38,102 nt of DNA from a virus: IMG/VR virus record IMGVR_UViG_2585428174_000001, positions 1 to 38,102 of that record; one strand, given 5' to 3'. Made by a program: the position numbers and the translations under genes. Shown one piece after another: positions 1 to 38,102 of the stretch (the stretch's first letter is position 1; the number at the start of each line of letters is the position of its first letter). The notes below the pieces were generated by a model. The model was not told where the DNA came from and did no database searches. It was given only the letters and a program-made list of their open reading frames with translations.

Positions 1-69
1 TATTCAAGAACTTAGTCATTTCAATAGTTTATGGTGCGTCAGAGAAGATTCGAACTCCCGACCAACTGG
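1..69. repeat. att site, left copy of the 69-bp direct repeat (attL/attR pair)
   Basis: Bases 1-69 (tattcaagaacttagtcatttcaatagtttatggtgcgtcagagaagattcgaactcccgaccaactgg) are identical to 38034-38102. Confidence 0.9.
32..69 (-). other. Duplicated tRNA 3' fragment (T-arm, acceptor 3' strand, CCA), not a complete tRNA
   Basis: The reverse complement reads ..GGGAG TTCGAAT CTTCT CTGACGC A CCA. The sequence after position 69 does not fold into anticodon, D or acceptor arms. Confidence 0.55.
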
Positions 70-114
70 GACGGTTTAAAGGATACCATATCATTTTAAA
101 ACGTTCCAAAGCCA

Positions 115-143
115 TTGATTTTACTATATTCATTGTTTATAGT
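115..143 (+). promoter_or_regulatory. Putative sigma-A type promoter (TTGATT-N17-TATAGT)
   Basis: TTGATT at 115-120 and TATAGT at 138-143 are separated by exactly 17 nt, upstream of the 211-372 ORF. Confidence 0.45.
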
Positions 144-176
144 TTCCTACACTTTCTCACAACCACATAAAACTAG

Positions 177-195
177 TGTGGGAATAATGTGGGAA
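177..195 (+). repeat. Two direct copies of TGTGGGAA (putative integrase/Xis arm-type sites)
   Basis: TGTGGGAA occurs at 177-184 and 188-195. The same octamer occurs three times next to the other att copy (37952, 37990, 38001). Confidence 0.5.
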
Positions 196-210
196 AGTGA
201 GGTGAGAAAC

Positions 211-372
211 ATGGATAAATCTGAATTAATAATATCGCATTTAGAGAGTAAAATGCATGAACTAGATAAGAAAGCATTAGCTCTGCCAAGAAGTGAATTT
301 GATGAATATATCGAAATTGTGAACCAAGTGACATTTCTTGATGAGTTGATTGATGAGATTAAGAGGATATAA
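211..372 (+). CDS. Small helical hypothetical protein (53 aa)
   Basis: ATG at 211 is preceded by the SD GAGGTGAG. The ORF-track 85-aa version starts at a TTG that coincides with the -35 box. A hairpin follows the stop codon. Confidence 0.55.
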   Translation: MDKSELIISHLESKMHELDKKALALPRSEFDEYIEIVNQVTFLDELIDEIKRI

Positions 373-402
373 AAAGAGCCCCAGGGATGGGGCTTATCTT
401 TT
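371..402. terminator. Bidirectional intrinsic terminator shared by convergent genes
   Basis: AGCCCC (377-382) pairs with GGGGCT (389-394) around a 6-nt loop. The stem is flanked by an A-run on one side and a T-run on the other. It overlaps the stop codon of the 394-951 ORF. Confidence 0.6.
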
Positions 403-951
403 AAATTTATCTTTTATACAACTATTACTTTCATTATTGTACTTTTCGGGATGAAAAGTTTCATCTAACAACTTATTTATAAGCCAAATCAGTCTATACG
501 TGTTTATGAAAAAGTATATGATAAAATTAGCGGCGAGTATTAAAATAACAGTTCTAACCCAAGTGTTTCCAAAGTCAATTCTAATGTAGATCCCTACTAA
601 TAGCAAAATCAAAAATACGCCTTGAATAATAGAATATTTTAAAATTTTTATCACAAAATCTGTATATTTAAATCTTTTTATAAGTTCCATAATTCTTTTA
701 TCACACATAGTTAATAACAAGGTTCCTATGGTTATGTTCATGCTAAGAAGAATAGACACAAAAGTTATAATGTGAGGTAAAAGATCTTTAAAAGGTTCTA
801 TAAACCCTACATATTCTTCATTAAAAAAATAGTTTTTTATATTAATTATAATCTCCTGGTTAAAATAATATATAAGAAAACATAATATAAAAAAACACAT
901 GTTAACTACAATTGATTTAATTATTTTTCTAGCTATATGTTTTAATTTCAT
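394..951 (-). CDS. Four-TM membrane protein (185 aa), second gene of the orphan two-gene cassette
   Basis: Four hydrophobic stretches of about 17-23 aa: IVVNMCFFILCFLIYYF, HIITFVSILLSMNITIGTLLLTM, SIIQGVFLILLLVGIYI and VRTVILILAANFIIYFFINTY. It lies 35 nt downstream of the 319-aa gene, with GAGGAGG upstream. Confidence 0.75.
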   Translation of the reverse strand: MKLKHIARKIIKSIVVNMCFFILCFLIYYFNQEIIINIKNYFFNEEYVGFIEPFKDLLPHIITFVSILLSMNITIGTLLLTMCDKRIMELIKRFKYTDFVIKILKYSIIQGVFLILLLVGIYIRIDFGNTWVRTVILILAANFIIYFFINTYRLIWLINKLLDETFHPEKYNNESNSCIKDKFKR

Positions 952-986
952 TTTTTACATTATGCCTCCTCAAAATATATTTTATT

Positions 987-1946
987 CTATTCGCAAATAG
1001 GTTTTATAATTTTACCAATCCTTTTTCCTAAAGTAAGATCAAATTTAGCATTCATTTGTAATAAAATTTTATCGAATGTTTTAGGATCACCCTTGGATAC
1101 GTTTATTTCAATAGTATCATCTAACTTATAATTTATCAAATCTATTACTCGGATTTCTCCATCGTCCAACATTTTAACTTTTAATGTTGGGAATATCTTT
1201 TCATCACGCTTCATCATGTTAACTAGTTTCTTTAATCCACTTTTTTGTAAAAAAATCTGCCTAGATCTCCCTATATTGATTTCCAATTTCAAAGTTGCTC
1301 CATTGATACTTCTGGCCAAATCAGCTACATTCTTTAAGCGTTTAAATTCTTCCTGGCCATCTTCCCAAGATTCCAATTTAGACAAATCAGTTATAGTAGT
1401 TGATATGCTTTTATATTCTATTAATGAATCATCCGATATATTCTTATACCTATCATCAAATGTTATAGGAGATATTATAAATCTTTTTAATTCATTCATC
1501 TCTAAATATTGTCTGAAGAAATCAGAAATTCCTGCGAAAGAAACACTATACCTGTTGTTTTGTAAGGCTATTATCTTTGTTTTTTTATCATAAACTAGAC
1601 AAACCTCTTCTCCTACAAATTCATCGTCATCTAAATCTAAAGCATGGCCTTCACCATTACGCTTTGAAACAAAAGGTACGTCATCTCTGTTTTTCATAAA
1701 ACATAAATTCCATCTTTCTGTTACTTCATTATATTCAATTCTTTTTAATTGTACACACTCTTTACCAATGTCTTTATTTTTATCATCAGTGTTTTGAACA
1801 CTATTTTCGTTTGCAAATAATATCCTTTCTTCTATGTTCAAGGTTTGCAATGTTTTAAACAAATCATCCAAATCATAAATTCTTTCGTTCTTCTCTCCCC
1901 CACTCATTGGATAATAATAATATACTTTCATATTTTTTATACTCAT
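987..1946 (-). CDS. Soluble 319-aa protein of unknown function, first gene of the orphan two-gene cassette
   Basis: Long ORF with the SD AGGGGA 5 nt upstream of the ATG. I saw no Walker, HExxH, HNH or PD-(D/E)XK motif. Acidic patch DLDDDEF. Confidence 0.75.
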   Translation of the reverse strand: MSIKNMKVYYYYPMSGGEKNERIYDLDDLFKTLQTLNIEERILFANENSVQNTDDKNKDIGKECVQLKRIEYNEVTERWNLCFMKNRDDVPFVSKRNGEGHALDLDDDEFVGEEVCLVYDKKTKIIALQNNRYSVSFAGISDFFRQYLEMNELKRFIISPITFDDRYKNISDDSLIEYKSISTTITDLSKLESWEDGQEEFKRLKNVADLARSINGATLKLEINIGRSRQIFLQKSGLKKLVNMMKRDEKIFPTLKVKMLDDGEIRVIDLINYKLDDTIEINVSKGDPKTFDKILLQMNAKFDLTLGKRIGKIIKPICE

Positions 1947-1952
1947 GCTATT

Positions 1953-1995
1953 CCCCTATTCTTGCACTCATTCTTTTATTACTGTATAATAGGGG
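1953..1995 (-). promoter_or_regulatory. Leader hairpin able to sequester the SD of the 319-aa gene
   Basis: CCCCTATT (1953-1960, containing the SD complement) is the exact reverse complement of AATAGGGG (1988-1995). Confidence 0.35.
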
Positions 1996-2067
1996 TAACA
2001 AAACAATGAGTAACTTTTGTATTTAAACCACTGTTGATTTAGCCGTCATAGTGGTTTATTATTTTTA

Positions 2068-2095
2068 AGTATATCACGTAGTATAACTATTTCAA
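2068..2095 (-). promoter_or_regulatory. Secondary candidate promoter (TTGAAA-N16-TGaTATACT) for the cassette
   Basis: On the minus strand, the -35 is at 2090-2095 and an extended -10 at 2068-2073. Confidence 0.3.
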
Positions 2096-2210
2096 CACTT
2101 TCGACAAAACTTGACAAACAGTATTTTATTTCCATATTTTTATAAAAAACATCAATGGACATTATAATAATTTTAATTCTCCATCAATGATTTTTATTAT
2201 TATTGTAATT

Positions 2211-2234
2211 ATTAATCAATTCTCATTGATTAAT
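2211..2234. promoter_or_regulatory. Perfect 10-4-10 palindrome ATTAATCAAT-tctc-ATTGATTAAT (putative operator)
   Basis: Exact inverted repeat, positioned at the predicted transcription start of the 2237-2265 promoter. Confidence 0.5.
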
Positions 2235-2236
2235 TA

Positions 2237-2265
2237 ATTATATTATGGTATATTTTGATTATCAA
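2237..2265 (-). promoter_or_regulatory. Strong candidate promoter (TTGATA-N17-TATAAT) for the two-gene cassette
   Basis: On the minus strand, the -35 is at 2260-2265 and the -10 at 2237-2242, with 17-nt spacing. Confidence 0.5.
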
Positions 2266-2284
2266 TGGTCCTCCCTTGACTACC

Positions 2285-2322
2285 TAATAGTCCTACTTGT
2301 TTAAATGGCTGTAGGGCTATTA
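2285..2322. repeat. 12-bp inverted repeat hairpin between the lysis terminator and the cassette promoter
   Basis: TAATAGTCCTAC (2285-2296) pairs with GTAGGGCTATTA (2311-2322). One position is a G-U wobble on the + strand and a C-A mismatch on the minus strand. Confidence 0.4.
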
Positions 2323-2330
2323 CTTTTATT

Positions 2331-2363
2331 AGAAAAAATAAGGGTACCCAAACGGATACCCTT
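2331..2363 (-). terminator. Intrinsic terminator ending the late/lysis operon
   Basis: A 10-bp stem forms between 2340-2349 and 2354-2363 with a 4-nt loop. On the minus strand it is followed by a U-run (AUUUUUU). Confidence 0.75.
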
Positions 2364-2368
2364 TTAAA

Positions 2369-2617
2369 CTACTTAAAATTCTCTATTAAATTTTTAGAAC
2401 CACTATAAAAACCACCAGCTGTAAGTCCTATTACTAGTCCATACATTAACCCTTCTCTAATCCCTACTCCCATAAAAGCTACACCAAAAGAACATCCACA
2501 TGCTATATTTAATATAGGTATTAACTTAGGATTAACTCCAACCTTCTTAAAAAATTCACCTAAAGCTATAACAATTCCTGTTAAAACTCCTAAACTTGCA
2601 AAATCCATATATTGCAC
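2369..2617 (-). CDS. Holin (small protein with 2-3 TM segments)
   Basis: 82 aa and Gly-rich hydrophobic, located directly downstream of the amidase gene. Confidence 0.7.
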   Translation of the reverse strand: MQYMDFASLGVLTGIVIALGEFFKKVGVNPKLIPILNIACGCSFGVAFMGVGIREGLMYGLVIGLTAGGFYSGSKNLIENFK

Positions 2618-2625
2618 CTCCGATT

Positions 2626-3264
2626 TTATTTTACATTTTTATTTACATATGTTTTAAGATCCTGTACTGCTTTTAAATCTACTTGCAGTTTGTCTATCTC
2701 CTTATATAAATTAGCCATTACACTATTTATGCTGCATTCAACAGCATAAAGTTGTTTATTCAGTAGTTCTTTATCCATCTTATTTTCACCTCCTTTTAAT
2801 CTAGTTTTAAACTCATTCCACTTCGCCCAGTTACTAGCACTAAAAGACTTAGGGCATAGCTTAAAACTTGCATCATAATGTCTAACAACTCTTTCAATAG
2901 GTATATCTAATTCATTCATTAACTGCTTTGTTAAATCTAAAGTATTTTGAATGGTTTTTTCTGATGGCTGCATATTACTTTCCAAACACATCTCTATTGA
3001 AATGCTATTACTGTTTGTAATACCATTTCTTCCCCTACCATCACCTACAGCCCACGAATAATTGTTGTTATAATCTATGATCTGGATTACGTTGTTTGAA
3101 TCAACAAAAAAATCTGCACTAGAGTTCCTGTTTCCACCGGCAAAATAATCTCTGTTGTTTTGAGCACTTGAAATAGCTCCTACATCATGAATTACAATGT
3201 ATTTTATGGAATTGTTTCTTTTAGAAAAATTGTACTTTATTAATTGTTTTTTTATTGGTATCAC
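2626..3264 (-). CDS. Endolysin, N-acetylmuramoyl-L-alanine amidase (Amidase_2/PGRP type)
   Basis: Motifs IVIHDVG, SISIEMC and VVRHYD..KLCP. The C-terminal ~50 aa look coiled-coil rather than like a recognisable wall-binding domain. Confidence 0.85.
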   Translation of the reverse strand: MIPIKKQLIKYNFSKRNNSIKYIVIHDVGAISSAQNNRDYFAGGNRNSSADFFVDSNNVIQIIDYNNNYSWAVGDGRGRNGITNSNSISIEMCLESNMQPSEKTIQNTLDLTKQLMNELDIPIERVVRHYDASFKLCPKSFSASNWAKWNEFKTRLKGGENKMDKELLNKQLYAVECSINSVMANLYKEIDKLQVDLKAVQDLKTYVNKNVK

Positions 3265-3285
3265 TACCTCATACCTCCTATGGAC

Positions 3286-3528
3286 TTATTTAAAGATATT
3301 ATTTTGCACTGCATAAAAAAAGAATCCTATAAAAGACCCTATCAGTAACCCTATAAACCACTTCATAACTGAAGTCAGGGCCCTAAGGTTTTCACATAAA
3401 TTCTTAAGTTCACTTTTTAATGTAGCGCTGTCCTGTTCTAATTTATCTAATCTGTCAGCATGGTTATTTAAACGCTTGTCATGTACCTCAAGCTGATGTT
3501 CAACTAATTCATCGTTCATATTACACAT
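3286..3528 (-). CDS. xhlA: XhlA-like lysis-associated membrane protein
   Basis: N-terminal coiled coil plus a single C-terminal TM segment (WFIGLLIGSFIGFFFYAV), located just upstream of the endolysin. The likely start is the ATG at 3519, downstream of AGAAAGGA. Confidence 0.55.
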   Translation of the reverse strand: MCNMNDELVEHQLEVHDKRLNNHADRLDKLEQDSATLKSELKNLCENLRALTSVMKWFIGLLIGSFIGFFFYAVQNNIFK

Positions 3529-3544
3529 CCTTTCTTAGATTTAA

Positions 3545-3584
3545 GGCAATAAAAAAGAACCTAATCGGCTCTGAATTATTGCCC
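3545..3584 (-). terminator. Terminator-like hairpin after the tail protein gene
   Basis: On the minus strand, AGAGCC pairs with GGUUCU and is followed by UUUUUUAUU. An outer 8-bp pairing GGCAATAA/TTATTGCC is also possible. Confidence 0.45.
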
Positions 3585-3590
3585 TATTAT

Positions 3591-6536
3591 TTAATTTATA
3601 TCCCTAACTGTAATAGTAGGTTGTATTGCCGTATTGACTTGCACTGTGCCATTCTCAAATTTCTTTAATTCTGTTAGTTGCGGAGTTGTTACTGGTGTAG
3701 CTAATTCATAAAGCACTGTTACATTGTTAGCTTGTAACCAAGACTTAAATGACGGGATATAGGTTGAAGTTGTGCCATCTACGAAATTATATTGAGTCAA
3801 CTTAGACTTTAATATCTGTATTTGAAAATTGCCAGTGCTGTAATGTATATTTATACATTCGATACTTGGACTACTTATCGCCCCAACTGTAAATTTGTCA
3901 GATATAACTACACCTGCATTTTTAGCACCTATGTTTAAATCAAATCTTAGTGCTTCGCCATAAGTATTAAAATATACCCAATTTTCACTACCATTTAGCA
4001 CAGTTTTACCAATTCTTTGTGTAAACACATTATCCTTTATTCCATCCTTAATATCGCCCACTTTACGCAATACTAAATGCACTGTAATCCTATCTTGTAA
4101 CACCCCATTACTACTTACAATTTCTATCTTATTTCCTTCTGCCTCTCCCACACTCTCTAGGGTACAACCTGTCTCAAACACGTTTGTATACGTTCCATTA
4201 TCACGTTTGTATATCGTATTGCCTTCCAAATCTATAGCAATCATTTTTTGTATTTCTTGTTGCTCGCCTACTGTCAAAATATCCATTAAATCACAATAAG
4301 AGCTTCCATCCTTGCTACCTCCCGCAAAGTACCACTTATCTCTATTCACCGCAATTGCCATTTGCCCGCCTCTTCCTTCTGGTAATTCATTGCATTTAGT
4401 TAATACATTGTTATACTTAAATATTTCAGATCCAATCAAAAGATAAATGTTGCCATTATAAGTCCATGCACCATTAAACCATGCCTCAGTTGCAGAACTT
4501 GGTTTTAATTGTTCCCATGTGTTAGTTGTCACGTTGTATTTTAACCATACTTTATTACCATTAATGCCAAAAACATATATAGAACCATTAATTGTAGCGC
4601 AATAGCAACGTGTAGCTGCAACCGGCATATTTGCACCACTACTCCATGTATTTGTTGCAATATCATATATTTCTAATTTGTCATACAATGTTCCACGTCT
4701 ATTGTCTCCGCCGCATACATATATTTTCCCATTTAAAACGCACATACCAAGTAATGTTCGTGAAGTAGGCATATTTGCGCCAACACTCCACGTATTAGTT
4801 GCTATATCATAAATTTTTAAGCTTGATAATGTATTGCCACCGCTAGCCGAACCACCAACAACATACATTTTCCCGCCATGAAGCACAGCCTTAGTTTCAG
4901 CACGTTGCCCTCCGCTCGCTCCACTACTCCATGTATTTGTTACAATATCATATATTTCCATACTAGAAACATAATCACTGCTATACCCACCATCTACATA
5001 TATTTTATTATTGTAAACAACACAATGAGCTCCATACCTTCCATATTGCATTGTTTTGCCTTGTTCCCAAGCTGGCTTAACCGTAGGCATGTACGGACTT
5101 ACTCCGCCAATTACTTTTTGCCCAAATAGAGCCACTTGTACTTGGTTTGCGTCAATTGTTATAGTAGTACTGGATATTAATCTTACTGATAACTTATGCT
5201 TTTCATTTGCCTGCACCTTAGTTATTGCGTAATTAAAACTTAAAGTACTAAAATTTACTACATTTGTCTTAGGTCTTAATGCACACAGTATATTGTCAAC
5301 GTAAAACTTGCATTCAACTGTCGCTGTAGCATTAATTTGTATGGTCACAAATAACAATAAGTTGGAGCTTGAAGATGTTTCATATTCTAATGTGCAAATT
5401 TCCGTTGAAACATTACTCCCTACTTGAACAGCGGTTTCATTCGTATATGTGTACATTCCCATATTATTTTCTTGCGTTTGAGTTTCTACGTATTGCTCTT
5501 GAGCTGTCTTATTCTCTATTGCTTTTTTGCTAATTTTAGCTTGTGTAGTAGCTTTTAAACCACCACAGTACCTAATTTTATTATTAGTAACAATGCTTAA
5601 ATGTGCTACGTCTTTTTCGTCATACACTTTAATTTTGTCACACACTTCCATGGCAAAATCGCCCTGCCATTCTGCGTTATATCCTATATACTGTGTAGCT
5701 TTATAGTAGTGTAAAGTATTAACTGCAATAGCCTCCAAGTATCCCTCGCCTATGCCATTCAGTAATGCTATTTCCTGGTTTAATACATTGCCTGTGCTAT
5801 CACCTACTTCATAGCCATTTACAACCACACCTGTAATGTTACTAAAACTATTGCTTACTGTAGTTTTGTAGCTATTGTAGTTAGTAATTTCAACGTCAGT
5901 ATCGTTTAGTACATATATATCCACTAGTCCACTTAAGCACACTAGGAACCCACCGGCTATCGTTGCAACATCTGTTAAAACTTGCCTAAATGAACCCTGT
6001 GGTTTTTGTGGAATCATTAAATCATTAAAACTGTAAGTGCTATTTTTAAAGTTATACCCAAACTGTATGCCTAGTGTCTTTTCCATGTCTGCTACAATAG
6101 CATTAACTTTTGCTGGGAATACCAATTCACTAGAATATTTACTGTCCAGTATGTCCATTGCAAGCTTATCAAATCCTTCTAGCTTTATACTCTTACCAGT
6201 TTCTTTATACTCTTCTATCCAAAAATCGTTGTAGAAGATTTCTTCCCATTTTCCGTCTGCTAGCTGTATCATAAAGTATAGCTTTATCATCTTATCTTCA
6301 AAGTTTATGTTGTCATATTTATTGTCATGATTACTCAGAGAAATAGAAATAGGGCTTGCTATTCCACCACCAATCGCAAAATTTTCACTGGCCAGTATAG
6401 CGTTGTCTACTTCAATTGTTTCTATATTATCATCTGTTATTGTCAAAGTTGTTGTACCTTGGACGATAATTTTTGCACCAAGAATCCTTGAAGGACTTCT
6501 TATTGCTGTTTTATATGCAGCGCTTACATTCTTCAT
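3591..6536 (-). CDS. Tail-tip / receptor-binding protein (Tal-like N-terminus, central Kelch-repeat beta-propeller)
   Basis: 981 aa, located after the TMP and a Dit-like gene. About 6 repeats match the pattern G(G/K)IYV.GG....L..YD..TNTWS. Confidence 0.75.
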   Translation of the reverse strand: MKNVSAAYKTAIRSPSRILGAKIIVQGTTTLTITDDNIETIEVDNAILASENFAIGGGIASPISISLSNHDNKYDNINFEDKMIKLYFMIQLADGKWEEIFYNDFWIEEYKETGKSIKLEGFDKLAMDILDSKYSSELVFPAKVNAIVADMEKTLGIQFGYNFKNSTYSFNDLMIPQKPQGSFRQVLTDVATIAGGFLVCLSGLVDIYVLNDTDVEITNYNSYKTTVSNSFSNITGVVVNGYEVGDSTGNVLNQEIALLNGIGEGYLEAIAVNTLHYYKATQYIGYNAEWQGDFAMEVCDKIKVYDEKDVAHLSIVTNNKIRYCGGLKATTQAKISKKAIENKTAQEQYVETQTQENNMGMYTYTNETAVQVGSNVSTEICTLEYETSSSSNLLLFVTIQINATATVECKFYVDNILCALRPKTNVVNFSTLSFNYAITKVQANEKHKLSVRLISSTTITIDANQVQVALFGQKVIGGVSPYMPTVKPAWEQGKTMQYGRYGAHCVVYNNKIYVDGGYSSDYVSSMEIYDIVTNTWSSGASGGQRAETKAVLHGGKMYVVGGSASGGNTLSSLKIYDIATNTWSVGANMPTSRTLLGMCVLNGKIYVCGGDNRRGTLYDKLEIYDIATNTWSSGANMPVAATRCYCATINGSIYVFGINGNKVWLKYNVTTNTWEQLKPSSATEAWFNGAWTYNGNIYLLIGSEIFKYNNVLTKCNELPEGRGGQMAIAVNRDKWYFAGGSKDGSSYCDLMDILTVGEQQEIQKMIAIDLEGNTIYKRDNGTYTNVFETGCTLESVGEAEGNKIEIVSSNGVLQDRITVHLVLRKVGDIKDGIKDNVFTQRIGKTVLNGSENWVYFNTYGEALRFDLNIGAKNAGVVISDKFTVGAISSPSIECINIHYSTGNFQIQILKSKLTQYNFVDGTTSTYIPSFKSWLQANNVTVLYELATPVTTPQLTELKKFENGTVQVNTAIQPTITVRDIN

Positions 6537-6540
6537 TTTG

Positions 6541-6876
6541 CTACCTCTCTATAAAATTCATCTTTAAGTTTTGCCATTTTCCCATGTATAACATTGGAGC
6601 TGTTCTTGTTCCTACATAAAATGTTTTCGTGATTGTTGCACCTTCAGCTGGATCAGGATATGCGACTTCGAAAAACACATTTTGAACCGCTTTCAAAAGT
6701 ATGCTTATCTCGCCATCCTCAAGCGGTGGCCATTCGCACGTAAGCTTTCTTTTAACTGCAATTCTGTCCCTTAACATCTGCCCTCTTGTATTTCTTCCAC
6801 TCTCTCCGTCTATGTCTTCAAAGTCCACTACAAAAACTTTAGGAGCAGCTATTGCTACTCCATTTATTTTAAGCAT
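6541..6876 (-). CDS. Small distal-tail (Dit-like) component
   Basis: 111 aa, located between the tape measure and the tail-tip protein. The call is by position only. Confidence 0.4.
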   Translation of the reverse strand: MLKINGVAIAAPKVFVVDFEDIDGESGRNTRGQMLRDRIAVKRKLTCEWPPLEDGEISILLKAVQNVFFEVAYPDPAEGATITKTFYVGTRTAPMLYMGKWQNLKMNFIER

Positions 6877-6891
6877 ATAACCACTCCTTTT

Positions 6892-9381
6892 TTATATCGG
6901 CAATAATACCTTGCCTGTTTTCTTTTCTAATTTTCTAAAGCTTTTTATTATAACATCACCCATTTTATTAGAATCCATGTATAGCTCTACAGTCAAATCT
7001 CCACCGCTATTGTTGCTATTCCCTTGCCCTTCCATTTTGGAGAAGAAAGCACCTAATGCTTGTGTCATTACCTCCATCATTTTTCCTTCTGGTGCAACTA
7101 TTTCACCTTGGGTTTTGTTATCTCCAATCATGGCAAGTTGCGGTTGATTAGCTTTAACATAACCGCCTGTTGCAAGTTTAGGAATATTTACTTTAGCCAT
7201 TTCACTTAAATTAAAACCAAACTTTTTACCACCTATAACTGGTATCCATTCAGGTACATTAAAACTCAACTTATTTAATGCCCTTATCATTAAGTTAATA
7301 CCACTTATTACTCCATTAACCATAATATTAATGCCACCAATTATAGAGTTTACTACTCCTTTAACTATGTTCCATATGCCACTGAAAACACTGCTAAACA
7401 CAAATTTAACAGCATTTAATCCAGTGGTGACTACTGTTTTTACTATATTTATTGCACCGCTTATAGTATTTTTAATACCGTTCCATGCACTACTCGTAAC
7501 AGTACTTATGCCATTCCATATACCGCAAATTACAGATTTTATAGTATTAAATACTGTTGAGGTAATATTTTTAATAGCATTCCATACTGCTATTATTACA
7601 TTTTTAATAGTATTAACTATTGCGCTTATTGTGTTTTTGATTCCTTCCCACACAGCTCCAGCTATAACCTTTACTTCATCCCAATGTTTAACAAGAAGCA
7701 CACCAATTGCAATCACTGCACCTATTGCTAAAGTCACAAGTCCAATAGGGCTTGTGAGGAATGCTACTGCTGCTCCAAAGGCTGTTGTAACTCCTGTTGC
7801 TATGCCACATATTAAATTCCAACCACCTATTACTAACTTAACTATACCTAGAGCCACTCCAAAGCTTTCTATTGCCAGAGTTATAGCATCAACTATTGTA
7901 GTATTTTCACTCATCCAATTTCCAATGCTAGTCAATGCATCAGCAATCCAATTAAGCACATCCACAATTATGCCACCTGTCCAACTAGCAATAGGTCCTA
8001 AAAAGTTATCCCATAATAAATCTGCAGACCTTAAAAAAGATTCTAATATAGGATTAAGGAAATCCATAGCTCCAGCTAGTAAATTAAAAAAAGCTGGTAA
8101 GGCATCTTCTATAGTCCATTTTGCTAAAGGCCCTAGTATATCAGTTAAAAACCATTTTAAAGCCTGCCCTATTGTATTTACTATTGGTTCCACAGATTTC
8201 TTAAGTCTATCAAAGCTATTAACTAGAGGAGCAAAATCAATAGATTTAAACCATTTTTGCAACTCTCCCATGAATCCACCCATAACACCATCCATAGAAG
8301 ATGTGTCTAGCTTAGGAACTACATTAACTGGTATATCTGTTATGCCTCCACCTACAGCACCGCCTCCAATGTCTCCACTGCTATCATCTGTAGTGGGCTT
8401 AGTTATAGTGTTTATCTCATCAAAGCCCATTAGAGCCTTTTGAAGTTGCTTTGCTTTCTTAGCTGCTTTCCCTGTAGACTTAGCAATGTTATCTGTTGCC
8501 CCGCTTGCACTAGTTGCTGCACTAGCTACTTGTTGCATGCTCGTAGCTGGGTTGTCTGCTTTCTTACCTGTTATACCTTCTACGAAGCTTTTAAATACAT
8601 TAGCTAGTTGTATTAGCTTGCCCATGATGGTGTTTATAACTTTAACTACTGGAGTTAATATTGCTATAAATCCTTGTCCTAAGCTCGCTTTTAAGCTATC
8701 AAATTGTAGCTTCAGTATTCTAGTTTGATTCGCCCAACTATCGCTTGTCCTAGAGAAATCTCCACTAGCTAATGCTAATTGTTGTTGAACAAAAGCAAAT
8801 CTCAAAGCGACCTTTTCTTGCTCCGTCATATCCTTGGTAACTTTATTAAATCCGTTACTTAAAGCAAATTGATCTAGTGCTGTTTGTGTCATAACTACAC
8901 CTAAATCTTTTAAACTTTCAGTCTCACCTGTAAATACAGATTTAAGTTTTGTATACGCTTCGTCTTGACTTGTATTGTAAAAAGAAGCCACATCTCCACT
9001 AAGTCCTGTTAATGCCGTAGACATATCATAGGCGGCCTTTTCATTGAATCCAAATGCTTTAGACATAGCTCCAAAGGTACCAACATATTTTTTAGTCATA
9101 GTTTCAGATAAACCAAAATTCATTGCCGCACCTTTAGCAAAATCATCTACTTGTTTAGTCATACTACTAAATGTAACATCAACTACATTCTGTACTTCTG
9201 CTAAGTCAGAGCCTAAGTCTAAGCATTGCTTTCCAAAGTTAATTAAACCTTTAATAGCAAACACTCCAGCCAATGTTCCAGCTGCTTTCTTTGCAAGGCT
9301 TGTAATGCTATTCATCTGTTTGTCAAAACCATTACGATTAACAACAAGATCTAACCCTATTTGACCTACACTTTCAGCCAT
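6892..9381 (-). CDS. Tail tape measure protein
   Basis: 829 aa, helical, with a hydrophobic Gly/Ala-rich core and periodic W-N-x-I-K-N repeats. It follows the chaperone pair. Confidence 0.9.
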   Translation of the reverse strand: MAESVGQIGLDLVVNRNGFDKQMNSITSLAKKAAGTLAGVFAIKGLINFGKQCLDLGSDLAEVQNVVDVTFSSMTKQVDDFAKGAAMNFGLSETMTKKYVGTFGAMSKAFGFNEKAAYDMSTALTGLSGDVASFYNTSQDEAYTKLKSVFTGETESLKDLGVVMTQTALDQFALSNGFNKVTKDMTEQEKVALRFAFVQQQLALASGDFSRTSDSWANQTRILKLQFDSLKASLGQGFIAILTPVVKVINTIMGKLIQLANVFKSFVEGITGKKADNPATSMQQVASAATSASGATDNIAKSTGKAAKKAKQLQKALMGFDEINTITKPTTDDSSGDIGGGAVGGGITDIPVNVVPKLDTSSMDGVMGGFMGELQKWFKSIDFAPLVNSFDRLKKSVEPIVNTIGQALKWFLTDILGPLAKWTIEDALPAFFNLLAGAMDFLNPILESFLRSADLLWDNFLGPIASWTGGIIVDVLNWIADALTSIGNWMSENTTIVDAITLAIESFGVALGIVKLVIGGWNLICGIATGVTTAFGAAVAFLTSPIGLVTLAIGAVIAIGVLLVKHWDEVKVIAGAVWEGIKNTISAIVNTIKNVIIAVWNAIKNITSTVFNTIKSVICGIWNGISTVTSSAWNGIKNTISGAINIVKTVVTTGLNAVKFVFSSVFSGIWNIVKGVVNSIIGGINIMVNGVISGINLMIRALNKLSFNVPEWIPVIGGKKFGFNLSEMAKVNIPKLATGGYVKANQPQLAMIGDNKTQGEIVAPEGKMMEVMTQALGAFFSKMEGQGNSNNSGGDLTVELYMDSNKMGDVIIKSFRKLEKKTGKVLLPI

Positions 9382-9399
9382 ATTCTACCTCCTTTCTTC

Positions 9400-9434
9400 A
9401 AAAATAAAAGCACCTAGAAATTAATCTAAGTGCT
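9400..9434 (-). terminator. Terminator-like hairpin between the chaperone genes and the tape measure gene
   Basis: A 9-bp stem (9409-9417 with 9426-9434) and an 8-nt loop. On the minus strand it is followed by UUUAUUUUU. Confidence 0.4.
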
Positions 9435-9791
9435 CATTGTTCTAAACATATTTTCAAAGTTTTTCATTGCTTGATCATAGTCTTTACTATTAATATTTTC
9501 AATGTTTCTTTTTCTCCATTTATTTCTTATCTGTTTTTGTTCTGATGTGAACTCCTTAATTATTTTAGGGTCCTTTTCTGCTCTTATGCTTACTATTTTA
9601 CCTAGTGCAGTCTTTTCATTTATTCCAGATAATAAAGTACAAAACTCACCCCAAGACATATCATTTTCACGTCTTAATCTTATGCCATATTGTTCAGCAA
9701 AAGAAGATTCTATTAGGTCATAATCCTCTATAATGTCATACCACTCTTCACTATTTTGTTGCATTTTGAAATCGACGCTCTGCCTCTTCAT
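9426..9791 (-). CDS. Tail assembly chaperone, downstream frame (Gp15-like), probably made as a frameshift extension
   Basis: Overlaps the upstream chaperone ORF by 41 nt in the +1 frame. There is no SD before its ATG. Motif EWYDII.DYDL...F..QYGIRL. Confidence 0.6.
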   Translation of the reverse strand: MKRQSVDFKMQQNSEEWYDIIEDYDLIESSFAEQYGIRLRRENDMSWGEFCTLLSGINEKTALGKIVSIRAEKDPKIIKEFTSEQKQIRNKWRKRNIENINSKDYDQAMKNFENMFRTMST

Positions 9792-10062
9792 ATGTTATAT
9801 CTGATACTCCAGCCATCATTCCAGTAAATATCACTTTGTAATCACTTAGAGATAAATTCATTCCCTCAATTTCCTTAAAAGCTTTTTCGCCCAAAATCAT
9901 TCTTATAGCATTATCCATCATTTCAATATCATTAACGTTACCATGAAAAAGTTGATTTACTTTTAACATTGTATTTTTAGAGTTGTCTATTTCATATTCT
10001 TTCCCTTCAGCTATTTTAATAATTGGTTTTGTGTCTGTTAACTTGCTAGTAATATCTATCAT
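9751..10062 (-). CDS. Tail assembly chaperone (gpG-like)
   Basis: Located between the major tail and tape measure genes. The start is taken at the ATG at 10062, after GAAAGGTGGA. The longer ORF-track start overlaps the neighbouring gene. Confidence 0.6.
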   Translation of the reverse strand: MIDITSKLTDTKPIIKIAEGKEYEIDNSKNTMLKVNQLFHGNVNDIEMMDNAIRMILGEKAFKEIEGMNLSLSDYKVIFTGMMAGVSDITYEEAERRFQNATK

Positions 10063-10081
10063 TATTATTCCACCTTTCATA

Positions 10082-10110
10082 TTAAAAAAGCACCCTATTT
10101 CTAGGATGCT
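10082..10110 (-). terminator. Intrinsic terminator of the tail-module moron
   Basis: On the minus strand, a 9-bp stem AGCAUCCUA/UAGGGUGCU with a GAAA loop is followed by UUUUUUAAU. Confidence 0.7.
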
Positions 10111-10606
10111 ACTTCTTACCTGCTTTCCATTTGTGTCCACACTTTAAACAAGTTACTTCTATTTTGTTTTTACCCATTGCTCCTGTTACCAACCCTAAAC
10201 CTGGTGTAATAGCAGCTCCCAAAATACCTTTCCCTAAGCTAAAGCCTTTCTTATTAGCTGTTATTTGTGTAGAGCCACATTTAGGACAATGTATCTTATC
10301 ATCATCCTCTTTAACATCTATTATAGTTATGTTCCTATTATTGAAGTAATTCAATATTTCTTCTAGCTTGTCATTATCTTTTTTATATATGATAATACTG
10401 TTTTTATCCAAAGTTGCTGTATTCAAATCTTTTACGTCTCTACCACTTGTGAAGGTACAGAAAGTTATAAAACCTTGTTTAGTAGCAGTTGGAGCTTGAT
10501 ATTTTATTTCTGTTATATTATCAACGTCAATATTAAGCTTTCCAATCATAATTTCATTATCTGCTATTATAGCTTTTTTAAATAAATACTTTAATTCAAT
10601 GTACAT
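10109..10606 (-). CDS. Moron protein: N-terminal beta-rich domain plus a C-terminal zinc ribbon split by a Gly-zipper hydrophobic segment
   Basis: CPKC...GKGILGAAITPGLGLVTGAMG...CLKC. ATG at 10606 follows AAAGGGGTG. The gene has its own promoter and terminator. Confidence 0.7.
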   Translation of the reverse strand: MYIELKYLFKKAIIADNEIMIGKLNIDVDNITEIKYQAPTATKQGFITFCTFTSGRDVKDLNTATLDKNSIIIYKKDNDKLEEILNYFNNRNITIIDVKEDDDKIHCPKCGSTQITANKKGFSLGKGILGAAITPGLGLVTGAMGKNKIEVTCLKCGHKWKAGKK

Positions 10607-10638
10607 GATCCACACCCCTTTTAGATACTCTTTTATAT

Positions 10639-10667
10639 ATTATATCACTTTAAGTATGTATCATGAA
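10639..10667 (-). promoter_or_regulatory. Candidate promoter of the moron (TTCATG-N17-TGaTATAAT)
   Basis: On the minus strand, the -35 is at 10662-10667 and an extended -10 at 10639-10644. Confidence 0.5.
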
Positions 10668-10674
10668 CATTATT

Positions 10675-11124
10675 TTAAACCCCTGGTGTAACTGTAGGCT
10701 TTCCATCACTCATAACTTCAAATTCTAATCCTTCTACGTTTGTTGAGTCTCCCCCAGCACTAGAAATATTAACTATACAATTAAAAGTTACTTTTGTGCC
10801 TGTTGGGAACTCCCACTCAAACTTTGTAGATAAATCTCTTCCTGTTTTAAACATCAACCCAGCTACATAATCATTTCCAGCATCACCTACACACCTTTTT
10901 CCACTTAATGAAATACTGAATCCTTTACCTGTTGCAAGCCTAGAAATCCATCCCTCAGCTGTCATTGGTGTCCACTCTTCAACGTTTGTATCAATACTAA
11001 CACTAAATGTCTCTAGTTCTGCAATAGTTACCATATCTGTAGGTTCAACACTTGCTAATCCTTTTGTGCCTATTTTAAACTTATTATTAAACACTGGATA
11101 AACTCCAGTTGTTATAGTTGCCAT
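10675..11124 (-). CDS. Major tail protein
   Basis: 149 aa, in the conserved position after the tail terminator gene and before the chaperones. Confidence 0.7.
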   Translation of the reverse strand: MATITTGVYPVFNNKFKIGTKGLASVEPTDMVTIAELETFSVSIDTNVEEWTPMTAEGWISRLATGKGFSISLSGKRCVGDAGNDYVAGLMFKTGRDLSTKFEWEFPTGTKVTFNCIVNISSAGGDSTNVEGLEFEVMSDGKPTVTPGV

Positions 11125-11531
11125 TATTCATTGCTCCTTTCATAGTAACATTTAAGCTCGATAACCCTCTCATAGATATTTTTTTCATCTGTTCCGACAT
11201 CTATAGGTTCATTATTTAAAAGCTCAATATAGTTAATTCTATGGCCATTAATAACCACAGAATTCTGTTTCAAAATCTCTTCATACAGTTCATAACTGAA
11301 TTCTTCCGTTTCTCTTGCATTTGTATTCCAATGTATAAGAATAGAAATCCCTTTAACCTCATATGTGGTATTTTCTAAGCCTCCTAGTGCTATTCTTGGA
11401 GGACTTGTATTCTTTAATTGATAAACCCCTATAGACTTATCTTTCTTGTTATCTAGCTTGCCAATGTAGTAATTATCAGCCTTATTATTAAGGGTTTTAA
11501 GCCAATCACGTATATTTGATAGTCCTAACAA
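11124..11531 (-). CDS. Tail terminator / tail completion protein (SPP1 gp17-like position)
   Basis: Synteny only. Confidence 0.45.
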   Translation of the reverse strand: MLGLSNIRDWLKTLNNKADNYYIGKLDNKKDKSIGVYQLKNTSPPRIALGGLENTTYEVKGISILIHWNTNARETEEFSYELYEEILKQNSVVINGHRINYIELLNNEPIDVGTDEKNIYERVIELKCYYERSNE

Positions 11532-11909
11532 TTAAACACCTCCAATTCGCTTGTAGAATGCTTTAAATGCTTTCTTGCAAAAGTCTTTTTTATTTCCATC
11601 AATCCAATCTTGATACCATTTCCCTTTTGCATTAGGATTTTCTTCAGTGCTAAAATTGTACTCTGGATGATAATATAATCTTCTTGCATAAGGTGTGGAG
11701 CTTACTAAAGTTACTTTACATTTATTGCTTTCAGTATAATCTACAAAAGTACTTTCATTCTGTAGATTACCACTTTTAAATGGTATTACTTGCGCTTGGA
11801 GTACATCTGTATGCAATGCCTCACCCGTCATTTCTAAGGCCTGCGTTTGTGCATGTGTAAGTTGTTTAATTCTGATTTTATTTATTGTTATTTTACTATT
11901 TACATGCAT
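11532..11909 (-). CDS. HK97 gp10-family head-tail joining protein
   Basis: Synteny, plus an N-terminal pattern LEMTGEALHTDV..AQVIPFKSGNLQNS typical of the family. Confidence 0.5.
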   Translation of the reverse strand: MHVNSKITINKIRIKQLTHAQTQALEMTGEALHTDVLQAQVIPFKSGNLQNESTFVDYTESNKCKVTLVSSTPYARRLYYHPEYNFSTEENPNAKGKWYQDWIDGNKKDFCKKAFKAFYKRIGGV

Positions 11910-12247
11910 TAAACCAACTCCAGTCTTGTATAGTTTACAGTGCCATCTGGGTTACGTGCTTTTTCACCTCTGTAAATGTTTCTATTAACTCCATTAACAA
12001 TTACAGTACCATTGCTTAATGTAGGTAATGAAGAGGCTATATCACCAGGAATTAAGGCAGTTCCTTCTATTTGTATAAGCTGTTGTTCTGCAGTTAAAAC
12101 CTTCTTAGCTTTATCTTGATAATTACATAGGGTGGATATACTAAGTGCCTCTAATGGCCCACCATCTTCACTTAACCCATCTTGATATATCTTTATCTGT
12201 ATTGGAGTTTTACAAAATTTCTTAGGTACTAAACAAGGAAATTTCAC
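11909..12247 (-). CDS. Head closure / stopper protein (SPP1 gp16-like position)
   Basis: Synteny. Its start overlaps the neighbouring stop codon. Confidence 0.45.
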   Translation of the reverse strand: MKFPCLVPKKFCKTPIQIKIYQDGLSEDGGPLEALSISTLCNYQDKAKKVLTAEQQLIQIEGTALIPGDIASSLPTLSNGTVIVNGVNRNIYRGEKARNPDGTVNYTRLELV

Positions 12248-12248
12248 T

Positions 12249-12623
12249 TTACCACCTCACATTTCTACAAGTTAATCCTGTCTGTGCTAGTGTCTCATAC
12301 AGTTCTGTCGGAATTGCTACACCTTTCATAAGTTTCACATTCCACGTATCACCAAAGTTCATAGATACACCGTTTATACTGTAACTAGATAACACATTTT
12401 CAATAAGTTCAGCATTCTCATATTCAAAGTTGGCTAACTCACAATTAACCTCTTTGATAATTTCTTGTTGAAAAGGAGTAAGGTTATCAAACCCCACTCC
12501 TCTAATTCTTCCATAAGTTAAACTGTCAATGTGTCTACTTGCTTTATTTAATGCTCTGTTTAAATCTTTATCTGGAATATCACTATAATTAGCCTTGTAT
12601 TCCTCTAAAGTTATATAAGCCAT
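12249..12623 (-). CDS. Head-tail connector/adaptor (gp6/gp15-like)
   Basis: Synteny after the capsid gene, with a typical N-terminus ITLEEYKANY... Confidence 0.55.
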   Translation of the reverse strand: MAYITLEEYKANYSDIPDKDLNRALNKASRHIDSLTYGRIRGVGFDNLTPFQQEIIKEVNCELANFEYENAELIENVLSSYSINGVSMNFGDTWNVKLMKGVAIPTELYETLAQTGLTCRNVRW

Positions 12624-12631
12624 AGTAACAC

Positions 12632-12928
12632 CTACTCTCCATATTCTACATCTTTTATTTTCTTAAGAATGCCTTCTTGGCTAGTAGATTTACCTAGATC
12701 TATTCCTCTTTCTTCTGCATATGTTTTTAACTCTTCAATTGTCATTTTATCAATAGCTGTCTCTTCTTCAACAATTTCTTCTTCAGCTTTTTCTTCTTCA
12801 ACTTCATATCCATGTTTCTTGAACCAATCAACAAGAGTAGGGTTTTCTGTTTCTGCGATACCATTACAAAAAGCCACACTAGCACTAATACCAGTATAGC
12901 TTTTGTTTGGTGCTATTATTTTAGCCAT
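12632..12928 (-). CDS. Hypothetical head-associated protein with an acidic linker and a C-terminal Rho_N/SAP-like motif
   Basis: MTIEELKTYAEERGIDLGKSTS... motif, located directly after the capsid gene. Confidence 0.4.
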   Translation of the reverse strand: MAKIIAPNKSYTGISASVAFCNGIAETENPTLVDWFKKHGYEVEEEKAEEEIVEEETAIDKMTIEELKTYAEERGIDLGKSTSQEGILKKIKDVEYGE

Positions 12929-12938
12929 AATGTCCCTC

Positions 12939-13904
12939 CTATTTTACCTTTATATTTCTAAATACTGCAGCCGCTTTACTTGCCTTTAATGCTAATGCTG
13001 CTATCATTTCTACTTCACCATTCTTTACTGCCCCGCTAGTTGAAAAGTCTGGCAACCATGTCTTTATTGGTGCTTGCCCCGCCATAGATACAGCGTGCAA
13101 CCCATCAAGGCCTAATCTAGCAACATAAAGAGAAGTTGCCCCCGAAGTGCCATCTGTTTTAACAACATCTTCATTACTTCCAGCCTTAGTTCCTAAATCC
13201 ACGAATGGAATAGTTCCGTAGCTTTCCACTTGCTGTCCAAAGTCATTTTTAGTTGTTTGGTACATGCTTGCCCTTCTTGCACATGCCCTCAATTTAGCTA
13301 TAAGTTTAGAGTTACCAGCTATAAAAGTAGGAGTACCATCTAAGCCGGTCATAAATTCATCTAGCATATCTAAAAATGCCATGTAGTTAGACGTAATTGC
13401 CGCACTTGTAGATAAATCTATAACTACCTTATCAGCACCATTGTTATATTCTGTTGATGATCCTGTTAATGCTTTTTCAAGTCCATCAAATGCTTGTGCA
13501 TCTACTGCACTGTCACCATTGATGAAAGTATCATTAAATAGTGCCTTTGCTGCTTTAATCTTCTGTGCCTGCTGTAATTCTACCTCTGATACAATTCCGC
13601 CCATATTGGCAATAACCCTATCAATCTGATAGCTACCACCAAATACCTTAAGAGTAGTATGGAATTGCTCTTTAGTAACTTCTCCTGGTGTGTATTCTTT
13701 GTTAATCTCTCTGAATCCAGCTGTTGGTTGTGTTTTTAATCTAGTATAGGAGTATGTCATTGTTGCTCCTCCACCTACTGGGGACACAACATCATCAAAT
13801 GTTAGATTGTCTAGTAAAAAACTAGACTTTCTAAATTCATCAATAACCCCTATTTGTAAATCATCCTGTACGTTTTTACTTGCCTCTGCTAATGTAACTG
13901 CCAT
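12939..13904 (-). CDS. Major capsid protein
   Basis: 321 aa, immediately downstream of the scaffold gene. Called by position and size. Confidence 0.75.
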   Translation of the reverse strand: MAVTLAEASKNVQDDLQIGVIDEFRKSSFLLDNLTFDDVVSPVGGGATMTYSYTRLKTQPTAGFREINKEYTPGEVTKEQFHTTLKVFGGSYQIDRVIANMGGIVSEVELQQAQKIKAAKALFNDTFINGDSAVDAQAFDGLEKALTGSSTEYNNGADKVVIDLSTSAAITSNYMAFLDMLDEFMTGLDGTPTFIAGNSKLIAKLRACARRASMYQTTKNDFGQQVESYGTIPFVDLGTKAGSNEDVVKTDGTSGATSLYVARLGLDGLHAVSMAGQAPIKTWLPDFSTSGAVKNGEVEMIAALALKASKAAAVFRNIKVK

Positions 13905-13921
13905 ATTATATCACCTTTCCT

Positions 13922-14506
13922 TTATTGGTTTATTTGTCCTTGAAGTTTAGCTGCTATTGCGTCTTTCATACTTACATTTGTTCCTTGTGGCTTAGGATTT
14001 CCACCATCTGCACCAACTTTAAATCCCGGTTGTGGTGTTGGTTCTGGACTATTTTCAGGTTTAAATAAAAAGCCTTTGCTCTCCTTTAAACTTTTAAGTT
14101 GTTCATCTAAGCCTGTTATCTTGCCATCATCATTTAGTATTAACTTAGACTTATCAAACAAGTCAGCAACTAAATCTGTATCCATAGCCTTATCTGCAAT
14201 AGCCATCTTAATAGCATTGCTTACTTGTAAATCCTTAAGCTTTGCTTGGTACTCTATGTCCTTAGCCTTGTTGTCCTCTTGTAATGTCTCTATCTGCTTT
14301 TTAAGAGCCTCACCGTCAACCTTTTTAAGGTCTTCTAATTGAGTGTTTCTTTCAGCAATAGTCTTCTCTAATTCTTTTTTACTGTTGTTGACTTCATCAA
14401 ATCGTGTCTTAGGAATATAAGTTTCTAATTCTTTCTTACTCTCCGCCTCTGCTTTTGTTGCTAAATCTTCTGTAAGTCCTAATGCTATAAATTGTTGTTT
14501 ATTCAT
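13922..14506 (-). CDS. Capsid scaffolding protein (GP20-like)
   Basis: Highly charged coiled-coil protein upstream of the capsid gene. ATG at 14506 follows AAAGGA; the ORF track starts 9 nt earlier. Confidence 0.7.
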   Translation of the reverse strand: MNKQQFIALGLTEDLATKAEAESKKELETYIPKTRFDEVNNSKKELEKTIAERNTQLEDLKKVDGEALKKQIETLQEDNKAKDIEYQAKLKDLQVSNAIKMAIADKAMDTDLVADLFDKSKLILNDDGKITGLDEQLKSLKESKGFLFKPENSPEPTPQPGFKVGADGGNPKPQGTNVSMKDAIAAKLQGQINQ

Positions 14507-14630
14507 ATTTACCATCCTTTCAAATTCATTTTTTAGCCCGGTTCAGTCCGGTACCATTTGTCTTATTAGTTAACGCCCATAATACCAAAATGGCGAAAAT
14601 AAAAAGCCTTATTTAATAAGACTTTCTTTT

Positions 14631-14780
14631 TTAAACAATACATATTAAAATTCCTAATAGTAAATTATATATAGCATTTGTAATATTCCCCTTATTCTTT
14701 TCTCTTGATGCTTCAATCAATGCGTATATTACGTACATTCTTGTGATAATGAGGTATGTAATCTTAATCACCATGTACAC
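14631..14780 (-). CDS. Small hydrophobic protein (49 aa, below ORF-track cutoff)
   Basis: AAGGAGG lies 5 nt before the GTG at 14780. There are two hydrophobic segments, and a hairpin plus U-run follows the stop codon. Confidence 0.45.
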   Translation of the reverse strand: MYMVIKITYLIITRMYVIYALIEASREKNKGNITNAIYNLLLGILICIV

Positions 14781-14826
14781 TTAAACCTCCTTTCTTAATT
14801 TTGAGCATAATAAAAGCACCTACTTT

Positions 14827-14973
14827 TTATTTAGTAAGTGCTTTATACTCTTGTACTATCTCTCCGCATTTTAATGAACTCATAAACTGTTCATATTCTT
14901 CCTTTACCCACTGTGGAGAATTCTCTTTAATTTTAAGACCATCATCATCATAATAATAATAATCCGTATCCAT
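14827..14973 (-). CDS. Small acidic protein (48 aa) directly downstream of the MuF-metallopeptidase gene
   Basis: ATG at 14973 lies 2 nt downstream of the MuF stop codon (14978-14980). The sequence begins MDTDYYYYDDDG... A terminator hairpin overlaps its 3' end. Confidence 0.45.
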   Translation of the reverse strand: MDTDYYYYDDDGLKIKENSPQWVKEEYEQFMSSLKCGEIVQEYKALTK

Positions 14974-14977
14974 AAAT

Positions 14978-16762
14978 TTAGGTCTTTCTAGCTCCAACTT
15001 TATTTCCCTCCTTGATATGATATTTTATTTTCTTATCCAACTTTTCCCCAAATAGTTTAGCAAATTCTCTTGGGTTATCACCGCCAAAATACTCTGCAAA
15101 AGTCTCTGCGAATAATTCTGCATGTTTAGTGCCGGCATATTCTCCGACTAATGTTGCCATGTCTTTAAAAGTATATTCTGTACTATATTTTTTATTATAG
15201 TCGCCTATTACCTCACTAACAAATTCTTCACACCAATTCGTGTTTCCACCATCAAGCCATTTAAGTCCATCCGCAACATTATGTCCATATTCGTGTACAA
15301 AAGTTTTATACTCTTTTGCGTTAGGCACAGTCCATTTCTTCTCAATGCATTTTTCTATATACTTCTTATTATACTCTTTATCTGAGAAAAAAGCACCGTT
15401 TAATGTTAACTCACAAGCCCCTGGCCGGTTCGCATAGTATGAGTATTTTCCTACAGCATTCATGTTAGCTTTTACTTTTAATATTGGTAGCTTAACCGGG
15501 TTAATCTCTTGGAATCCTTTAAAGTAGTTATTAAATTTATCCATCCAATTAACTGAATCCTGTAACAAATCCTTGTCTATAGGGTATTTTCTGCTATCGC
15601 TAAAATCTAGAGAGTATTTATCTCTCATATGTTTTATTATTTCTTTCTTATTATTGTAAATAGTTTTAACTGGTGTAGCTCCTCGCCATGTTTTTATATT
15701 TCTTATACTTTGCCATTGTTGTTTCTTATACTTATATCTTTCTATATTATCTTTGTCTAAACTATAACTACTAAGCCTATCATACTTTTTTATTTGTCTA
15801 TTTATATAGTTTTCCCTCTGTTCTCTATTAAATATGTCTATACTCTTTTGTTGTTGCTCTTTAGTTGTAGTCTTCGGTGGTGTTGAAATACCTTCAAAAT
15901 AAGTTGTATGAGAATCTTTACAATTAGGATGATAGAATCCAGCTGCCATTGCACTACTTAGTAATGGATAGGGTCCATCTTTAGAAGTTCCACCACTCCA
16001 TACATCATCTATAAAAATCTTACCTTGAAATGGTACACATTTAGGACAACCACCTCCACGGCTTATGGTTATTACTGTACTTATGCCCCACTCCTGTCTT
16101 TTAGCACCTTCTCCTTGCAAGTATGCTCTTTTATTAGCCGTTTGAATTGCCATGGCTGCATAATCTGCTATATTAACTCTAGCACCATTCTTATACTCTA
16201 TGCAATTAATACCCTTACTTAAGAAGTCCTTAGTTGCCATATCTACGCATTGCTCATATGTTCCACTTCCTGTATTAGCATAAACCTGTGCATTAAATAT
16301 CGTTTTTCTGTATTCATCATTGGCTTTTCTTAGCATAGCAACCTCTGCTTTTGCCATGTCTTGCTTAGTAGCTTTTATGAGAGCATTGAGTTTTCTATCA
16401 TTTATTTTAAAGAATTTGCCCTCTGTAATTAAGTCTGTAACTTTAGGTCTTATTCTAGGTCTAAATCCATTCTTTATAGCTTCTAATATTTCTATTTCAG
16501 CTTCCATATTGCCGGCTATATATGACTTCTCAATCATCTCTTCTATCTCTTCATTTATCTCTGAGAATCTATGTTTGAAAGCTTTTTTATTTCTCTTTTT
16601 ATACTCTTGTAAGCTTTTTAATTGTTCAACTTGCCACATGGTCCAGTCAAACCCTTCTTTGTTTTCCCAATTCCTATGCCTTTTATAATTCCTCAGCATA
16701 GAATCAATCAATTCTTTCTCTATAGCTCCGAATGCTTCTGCAACATCATAATCTTTCTTCAT
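14978..16762 (-). CDS. Minor head protein (MuF/SPP1 gp7-like) fused to a C-terminal M34/ATLF-like zinc metallopeptidase domain
   Basis: MuF-type region with GGGCPKC...FYHPNCKDS. The C-terminal domain has HEYGH (aa 490-494) and a downstream AELFAETFAEYF, matching the HExxH...E..FAE.F pattern of lethal-factor-like peptidases. Confidence 0.8.
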   Translation of the reverse strand: MKKDYDVAEAFGAIEKELIDSMLRNYKRHRNWENKEGFDWTMWQVEQLKSLQEYKKRNKKAFKHRFSEINEEIEEMIEKSYIAGNMEAEIEILEAIKNGFRPRIRPKVTDLITEGKFFKINDRKLNALIKATKQDMAKAEVAMLRKANDEYRKTIFNAQVYANTGSGTYEQCVDMATKDFLSKGINCIEYKNGARVNIADYAAMAIQTANKRAYLQGEGAKRQEWGISTVITISRGGGCPKCVPFQGKIFIDDVWSGGTSKDGPYPLLSSAMAAGFYHPNCKDSHTTYFEGISTPPKTTTKEQQQKSIDIFNREQRENYINRQIKKYDRLSSYSLDKDNIERYKYKKQQWQSIRNIKTWRGATPVKTIYNNKKEIIKHMRDKYSLDFSDSRKYPIDKDLLQDSVNWMDKFNNYFKGFQEINPVKLPILKVKANMNAVGKYSYYANRPGACELTLNGAFFSDKEYNKKYIEKCIEKKWTVPNAKEYKTFVHEYGHNVADGLKWLDGGNTNWCEEFVSEVIGDYNKKYSTEYTFKDMATLVGEYAGTKHAELFAETFAEYFGGDNPREFAKLFGEKLDKKIKYHIKEGNKVGARKT

Positions 16763-16770
16763 TTTATCAC

Positions 16771-18411
16771 CTACATTTGTTCTTCCATGAAGGTTTCAGC
16801 GACTTCTCTACTTATTCCTAAAGATGATGAAATAATAGATATTGCACTGGCTCTTGTTATATTGCCAGCTTTTACATTCTCAATAACCTTAAGCATTGAT
16901 TGAATTTGAGCACCATTTAAAAGGCTTGAAGTTGATGTTTCTTCTATATCCTCATCATCCATACTAACCTCAGGTTCTTCCATGCCTACAACTCCATTTT
17001 CCTCCTTAAGCCTTGCTATTTCCTCTGCCTTTTCCTCATCAGTCCAAGTATCTCCATAAAGTTCTTCAATGCATTGTTCAGTTGACATTATTCCATAACT
17101 TTTGGCCTTGCCTACAGTCTCAACCTTATTGTCAAATGAAGGGCTTGCATATTCTCCAAAGCTTATAGTAATTTCATACTCTTGTGGATTCTTACTATGC
17201 ATTAAATCCTGCACTTTCAATACTATATCAACAAGTCTTGGTATTACTTCCGTTAAAGAATCAACTATCTTTCCTCTTGTGTAAAGAGTTGCTTTTTCCT
17301 TCTCTCTTTGAGCTTCTGCATTATCTGTTTTCTTTAGATCTATTCCTAATGTGGCCGGGCTTATGATACCCTGTAGGCACATATCTAAGTTGCTAGCATA
17401 GGTATTTACATAAGCTTCGTAGTTTATAGATGGTTGTTGTATACTGATTTCATCTGAACCATTCTCCTTCATACTAGAGCCTACTGCTATGAATTTATTG
17501 TCAAAACTATTTGGTTTTAGTGATTCCCCTGTGGTTGGATTCTTGGGTATTAGGTCCTCTGGTATATATTGTTTTACTCTTCCATCTCTTATAGCGTCAA
17601 TCCATTGCGATACAGTTTCGTCCAGTGCGTCAAAGCTATCTGACTTAGTATCAAATATACTTTTGCCCCTATTGATAAATTTATGAGACTTAAAGAATTT
17701 CATAGGTATACCCATTATGAAGTCACCAGTAAAGGTTGTATCTAACAAACTACTAGTCTCTTCTATGGCTGTTATAGGCACTTCTTTTCCTTCATGATTG
17801 TATAATTTATATCTTATATACCCTCGTCCAAACACCTCTTCTAGCCTATAATCTTTACTGCCTACTGTATAATTTGTATAGAATAATATCTCTTGGAGCC
17901 TTCCACGTTTGAAATTGTAATCTACTTTTTCACCACTGTAATATTCTATTATTGGGTATGGCGTCAAGTCTGTGTCTATCGTTATTTTAAAAGCACCATC
18001 TCCTGTTACAAGTGTTTCTCCTATGGCTTCACCTAATAACTCATTAAACTTATTATCTTTGCTTATTTCGTCCCATATGGCCCGTAAACCCTTATCGTCT
18101 ATATCAATGCTATCTACATCTGACACTACCATATCAGCAAGCCTGTCAACTATCATTGCTGGTAACCCACTATGAACCTTTCTAACGTTTAAATCGTTTG
18201 AGGGAACTGCCGCCCAAAATCTAGACTTTGAGACAAGATCATAAGCACTCTGTTTGAAAAATTGGTCTAGCTCACTAGCTTCACCACGATACCATATTCT
18301 ATTTTTCATGACATTACCTTCAAAGCTTAAAGGCTCTCTTATTGTTATTTTCTTATCTTGTGCGGGTTGTATATTTAACATTTTTATCACCAACTTTTTA
18401 AACCAATTCAT
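16771..18411 (-). CDS. Portal protein (SPP1 gp6-like)
   Basis: 546 aa, located between TerL and MuF, with an acidic C-terminal region. Confidence 0.85.
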   Translation of the reverse strand: MNWFKKLVIKMLNIQPAQDKKITIREPLSFEGNVMKNRIWYRGEASELDQFFKQSAYDLVSKSRFWAAVPSNDLNVRKVHSGLPAMIVDRLADMVVSDVDSIDIDDKGLRAIWDEISKDNKFNELLGEAIGETLVTGDGAFKITIDTDLTPYPIIEYYSGEKVDYNFKRGRLQEILFYTNYTVGSKDYRLEEVFGRGYIRYKLYNHEGKEVPITAIEETSSLLDTTFTGDFIMGIPMKFFKSHKFINRGKSIFDTKSDSFDALDETVSQWIDAIRDGRVKQYIPEDLIPKNPTTGESLKPNSFDNKFIAVGSSMKENGSDEISIQQPSINYEAYVNTYASNLDMCLQGIISPATLGIDLKKTDNAEAQREKEKATLYTRGKIVDSLTEVIPRLVDIVLKVQDLMHSKNPQEYEITISFGEYASPSFDNKVETVGKAKSYGIMSTEQCIEELYGDTWTDEEKAEEIARLKEENGVVGMEEPEVSMDDEDIEETSTSSLLNGAQIQSMLKVIENVKAGNITRASAISIISSSLGISREVAETFMEEQM

Positions 18412-18619
18412 TATTTACCAGCTCCTGAATAATCTTTAGCTCTACTTTTACAATTTCGTAATCCTTGTTGCACTTCCTAATATTGAAATTATGTTCTGCA
18501 TCTTCTTTATCACCAAATATAATCGCTTTTTCATGGGAAGTTCTTTGCTTCAATGGTGAATATCTATGATCAGTTCCGAATACCCATTTTTTAGTTTTCT
18601 TATTTCTAATAGCGTACAT
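18398..18619 (-). CDS. Hypothetical small protein
   Basis: ATG at 18619 follows TAGGAGTTGG. Located between TerL and the portal gene. Confidence 0.55.
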   Translation of the reverse strand: MYAIRNKKTKKWVFGTDHRYSPLKQRTSHEKAIIFGDKEDAEHNFNIRKCNKDYEIVKVELKIIQELVNNELV

Positions 18620-18620
18620 A

Positions 18621-19976
18621 TTATTTACCAACTCCTATCTTAACTTTGTAAGGTATCCATGCATATTGATTAGCATTTATTGTATGGTCGTTTGCGTCCT
18701 CTGGCTCGTCCTTATCCTCTTTCCAACTGTAGGTCTCTAATTCTTGTATATGATTAGTACAGGTATCTACTACCTCATAATAATGTTCTGTGTCTGTTCC
18801 TATCCACCCTAGCTGAAAATTTATTCTATCTAGGATAGTTACTTTCTTATAGGCATTAATAAAGTTATAAAAACAAGGGTGTTGTCTCTTAAATTTCTTA
18901 AGTTCTGTTATGGTTGCTTGGTCTGCGCTATCTACAAATACGTCTCTTGCAAGCCCCCATTCGTTCCTATTCTTCTCTAAGAAATTAAACAGTTTAATAG
19001 CTGTATCACTTGGAGCAATAGGAGTATTTAAATCCTTATTGTTATAAACTTTTTCATCTAGGGTTACTAGCATACCTTCGTCTGTGATACCTTGGAATAT
19101 AAAAGCTATAGTGTCTTTTGATTTACTAGAGTAAGCCGTATCAACTCCACATGTGTAGTGTATATAATTGTATATTTTGGCTTGCTGCTTAGTTATTATA
19201 TTTCTCTTTCTTTCAAAGTTACTAAATATTAAGCCTGTTGCCCTGCCTCTTAGGCCCTGTATTTTATTCTTATAAAGTTTTGTTCCTTTTGGAGCACTTA
19301 ACTTCTTTTTTTCAATATCTGCTTCACTTAAACTTAAATTATCATAAAAAGAAAAGAACCAGTATATCCAGTTCTTTTTAGTCTCGCTATTTAGTTGTTC
19401 CATTATTTCATTAGGAACATCATTCTTATATTTTTCTAAAGGTCTACTACAATTTATAAATTCACTATAGATTGGTAGATTAGGATCATCTGGGTTAAGT
19501 GTGCCCAATAAGTAATCACATCTAGTACATATCTCTCTCACAAATTCAATGCTTGCTGTATTAATTTCATCTATCATTACACAACCAAATTGCGAACCCA
19601 GGGCCATCTTCCACTTATCAATATTATCATAACCTAAAATATATATTATTTTTTCACCATTAGGTGTTTTATATCTTATATGTGGTATTTTATTGTCCTT
19701 ATCGCCATTACCGTTGTATCTGACTAAATCCCCGAATACATCTGTAATGCCATATTCCTTTTGAATTATGTTTTTTTCACATACTCCAGTAGTCTTTGAG
19801 GCTATAACATGCATTTTCTTTTTTGATTTAGCAACATTAAACATGAATTTCACAATTCCCACTGTTGTTTTCCCTGCTGCTGTCGTGCCCTCAAGGAATT
19901 CTACTGGTGCTTTGCATTTTAAGAAATCCTTATATTTTAGGGATAACTTATAAGCTTTACTCATCTTCATCACCAT
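18621..19976 (-). CDS. terL: Terminase large subunit
   Basis: Walker A-like motif EGTTAAGKTT, Walker B-like motif CVMIDEIN, and a C-terminal nuclease region. Several closely spaced candidate starts lie between 19964 and 19976. Confidence 0.9.
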   Translation of the reverse strand: MVMKMSKAYKLSLKYKDFLKCKAPVEFLEGTTAAGKTTVGIVKFMFNVAKSKKKMHVIASKTTGVCEKNIIQKEYGITDVFGDLVRYNGNGDKDNKIPHIRYKTPNGEKIIYILGYDNIDKWKMALGSQFGCVMIDEINTASIEFVREICTRCDYLLGTLNPDDPNLPIYSEFINCSRPLEKYKNDVPNEIMEQLNSETKKNWIYWFFSFYDNLSLSEADIEKKKLSAPKGTKLYKNKIQGLRGRATGLIFSNFERKRNIITKQQAKIYNYIHYTCGVDTAYSSKSKDTIAFIFQGITDEGMLVTLDEKVYNNKDLNTPIAPSDTAIKLFNFLEKNRNEWGLARDVFVDSADQATITELKKFKRQHPCFYNFINAYKKVTILDRINFQLGWIGTDTEHYYEVVDTCTNHIQELETYSWKEDKDEPEDANDHTINANQYAWIPYKVKIGVGK

Positions 19977-20421
19977 TTAATTGCGAAAGTATCGAATCAA
20001 GCTTTTCGGTTGAATTTACTGTGGCCGTTACATCTGTCTCTACCTTATCTACAAATAATCTATATCTCTTTCCTAGGAGCTCAGCTGCTTTTATTCTATC
20101 CTTGGCACTTATTTCTTTTTTTATAACTCTTGCTGAAGAATATCCATCACCTTCACCCTCAACTACAACAACATCTTCCACGATTTTCCCTCTCATAGCT
20201 GCTGTAAGATGTTTTAATACTTCGCTAGCATTGGCAATACGTTCATCTTCAAGTTGTTTCATTCTTTCATCAATATAAGATTTTATACTAAGTTTTTCTA
20301 AGTTCTGACTACCTTGTACATGTGGTTGTTTATACCCTGCTTGCTTTGCTGCTTCAGTGGCATTGCCTGTTTCTATATAATAATCACAGAATGCCATTTG
20401 CTTTGGTGTTAACTTAGCCAC
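19957..20421 (-). CDS. terS: Terminase small subunit
   Basis: N-terminus LTPKQMAFCDYYIETGNATEAAKQAGY is typical of Terminase_2. GTG start follows AAGGAGGTGG. Confidence 0.85.
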   Translation of the reverse strand: MAKLTPKQMAFCDYYIETGNATEAAKQAGYKQPHVQGSQNLEKLSIKSYIDERMKQLEDERIANASEVLKHLTAAMRGKIVEDVVVVEGEGDGYSSARVIKKEISAKDRIKAAELLGKRYRLFVDKVETDVTATVNSTEKLDSILSQLNGDEDE

Positions 20422-20437
20422 AATGCCACCTCCTTTT

Positions 20438-20653
20438 TTATTTTTGCCTTATAGCTCCATGGACCTTCTTGTATGAACTATGACCCATACATTCCCTTAA
20501 GTTATCTGTTGAGCCTTGTACAACTATATTTCTATTACTACAGTAAGGACATACTAAATATCTATCTGGATCTATACTTAGTAATTCTTCCGTTATTAAG
20601 ATTAATTCTTTTTTACAACATTTACATTTAAGATTTGTATAAATATTTAATAT
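20438..20653 (-). CDS. Possible 71-aa zinc-ribbon protein with a non-canonical (ATA/ATT) start, or a gene remnant
   Basis: Open frame encoding ..CKCC..(21 aa)..CPYC.., preceded by GGAAGGTGAG. There is no in-frame ATG, GTG or TTG near the SD. Confidence 0.25.
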   Translation of the reverse strand: MLNIYTNLKCKCCKKELILITEELLSIDPDRYLVCPYCSNRNIVVQGSTDNLRECMGHSSYKKVHGAIRQK

Positions 20654-20699
20654 GTTCTCACCTTCCTTATAAAATAAAAAGAACCCTGTTAAGAGTTCT

Positions 20700-20858
20700 T
20701 TAAAGAAATTTCATTGAATTTTTCTTAAACTGTATTCTATCATCCTTTGATAGTTTCATAAACTTACGTAATGGTCTCCACCATTTAAAAAATAATTTCA
20801 TATAGTTATACTTCGTGTATACTTTGCTTGCTTTCCAGAACCAAATCAAATCTTTCAT
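20700..20858 (-). CDS. Small basic aromatic-rich protein (52 aa, below ORF-track cutoff)
   Basis: ATG at 20858 follows AAGAAGG. The sequence begins MKDLIWFWKASKVYTKYNYMKLFFKWWRPL... Confidence 0.4.
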   Translation of the reverse strand: MKDLIWFWKASKVYTKYNYMKLFFKWWRPLRKFMKLSKDDRIQFKKNSMKFL

Positions 20859-21036
20859 ACTTAACCTTCTTTCAAAAATAGCTGTTGTTTTAGTCTACTT
20901 CTGGCTAACTTGTGTAATATTTTCTTATCTTGTGCATGGTCATTAGACTTATATATGCTTGTATTTAGAAAATCTGTTTTAGTTCAGTCTTTTATATTAT
21001 TCTGGTGAAATAAATCTATTCTAAACACCTTCTCCC

Positions 21037-21069
21037 AAAATAAAAAAGAACCTTAAATATTAAGATTCT
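21037..21069 (-). terminator. Intrinsic terminator after the 187-aa gene
   Basis: On the minus strand, a 10-bp stem AGAAUCUUAA/UUAAGGUUCU with a 3-nt loop is followed by UUUUUAUUUU. Confidence 0.65.
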
Positions 21070-21623
21070 TCTATTGTAAAATAATATTTTTTTATAGTTT
21101 CTTTTCTAAATATATATCTCCAAAATTTTACATTGAATAAGTTTCTCCAAATGACTCTTCCATTCATAAATAATAACTTTTCGATTGGTTGAAATGTAAG
21201 GATTTTTGATTCTTCATCTACTCTTATATTTTTACTTCCTATCTGTTTTTCTAATACATGTTTATATATCACTAAATTAGTTTCACAGTTAAGTTCTTTA
21301 CCTATTAATTTCTTATTTTTAGAAATTGCCTTTTTAAAATCAACTTTTTTCAGTTCCTCAAGCAATTTATACTTATTTTTATAATAATCATTTTTCCATA
21401 CCTTAATTAGCATATTCTTTCCGATTACTTGTTCTATTCTATTCTTTTTTTCATTTATAACAAACGAATCTGTTATTTTTTGTCTTTTAACACAACATAA
21501 ACCAATTTCTGCTAGTTGTATTAATGCAGATAATATAAATGAAAGCTTCATTACTATCAATATTATTGATATAATTATTGTTCCAATCATTTTCATTTTC
21601 CGGTAAATCTTTTTAACATTCAT
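21060..21623 (-). CDS. Membrane-anchored hypothetical protein (187 aa), accessory gene
   Basis: N-terminal TM segment (IGTIIISIILIVMKLSFILSALIQLAEIGL) followed by a Lys-rich soluble domain. SD AGGGGGGAG. The gene is flanked by terminators. Confidence 0.7.
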   Translation of the reverse strand: MNVKKIYRKMKMIGTIIISIILIVMKLSFILSALIQLAEIGLCCVKRQKITDSFVINEKKNRIEQVIGKNMLIKVWKNDYYKNKYKLLEELKKVDFKKAISKNKKLIGKELNCETNLVIYKHVLEKQIGSKNIRVDEESKILTFQPIEKLLFMNGRVIWRNLFNVKFWRYIFRKETIKKYYFTIEES

Positions 21624-21685
21624 TTTTTATCTCCCCCCTTACCATATATTTCTCCATCAACTTCAAAATTCCTTCAAAATATTAG

Positions 21686-21718
21686 AAATAAAAAACACCC
21701 TAACCAAGTTAAGATGTT
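21686..21718 (-). terminator. Intrinsic terminator downstream of the phage tRNA
   Basis: An 11-bp stem (21694-21704 with 21708-21718) including G-U pairs, with a 3-nt loop. On the minus strand it is followed by UUUUUAUUU. Confidence 0.6.
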
Positions 21719-21753
21719 TTTCTAGGAGGAGTATTCATGTTTTATCTGTCTAT

Positions 21754-21828
21754 TGGCGGAACCAGAAGGATTCGAACCTTCAACCTATCGGTTAACAGCC
21801 GATTGCTCTACCGTTGAGTTACAATTCC
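21754..21828 (-). tRNA. Phage-encoded tRNA-Asn (anticodon GUU), CCA encoded
   Basis: Hand-folded 75-nt cloverleaf. The anticodon arm is ATCGG-CTGTTAA-CCGAT, the T arm is GAAGG-TTCGAAT-CCTTC, and the discriminator is G. The acceptor stem has 3 G-U pairs and the D stem has one A-C mismatch. Confidence 0.8.
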
Positions 21829-21869
21829 ATGTGTACCAAGTTGGCATTGTTAAGAGGCGCTCTTGGCAC

Positions 21870-21875
21870 ATTATA
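21870..21875 (-). promoter_or_regulatory. Possible -10 box (TATAAT) about 40 nt upstream of the tRNA
   Basis: Exact TATAAT on the minus strand, but only a weak -35 (TTATTA). Confidence 0.25.
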
Positions 21876-22054
21876 AATTAATCTGGGGGGATTAATAAGT
21901 TTATCTTTTGTACTCCAAGCCTTTGCCTGGTATGTATTGCGGGTTGACGGCCCGCAATGAGAACTATACATGTGTTACAAACAAAAATGTATTTCCCTAA
22001 TTGGGATTAACTATATTCTAACACATTCCATAGGTGTATTTTATCAACTTTTTC

Positions 22055-22573
22055 TCATTTTTTTATCAAATTTTCAAACTGTGCTATATTATGAATTAAC
22101 TCTTCCCTTTTCCTATAACAAGTGGCTTGTGCTATGTTTAATGTTTGCGAAATATAGATTATGTTTCTTCCGTCTCCGTACTTAAGTTCTATAAACTGTT
22201 TATCTTCTTCTTCTAGCATGCTTAAGTTATATTCCATGTATGAGATAAATTCTTTTGTTTCTCTTACCTTGGCTTTAAGTTTTACAATCTTCCTAGTTTT
22301 AAAACCAAGTTCTTTCTCCAGTGACGTTATAGCCTTAATAATTTGACTTTCCGCATAACTAGATCCTGTACTACTTGTTTGAACTCTTTCTTCTATTCCT
22401 TGTCCATTTTGGAAATAATCTATAGTAACATTTGTATCTCTTATGTTTTGCTCTATTTCTTCTATGCTGCGTTCTAGTGTTTCTATTTGCCTATTATAAC
22501 CTTCTATCTTTCTTTTCTGCCTGTAGTATCTATATAGCTTACCTTCTGTTTTTCTAAACAGTTCCTTGTCCAA
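22055..22573 (-). CDS. Late-gene transcriptional activator (RinA/ArpU-like, sigma region-4-like HTH)
   Basis: 172 aa, last gene of the early/middle block upstream of the packaging genes. The C-terminal segment FIELKYGDGRNIIYISQTLNIAQATCYRKREEL is HTH-like. Confidence 0.6.
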   Translation of the reverse strand: MDKELFRKTEGKLYRYYRQKRKIEGYNRQIETLERSIEEIEQNIRDTNVTIDYFQNGQGIEERVQTSSTGSSYAESQIIKAITSLEKELGFKTRKIVKLKAKVRETKEFISYMEYNLSMLEEEDKQFIELKYGDGRNIIYISQTLNIAQATCYRKREELIHNIAQFENLIKK

Positions 22574-22574
22574 T

Positions 22575-22952
22575 CTACCGCCCTCCCTTAATCACTATCA
22601 AATTAGGTTTCTTGCTTGGTTCTTTATAATCCTCATGGAATTCATTTACGAAATAATCGCAGTCACAATAAATATACATGAGCCCCTTTCGTTCATCCCA
22701 TTTGAAGCCAAATATTCTTCTGACGCGTATTTCTGTATCAACTCCATTTAATGTGTAGCCATCATACCATTTATTTATCAAAGGTGCCTCATCATAAACC
22801 CTAACTGGCAATTCTAAATTTTTATTTCTTATGCATCCTCTTTTATCAGCTTTGAAGAATAAACATCCTTTTTCTTCACCGTTGCATTCCCCACCACGAT
22901 TTCTATTTCTTTCGCAGTAGGCACACTGTAAATGACTTGGTATATCCTTCAT
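22575..22952 (-). CDS. Hypothetical Cys-rich protein
   Basis: 125-aa ORF, tightly packed with its neighbours. Confidence 0.6.
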   Translation of the reverse strand: MKDIPSHLQCAYCERNRNRGGECNGEEKGCLFFKADKRGCIRNKNLELPVRVYDEAPLINKWYDGYTLNGVDTEIRVRRIFGFKWDERKGLMYIYCDCDYFVNEFHEDYKEPSKKPNLIVIKGGR

Positions 22953-22954
22953 TT

Positions 22955-23383
22955 TTACACCTCCAATAGCTGTGGGGTTTCGTAAATGTTGCCTATGACT
23001 TCAAGTTCTTCATTTGGGTCTTCTATATATTCATTGAAGTAAAAACTTAAATCATTTGCAATAACCCCGTTCCCATATTCGTTTATAAATACCTTTCCAG
23101 CTATTTCTGTTTCATTTTCAAACCTACCCAATGTATTAGGGTCATAGTCCTCAAAGAAATAGTGCATTTTTACAATATCGCCTTCCCATATCTTATTTCC
23201 ATTCTTATCTTTTAAGCCTGTGTCCTGCATCCATTCTAACTCTGGATAATTTTCATTTATAATATCATTAACTGCTTTCGCTGGACTACAATCAAAAACA
23301 TTATACCCTGTTAATTCTCCATTCCCATAATCCATAATTTTTAATTCTTTGTTCCATGCTCTAAGCTTAATCTTCCTCATTCT
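22955..23383 (-). CDS. YopX-family protein
   Basis: MRKIKLRAWNKELKIM... has the typical YopX N-terminus. The start is taken at the internal ATG at 23383. Confidence 0.65.
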   Translation of the reverse strand, partial: RMRKIKLRAWNKELKIMDYGNGELTGYNVFDCSPAKAVNDIINENYPELEWMQDTGLKDKNGNKIWEGDIVKMHYFFEDYDPNTLGRFENETEIAGKVFINEYGNGVIANDLSFYFNEYIEDPNEELEVIGNIYETPQLLEV

Positions 23384-23699
23384 CTTTTCTCCCTTCCTTA
23401 TACATATCAATCCAATCTTTCAATGTCATAGTCACTAGCCATTCACAGCGGTCTTTTCTGTGAAAAACTGTAGGTATTTCACCATGTTTTGCGTCACTCT
23501 TAGCTTGTCCTATGGCATCATATATATTAAGTCTTTCAACACGTTTACACTCAATATGAATACCAGGAAGTCCAACTACATCTGCATCACCGTTTGCTCC
23601 ACAATATTGTTGCCCTCGTCTTGTATCATATCCATATTCTCGGAGCTTAGAAGAGAGTTCTCGCTCTCCTCTTGCTCCTTTCTGTTTACTATTAGTCAT
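23367..23699 (-). CDS. Holliday-junction resolvase-like PD-(D/E)XK nuclease (Hjc type)
   Basis: KGARGERELS...GDADVVG...IECKRVE matches the G..ER...D...E.K pattern. Confidence 0.6.
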   Translation of the reverse strand: MTNSKQKGARGERELSSKLREYGYDTRRGQQYCGANGDADVVGLPGIHIECKRVERLNIYDAIGQAKSDAKHGEIPTVFHRKDRCEWLVTMTLKDWIDMYKEGRKENEED

Positions 23700-23730
23700 G
23701 CATTACCTCCTATTATTTTTAAATTGCAAA

Positions 23731-23976
23731 CTATCGCTTTTTGAATGTTTTAACATAAAATTCTGTTTCTGTTTCAGTAGTTTTGACCTCAACATCATAC
23801 TGGAATCCCATATGTTCATAGAGCATTTCCATAAACGACCCCACATTGACAACTTTTTTCTTTCTGTGAGCCCAAACGCAACCGCAAGCTTCCAGTAGAG
23901 CCTTTTTCTCTTCCACAGTAGTTGTATCCTTATCATATATTACTTTTAGTAATTGATTAATTTCTTTTGCTTTCAA
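23731..23976 (-). CDS. Hypothetical protein
   Basis: TTG start follows GGTAGGTGA. I preferred it over the overlapping 23703-23936 frame. Confidence 0.5.
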   Translation of the reverse strand: MKAKEINQLLKVIYDKDTTTVEEKKALLEACGCVWAHRKKKVVNVGSFMEMLYEHMGFQYDVEVKTTETETEFYVKTFKKR

Positions 23977-24008
23977 TATATTTTCACCTACCTTATGTCG
24001 CTTTAAAT

Positions 24009-24236
24009 TTACATAATTTTAAATATTGTGTCTTTACACAAAAGACTAGCTTTGCTGTAGCACTCTTTAAAGTTTTTGTGCTGCACTAGGTAGAAGTGCT
24101 CGTAGTCTTCGATTATTCTCCCATTCATTCCTTTTACTTTTTTTTGATCTCTTTTCGCATTGCCCTGTTTTACCTGCACCGAACAACCGCTTAATACTTT
24201 AATTTTATCTCCTACTTTGTAGATTATGTTAATCAC
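24009..24236 (-). CDS. Small hypothetical protein (Veg-like pattern)
   Basis: 75 aa. Weak resemblance by eye only. Confidence 0.5.
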   Translation of the reverse strand: MINIIYKVGDKIKVLSGCSVQVKQGNAKRDQKKVKGMNGRIIEDYEHFYLVQHKNFKECYSKASLLCKDTIFKIM

Positions 24237-24238
24237 TG

Positions 24239-24631
24239 TTACCCCTCCTTAACTTCTAATTTGAGAGATGTATCGACTTCCCAACCTCTTGCATATATCT
24301 TGCGATTATGGTCTCTTATCTCTTCTGGTATGACTATCACACCTATTTTTTCTAAGTAATTTAGCATATTGAAACACATCTGAATTGTCTCTATAGATTC
24401 TTGTGCTAAATTCTTTACATTCTCCCATGTTGGTTCTAGCTGATACATAACTGCTGCTTCTAAAGTTTCTGTAGATTCTTCACAGCTCTTCTTTGCCATG
24501 AGAACTACATCTGTGTTCCAAAGTCCAAGCTGTAAATTGCGTGTTGTTGGAAATAATGCACTCCCTTGTTTTTTAACTGTGCTATTTAAATTTTCTTTTA
24601 AAGCTTCTATGAGCTTCTCTATTTCATTCAT
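24239..24631 (-). CDS. Hypothetical protein
   Basis: ATG at 24631 follows GGGAGGTAG and overlaps the upstream stop codon as TAATG. Confidence 0.6.
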   Translation of the reverse strand: MNEIEKLIEALKENLNSTVKKQGSALFPTTRNLQLGLWNTDVVLMAKKSCEESTETLEAAVMYQLEPTWENVKNLAQESIETIQMCFNMLNYLEKIGVIVIPEEIRDHNRKIYARGWEVDTSLKLEVKEG

Positions 24632-24789
24632 TACTCTTCTACCTCCCTGTTCCAGCATTGTTCACACGTCATGCTGTGACACTCCTCAATGGTTGGACGT
24701 TCAAACCCATAAAAGTAAGGACATTTCCATTCGATTAAATCTTCTTCAGTATATTCGTTTTCGTCTAAAACCTTATCTATTATCTTCAC
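24631..24789 (-). CDS. Small Cys-containing protein (52 aa, below ORF-track cutoff)
   Basis: GTG at 24789 follows GGAGGGAG. Its stop codon overlaps the next start as TAATG. Confidence 0.45.
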   Translation of the reverse strand: MKIIDKVLDENEYTEEDLIEWKCPYFYGFERPTIEECHSMTCEQCWNREVEE

Positions 24790-25033
24790 GTTTCTCCCTC
24801 CTATTCCATGCTTCAGCTACTTCCTCTTTTGTCAATCCTTCTTTACTCTTAGCACCGCAATGATAACAACGCACTATCCAGCCTGTATTGTATCCTGTTG
24901 CTACACTAGGTAATTTGTTATTTTCATTTAACCATTTTTGGTAATCTTCTTCATAAGCTTTTTGAAAACACATAACTTCCGGTTCCATTTTGCCACCGCA
25001 AAACGGGCAATTTTTTAATGTCATATTTTTCAC
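24773..25033 (-). CDS. Lar-family restriction-alleviation-like zinc-ribbon protein
   Basis: CPFCGG...CYHCGAK...EAWNRR is the characteristic Lar pattern. Confidence 0.65.
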   Translation of the reverse strand: MKNMTLKNCPFCGGKMEPEVMCFQKAYEEDYQKWLNENNKLPSVATGYNTGWIVRCYHCGAKSKEGLTKEEVAEAWNRREKREDNR

Positions 25034-25050
25034 TCCATTTTCTTTGTTTT

Positions 25051-25102
25051 AGGCTCTTAAATGCTTTGTAGGTGAATTGCTTATATTGTAATTTAAGAGC
25101 CT
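25051..25102. repeat. Perfect 12-bp inverted repeat AGGCTCTTAAAT / ATTTAAGAGCCT with a 28-nt loop
   Basis: The arms at 25051-25062 and 25091-25102 are exact reverse complements. No U-run follows on either strand. Confidence 0.6.
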
Positions 25103-25110
25103 TAAAAGTG

Positions 25111-25704
25111 CTATTTTATAGCTTTATAAAATTCGTCGTATTGCTTTACGTATTCCCACTGATTTATAAACTTATCATATTCACTTTTATTGCCTATGCT
25201 TAATTGAGATATTTTTAGAAACTTGCTTGGAATTATCAATACTTTTTCTACCTCAATTTCATTTATGCAAAAGCATACATACAAATCGCATGTAGGATTT
25301 ATTTTTTCAAGATTAAAAGTATAACAAAACCCAGAATTACTATATTTAAATCTATTGCTCGCCTTAACATCTATTTTTACGCAGCCATTTACCAATAAAT
25401 CGTATGGGTGCTTTACTGACATTTGTTCTACTTTATAACCTTTTTCTTTAAGAATATTACCGCATATTCTTTCATATTTTTTACCTAATCCTGTTTCACT
25501 TTTCTTTATTTCTAAATTTAATATTGTGCTCCAATGTTTAAATCCACCACTCTTAGCTATCGCATTTGACAAACAATGATTTCCAGTTATCTTTATTATT
25601 TCTGAATTGCTAGGCATTCTAGTTATGTTAAGTTCTTTAGTAACCTTTCTAATCTGTTCCTCTATATTTTTATCGTTCCACATTTTTCCGTGAGTATATC
25701 CCAT
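25111..25704 (-). CDS. PD-(D/E)XK endonuclease-like protein
   Basis: C-terminal half has YDLLV...VKIDVKAS (D...D.K). The N-terminal half is HTH-like. Confidence 0.5.
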   Translation of the reverse strand: MGYTHGKMWNDKNIEEQIRKVTKELNITRMPSNSEIIKITGNHCLSNAIAKSGGFKHWSTILNLEIKKSETGLGKKYERICGNILKEKGYKVEQMSVKHPYDLLVNGCVKIDVKASNRFKYSNSGFCYTFNLEKINPTCDLYVCFCINEIEVEKVLIIPSKFLKISQLSIGNKSEYDKFINQWEYVKQYDEFYKAIK

Positions 25705-25756
25705 ATATGACCTCCTATTAATTTTTTAGCTTTTTATCATAGAGAGCTATAACTCT

Positions 25757-26155
25757 TTAATTAAAAGGGATTTCTTCATTTTCTATCGGTGTTACATCGT
25801 TCCCATACTCTGGAGTATTATCAACTGTTCCACTATCTGTTTTGCTTCCTAAAAATTCAACTTCCTCAGCAATTACCTCAGTAACATATCTTCTTGTTCC
25901 ATCCTTAGCTTCATAGCTTCTTGTTTCTATACGCCCACAGATTCCGATTTGTCTACCTTTTGCCATATATTGTGCTGTTGCCTCCGCTGCCTTGCCCCAC
26001 ACAACCACAGGAAGGAAATCTGCATCAGGTTGTCCTTCTTTTTTGAACTTTCGATTTACTGCAATAGTAAATGTGGTTACTGCAGTTCCTGCTCCAGGAG
26101 TAAATTTAAGTTCAGGATCCTTTGTAAGCCTTCCTACTAAAACGACTTTATTCAT
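25757..26155 (-). CDS. ssb: Single-stranded DNA-binding protein
   Basis: NKVVLVGRLTKDPEL... OB-fold signature and an acidic tail ending EEIPFN. Confidence 0.92.
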   Translation of the reverse strand: MNKVVLVGRLTKDPELKFTPGAGTAVTTFTIAVNRKFKKEGQPDADFLPVVVWGKAAEATAQYMAKGRQIGICGRIETRSYEAKDGTRRYVTEVIAEEVEFLGSKTDSGTVDNTPEYGNDVTPIENEEIPFN

Positions 26156-26156
26156 A

Positions 26157-26585
26157 TTAATTCCTCCTAATCCTATTAAATCGTGTTACATATTCATTGC
26201 GCCATTTCCTATATTCCTTTTCTGCTATTTCCCATGTAGTTTTGGCAGCTCTTTTCCCTTCTGCTATTGCATGTTTGGGTTCATCACATTCCGCATAAAT
26301 ATTGTAGAAGTCTATAAGCTGTGTGACTTCAATCTTTCCTCCGCTATATTTTTTAATTTCACGTTCACTTTTAGGACAATGAATTTTGTTATAATGCAGA
26401 TTTTTATTGAAAGCTTCAATAATTTTCTTATCTTCTATAAACATTCTGACGTATTTACTTGCTGATGTAGCACCGATATTGTGCTTAACTCCAGCTTGGT
26501 TTAATGTTAGTCCGTTCTCTATTATGTCCTTAGCTATAGATATAGCTATTTTCTTACCTTTTGCCTCATCTATCTTCTTTCCCAT
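26157..26585 (-). CDS. Hypothetical protein
   Basis: 142-aa ORF abutting ssb. Confidence 0.6.
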   Translation of the reverse strand: MGKKIDEAKGKKIAISIAKDIIENGLTLNQAGVKHNIGATSASKYVRMFIEDKKIIEAFNKNLHYNKIHCPKSEREIKKYSGGKIEVTQLIDFYNIYAECDEPKHAIAEGKRAAKTTWEIAEKEYRKWRNEYVTRFNRIRRN

Positions 26586-26814
26586 TCTGGAACACCTCCA
26601 TTTCCCCCAATCTGCATATTATTTTGCTATGTTCCATGGTGTTGTGCATTTCCATGTTGTCTATACGATTCTTGCAACTGTAAACCTGTTCTGTAAGATA
26701 TATTAGCTCTTGTTTTACATCTATCTGCTTAGGCTTGTCCTTTAATGTGTTAAGTATTGCACATGTCCCGAAGCCTACCGCTGCACCTAAAAAGGCGAAT
26801 ATTATCTCTAACAT
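26566..26814 (-). CDS. Small protein with an N-terminal TM segment
   Basis: 82-aa ORF beginning MLEIIFAFLGAAVGFGTCAIL. Confidence 0.55.
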   Translation of the reverse strand: MLEIIFAFLGAAVGFGTCAILNTLKDKPKQIDVKQELIYLTEQVYSCKNRIDNMEMHNTMEHSKIICRLGEMEVFQNGKEDR

Positions 26815-26826
26815 TTGTTATTCCTC

Positions 26827-27159
26827 CTATATATCAAAACTTAATTGTTCAACCTCTAAGGGGATATCTTCCCAGCCTACTCCGATATAGTCTAGTACTT
26901 TTCCCCAGCCATATTTCTCACCTGTTTCTTTATCTTTTATGCAGCTATACATCCAGAATTCCCACTCTTTCTTGTTACGTTGCCTAAGCCTATCAAATCT
27001 ATGAGGTCGCTTCTCCATGTGGATTCCAAAGCCACACATATTGCACCCTGTTCTCTGTGCCTTAGTTGTATAAAGTTTCCCTGTAAAGTCCTTTTTTATT
27101 TCTCCGTAGATTTCTGGCACTGGGACATTGAGGTCTAATGCTAATTGCAAATGGTGCAC
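26827..27159 (-). CDS. PAPS-reductase-family protein, C-terminal fragment (frame-split)
   Basis: LQLALDLNVPVPEIYGEI...RTGCNMCGFG...RFDRL matches the C-terminal part of phage PAPS reductase-like proteins. It is in the +1 frame relative to the upstream fragment. Confidence 0.6.
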   Translation of the reverse strand: MHHLQLALDLNVPVPEIYGEIKKDFTGKLYTTKAQRTGCNMCGFGIHMEKRPHRFDRLRQRNKKEWEFWMYSCIKDKETGEKYGWGKVLDYIGVGWEDIPLEVEQLSFDI

Positions 27160-27904
27160 TTCTTATTACTGTTTTCCCATAATAATTACATCCATGATCT
27201 ACAAGACTTTCTTCTCTTTGCCCGCCCTCACTTGCCATAATCCCCAAGTAAGGATAACTATTATGTTTTTTACCCCAATCTCCGCAAGGCTTTTCCTTCA
27301 TGAAATAACAACATTGGTTTGATATTTTAAAAGGAGCTTGTTTATAATGAGTTCCATATTCTTTGTTTTCCATTCCAGCAAAAAGTTCTAGCCATTTTTT
27401 AGGTAGTTGCATTCTACTGTTTTTTGCAAAATGTCCTTGTGCTCCACACTCTCCAGTAATAATTGCATGTCGCACAGTTTTATTATTTTCTGTTGGATTC
27501 TGTAATGTTTCTATTCTCCCTGCAAGCTTTTTACTTATCACTGGGAATCCTACTTCATTCAGAATTTCAACTTTAGATTTATATGGTGCTATTTTGATAA
27601 TCCCAAGCTGATCATGTATATTTTGTATGCTCTTGTCTTCCAAACTTGAAACTGATACTGCCGGTACATTTATACCGATATTTCTTAAAAATATTAATAG
27701 AGTTATACTATCCAATCCGCCTACGCTTACGTGGCATTCTAAACCTCTTTTGACCATTTCATTATAAAATTCATTAGCTCTTATTTCCGCTTTTCTTATT
27801 TTTATTTCATAAGGAAGATTCTGTAATGCCATGAAGGCTTGTTTCTTCCTTTTCTTATTTTGTCTCCATTCTTCATCATTTAACCCCACTCCTATTCCTC
27901 CCAT
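27062..27904 (-). CDS. PAPS-reductase / PP-loop ATPase family protein, N-terminal fragment (frame-split)
   Basis: PP-loop-like motif SVGGLDS. The frame ends in a non-conserved-looking tail after ..GKTVIRSAPFAI. Confidence 0.65.
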   Translation of the reverse strand: MGGIGVGLNDEEWRQNKKRKKQAFMALQNLPYEIKIRKAEIRANEFYNEMVKRGLECHVSVGGLDSITLLIFLRNIGINVPAVSVSSLEDKSIQNIHDQLGIIKIAPYKSKVEILNEVGFPVISKKLAGRIETLQNPTENNKTVRHAIITGECGAQGHFAKNSRMQLPKKWLELFAGMENKEYGTHYKQAPFKISNQCCYFMKEKPCGDWGKKHNSYPYLGIMASEGGQREESLVDHGCNYYGKTVIRSAPFAISIRPQCPSARNLRRNKKGLYRETLYN

Positions 27905-27926
27905 CCTAATAATTTCTTTTCTAAAT

Positions 27927-28817
27927 CTATTTCAATAGAAATTCTTGTAACTCTTCATTTTCCTTCTTGCCTTGTTTTTGCCTTATATCTTCCTCAGGCA
28001 TTTTTATTGGAATACACATTTTCACTAGTCTGCTTTTTAATCTATCATCATGTTTTAGCCCTTCTATGGTGTCATTACTGGTTAATATAGTTATTCTTTT
28101 ATATTTCATACGATTATCAAAGATGTTAAATAGCATTTCACTTACCCAGCTTGTAGGCTGTTCTACCCCTATATCGTCTATAACTAATACACCAACATTA
28201 TTTATGCTCTCTATAAGCTGGCTTTCTGTATATTTGCTATCCTTGTTGTATGTGTTTTTAATCTCTTTGAGTAGATCTGAACATGTTATAAACTTTACTC
28301 TCTCATTGTTATTCTTTAACAAAGCATTCCCTAGACTTACTGCAAGCCTAGTTTTCCCACTGCCTTTAGTAGTTGAATAGAAATATAACCCCTTCCCCAA
28401 TTCTGCGAACTTATCAAAGTTTGTAATGTATTTCACAGTCATTTTCTTTGCTGCCGCTGCGATTATTTGAGATTCTTGTTTGCAGTACACTTTCGTATCG
28501 AAAGAGTTTACTGTAAGCTCTTCGAACTCATTGGGTATATTTGCAAACTTTAACCTGTTGGCATATATTTTCTCTTCTCTACATTTGCAGAATCTAGTCT
28601 TAAAATCGCCATCATCACTTATCATCTGTATTAATCCAGAACCATCACATTCATGATAAGGACAATCAGAAGTCGCATTTAATATCTTCCAGTGTACTTC
28701 CGTATTTTTCGATTGCTTTTCTCGCAAGTCTGTCGCCTTCTGCTTCTTGCTTTTCATTAATAGCCTTTGTAGTACCGGTATTTGTATATGCTCCATAGCT
28801 TCTTTCCTCCTTGCCAT
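27927..28817 (-). CDS. DnaC/IstB-like helicase loader ATPase
   Basis: Walker A TKGSGKTRL, Walker B LVIDDIG, and an N-terminal Cys cluster CPYHEC...CKC. The start is uncertain (ATGs at 28817, 28796, 28757). Confidence 0.8.
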   Translation of the reverse strand: MARRKEAMEHIQIPVLQRLLMKSKKQKATDLREKQSKNTEVHWKILNATSDCPYHECDGSGLIQMISDDGDFKTRFCKCREEKIYANRLKFANIPNEFEELTVNSFDTKVYCKQESQIIAAAAKKMTVKYITNFDKFAELGKGLYFYSTTKGSGKTRLAVSLGNALLKNNNERVKFITCSDLLKEIKNTYNKDSKYTESQLIESINNVGVLVIDDIGVEQPTSWVSEMLFNIFDNRMKYKRITILTSNDTIEGLKHDDRLKSRLVKMCIPIKMPEEDIRQKQGKKENEELQEFLLK

Positions 28818-29496
28818 CCCTAGCCCAATTCCTCAATATTACCTCTACGTAACTTTTAATAAATCTACCTTTGTTACTTACACATTTTTGTATAGCCTCT
28901 TTGGTCCACTCATAAGAATACATTTCTATCCAAATGTTAAGAGTAGCCACATGTGTAGATATATCTTGTCCTGGTAACAACTCAGAATAATATTTAATAA
29001 GATCTAAGGTTTCAGTTGAGTGAGTGCTCTCTCTTATATTCTTATTAACTTCTTTAACTTCTTCTCTTTCTTTAACTTCTTCTTTTGTGTACCTTTTGAT
29101 GTTTTTTTGATGTACCTTCTGTTGTCCTTTTGCTGTACCTTCTGTTGTACTTTCTGTTGTACCCTCACCTTGGTAAACCTCATAATTTGCAAGGGTTAGA
29201 GTTGTACCTTTTGCTGTACCTTTTTTAATCAACATATGCTCTTTTGCTAGCAAGTTGAGGTAAGCTCTGGTCTTGTTTCTGCTCCAACCCCATCTTTCAC
29301 TTAATTTCAGCTCGGAAGTGTAATAACTTCCTCTAGGTATAACAACAACTTCATTACCTAAAATCAATGTTTCATCTTTCCATCTCATTAATTGGATAAG
29401 GTCAACAAATGCTTTAAACTTTTCAGCATCTTGGAAAATCCAATGTTCAAATATTGACCTGTCCAGTTTTATAAATCCTTTTGGTGCCTTATCCAT
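28666..29496 (-). CDS. Replication organizer with a C-terminal DnaD-like domain
   Basis: N-terminal winged-helix-like region, GT-rich linker, and a C-terminal segment ...EWTKEAIQKCV...SYVEVILRNWARDG typical of DnaD/DnaB_2 domains. Confidence 0.7.
   Translation of the reverse strand: MDKAPKGFIKLDRSIFEHWIFQDAEKFKAFVDLIQLMRWKDETLILGNEVVVIPRGSYYTSELKLSERWGWSRNKTRAYLNLLAKEHMLIKKGTAKGTTLTLANYEVYQGEGTTESTTEGTAKGQQKVHQKNIKRYTKEEVKEREEVKEVNKNIRESTHSTETLDLIKYYSELLPGQDISTHVATLNIWIEMYSYEWTKEAIQKCVSNKGRFIKSYVEVILRNWARDGKEERSYGAYTNTGTTKAINEKQEAEGDRLARKAIEKYGSTLEDIKCDF
29088..29222. repeat. Seven iteron-like copies of TGTACC(T/C)T inside the replication organizer gene (candidate origin)
   Basis: Copies start at 29088, 29111, 29134, 29146 (variant TGTACTTT), 29158, 29203 and 29215. 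Confidence 0.45.
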
Positions 29497-29505
29497 TGTT
29501 CCCTC

Positions 29506-29655
29506 CTACTCTTGTAATTCTCTAATCTGTAATTGCATTTGTGCTATACCCCTTTTGCGGCTCATTATCTCTAGCTCTAACTTAAGGATTGCTTCCTTCT
29601 CTTCCTTTATAAAATATTGTTTTTGCCTTATTATCTCTTCATCAAATTGGTTCAT
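29506..29655 (-). CDS. Small coiled-coil protein (49 aa, below ORF-track cutoff)
   Basis: ATG at 29655 follows AGGTGA. It fills the gap between the nuclease and organizer genes. Confidence 0.5.
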   Translation of the reverse strand: MNQFDEEIIRQKQYFIKEEKEAILKLELEIMSRKRGIAQMQLQIRELQE

Positions 29656-29664
29656 GTGAATCAC

Positions 29665-30447
29665 CTACAATTCAGTGTAATGTAGTATTTTATCTATCTT
29701 TTTAATACTTCTGCAATAATCACAATGACCACATCCTATAGGTTCTTCCTCACCATTCTTAACTTTTATAAATCTAGGCAATAGCGTTTCAATTTCTAAT
29801 AATTTATCCTCTATATATTCTGTACCCATAAGAATAATTGCCTTGTCCGGAATTTCTTCTTTACTAACAGCTATAATATGTGGTTGCAAATACTCTTCTC
29901 CGCCTCTGTTTTGCCTTTCTACTGCTGCATATACTGCCATCTGTAGAAGATAATCATAATACTCAATAAAGTTCTGTTTAACCCTCAATTCTTCATTCCA
30001 GTATTTTTTACTTATCTCTCTAGTAGTCTTTAAATCTACAAATACCCCTTTGCTTGGGTTATAAATATCAATCATTATTTTCCATGGTGTTCCAAACAGT
30101 TCACCAGTCATAATAACTTCTTTTTGGCCTTCTCTTACCTTTTCAACTAATGGATCATTGGCTAATGTTTCTATCATCTTGTCGGCAACCTCAAATTTCT
30201 TAAGTAAAGTTCCATCTTTCTTAAACATCTCTGGGTGCTGTGTTCTAAATTCTCCTAGGTTACCACCTTCGGACCATAAATGTACATATGAACCTAATGT
30301 AAATGCATCGTTTTCACCATCAACCCATGTTCCATTTAGCTTAGCCATTGTCTTAGCTTCACATTCTCTAAAAGCTTTGAACTGGGAGACAGAGAAAAAC
30401 TCTCTATCTGCCTCAGTACTAAAATAATTATCATGTGTTAGCTCCAT
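29665..30447 (-). CDS. PD-(D/E)XK (Cas4/DUF3799-like) recombination exonuclease
   Basis: VDLKT and QMAVYA motifs, plus Cys29 and a C-terminal CGHCDYC that together suggest a Cas4-like Fe-S cluster. Its start overlaps the RecT stop codon. Confidence 0.7.
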   Translation of the reverse strand: MELTHDNYFSTEADREFFSVSQFKAFRECEAKTMAKLNGTWVDGENDAFTLGSYVHLWSEGGNLGEFRTQHPEMFKKDGTLLKKFEVADKMIETLANDPLVEKVREGQKEVIMTGELFGTPWKIMIDIYNPSKGVFVDLKTTREISKKYWNEELRVKQNFIEYYDYLLQMAVYAAVERQNRGGEEYLQPHIIAVSKEEIPDKAIILMGTEYIEDKLLEIETLLPRFIKVKNGEEEPIGCGHCDYCRSIKKIDKILHYTEL

Positions 30448-31244
30448 TACTGCTCACCTCCAAATGGTGAATTTTCCAGCATTGTTTGTTGCTCAAGTTC
30501 CTCTGATTCAACTTCACTATATTCAACATCAAATACTGATTTTTCATTACATTTCTCTTCTTTCTTAAATTCAGAGTCTGATGTTTCTTCATATGTTTTT
30601 GCCTGCTCTATAGTATCAAAATCCTTTTCAATCTTTTTTGTAAGTCTTCTTAAGACTGTTTTCTTATAAGCTTCTTCTGGTGTCTTGGTCCACATTAAAC
30701 CATTCTTCATCTTACTAAAATTGTCTCTTATACCTTCAATTTGAGTTTTACTCATGGTTTCATATTCCATCCCACCATCTTGATACAATACAACTGCAAA
30801 AGCTCCAATAATAGGTTTATCACTAAAAGGAATAGGCTTGAAATTCACAAATTGTTGTCCTTCTTTTATTTCTTCTTCAAATAGATCATCTTCTCTAACA
30901 ACTTTTGCATATATATCTTTTATAGGTCTTATACTATATTTTTTAGCCATCTTAGTTTCGCCTTTATAGTCAGTTTGAAACTGCAATGTTCCTCCATATG
31001 GTATGGCATAGCATTCCTTTTGGAAGAAATCTAACCCCAAGAAAGCTCCCTTCAAAAGTGTTCTAGCAACTGAAATAGGTTGGCATTTTTCTATATCCTT
31101 TGTGTCTTGAAGTACTGTCATACAGTTTTGTAAGAACCTTGTCCTGTTGAAATCCTTAGGCATTGCACTTATTTTTGTTTCAATTAATCTATCTAAAACA
31201 CTATACGATTCCTTTAAAATTAACTCTTTTTTACTATCTGCCAT
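30447..31244 (-). CDS. recT: RecT-family single-strand annealing protein
   Basis: Typical RecT core including ..MWTKTPEEAYKKTVLRRLTK.., with an acidic C-terminus. Confidence 0.8.
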   Translation of the reverse strand: MADSKKELILKESYSVLDRLIETKISAMPKDFNRTRFLQNCMTVLQDTKDIEKCQPISVARTLLKGAFLGLDFFQKECYAIPYGGTLQFQTDYKGETKMAKKYSIRPIKDIYAKVVREDDLFEEEIKEGQQFVNFKPIPFSDKPIIGAFAVVLYQDGGMEYETMSKTQIEGIRDNFSKMKNGLMWTKTPEEAYKKTVLRRLTKKIEKDFDTIEQAKTYEETSDSEFKKEEKCNEKSVFDVEYSEVESEELEQQTMLENSPFGGEQ

Positions 31245-31246
31245 TT

Positions 31247-32920
31247 CTACTTATCCCCCTCAAAATATTTATTTACATCATCTTCACTATCAAATTGAAC
31301 TATCTCGAAATCATCTGATTCAGTAGAAGTAATGATATATTGATAATCATCATCAACCATCTGAGAAATTAACTCTTTTCTAGCTGCTGGGTTTAAACTT
31401 TCGAATCTATCAAGACATATAAGCTTTAATTCTCCGCATTGAGCTTTAGCAATTGTCAATGATAGATCTAATTTTTCACCATCACTTAAATCACTTATTA
31501 ACGTTTCATTTATTCTGATTAATCCATTATTGTCTACAGATATGCCTTGTATTGGCATTCTAGCGACCTTTAATAGTTCGCCAGGTAATTCCCTTGCCTT
31601 GATGATTTTTTCTGTTAATAAAGCGGAATACTCTCTTTTAGGTGTAAGCCTGTTATCCCTTATGTCACACATTCTGTCATACTCTCTAATATAAGACTGC
31701 ATTCTCTCAACTTCTTCTGCTTGAGCTTGCAATGGTGTAATATCTACTGGTGTATTGCTTTCTAAGTATTCTGCTGCTTTACCAAGTCTTATTCTTTCGG
31801 CTTCACATGCATTAATTTCCTTTTCATCAATAGCACTGTATTCATGATCTTCTAATTCGTCTAAACCTCGTAGCTCCTGCTCTTTTGCTGCTATCTTTGA
31901 TTCATTTATAGAAATCAAATCTTTTTGTTCATCTACCTGTGAAAGTATTTCTTTACGCTTTAAATCTTTCTTCTCAGCATACTTTTGAAGTAAAGCTTGA
32001 TACTCTGCATCAAATTCATTATCAAGCTTAGAAAGCTCTATTTCAGTTCTTTCATTGGCACTCGTTATAAACTCTTTAGCTTTATCAATTCTTCCCTTTG
32101 ATAACTCAATAATATCTTTAATATCCTGCCTTTGTTCATTGTATTTAAGTTTGACTTTAGACTTCTCACCTTCGGCTTGAGCCTTTATTGAAGCAACTTT
32201 GCTTTCATAGTTCTCCTTAAGTGTTTTTGCTTCATCTATCCAGTGATTAATCTTCTGTGCCTCAGTTACTTTAGAATAATAATCTTGAAGTTTTTTATCT
32301 CTCCATTTCTCCGAATCATAACCTGCTGGCAATTCGTCCATCATTCCTTTAACTTGTATTTCTAGTTCTTTAACTTCACGGTTTATTTCTTCACGTTCTT
32401 TGAAATACTTTGATTCTATACTTCTTAAAATCTGCAATATATGCATGTCATAGTCGATATTGGAAGGTATTTCTCCAAACCAACCTTGTATCTGTTCCAT
32501 GGTCCAACCTATTTCCAACATGGATAAAATGCTCTTTGTCTGCTCCTGGATAGATAAATTAATCCAATCCAAAGGCCTAAATATTTGACCTTGTATCATG
32601 CTTCTTAAGAACGTTTCAGTACTAGGTGCTGTTGCTTCATTCTTCCTGACCTTTAAGTAATCTGCTTTATCTGTCCTAAGCTTTCTATCTATCTCTAGAC
32701 CATCATCAGTCTTAACATACAAACAGCTTTCAGTTTCACCATGCTTAACTAATTCAGTTCTACGATTTTTATTTGTAAATAGCTTTTCTATAGCCTCTAG
32801 TATAGAAGTTTTACCACTTCCTTTAGGTCCTTTAACATAATTAACTTTTTTAAGATCTAACTCAGTTTCATTTATTCCTAAGAAATTCTTTATACTTAAT
32901 CTTGAAATCTTCACTTTCAT
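31247..32920 (-). CDS. SMC/SbcC-like AAA ATPase with a long coiled coil
   Basis: Walker A GPKGSGKT, a central coiled coil, an ABC signature LSDGEK, and Walker B LICLDRFESL. Confidence 0.75.
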   Translation of the reverse strand: MKVKISRLSIKNFLGINETELDLKKVNYVKGPKGSGKTSILEAIEKLFTNKNRRTELVKHGETESCLYVKTDDGLEIDRKLRTDKADYLKVRKNEATAPSTETFLRSMIQGQIFRPLDWINLSIQEQTKSILSMLEIGWTMEQIQGWFGEIPSNIDYDMHILQILRSIESKYFKEREEINREVKELEIQVKGMMDELPAGYDSEKWRDKKLQDYYSKVTEAQKINHWIDEAKTLKENYESKVASIKAQAEGEKSKVKLKYNEQRQDIKDIIELSKGRIDKAKEFITSANERTEIELSKLDNEFDAEYQALLQKYAEKKDLKRKEILSQVDEQKDLISINESKIAAKEQELRGLDELEDHEYSAIDEKEINACEAERIRLGKAAEYLESNTPVDITPLQAQAEEVERMQSYIREYDRMCDIRDNRLTPKREYSALLTEKIIKARELPGELLKVARMPIQGISVDNNGLIRINETLISDLSDGEKLDLSLTIAKAQCGELKLICLDRFESLNPAARKELISQMVDDDYQYIITSTESDDFEIVQFDSEDDVNKYFEGDK

Positions 32921-32936
32921 TCCTCCTTAAAATCTG

Positions 32937-33197
32937 TTATAATTTACTTGATTTATTTGCTTTATGACAAGTTGGCTTTGCAGAGCCGCTTGTCTCTTTT
33001 TTACCTACGCATTTGCTCACCTTTATTATTTTTAAACAATAATCCAATATAGCAATCTTCCTAAATGTTTCAGTACTGCATGTTAATAGCCCTGGATATT
33101 CGCCTGTTTTATCTAAAAGACTTTTTATGCACTGCTCCAGAAGGAATGTATCTAAGTTTGGTAGTAGCTTTTCATCTAAAATTTCCAGTTTTGTCAT
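32937..33197 (-). CDS. Hypothetical protein
   Basis: 86-aa ORF with SD GGGAGGTG. Confidence 0.55.
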   Translation of the reverse strand: MTKLEILDEKLLPNLDTFLLEQCIKSLLDKTGEYPGLLTCSTETFRKIAILDYCLKIIKVSKCVGKKETSGSAKPTCHKANKSSKL

Positions 33198-33317
33198 GGT
33201 TACACCTCCCTTCTATCTCTCTAAAAATCAATAGTCCTTCCCATGTTGGAGCAATTTTACTTTGCTTGCATAATGACATGTAGGTTAAAAATGTGGTTAA
33301 GTGCATTGATACACCTC

Positions 33318-33575
33318 CTATAAAACTACTTTCTGTTTAGCAATGTTCTCAAGCCATACATCCAGCATGTCCTTATTTATAAGAAACTTAGCGCCTACTC
33401 TGAAACTAGGGAAATCATTCTGGCCATGTGCTAATTGAGTTATTTTTTCTCTTCCTATACCTGTGTACTTTACAGTTTCATCTATTGTAAGTGTCTTTTT
33501 TATGCTTTGTTTCTTAGTTGATTCTTTTATAGCCGCTACTATTATTTCTTTTAAATCTTCCTTGTTTAGATCCAT
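33318..33575 (-). CDS. Excisionase-family (MerR-like) HTH DNA-binding protein
   Basis: LTIDETVKYTGIGREKITQLA....FPSFRVGAKFLINKDMLDVWL is the typical Xis/HTH_17 pattern. Confidence 0.6.
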   Translation of the reverse strand: MDLNKEDLKEIIVAAIKESTKKQSIKKTLTIDETVKYTGIGREKITQLAHGQNDFPSFRVGAKFLINKDMLDVWLENIAKQKVVL

Positions 33576-33577
33576 CG

Positions 33578-33868
33578 TTATTCCTCCTTAACACTTTCAA
33601 TTACTTTTCCCTTGGCAACTATCTCTACGTTGTCAAAAATCCAGTTCAAAGCTACTCTTCTCAAATCTTCATGTTCGACAATAACTTCATCTTCTTCTAA
33701 AAAAACATTTTCAAAATGTTTATATTCTTCACCATCAAGGAAGCTAACTTTTACTAATCCCATATCATTTTCATCATACAGAAACCTAAAAGTGTCTATA
33801 TCAATATAGATAATTGTTCCTGACATAATATTTAAGCTTATTTCTTCAGTTCTTATTTTCTTGCTCAT
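33578..33868 (-). CDS. Hypothetical acidic protein
   Basis: 96-aa ORF, tightly packed with its neighbours. Confidence 0.55.
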   Translation of the reverse strand: MSKKIRTEEISLNIMSGTIIYIDIDTFRFLYDENDMGLVKVSFLDGEEYKHFENVFLEEDEVIVEHEDLRRVALNWIFDNVEIVAKGKVIESVKEE

Positions 33869-33879
33869 ACAAATTCCTC

Positions 33880-34656
33880 CTATACTCTAATCCCTTCTTT
33901 TATAGCTATCTCTTTTACTATGTTTACATAGATTTCTTTAAGCCTTGGTTCGTTCTCTAACACATCTAAAATATTAAGTTTTTCTGCTTTACTTGGTGCT
34001 ATCCCATTAGCTAGAGCTCTCTTTTTCAAATTAGCAACTAGAACACTAGGTCTACACTTTCCACGTTCTTTTAAGGCATTATAGGCAGTTTCTTTAGGTT
34101 TCTTAAAATCTCCAGTTTTATTACCTACAGCATTCAATATTCTATTGCTTTCCCTTCTCCATGCTGCATTAGGATTTAAAGTTATTACATCTTTTATAGC
34201 TTGCACCTCTTCTTGAGTTTCTTGTATGCTATTTTCAAGTTGCTTTTGCTTAAGCTCCATGTTAATTAAAAGTTGAAGTTGTGGGCTTAAATTATTTAAT
34301 CCTGTTGTTACCTCTTTAACTCTAAAATAATTATTGACTAAATCCCTTTGAACTTTCCAAGCTAAATCATCTGTAAGCGATTTCACTAGCATAAGATATC
34401 CACTTTCTGTTATTAAGTAAGTACCAGCATTGTTTATTTCAGACGTACGAATTTCGTACATCTCAACATCCTTAGGTTTTACAAAATAATAGTCTGTTCC
34501 TTCAATGAAGTGGCTTTTATTTTCATTAAAATTTCTTTTGGCAGTTCCTTCACTTCTTTCATGTACCATATCAATATCTTTAAAAGTTACTACTCTTTGC
34601 TCTCTAAACTCTTTAATTGATATTTTCTTTGAGCTTATTGATACTAATTCATTCAT
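33880..34656 (-). CDS. Antirepressor-like protein (ORF6N-type N-terminal domain)
   Basis: RVVTFKDIDMVHERSEGTAKRNFNENKSHFIEGTDYYFV matches the ORF6N/KilA-N-like pattern. Confidence 0.65.
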   Translation of the reverse strand: MNELVSISSKKISIKEFREQRVVTFKDIDMVHERSEGTAKRNFNENKSHFIEGTDYYFVKPKDVEMYEIRTSEINNAGTYLITESGYLMLVKSLTDDLAWKVQRDLVNNYFRVKEVTTGLNNLSPQLQLLINMELKQKQLENSIQETQEEVQAIKDVITLNPNAAWRRESNRILNAVGNKTGDFKKPKETAYNALKERGKCRPSVLVANLKKRALANGIAPSKAEKLNILDVLENEPRLKEIYVNIVKEIAIKEGIRV

Positions 34657-34701
34657 TTAATCATTCCTTTCTTTTAATCCCTTATATGGGTTCTATTATC
34701 A

Positions 34702-34730
34702 TTGAATTGTTGCAATTTCCCACTTATACT
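34702..34730 (+). promoter_or_regulatory. Candidate promoter (TTGAAT-N17-TATACT) for the + strand accessory gene
   Basis: The hexamers at 34702-34707 and 34725-34730 are separated by 17 nt. Confidence 0.45.
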
Positions 34731-34781
34731 TTAATTATCAGTTCTGCCAAACTGAAATAATTATGAAAGGTGGTGTTAATT

Positions 34782-35162
34782 GTGAAATTAAATCCTAATT
34801 GTGTTAGAGATATTTTATTAACTGTTGAAGCTAATGATTTAGATACTCGCATGACATTAGAATCATTACATAAAAAGCTTTCTCATTACACAATAGAAGA
34901 AATATACTATGCTTGTTTAAAATTGAATGAAGCTAACTATTTAGAAGCAACCCTTGTTACCTTGTGTGGCCACCATACTCCAGCGATTAAATGCATATAT
35001 GATTTAACTTATAATGGGCATGAATTCTTAGAAAACATTAAAAGTGATTCCACTTGGAATAAAACAAAAGATATTGCCAAAAGTGTTGGTTCTTTTTCTT
35101 TAAGCACTCTCAAAGAAATAGCTATCAATGTCATATCAGAAAGTATCAAATTACATTTTTAG
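34782..35162 (+). CDS. Winged-helix-like hypothetical protein (DUF2513-like pattern), opposite strand to the early operon
   Basis: GTG at 34782 follows AAAGGTGG. The pattern LNPNCVRDILLTVE...YYACLKLNEANYLEA...LTYNGHEFLENI is typical of DUF2513. The ORF track starts at 34770. Confidence 0.6.
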   Translation: MKLNPNCVRDILLTVEANDLDTRMTLESLHKKLSHYTIEEIYYACLKLNEANYLEATLVTLCGHHTPAIKCIYDLTYNGHEFLENIKSDSTWNKTKDIAKSVGSFSLSTLKEIAINVISESIKLHF

Positions 35163-35348
35163 TTTCCTTCTTATGTCACTACCCATATTTTTAATAACTT
35201 GGCTAGTGACATATTTCATTTCAAGTTCATTTGGCTCCTTAATTCCTTTAAGTGCTAACCAGTAAATAATTGATAAGAATTTTATATGTTCTAACACAAG
35301 TTTTACTATTGCAAGCATTAATGCTATTAATAATAACGCTATTACCAC
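35151..35348 (-). CDS. Small membrane protein (65 aa)
   Basis: GTG start follows GAAAGGAAG, with an N-terminal TM segment. Its 3' end overlaps the convergent + strand gene by 12 nt. Confidence 0.4.
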   Translation of the reverse strand: MVIALLLIALMLAIVKLVLEHIKFLSIIYWLALKGIKEPNELEMKYVTSQVIKNMGSDIRRKLKM

Positions 35349-35468
35349 GTTCTACACTTCCTTTCTTTAATCTTTTCCTCTTAGACTACTAAAAGTTTTT
35401 ATAGTAGCTTGTCCTGTACATCTCCTTAGAACCAGCGAAGTGTGATTTTATACTGGAGCTTCGTTTGA

Positions 35469-35485
35469 GTGTCTTTTTAAGACAC
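35469..35485. promoter_or_regulatory. Perfect 7-3-7 palindrome GTGTCTT-TTT-AAGACAC (operator-like, or a + strand terminator)
   Basis: Same architecture as the switch operators. On the + strand it is followed by TTTTT. Confidence 0.45.
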
Positions 35486-35488
35486 TTT

Positions 35489-35695
35489 TTAATTAAAAAA
35501 AATTTCTTCTATTTCTTTTGGAGTTAAATTATATCGTTCTTTTATTGAAGCAATTTCACTTTGCTTAAATTCTGAACCCTTGTACTCATTCATTTTATAG
35601 CATAATGTTACTGTAGTTATACCTAATGCCTTAGATAAAGTTTCCAATGTGTCACAATTTAAAACCATAAACGATTTCAACTTTAGCTTATTCAT
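35489..35695 (-). CDS. Cro-like HTH regulator
   Basis: 68 aa, with LETLSKALGITTVTLCYKMN as an HTH. It is divergent from the repressor gene. Confidence 0.65.
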   Translation of the reverse strand: MNKLKLKSFMVLNCDTLETLSKALGITTVTLCYKMNEYKGSEFKQSEIASIKERYNLTPKEIEEIFFN

Positions 35696-35722
35696 TTTTT
35701 ACCCCTTTCTCGGAAAATTGTT

Positions 35723-35739
35723 GTATCTTTTTAAGATAC
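35723..35739. promoter_or_regulatory. Operator, perfect palindrome GTATCTT-TTT-AAGATAC
   Basis: Exact 7-3-7 inverted repeat immediately downstream of the -10 of the leftward promoter. Confidence 0.6.
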
Positions 35740-35743
35740 TTTT

Positions 35744-35772
35744 ATTATAATTATATTTTTTATAATTGTCAA
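35744..35772 (-). promoter_or_regulatory. Lytic (Cro-side) promoter, consensus TTGACA-N17-TATAAT
   Basis: On the minus strand, the -35 is at 35767-35772 and the -10 at 35744-35749. Both hexamers match the consensus. Confidence 0.7.
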
Positions 35773-35781
35773 TAAGTTTTT

Positions 35782-35798
35782 TAATCTTTTTAAGATAC
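35782..35798. promoter_or_regulatory. Operator, imperfect copy TAATCTT-TTT-AAGATAC
   Basis: Matches the 35723 palindrome at 15 of 17 positions. It lies between the two divergent promoters. Confidence 0.5.
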
Positions 35799-35813
35799 TT
35801 TTTTAAAAAATAA

Positions 35814-35850
35814 TTGAAAAGCTTTCTAAAAAATGATATTATTAAGATAC
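35814..35850 (+). promoter_or_regulatory. Repressor-side promoter TTGAAA-N17-TGaTATTAT with an operator half-site TTAAGATAC at the start site
   Basis: Hexamers at 35814-35819 and 35837-35842, with the half-site at 35842-35850. Confidence 0.55.
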
Positions 35851-35872
35851 AAAGAAAAAGAGGTGTGTAAAA

Positions 35873-36352
35873 ATGAATGTAGGTGAAAGAATTAAATCTT
35901 TGAGAATTAGCAAAGGATTAACCCAGGATGAACTTGCTAACAAAATAGGGGTAAAGAAAGCTGCCGTTTATAAATACGAATCTGGAATAATAGAGAATAT
36001 AAAAAGATCTACCATTCAGGAAATGGCAAAAATTTTTGAAGTTTCTCCATGCTACCTATTAGGTTGGGAGGATGACTCCTCACAATTATTCAAATTAGAA
36101 TATGAAGAAAAAGCTCTGCTAGAAAACTTCAGAAAACTAAATAACTTTGGTAAAAATGAAGCAAAAAAAAGAGTTGAAGAACTTACATATATAAATAAGT
36201 ACATACATAACGATGAGATGTGTGCTGCGGTAGCTGAAGAAAAAGCCGAATATTTAATTCCAGTTGCAGCACATGCTGATGATTTAACTGAAGAAGAGAA
36301 AGATGAAGCAAACAAACTATTTGATGAATTTTACGACAAGTGTAAGAGATAA
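35873..36352 (+). CDS. XRE-family (cI/ImmR-like) prophage repressor
   Basis: The N-terminal segment GERIKSLRISKGLTQDELANKIGVKKAAVYKYESG is a canonical HTH_3. Confidence 0.85.
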   Translation: MNVGERIKSLRISKGLTQDELANKIGVKKAAVYKYESGIIENIKRSTIQEMAKIFEVSPCYLLGWEDDSSQLFKLEYEEKALLENFRKLNNFGKNEAKKRVEELTYINKYIHNDEMCAAVAEEKAEYLIPVAAHADDLTEEEKDEANKLFDEFYDKCKR

Positions 36353-36355
36353 GGG

Positions 36356-36784
36356 GTGATGCTCTTGGAGTATAGTATTTTGGTTAATGAAGTATTAAAC
36401 AAAGGGATTGTTTTTAAAGAAATTCCACTTAGTCACAATAAAGAATGGGGATTATGCAAAGGCAATGTTATTGCTGTAAACAAGAATTTAAACAACGTGC
36501 AAAAGAAATGTGTCCTTGCTGAAGAGCTAGGGCATTTTTACACAACAGTTGGGGATATAACCGACTTATCAGATATATGCAATGCCAAGCAAGAAGAATT
36601 AGCACGTAGATATGGTTATAAAAAGCTAATACCAATACAAGACTTAATTAAAACTTTTAAAATGGGACTAAGATTCGATTATGAAATAGCTGAAGAACTT
36701 GGTGTAACCATAAATTTTTTACACGCATGTGTGAATTATTATAAATGTAGATATGAAACAAATAAGTACCTTAAGGAGGGGTAA
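36356..36784 (+). CDS. ImmA/IrrE-like (M78) protein with an atypical EELGH motif
   Basis: Located directly after the XRE repressor and before int. The motif LAEELGHFY occupies the place where HExxH is expected. Confidence 0.6.
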   Translation: MMLLEYSILVNEVLNKGIVFKEIPLSHNKEWGLCKGNVIAVNKNLNNVQKKCVLAEELGHFYTTVGDITDLSDICNAKQEELARRYGYKKLIPIQDLIKTFKMGLRFDYEIAEELGVTINFLHACVNYYKCRYETNKYLKEG

Positions 36785-36786
36785 TT

Positions 36787-37950
36787 GTGGCGATAAAAAC
36801 CAACTATGAAAAGAATGGTAGCAAATATTTTAGAGTTACCGCCAGCATTGGAAGAGATTCTTCAGGTAAATTAATAAGAAAAGAGTTTTATGGGAAAAGC
36901 AAAAAGGAAGCTGAGCAAAAAAGAGATGAATATTTAGAAGACGTGAGAGCTGGAGCTAACAATCGCAGTACCATCCAATTAGGCACGTTTCTCTATACTT
37001 GGCTATTTGAAGTGGTTAAATTATCCGTTAAACCTTCTACCTTCGAACGATATGAAGGTATATATAGAAATTATATAAAGGATACAGCCCTATATACTCT
37101 TATATTAAAAGATGTTTCTACCATGCAAATACAAAAACATTACAATAAACTCTTTAGTGATGGTTGTACCAGTAGCATGATCTACAATCTTAATAAACTT
37201 TTAAAGAAATTTTTCAACTACTGTGTATTACAGGGTTACATAGTAAGAAATCCATGTGATGCAAAAAAGATAATAATACCAGAAGATACAACAAAAAATA
37301 AAACACGTGAAATTGAAGTGTTTACAGATGAAGAATTAGAACGCTTAAAGAATGAAATTAAAGGTGATAGACTTGAAGCCTTGTATCTATTGGCACTTGG
37401 TACTGGAATGCGTGAAGGTGAGCTTTTAGGCTTAAAATGGCAAGACATTAATTATGATGAGCAAACCATAGATATAAAAAGAAGTGTAAAAAATGTAGCC
37501 AATATAGATAGCAATGGAAACAAACGATATCAAATTGTAGTGCAAGCACCCAAAACAAGGGGTTCAGCAAGAACGATTCCAATGCCTTCAAAATTAATTA
37601 CTTCTTTAAAAAATCACAAGAGAATGCAATTACAAGAAAAGTTTAGAGCTGGTAGTTCCTATAATGATAATGATTTTATATTTACCACAGAACTTGGAAC
37701 AAATATAGATGCTTCAAACTTGCTTAAAAAGTTTAAGAAAATATTATTGAAAGCAAATATACCTTACAGAAAATTTCATGCTTTAAGGCACACATTTGCT
37801 ACTAAACTATTTGAAAATGATGTCCCTATAAAAACAGTACAAGAATTGTTAGGACATAGCAATATGTCTATAACAGCTAATATATACACACATGTAATGC
37901 CAAAGAAAAAAACAACTGCTGTTGAGACATTAAATAAATATTTCATATAA
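36787..37950 (+). CDS. int: Tyrosine recombinase / phage integrase
   Basis: HALRHTFATKLF and LLGHSNMSITANIYTHV (R..H.R..Y catalytic pattern). GTG start follows GGAGGGG. Confidence 0.92.
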   Translation: MAIKTNYEKNGSKYFRVTASIGRDSSGKLIRKEFYGKSKKEAEQKRDEYLEDVRAGANNRSTIQLGTFLYTWLFEVVKLSVKPSTFERYEGIYRNYIKDTALYTLILKDVSTMQIQKHYNKLFSDGCTSSMIYNLNKLLKKFFNYCVLQGYIVRNPCDAKKIIIPEDTTKNKTREIEVFTDEELERLKNEIKGDRLEALYLLALGTGMREGELLGLKWQDINYDEQTIDIKRSVKNVANIDSNGNKRYQIVVQAPKTRGSARTIPMPSKLITSLKNHKRMQLQEKFRAGSSYNDNDFIFTTELGTNIDASNLLKKFKKILLKANIPYRKFHALRHTFATKLFENDVPIKTVQELLGHSNMSITANIYTHVMPKKKTTAVETLNKYFI

Positions 37951-37951
37951 G

Positions 37952-38008
37952 TGTGGGAAATAACACATTTATTTTTTATTAAAAATTATTGTGGGAAAAG
38001 TGTGGGAA
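37952..38008 (+). repeat. Three direct copies of TGTGGGAA (putative arm-type sites)
   Basis: Copies at 37952-37959, 37990-37997 and 38001-38008, in the same orientation as the two copies at 177-195. Confidence 0.5.
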
Positions 38009-38033
38009 ACTAATAAAAAATGACTAAATCCTT

Positions 38034-38102
38034 TATTCAAGAACTTAGTCATTTCAATAGTTTATGGTGCGTCAGAGAAGATTCGAACTCCCGACCAACT
38101 GG
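38034..38102. repeat. att site, right copy of the 69-bp direct repeat
   Basis: Identical to bases 1-69. Confidence 0.9.
38065..38102 (-). tRNA. 3' part of the target tRNA gene (identity not determinable; the gene would continue beyond the window)
   Basis: The reverse complement ends ...GGGAGTTCGAATCTTCTCTGACGCACCA, giving a T-arm with two G-U pairs, a 7-nt acceptor strand, discriminator A and CCA. The anticodon is outside the window. Confidence 0.5.

Follow-up and report, generated by a model that had tools for sequence, protein, structure and literature searches.

The DNA analyzed here, referred to below as the window, is a stretch of 38,102 nucleotides that comprises a complete prophage of Hathewaya proteolytica. 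Positions 1-69 and 38034-38102 form an exact repeat, and the 3' portion of a tRNA lies within it. A two-gene cassette is located at the lysis-proximal end of the prophage, with XhlA, an amidase and a holin-like ORF encoded immediately upstream of it, and the XRE repressor, the ImmA-like protease and the integrase found at the other prophage end, opposite the cassette. Both genes are co-oriented on the minus strand with a gap of 35 nt in the ORF list, and the space from the cassette to the att site holds a convergent 85-aa ORF (115-372). The following features were assigned to the cassette and its borders:

2340-2363, minus strand: intrinsic terminator that ends the lysis/late operon upstream of the cassette (stem of 10 pairs, 5 of them GC, followed by a T-run)
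2068-2268, minus strand: candidate promoter/operator region, assigned from consensus matches only
1947-2062, minus strand: structured leader of gene 1, from a repeat search, the fold z-score and RNAalifold on 4 loci
987-1946, minus strand: gene 1, encoding a soluble DUF6731 protein of 319 aa, predicted to be RexA-like
952-986, minus strand: intergenic junction, from the sequence and a comparison of the junctions of 12 loci
394-951, minus strand: gene 2, encoding a four-TM membrane protein of 185 aa, RexB-like in size, topology and position
376-395, both strands: terminator-like hairpin, read in both directions by a hairpin scan, that closes off gene 2 as well as the convergent ORF 115-372

The first-pass annotation of the window had described two ORFs of these lengths at these positions, a terminator on either flank, and a location in the slot between the lysis genes and att; all of this holds, the last point being borne out by the adjoining lysis genes and the end repeat with its tRNA portion. 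It had also judged by eye that both genes exceed the structural genes in AT content, and the computed GC content agrees (gene 2, 23.1%; gene 1, 28.9%; structural block 3591-20421, 34.5%; entire window, 33.1%). Three terminator-like sites were found in 2.7 kb, where 0.8 would be expected. A megablast search of the cassette region against phage records gave no match.

The spacer upstream of gene 1 (1947-2339) comprises 393 nt with 25.7% GC. The claim that this AT-rich region carries its own promoter and operator-like elements could be upheld in part. Sites resembling promoters occur at 2265-2237 (11/12 consensus matches) and 2095-2068 (10/12, with a TG element), and the operator-like repeats include four CATTGAT-type motifs in 2151-2268, a 32-nt tandem repeat at 2150-2213 and a perfect 10-nt palindrome at 2211-2234; the promoter-like matches, however, are not enriched in this AT-rich DNA relative to shuffled sequences (24 vs 18.4 +/- 4.3). 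The leader contains two hairpins, the first with arms 2024-2032/2050-2058 and the second with arms 1966-1982/1995-2011, and its fold has a z-score of -3.5. RNAalifold on four loci yields 30 pairs in the leader, 7 of which have compensatory changes, indicating that the structure is conserved. The Shine-Dalgarno sequence of gene 1 is predicted from pairing probabilities to be paired within this leader, which matches no known RNA family in Rfam. In the junction between the genes, the Shine-Dalgarno sequence GAGGAGG (965-971) stands at the right distance from a start-stop ATG-TAA (955-960); the ATG of gene 2 is in frame with this start-stop, 9 nt further on. With a promoter region of its own and terminators on both flanks, the cassette is predicted to be expressed in the lysogen independently of the late genes.

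The cassette had been called an orphan, which is wrong: homologues exist for both genes, and the gene 1 product belongs to the Pfam family DUF6731 (PF20505; E 9.9e-57, 193.1 bits vs a gathering cutoff of 27), as do all 26 relatives. It also matches phrog_10865 (E 2.6e-47) and has no hydrophobic TM segments. Our literature search for DUF6731/PF20505 found no paper and no experiment on any protein of this family. Neither the Pfam model of RexA (PF15969) nor the PADLOC RexA model matches gene 1 at E <= 1; as a positive control, lambda RexA scores 1e-96 and 1e-108 with these models, respectively. The PADLOC run suggested by the first-pass annotation returned no model for either protein, NCBIfam scans of both proteins were likewise without a match, and the DUF6731 profile found nothing at E <= 10 among the sequences of the PDB.

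A signal emerges from the comparison of family alignments. Using hhalign with 33 DUF6731 sequences vs 4 RexA sequences, we obtained a score of 33.0 (P 7.4e-4) over 199 columns that are collinear from the N-terminus, at an hhalign probability of just 26%. This score is reached by 0 of 25 block-shuffled nulls (17.2 +/- 2.7, maximum 24.7), and the reversed control scores 14.8. The motif L-x-D-D-E-x-x-G is common to both families. Against the single sequence of lambda RexA the DUF6731 hhalign match is weak (E 0.14), and it becomes better only once both sides are aligned. A separate domain, DUF4747 (PF15931), has been reported in RexA, Sbash gp30 and CarolAnn gp44. As a bridge between the families it was rejected: precomputed co-hits occur in the two relatives P0023 and P0025 only and were not reproduced on rescanning, with 0 of 26 DUF6731 members matching at E <= 1 in our own scan.

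The AlphaFold2 model of gene 1 (pLDDT 79.4, pTM 0.76) shows a globular domain with a split beta-sheet, into which a four-stranded domain is inserted, and ends in a long C-terminal helix; the order of its secondary-structure elements agrees with the published RexA topology. In a Foldseek search against the PDB the best solved structure is lambda RexA (8twq_B; E 6.4e-6, probability 1.00, 333 aligned columns), followed by RdgC (E 1.9e-3) and then by several chains of CENP-N, the human counterpart of CHL4. Globally, gene 1 superposes poorly on RexA (TM-scores 0.36/0.40, rmsd 15.6 A), as would be expected if the two domains are oriented differently. RexA, RdgC, IML3 and CHL4 have been described as one fold group (Adams 2024), and the top matches of the gene 1 model cover it. 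Taken together, the predicted structure and the profile comparison suggest a distant relationship between gene 1 and lambda RexA. The label 'undescribed' given earlier to the cassette is accordingly not supported, since gene 1 falls into a curated Pfam family with this distant relationship; as gene 1 resembles RexA by both structure and profile, the cassette is best filed under the described RexAB-type kind.

The partner, gene 2, has hydrophobic segments at residues 10-28, 61-79, 107-125 and 131-149 and a basic tail, in line with the four TM helices and tail noted before, and the distribution of its positive charges is consistent with an N-in/C-in orientation. Its AlphaFold2 model is a four-helix bundle (pLDDT 79.9). 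In the family alignment the best-conserved motif, SMCDKRI, is located at the boundary between TM2 and the central basic loop. Gene 2 matches phrog_17119 (E 3.3e-4), as does every tested partner of a DUF6731 gene; lambda RexB matches the same profile weakly (E 0.035), and this is the only link between the partner family and RexB. The RexB family models (PF15968, PADLOC RexB) do not match gene 2. Aligned by hhalign, the partner family and RexB give E 0.032 and a score of 18.5 vs a null of 13.8 +/- 3.2, a score reached by 4 of 25 shuffles, and the alignment with the single lambda RexB sequence is too weak (E 0.16). RexB is absent among the BFVD fold matches to the gene 2 model, and there is no solved RexB structure for comparison. 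Gene 2 has a RexB-like four-TM layout, and its homology to RexB is not significant. Four-TM topology is widespread.

These results bear on the view that the cassette is a new membrane-acting defense system unrelated to any described one, with the RexA similarity being convergent or a false positive. Such a view could draw on the absence of any PADLOC match, RexA and RexB models included, on the low global TM-score and on a partner whose relation to RexB is not demonstrable. We nevertheless find it highly improbable, given the Foldseek probability of 1.00, top matches that cover the published RexA fold group, an independent profile-profile signal that exceeds all nulls, and the Rex-like gene order, sizes and topology.

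The homologue survey, another of the checks proposed at the outset, shows that the pairing is conserved. A multi-TM ORF of 145-207 aa follows the DUF6731 gene in 17/17 distinct loci from Clostridia, Bacillus subtilis, Aeribacillus phage AP45, Leptospira and IMG/VR contigs, always with the soluble gene first and the membrane gene second, and with a spacing that ranges from a short overlap to a gap of 35 nt. Some of these pairs sit in prophage moron slots. Others lie in non-prophage chromosomal islands rich in toxin-antitoxin and defense genes (Leptospira, a Clostridiaceae MAG and B. subtilis), the Leptospira pair being part of a toxin-antitoxin island with PDC-S47 and PDC-S61. One homologous pair adjoins MzaB (E 3e-82) and Vsr, and the pair in a Clostridium botulinum prophage is two genes away from PD-Lambda-1 (E 1e-88). 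In 3 loci the pair is directly upstream of terminase genes, where lysogenic expression is less obvious. The conserved pairing, the defense neighbors and the RexA-like fold together support the earlier description of the cassette as an insulated prophage moron with a soluble plus membrane pair for defense or exclusion.

The position of the C. botulinum pair, inside the lysogeny module with ImmA on one side and the XRE repressors on the other, is also what might be expected if the primary role were not defense, with gene 1 acting as a modulator of prophage development or recombination that is tuned by gene 2. Models for such a role are the effect of RexA on the CI-Cro switch and the control of RecA by RdgC. 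In lambda, RexA tilts the lysis-lysogeny switch without needing RexB, and exclusion has been questioned as the primary role of lambda Rex and suggested to be a possible by-product (Adams 2024). On the other hand, cassette and repressor are at opposite ends of the prophage in the window, pairs in the non-prophage islands have no switch to act on, and the obligatory membrane partner would be left unexplained; we consider this role improbable.

In our interpretation, the cassette is probably a divergent two-gene phage-exclusion (abortive infection) moron of the RexAB type in the H. proteolytica prophage. The DUF6731 protein would be a cytoplasmic protein of the RexA/RdgC fold, probably a dimer, that may act as an infection sensor, a superinfecting phage being recognized by one of its products or by a DNA-protein intermediate. 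The effector would be gene 2, a small inner-membrane protein with four TM segments, which the sensor would engage, probably via the conserved basic loop that joins TM2 to TM3. Once engaged, gene 2 may compromise membrane potential or integrity, so that macromolecular synthesis would stop and the infection would be aborted. Dimerization and DNA binding of gene 1, its interaction with gene 2, membrane depolarization, lysogenic expression and any anti-phage phenotype are predictions of this interpretation.

The roles of the two proteins may also be reversed, with the membrane protein serving as an anchor, sequestering factor or sensor and the DNA-binding protein of the RexA/RdgC fold being the antiviral effector. 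Such an effector could act as a clamp on phage DNA that is entering the cell or replicating, or could prevent recombination-dependent replication. Precedents are the Butters system, where the RexA-like gp30 suffices to block infection and the 4-TM gp31 weakens the effect, and Kiwa, whose DNA-binding component is under the control of a 4-TM protein. Conservation is also far higher in gene 1 than in gene 2 (25 invariant positions in alignment A1 vs 1 in alignment A3), as might be expected of an effector whose target is fixed. Against this, the membrane protein is the effector in 4 of the 5 described Rex-like systems, and the strongest conservation of gene 2 is found in a cytoplasmic loop, where it would fit an activation interface equally well. 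We regard the reversed arrangement as rather unlikely.

A different placement of the family was considered as well, namely that pairs of DUF6731 and phrog_17119 constitute a separate and wide branch (Clostridia, Bacilli, Spirochaetes and the phages of these), in which the partner is unrelated to RexB and tethers a DNA clamp to the membrane until it is released onto phage DNA, with the dosage set by the leader. Only the RexA/RdgC DNA-clamp fold would then be common to Rex, the logic would converge on that of Kiwa, and the conserved structured leader would sequester the ribosome-binding site of gene 1. This placement we hold to be doubtful.

If the RexAB-type assignment is true, it provides a testable functional hypothesis for DUF6731 and for an unannotated family of membrane proteins, and extends the RexAB-type kind to Firmicutes and Spirochaetes. 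Current defense finders miss such pairs despite containing RexA and RexB models. The homologous pair of B. subtilis is found in a genetically tractable host and could give a route to the trigger of RexA-type sensors and to the activation of their 4-TM partners.

Among the known systems, Kiwa was the analogy originally offered for the cassette, as it pairs a 4-TM protein with a DNA-binding protein of ~300 aa in a membrane-associated defense concept. The analogy did not survive the comparison: no KwaA/KwaB match (PADLOC) or DUF4868 match (Pfam) was found in the cassette proteins, KwaB is absent among the top 50 PDB fold matches to gene 1 and combines a Rossmann-like domain with DUF4868, unlike the RexA fold, and kwaA is upstream of kwaB, the reverse of the order seen here. 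The cassette could also be an accessory of the adjacent lysis module with a holin- or antiholin-like function, as its contact with XhlA, the amidase and the holin-like ORF might suggest, but a strong terminator separates it from these genes and most other loci place the pair far from lysis genes. Scarcely any credence can be given to a Kiwa-type system or a lysis accessory, a proposal effectively refuted by the membership tests. RdgC (PDB 2OWL), a recombination-associated DNA-binding ring, is the second-best structural match to gene 1 and belongs to the RexA fold group; its gene stands alone on the chromosome and has no membrane partner, whereas the partner of DUF6731 is invariably present, and a stand-alone RdgC reading was rejected.

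The closest organization is that of lambda RexA/RexB (PF15969/PF15968; PDB 8TWQ), where a soluble gene product of ~300 aa is likewise followed by a small four-TM protein, the two genes are tightly spaced and the system is encoded by a prophage. Gene 2 has the four TM segments of lambda RexB with a comparable spacing logic, and differs from it in being ~40 aa longer, with one more amphipathic helix in loop 1 and an extended basic tail. Whereas lambda rex is co-transcribed with the repressor, the cassette, in a Firmicute host, comes with a promoter region of its own at the lysis/att end of the prophage.

The RexAB-type systems described by early 2026 numbered only five, with hosts among Proteobacteria and Actinobacteria. 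Sbash gp30/gp31, CarolAnn gp44/gp43, Butters gp30/gp31 and RexABpp of Pseudomonas putida each combine a divergent cytoplasmic RexA-like protein with an adjacent 4-TM partner, as does the cassette, and Sbash 30/31 also adjoins virion genes and has its own promoter. Their host phyla differ from that of the cassette, the RexA-like proteins of the Actinobacteriophages are linked to DUF4747 and gene 1 to DUF6731, and these systems, unlike the cassette, have experimental phenotypes. The Actinobacteriophage systems and RexABpp were recognized via weak HHpred or structural similarity and not by BLAST; Sbash 30/31, CarolAnn 43/44 and RexABpp were assigned on such evidence and later validated, and the validated RexBpp, like gene 2, lacks detectable homology to RexB.

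The window is an entire contig (38,102 bp) of Hathewaya proteolytica DSM 3090, in which a gene for a soluble protein (gene 1) and a gene for a four-TM protein (gene 2), present as SAMN02745248_02394 and SAMN02745248_02393, form a cassette between two terminators. The features of this region are as follows.

3286-3528, XhlA, just upstream of the cassette
2626-3264, Amidase_2 endolysin, just upstream of the cassette
2369-2617, holin-like ORF, just upstream of the cassette
2363-2340, minus strand, lysis-operon terminator, a 10-pair hairpin with a T-run
987-1946, minus strand, gene 1, an ORF of 319 aa
394-951, minus strand, gene 2, an ORF of 185 aa, 35 nt from gene 1
376-395, both strands, terminator-like hairpin that scores as a terminator either way and is common to the cassette and ORF 115-372
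115-372, plus strand, convergent ORF of 85 aa between the cassette and att

The ORF positions and lengths, the 35-nt gap and both terminators, one of them bidirectional, were recovered as described in the first-pass annotation, and its impression by eye that both cassette genes are more AT-rich than the structural genes is now borne out by computation (GC of 23.1% for gene 2 and 28.9% for gene 1 vs 34.5%; the 393-nt spacer has 25.7%). Its label "orphan" was wrong, since gene 1 belongs to the Pfam family DUF6731 and both genes have homologues. The convergent ORF is an addition to that description; neither Pfam nor PADLOC matches it, and by eye its sequence resembles a coiled coil. The contig end opposite the cassette encodes an XRE repressor, an ImmA/IrrE-like protease and a tyrosine integrase. 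The contig termini carry a 69-nt exact direct repeat (1-69 = 38034-38102), which includes the 3' part of a tRNA; ARAGORN detects no complete tRNA in it. The contig is thus either a complete att-bounded prophage or carries a circular-assembly overlap across att, and the repeat may accordingly represent either the att core or sequence assembled twice from the excised circle. Elsewhere in the prophage, a tRNA-Asn gene (21754-21828, minus strand) lies beside a very AT-rich stretch (20501-21500, GC 0.23-0.26) that holds a 187-aa ORF (21060-21623) and may be another moron slot.

Gene 1 matches DUF6731 (PF20505, E 9.9e-57) and phrog_10865, with no match among PADLOC and NCBIfam models; our literature search on DUF6731 / PF20505 found no mention of the family. 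By word-seeded search the family is small, comprising 25 clusters from Clostridium species, B. subtilis, Leptospira and metagenomes. DUF4747 co-matches precomputed for two gene 1 relatives were not reproduced on rescanning, and a PDB sequence search for the family was empty. A usable AlphaFold2 model of gene 1 was obtained from 26 sequences (pLDDT 79.4, pTM 0.76). Among ~350,000 PDB chains, its sole match at E < 1e-3 is phage lambda RexA (8twq_B, E 6.4e-6, probability 1.00, 333 aligned columns), followed by E. coli RdgC (E 1.9e-3) and several chains of CENP-N, which we take to be the human counterpart of CHL4. The presence of RexA, RdgC and CENP-N among the matches indicates that the fold group RexA/RdgC/IML3/CHL4, as defined in the RexA structure paper, was recovered, not just a single member of it. 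The secondary-structure elements of the model occur in the same order as in the published RexA topology: an N-terminal beta-sheet region, then a central four-strand block with helices, then a long C-terminal helix. Global TM-scores against RexA are low (0.36-0.40), as would be expected from the closed state, with hinged domains, in which RexA was crystallised.

At the sequence level the similarity of gene 1 to RexA is judged to be remote. The Pfam and PADLOC models of RexA miss gene 1, though they score lambda RexA at 1e-96 and 1e-108. As a test independent of the model, alignment by hhalign of 33 DUF6731 proteins against four RexA proteins (from lambda and from phages of Klebsiella, Hafnia and Salmonella) gave a score of 33.0 (P 7.4e-4) over 199 collinear columns from the N-terminus, and its best-supported stretch contains an L-x-D-D-E-x-x-G motif common to both families. 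Block-shuffled RexA alignments scored 17.2 +/- 2.7 (maximum 24.7; 0/25 reach 33) and the reversed alignment 14.8.

Hydrophobic-segment analysis agrees with the initial assignment of four TM helices to gene 2 (10-28, 61-79, 107-125 and 131-149) and none to gene 1 (0 segments). The layout parallels that of lambda RexB (8-26, 49-67, 84-102 and 116-134), and the charge distribution suggests an N-in/C-in orientation. In the AF2 model (pLDDT 79.9) four helices form a membrane bundle, and short helices occur in loop 1 (amphipathic) and in the central loop. No Pfam family covers gene 2, and phmmer, run exhaustively over 1.84 billion representatives, finds only 22 proteins at E <= 1e-3; conservation in the family peaks from the end of TM2 into the basic central loop (T..T.L.SMCDKRI.KLIK). 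A 56-column hhalign match to RexB is centred on this feature (E 0.032), and 4/25 shuffles score as well. RexB is not among the BFVD matches of the gene 2 model. Gene 2 matches phrog_17119 (E 3.3e-4), as do the equivalent membrane proteins, or partners, of Aeribacillus phage AP45 (1e-5), B. subtilis (3.6e-5) and Leptospira (5.1e-7); lambda RexB matches it weakly (0.035), which is the only bridge between gene 2 and RexB. With a profile score within the shuffle range, homology of gene 2 to RexB is not demonstrated, a trait that gene 2 has in common with the RexB-like effector of the P. putida system, also described as lacking detectable RexB homology.

Conservation of the pair was surveyed as initially proposed, and in all 17 distinct loci examined, the window included, the DUF6731 gene is followed on the same strand by a multi-TM ORF of 145-207 aa, at a spacing from a short overlap to 35 nt. 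One uncultured phage, Siphoviridae sp. ctylc9, supplies the best BFVD match for each of the two genes. Contexts of the pair (L numbers denote loci with DUF6731 homologues) are listed below.

After the lysin in prophages: the window, phage phiCp-A (L001), Clostridium UBA1056 (L003), C. fallax (L004/L012), L026/L027
C. botulinum prophage, in the lysogeny module, with ImmA on one side and the XRE repressors on the other: L011/L020-22
End of a contig or element, close to a recombinase or integrase: L013, L016
Directly preceding terminase genes: Aeribacillus phage AP45 (L002), L014, L015
Chromosomal or unassigned islands: Clostridiaceae MAG (L005), B. subtilis (L006), Leptospira (L009), L023, C. 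senegalense (L024), a JGI contig

Recognised defence genes are among the neighbours: the L005 pair adjoins MzaB (3e-82) and Vsr, the L011/L020 pair lies two genes from PD-Lambda-1 (1e-88), and the Leptospira pair is surrounded by PDC-S47, PDC-S61 and an array of toxin-antitoxin pairs. The pair may instead act in prophage development rather than in defence, a role hard to square with the islands outside prophages.

Several loci have features of their own. At L011/L020:4232-9934, the pair, an unannotated 275-aa multi-TM protein and a PD-Lambda-1-type T5orf172 protein lie between an ImmA-like protease and XRE repressors, in what looks like a compact prophage defence hotspot; the PD-Lambda-1 gene of L022 is truncated (200 aa). 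In the IMG/VR contig L013 (2919-3818), the DUF6731 gene appears disrupted, being reduced to a 169-aa C-terminal ORF with tblastn still matching residues 1-303 and the four-TM partner intact. The B. subtilis partner (L006:6906-7463) weakly matches PADLOC candidates PDC-M18B (E 0.0018) and PDC-M53B (E 0.062), and related membrane partners may already be among such uncharacterised candidates.

The gene 1 leader (1947-2062, minus strand) is conserved in nucleotides within the closest subfamily (also L003:5880-6008, L024:2962-3094 and L026:1490-1618), the proteins being just ~50% identical. RNAalifold predicts two hairpins with 30 consensus pairs, 7 of them with compensatory changes; the window leader folds with z = -3.5, and no Rfam family matches. 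Folding predicts a paired Shine-Dalgarno for gene 1, with pairing probabilities of 1.0 (window), 0.93 (L003), 0.55 (L026) and ~0.4 (L024). Its predicted counterpart is a CCCCU-type stretch of the hairpin-2 loop; the complementarity of this loop to the SD region is only marginally above shuffles (22, 44 and 25 of 500 for three related sequences). The gene 2 Shine-Dalgarno GAGGAGG (949-971 region, minus strand) is spaced for a two-codon start-stop ATG-TAA at 955-960, the annotated ATG being 9 nt downstream and in frame; five close relatives have normal SD spacing. The start-stop may be a codon-2 nonsense change with re-initiation, or dosage control. As Rex systems are reportedly sensitive to A:B stoichiometry, we speculate that the leader hairpins and the start-stop might set dosage. 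Further upstream lies the best promoter match (TTGATA-17-TATAAT, 2265-2237). It is overlapped by a cluster of four CATTGAT-type motifs (2150-2268), a 32-nt tandem repeat (2150-2213, 72% identity) and a perfect 10-nt palindrome (2211-2234), an arrangement suggestive of an operator.

The cassette is best read as a RexAB-type abortive-infection module. For the steps that go further than fold, topology, pairing and context, we infer that the RexA-fold protein would sense infection and activate its four-TM partner, which would then damage the membrane potential and halt phage development, following the sensor and membrane-effector model proposed for lambda, Sbash, CarolAnn and P. putida RexABpp. 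In the main rival reading the two proteins swap roles, with the RexA-like protein as effector and the membrane protein restraining it; it has a precedent in Butters and a functional analogy in Kiwa. Identity with Kiwa itself was rejected, the cassette having no DUF4868, a different fold and the reversed gene order.

In architecture and predicted fold the cassette matches the RexAB kind; by sequence family, neither component is assigned to RexA or RexB, which together argue for a distant RexAB member rather than a RexA/RexB orthologue pair. The cassette is of value as an annotation for DUF6731, as a sign of a blind spot in defence finders, and as a way into the mechanism through B. subtilis. 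A January 2026 paper counts only five Rex-like systems described by then, all from Proteobacteria or Actinobacteria hosts, and a much larger family of this organisation was already predicted by Gentile et al. The cassette is thereby placed as a new, predicted member of the already known RexAB kind.

Follow-up and report, generated by a model that had tools for sequence, protein, structure and literature searches.

What looks like a temperate phage element encodes, directly after its portal gene, a 594-aa protein in which a MuF-superfamily head domain is joined to a predicted lethal-factor-like zincin, and the zincin is followed immediately by a gene for a small acidic partner with which it forms a cassette found on otherwise unrelated head modules. 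We favor, at a probability of roughly 55%, the reading that this is a temperate-phage polymorphic effector of the MuF family, i.e. a capsid-delivered protease cargo encoded together with a cognate neutralizing partner. The MuF-metallopeptidase architecture is not itself new, since it was catalogued in 2017 and the class to which it belongs was described between 2012 and 2017; what is added here is the partner gene family and the mobility of the cassette, which are modest additions to a known class.

The locus lies in a window of 38.1 kb, by which we mean the whole stretch of viral DNA that was analyzed (38,102 nucleotides). The window corresponds to one entire public contig, and almost every gene in it is encoded on the minus strand (Table 1). 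The head module has the order TerS-TerL-portal-MuF-scaffold-capsid, and the portal is 61% identical to those of the Clostridium perfringens phages CP51 and phiCp-A. Two contextual traits of MuF toxins are found here, namely a position immediately after the portal within a terminase-portal head module and encoding by a temperate phage or prophage, the latter indicated by an integrase, an XRE repressor and an ImmA-like protease. Judged by its gene content, the window looks like a temperate, siphophage-like element of a Clostridia-type phage.

Table 1. Positions of the MuF-zincin locus, its motifs and the neighboring genes in the window.
Feature	Position (nt)	Strand	Basis or remark
MuF2-zincin fusion gene, 594 aa	14978..16762	minus	ORF list; PF06152; phrog_581
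MuF-superfamily N-terminal domain (Phage_min_cap2/'MuF2'), residues 1-359	15686..16762	minus	Pfam match 7-352
Lethal-factor-like zincin domain (predicted), residues 360-594 (235 residues), plus stop codon	14978..15685	minus	AF2, Foldseek, profile vs PDB
HEYGH motif, residues 490-494; H490/H494 predicted Zn ligands, E491 predicted general base	15281..15295	minus	
Y542...E549 (YAGTKHAE); predicted catalytic Tyr and third Zn ligand Glu, start of ELFAETFAEYF helix	15116..15139	minus	
Acidic partner ORF, 56 aa, TTG start	14827..14997	minus	Overlaps 3' end of MuF-zincin gene by 20 nt, including the stop codon
Shine-Dalgarno AAGGAGG, 9 nt upstream of partner TTG, inside zincin coding sequence	15007..15013	minus	Read from sequence
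Strong RNA hairpin across partner stop codon, followed by U-rich run	14803..14850	minus	Folding
Portal gene (phrog_533)	16771..18411		MuF-zincin gene starts 8 nt downstream
Scaffold protein gene	13922..14515		Downstream of MuF-zincin gene
Major head protein gene	12939..13904		Downstream of scaffold
XRE repressor gene	35873..36352		ImmR/ImmA-like pair with ImmA-like protease
ImmA-like protease gene	36356..36784		
Integrase gene	36787..37950		

Analysis of the N-terminal part of the 594-aa protein refines the view of the preliminary description, in which about 290 residues were regarded as MuF/gp7-like. Residues 7-352 match Phage_min_cap2 (PF06152) in Pfam with 132.6 bits against a cut-off of 26.3, and the protein as a whole matches the PHROGs family phrog_581, 'minor head protein' (E 4e-80). 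Jamet et al. (2017; PMC5576092) count PF06152 within the MuF superfamily under the name 'MuF2'; hence the superfamily assignment holds, while the family is this longer domain and not Phage_Mu_F proper. Because the match extends over residues 7-352, the 'Lys/Gln-rich linker' that had been placed at about residues 300-360 is instead the conserved tail of the PF06152 domain, and it may be compared with the short MuF protein of Clostridium phage CP51 (412 aa), in which the model stops 14 residues before the stop codon. Compared with the MuF proteins of CP51, Streptococcus phage Javan351 and Anaerostipes phage AC844P2, the MuF2 domain shows an identity of 40-57%. By these matches, the 594-aa protein is a MuF-superfamily minor head protein encoded directly after the portal gene.

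The C-terminal domain is predicted to be a catalytically competent, lethal-factor-like Zn-metallopeptidase. HEYGH had been reported within the last ~230 residues, and it is indeed encoded there; a second motif had been reported 52 residues further on, and this motif is also present, but 53 residues intervene and AELFAETFAEYF begins at residue 548. An exhaustive profile search collected 1117 representatives of the zincin family at E <= 1e-3. Across 86 full-length relatives, which are 15-49% identical to the query, H490, H494 and E549 are the sole invariant columns, and E491, Y542, F551, A552 and E553 are conserved in at least 90% of the proteins; eleven close homologues retain HExGH, Tyr183, Glu190 and the FAEYFGG..PR.FA block. 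Invariance of the zinc ligands over such divergent sequences indicates that the HExxH is more than a chance occurrence, and as the combination of HExxH and downstream Glu is kept in the 86 relatives, the concern that the motif might not be conserved among homologues can be set aside. The two hallmarks of M34 peptidases are thus found in the domain: a conserved HExxH, with H490 and H494 invariant and E491 retained at the level given above, and a Glu ligand in a downstream E-x-F-A-E helix with a Tyr seven residues earlier (E549 and Y542). In the profile alignment this Tyr-to-Glu spacing of 7 residues is identical in the window zincin and in anthrax lethal factor. The corresponding pairs of catalytic Tyr and, 7 residues on, Glu ligand are Y728/E735 in lethal factor and Y178/E185 in PPEP-1.

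With respect to family, the domain had been proposed to be an M34/ATLF metallopeptidase. Pfam ATLF (PF07737) is its best Pfam family and scores it at 18.2 bits, which is below the gathering cut-off of 27.4. The same model matches 11 of 12 close members of the zincin family (E 4.7e-5 for the best of the 12 close homologues) and is the commonest Pfam match of the family overall (24 of the 86 relatives, best E 3.3e-11), and one relative retrieved by profile search at E 1e-21 (P0056) exceeds the cut-off with 56.4 bits. While a plain sequence search of the domain against the PDB gave no match, a profile built from the close homologues matched lethal factor and nothing else there (E 1.4e-3), placing HEFGH and YGRTNEAEFFAEAF of lethal factor opposite the HExxH and Y..E.FAEAF blocks of the family. 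The AF2 model of the domain (pLDDT 92.5, pTM 0.90) points in the same direction: in Foldseek against the PDB, lethal factor occupies ranks 1-5 (probability 0.99-1.0, TM 0.4-0.53) and ranks 6-31 are mostly PPEP-1/Zmp1/PPEP-3, interleaved with Peptidase_Mx (4l7a) and MtfA/M90 (3dl1) (probability 0.6-1.0, TM 0.33-0.53), although it should be noted that the E-values reach only ~3e-3 and the TM-scores ~0.5. Profile and fold searches therefore assign the C-terminus to a peptidase fold (ATLF, lethal factor, PPEP), and a non-peptidase fold, which would have spoken against the proposal, was not what they returned. Fold and best family thus agree with the proposal, whereas the ATLF threshold is not reached; because the score lies below the Pfam cut-off, we describe the domain, on the strength of its profile and model matches, as a divergent lethal-factor-like family related to M34 and not as a curated ATLF member.

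The distribution of the family links the zincin to phage heads. Among the 86 full-length relatives, 73 carry a MuF Pfam domain (60 Phage_Mu_F and 13 Phage_min_cap2), and in nearly all of the 86 the zincin ends ~30 residues from the C-terminus. The best structural matches of the model in BFVD are entitled 'Lethal factor', 'Minor capsid protein' and 'MuF-like minor capsid protein' (E 1e-7 to 3e-6, TM up to 0.71); they derive from uncultured Siphoviridae and from Mycobacterium phage Rope and are 16-21% identical in sequence to the window zincin. As phage proteins already bear these names, comparable MuF-zincin fusions exist in public annotation. Among 50,697 annotated phages, neither DNA nor tblastn searches with the zincin found a match, NCBIfam returned nothing relevant, and the Pfam model for the MPTase of polyvalent proteins was absent from the matches of the window protein and its close homologues. 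A match of the isolated C-terminal domain to an 'HNH endonuclease' in PHROGs was weak and was dismissed as spurious.

Translation of the partner, an ORF that goes unmentioned in the preliminary description, appears to be set up within the zincin coding sequence, where its Shine-Dalgarno motif lies, and no separate promoter was detected in front of the ORF. The hairpin across its stop codon has a folding energy of -21.5 kcal/mol (z = -5.9; 0 of 200 shuffles were as stable) and would constitute a terminator-like end of a portal-MuF-partner unit. A consensus terminator scan (minimum stem 5 pairs, including 3 G-C; loop 3-8) missed hairpins that were later found by folding, in this case probably because the loop or the inner stem falls outside the limits of the scan. 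The partner is identical to a database protein (P0211) and belongs to a family of 139 database clusters, all of them small (46-114 aa) and none of them named, with a uniformly acidic composition (mean net charge -7). It matched neither Pfam nor PHROG families; its predicted structure consists of a beta-hairpin and a helix, and a fold search with this model returned only noise (all E > 2).

The association between partner and zincin is tight in both directions. Of 63 loci retrieved with the zincin, 61 have a partner homologue of 47-78 aa next to it, which starts within a few bases of the zincin stop, and this adjacency holds down to 26% zincin identity; counted as distinct full-length zincin proteins, 56 of 58 have the partner beside them. 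Conversely, of the 32 viral loci retrieved with the partner as sole query, 29 have a zincin upstream, and the same is true of three of four divergent partner database clusters. Partner homologues without a zincin occur in a few loci (L094, L095, L102-L104), and natural fusions of zincin and partner were not found among the 139 partner clusters. The idea that the small protein is a generic companion of MuF2 genes was rejected, as the closest MuF2 phages lack it and zincin-bearing MuF genes of the PF04233 type are followed by it. We consider that the zincin is probably kept in check by this acidic protein.

Evidence that the two genes move as a unit comes from loci in which the surroundings differ. 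In ~20 distinct loci with otherwise unrelated head genes, the zincin is 59-64% and the partner 48-70% identical to those of the window; similarity begins at about residue 367 (nt ~15664), and no similarity to the window was detectable in the portal, in MuF residues 1-366 or in the capsid protein. The MuF protein of these loci is Phage_Mu_F (PF04233), not Phage_min_cap2. The phages with the closest MuF2 N-termini (CP51, Javan351 and AC844P2), on the other hand, have neither this zincin nor the partner, and a further locus (L081) has had its C-terminal-domain region replaced but keeps an orphan partner gene at 83-86% nucleotide identity; no Pfam family matched the other C-terminal extensions present in Javan351, AC844P2 and L081. 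Comparison of these loci shows, at the level of sequence, that zincin and partner constitute a mobile cassette swapped between unrelated MuF scaffolds. Identities of zincin and partner also co-vary (Mantel r = 0.71, 0 of 2000 permutations), and for adjacent genes such co-divergence reflects co-inheritance, not binding.

Taken together, the most likely role is that of a virion-delivered protease effector with a cognate neutralizer. Both SPP1 gp7 and 80alpha gp44 reside in the capsid and are ejected with the DNA. As in these family members, the MuF2 domain would anchor the protein at the portal within the capsid, and by analogy the 594-aa protein would exit with the DNA at infection; 80alpha gp44, a MuF protein, has been described as an ejection protein (PMC12323379). 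H490, H494 and E549 would bind zinc, with E491 acting as general base and Y542 stabilizing the transition state, and at an early stage of infection the protease would then cleave a single host protein or a small set of them, candidate targets being a defence, regulatory or envelope factor. In the producing cell, the 56-aa partner would keep the protease harmless, most likely as an inhibitor or immunity-like neutralizer, or else as a chaperone. However, expressing the partner together with the late operon does not on its own account for the protection of a lysogen.

The main rival to this effector, which we regard as unlikely, is a processing or morphogenetic protease that cleaves MuF, scaffold or head proteins, or trims its own protein around ejection, with the partner timing or restraining it. 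The head module of the window has a scaffold gene and no dedicated prohead protease; moreover, autoprocessing was proposed as a main role of polyvalent-protein zincins, with P1 and N4 as examples (Iyer et al., 2017; PMC5512222), and self-cleavage would fit the giant distant relatives, 1-3 kb-long polyvalent proteins in which two to three zincin copies lie between other domains. Yet the closest MuF2 relatives build their heads with a short MuF protein such as that of CP51 or with other extensions, all without this zincin, while zincin and partner of the window's kind also occur in head modules of unrelated type and underwent replacement in L081. A cassette that is both dispensable for head modules and portable between them weakens the case for such a role, and in the window nothing lies C-terminal to the zincin that could be released. 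Somewhat less probable again is an interbacterial killing toxin, where particles released by lysogens would deliver a highly toxic protease to non-lysogenic competitors and the partner would be a true immunity protein for kin. This corresponds to model (b) of Jamet et al. (2017; PMC5576092). Exchange of the cassette and the orphan partner gene are typical of toxin/immunity loci, and the window is a temperate element. Immunity, however, requires expression in the lysogen, which is not evident for a partner that overlaps the MuF gene in a late head operon with no separate promoter detected; furthermore, the authors of the same survey expect only moderate toxicity of peptidase cargos, and the handful of molecules per virion limits killing power.

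Two further readings appear highly improbable to us. Since the top fold matches include PPEP-1/Zmp1 and PPEP-3, and since a surface factor had been proposed as the target in the preliminary description, the zincin could conceivably be freed at lysis as part of unassembled protein and act, like PPEP-1 on adhesins, on surface or environmental proteins. Inspection of the sequence, however, gave no sign of an N-terminal secretion signal, the domain is joined to a head protein of the capsid interior (and the great majority of its relatives are likewise MuF fusions), and the partner appears cytosolic, being small, acidic and devoid of a long hydrophobic segment. We give as little credence to a degenerate or structural, non-catalytic domain followed by an unrelated conserved head-module gene. 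The sub-threshold ATLF score and the partner's lack of a known fold or family are compatible with this, but zinc ligands that are invariant, and a catalytic Glu and Tyr that are largely conserved, across very divergent relatives argue for an active enzyme, and the small ORF tracks the zincin rather than the MuF family or the remainder of the head module.

Beyond the virion-delivered effector with its neutralizer, we tentatively entertain a bolder and rather doubtful version, according to which this is a self-contained, previously undescribed protease-inhibitor cassette that moves from one type of head protein to another, MuF1 or MuF2, in Firmicute phages, the injected protease cleaving a host defence or regulatory protein and the partner representing a new class of small zincin inhibitor. 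Capsid-packaged enzymes are among the first phage proteins inside a newly infected cell, and we know of no substrate of a MuF protease cargo. The locus offers a compact and tractable pair, consisting of a 230-residue protease with clear catalytic residues and a 56-residue candidate binder or inhibitor; if the pair behaves as predicted, it could provide a new family of small zincin inhibitors as well as a route to the host proteins that are disabled on entry by temperate Clostridia-type phages.

MuF-mediated capsid delivery of polymorphic toxins was predicted by Zhang et al. (2012; PMC3482391), who also defined an anthrax-lethal-factor-like toxin peptidase, and the survey by Jamet et al. (2017; PMC5576092) counted metallopeptidase domains in 20% of its 191 MuF toxins and a small ORF downstream of 89% of them. 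The suggestion that MuF-fused toxin domains of temperate phages are polymorphic toxins agrees with both papers, and our literature search found no experimental study of any MuF-zincin. With the MuF toxins of that survey, the window gene shares a MuF N-terminus, the post-portal position and a temperate element, together with an enzymatic C-terminal domain of the variable kind and, directly behind the gene, a small ORF. In the window the enzymatic extension is the 235-residue predicted zincin after PF06152 and the small ORF is that of the 56-aa partner, and exchange of C-terminal domain and partner between scaffolds, likewise a trait of those toxins, is seen in the PF04233 loci and in L081. As the zincin family of the window falls below the Pfam ATLF threshold, it may sit among the 'unknown C-terminal extensions' of the survey; small downstream ORFs are treated generically in its accessible part, where the partner family is not described. 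The exchange of zincin and partner resembles that of C-terminal toxin/immunity modules in other polymorphic toxin systems, and the orphan partner of L081 is reminiscent of the arrangements in CDI/Rhs loci.

Among phage polyvalent proteins, MuF and the zincin MPTase are network hubs (Iyer et al., 2017; PMC5512222). Common to these proteins and the window is a zincin that travels with the invading DNA in a virion-associated multidomain protein; the window protein differs in having a minimal two-domain form with nothing downstream to process. With lethal factor and PPEP (MEROPS M34), finally, the window zincin shares the HExxH, the Glu ~55 residues on in an E-x-F-A-E helix and the Tyr 7 residues before it, at an identity of only 12-16% and a TM of ~0.4-0.5. 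Unlike these enzymes, it shows no evident secretion signal and has no PA-binding domains, is fused to a phage head protein and has a dedicated small partner.

The MuF2 proteins of Streptococcus phage Javan351 and Anaerostipes phage AC844P2 share 54–57% identity with the N-terminus of the window's MuF-zincin protein, while their C-terminal extensions differ, and neither extension was recognised by Pfam. That of Javan351 carries the motif HEFGH...ESEFFAHVFEAQF and, judged by eye, would be another LF-like zincin; its gene is followed by an 85-aa acidic ORF unrelated to the partner, the small acidic ORF that overlaps the MuF-zincin stop in the window. In AC844P2, an HNHP...SxxD motif is suggestive of a JAB/MPN peptidase. 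At the related locus L081, the C-terminal domain has been replaced: the last 290 residues of a MuF (PF04233) protein are not related to the zincin family and contain HESHH. MuF is followed there by a new small ORF and then by a partner homologue that has been kept, and DNA similarity to loci L037 and L087 is interrupted precisely over the region of the C-terminal domain.

Relatives of the window's zincin are also found in other protein contexts. Four giant phage proteins of 1176–1880 aa (P0056, P0074, P0142 and P0153) combine MuF with three tandem HExxH...FAEAF zincin copies and a C-terminal DUF3626, and in P0151 (1419 aa) a Phage_portal_3 portal domain is fused to a zincin at the C-terminus. 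The window itself encodes a second zinc protease unrelated to the MuF zincin, an ImmA/IrrE-like metalloprotease of 142 aa (phrog_87), in a lysogeny module with an XRE-type repressor (159 aa) and a tyrosine integrase (387 aa).

Coordinates of the features discussed
Feature	Position	Strand	Remarks
Javan351 MuF2 protein	L109:2495-4524
AC844P2 MuF2 protein	L110:225-1988
MuF protein with replaced C-terminus	L081:778-3168
Partner homologues without neighbouring zincin	L094:2983-3153; L102-L104:3495-3644; L095:2944-3135
Hydrophobic ORF, 49 aa (MYMVIKITYLIITRMYVIYALIEASREKNKGNITNAIYNLLLGILICIV)	14631..14780	−	GTG start
Strong hairpin upstream of it	~14803..14850	−	−21.5 kcal/mol, z −5.9
Hairpin and T-run downstream of it	~14596..14632	−	−10.1 kcal/mol, z −2.0
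Lysogeny module	35873..37950	+ (opposite to MuF-zincin)	3 genes

Among the loci compared, the zincin–partner pair is interrupted only at L018 / L076 (IMGVR_UViG_2713897210_000003), where an ORF of 171 aa, predicted to carry a hydrophobic segment at its N-terminus, has been inserted and the two genes lie 553 nt apart. Partner homologues without a neighbouring zincin, of which one comes after a protein of 973 aa that contains a minor-tail/tape-measure domain and another lies ~1.2 kb past a TMP_3 tape-measure gene with HTH and methyltransferase genes nearby, may be orphans or serve another function.

Between the scaffold gene and the MuF/partner unit, the window holds a 49-aa hydrophobic ORF, for which neither a PHROG match nor a homologue in related loci was found. 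It has its own AAAGGAGG, and its arrangement between flanking hairpins is moron-like.
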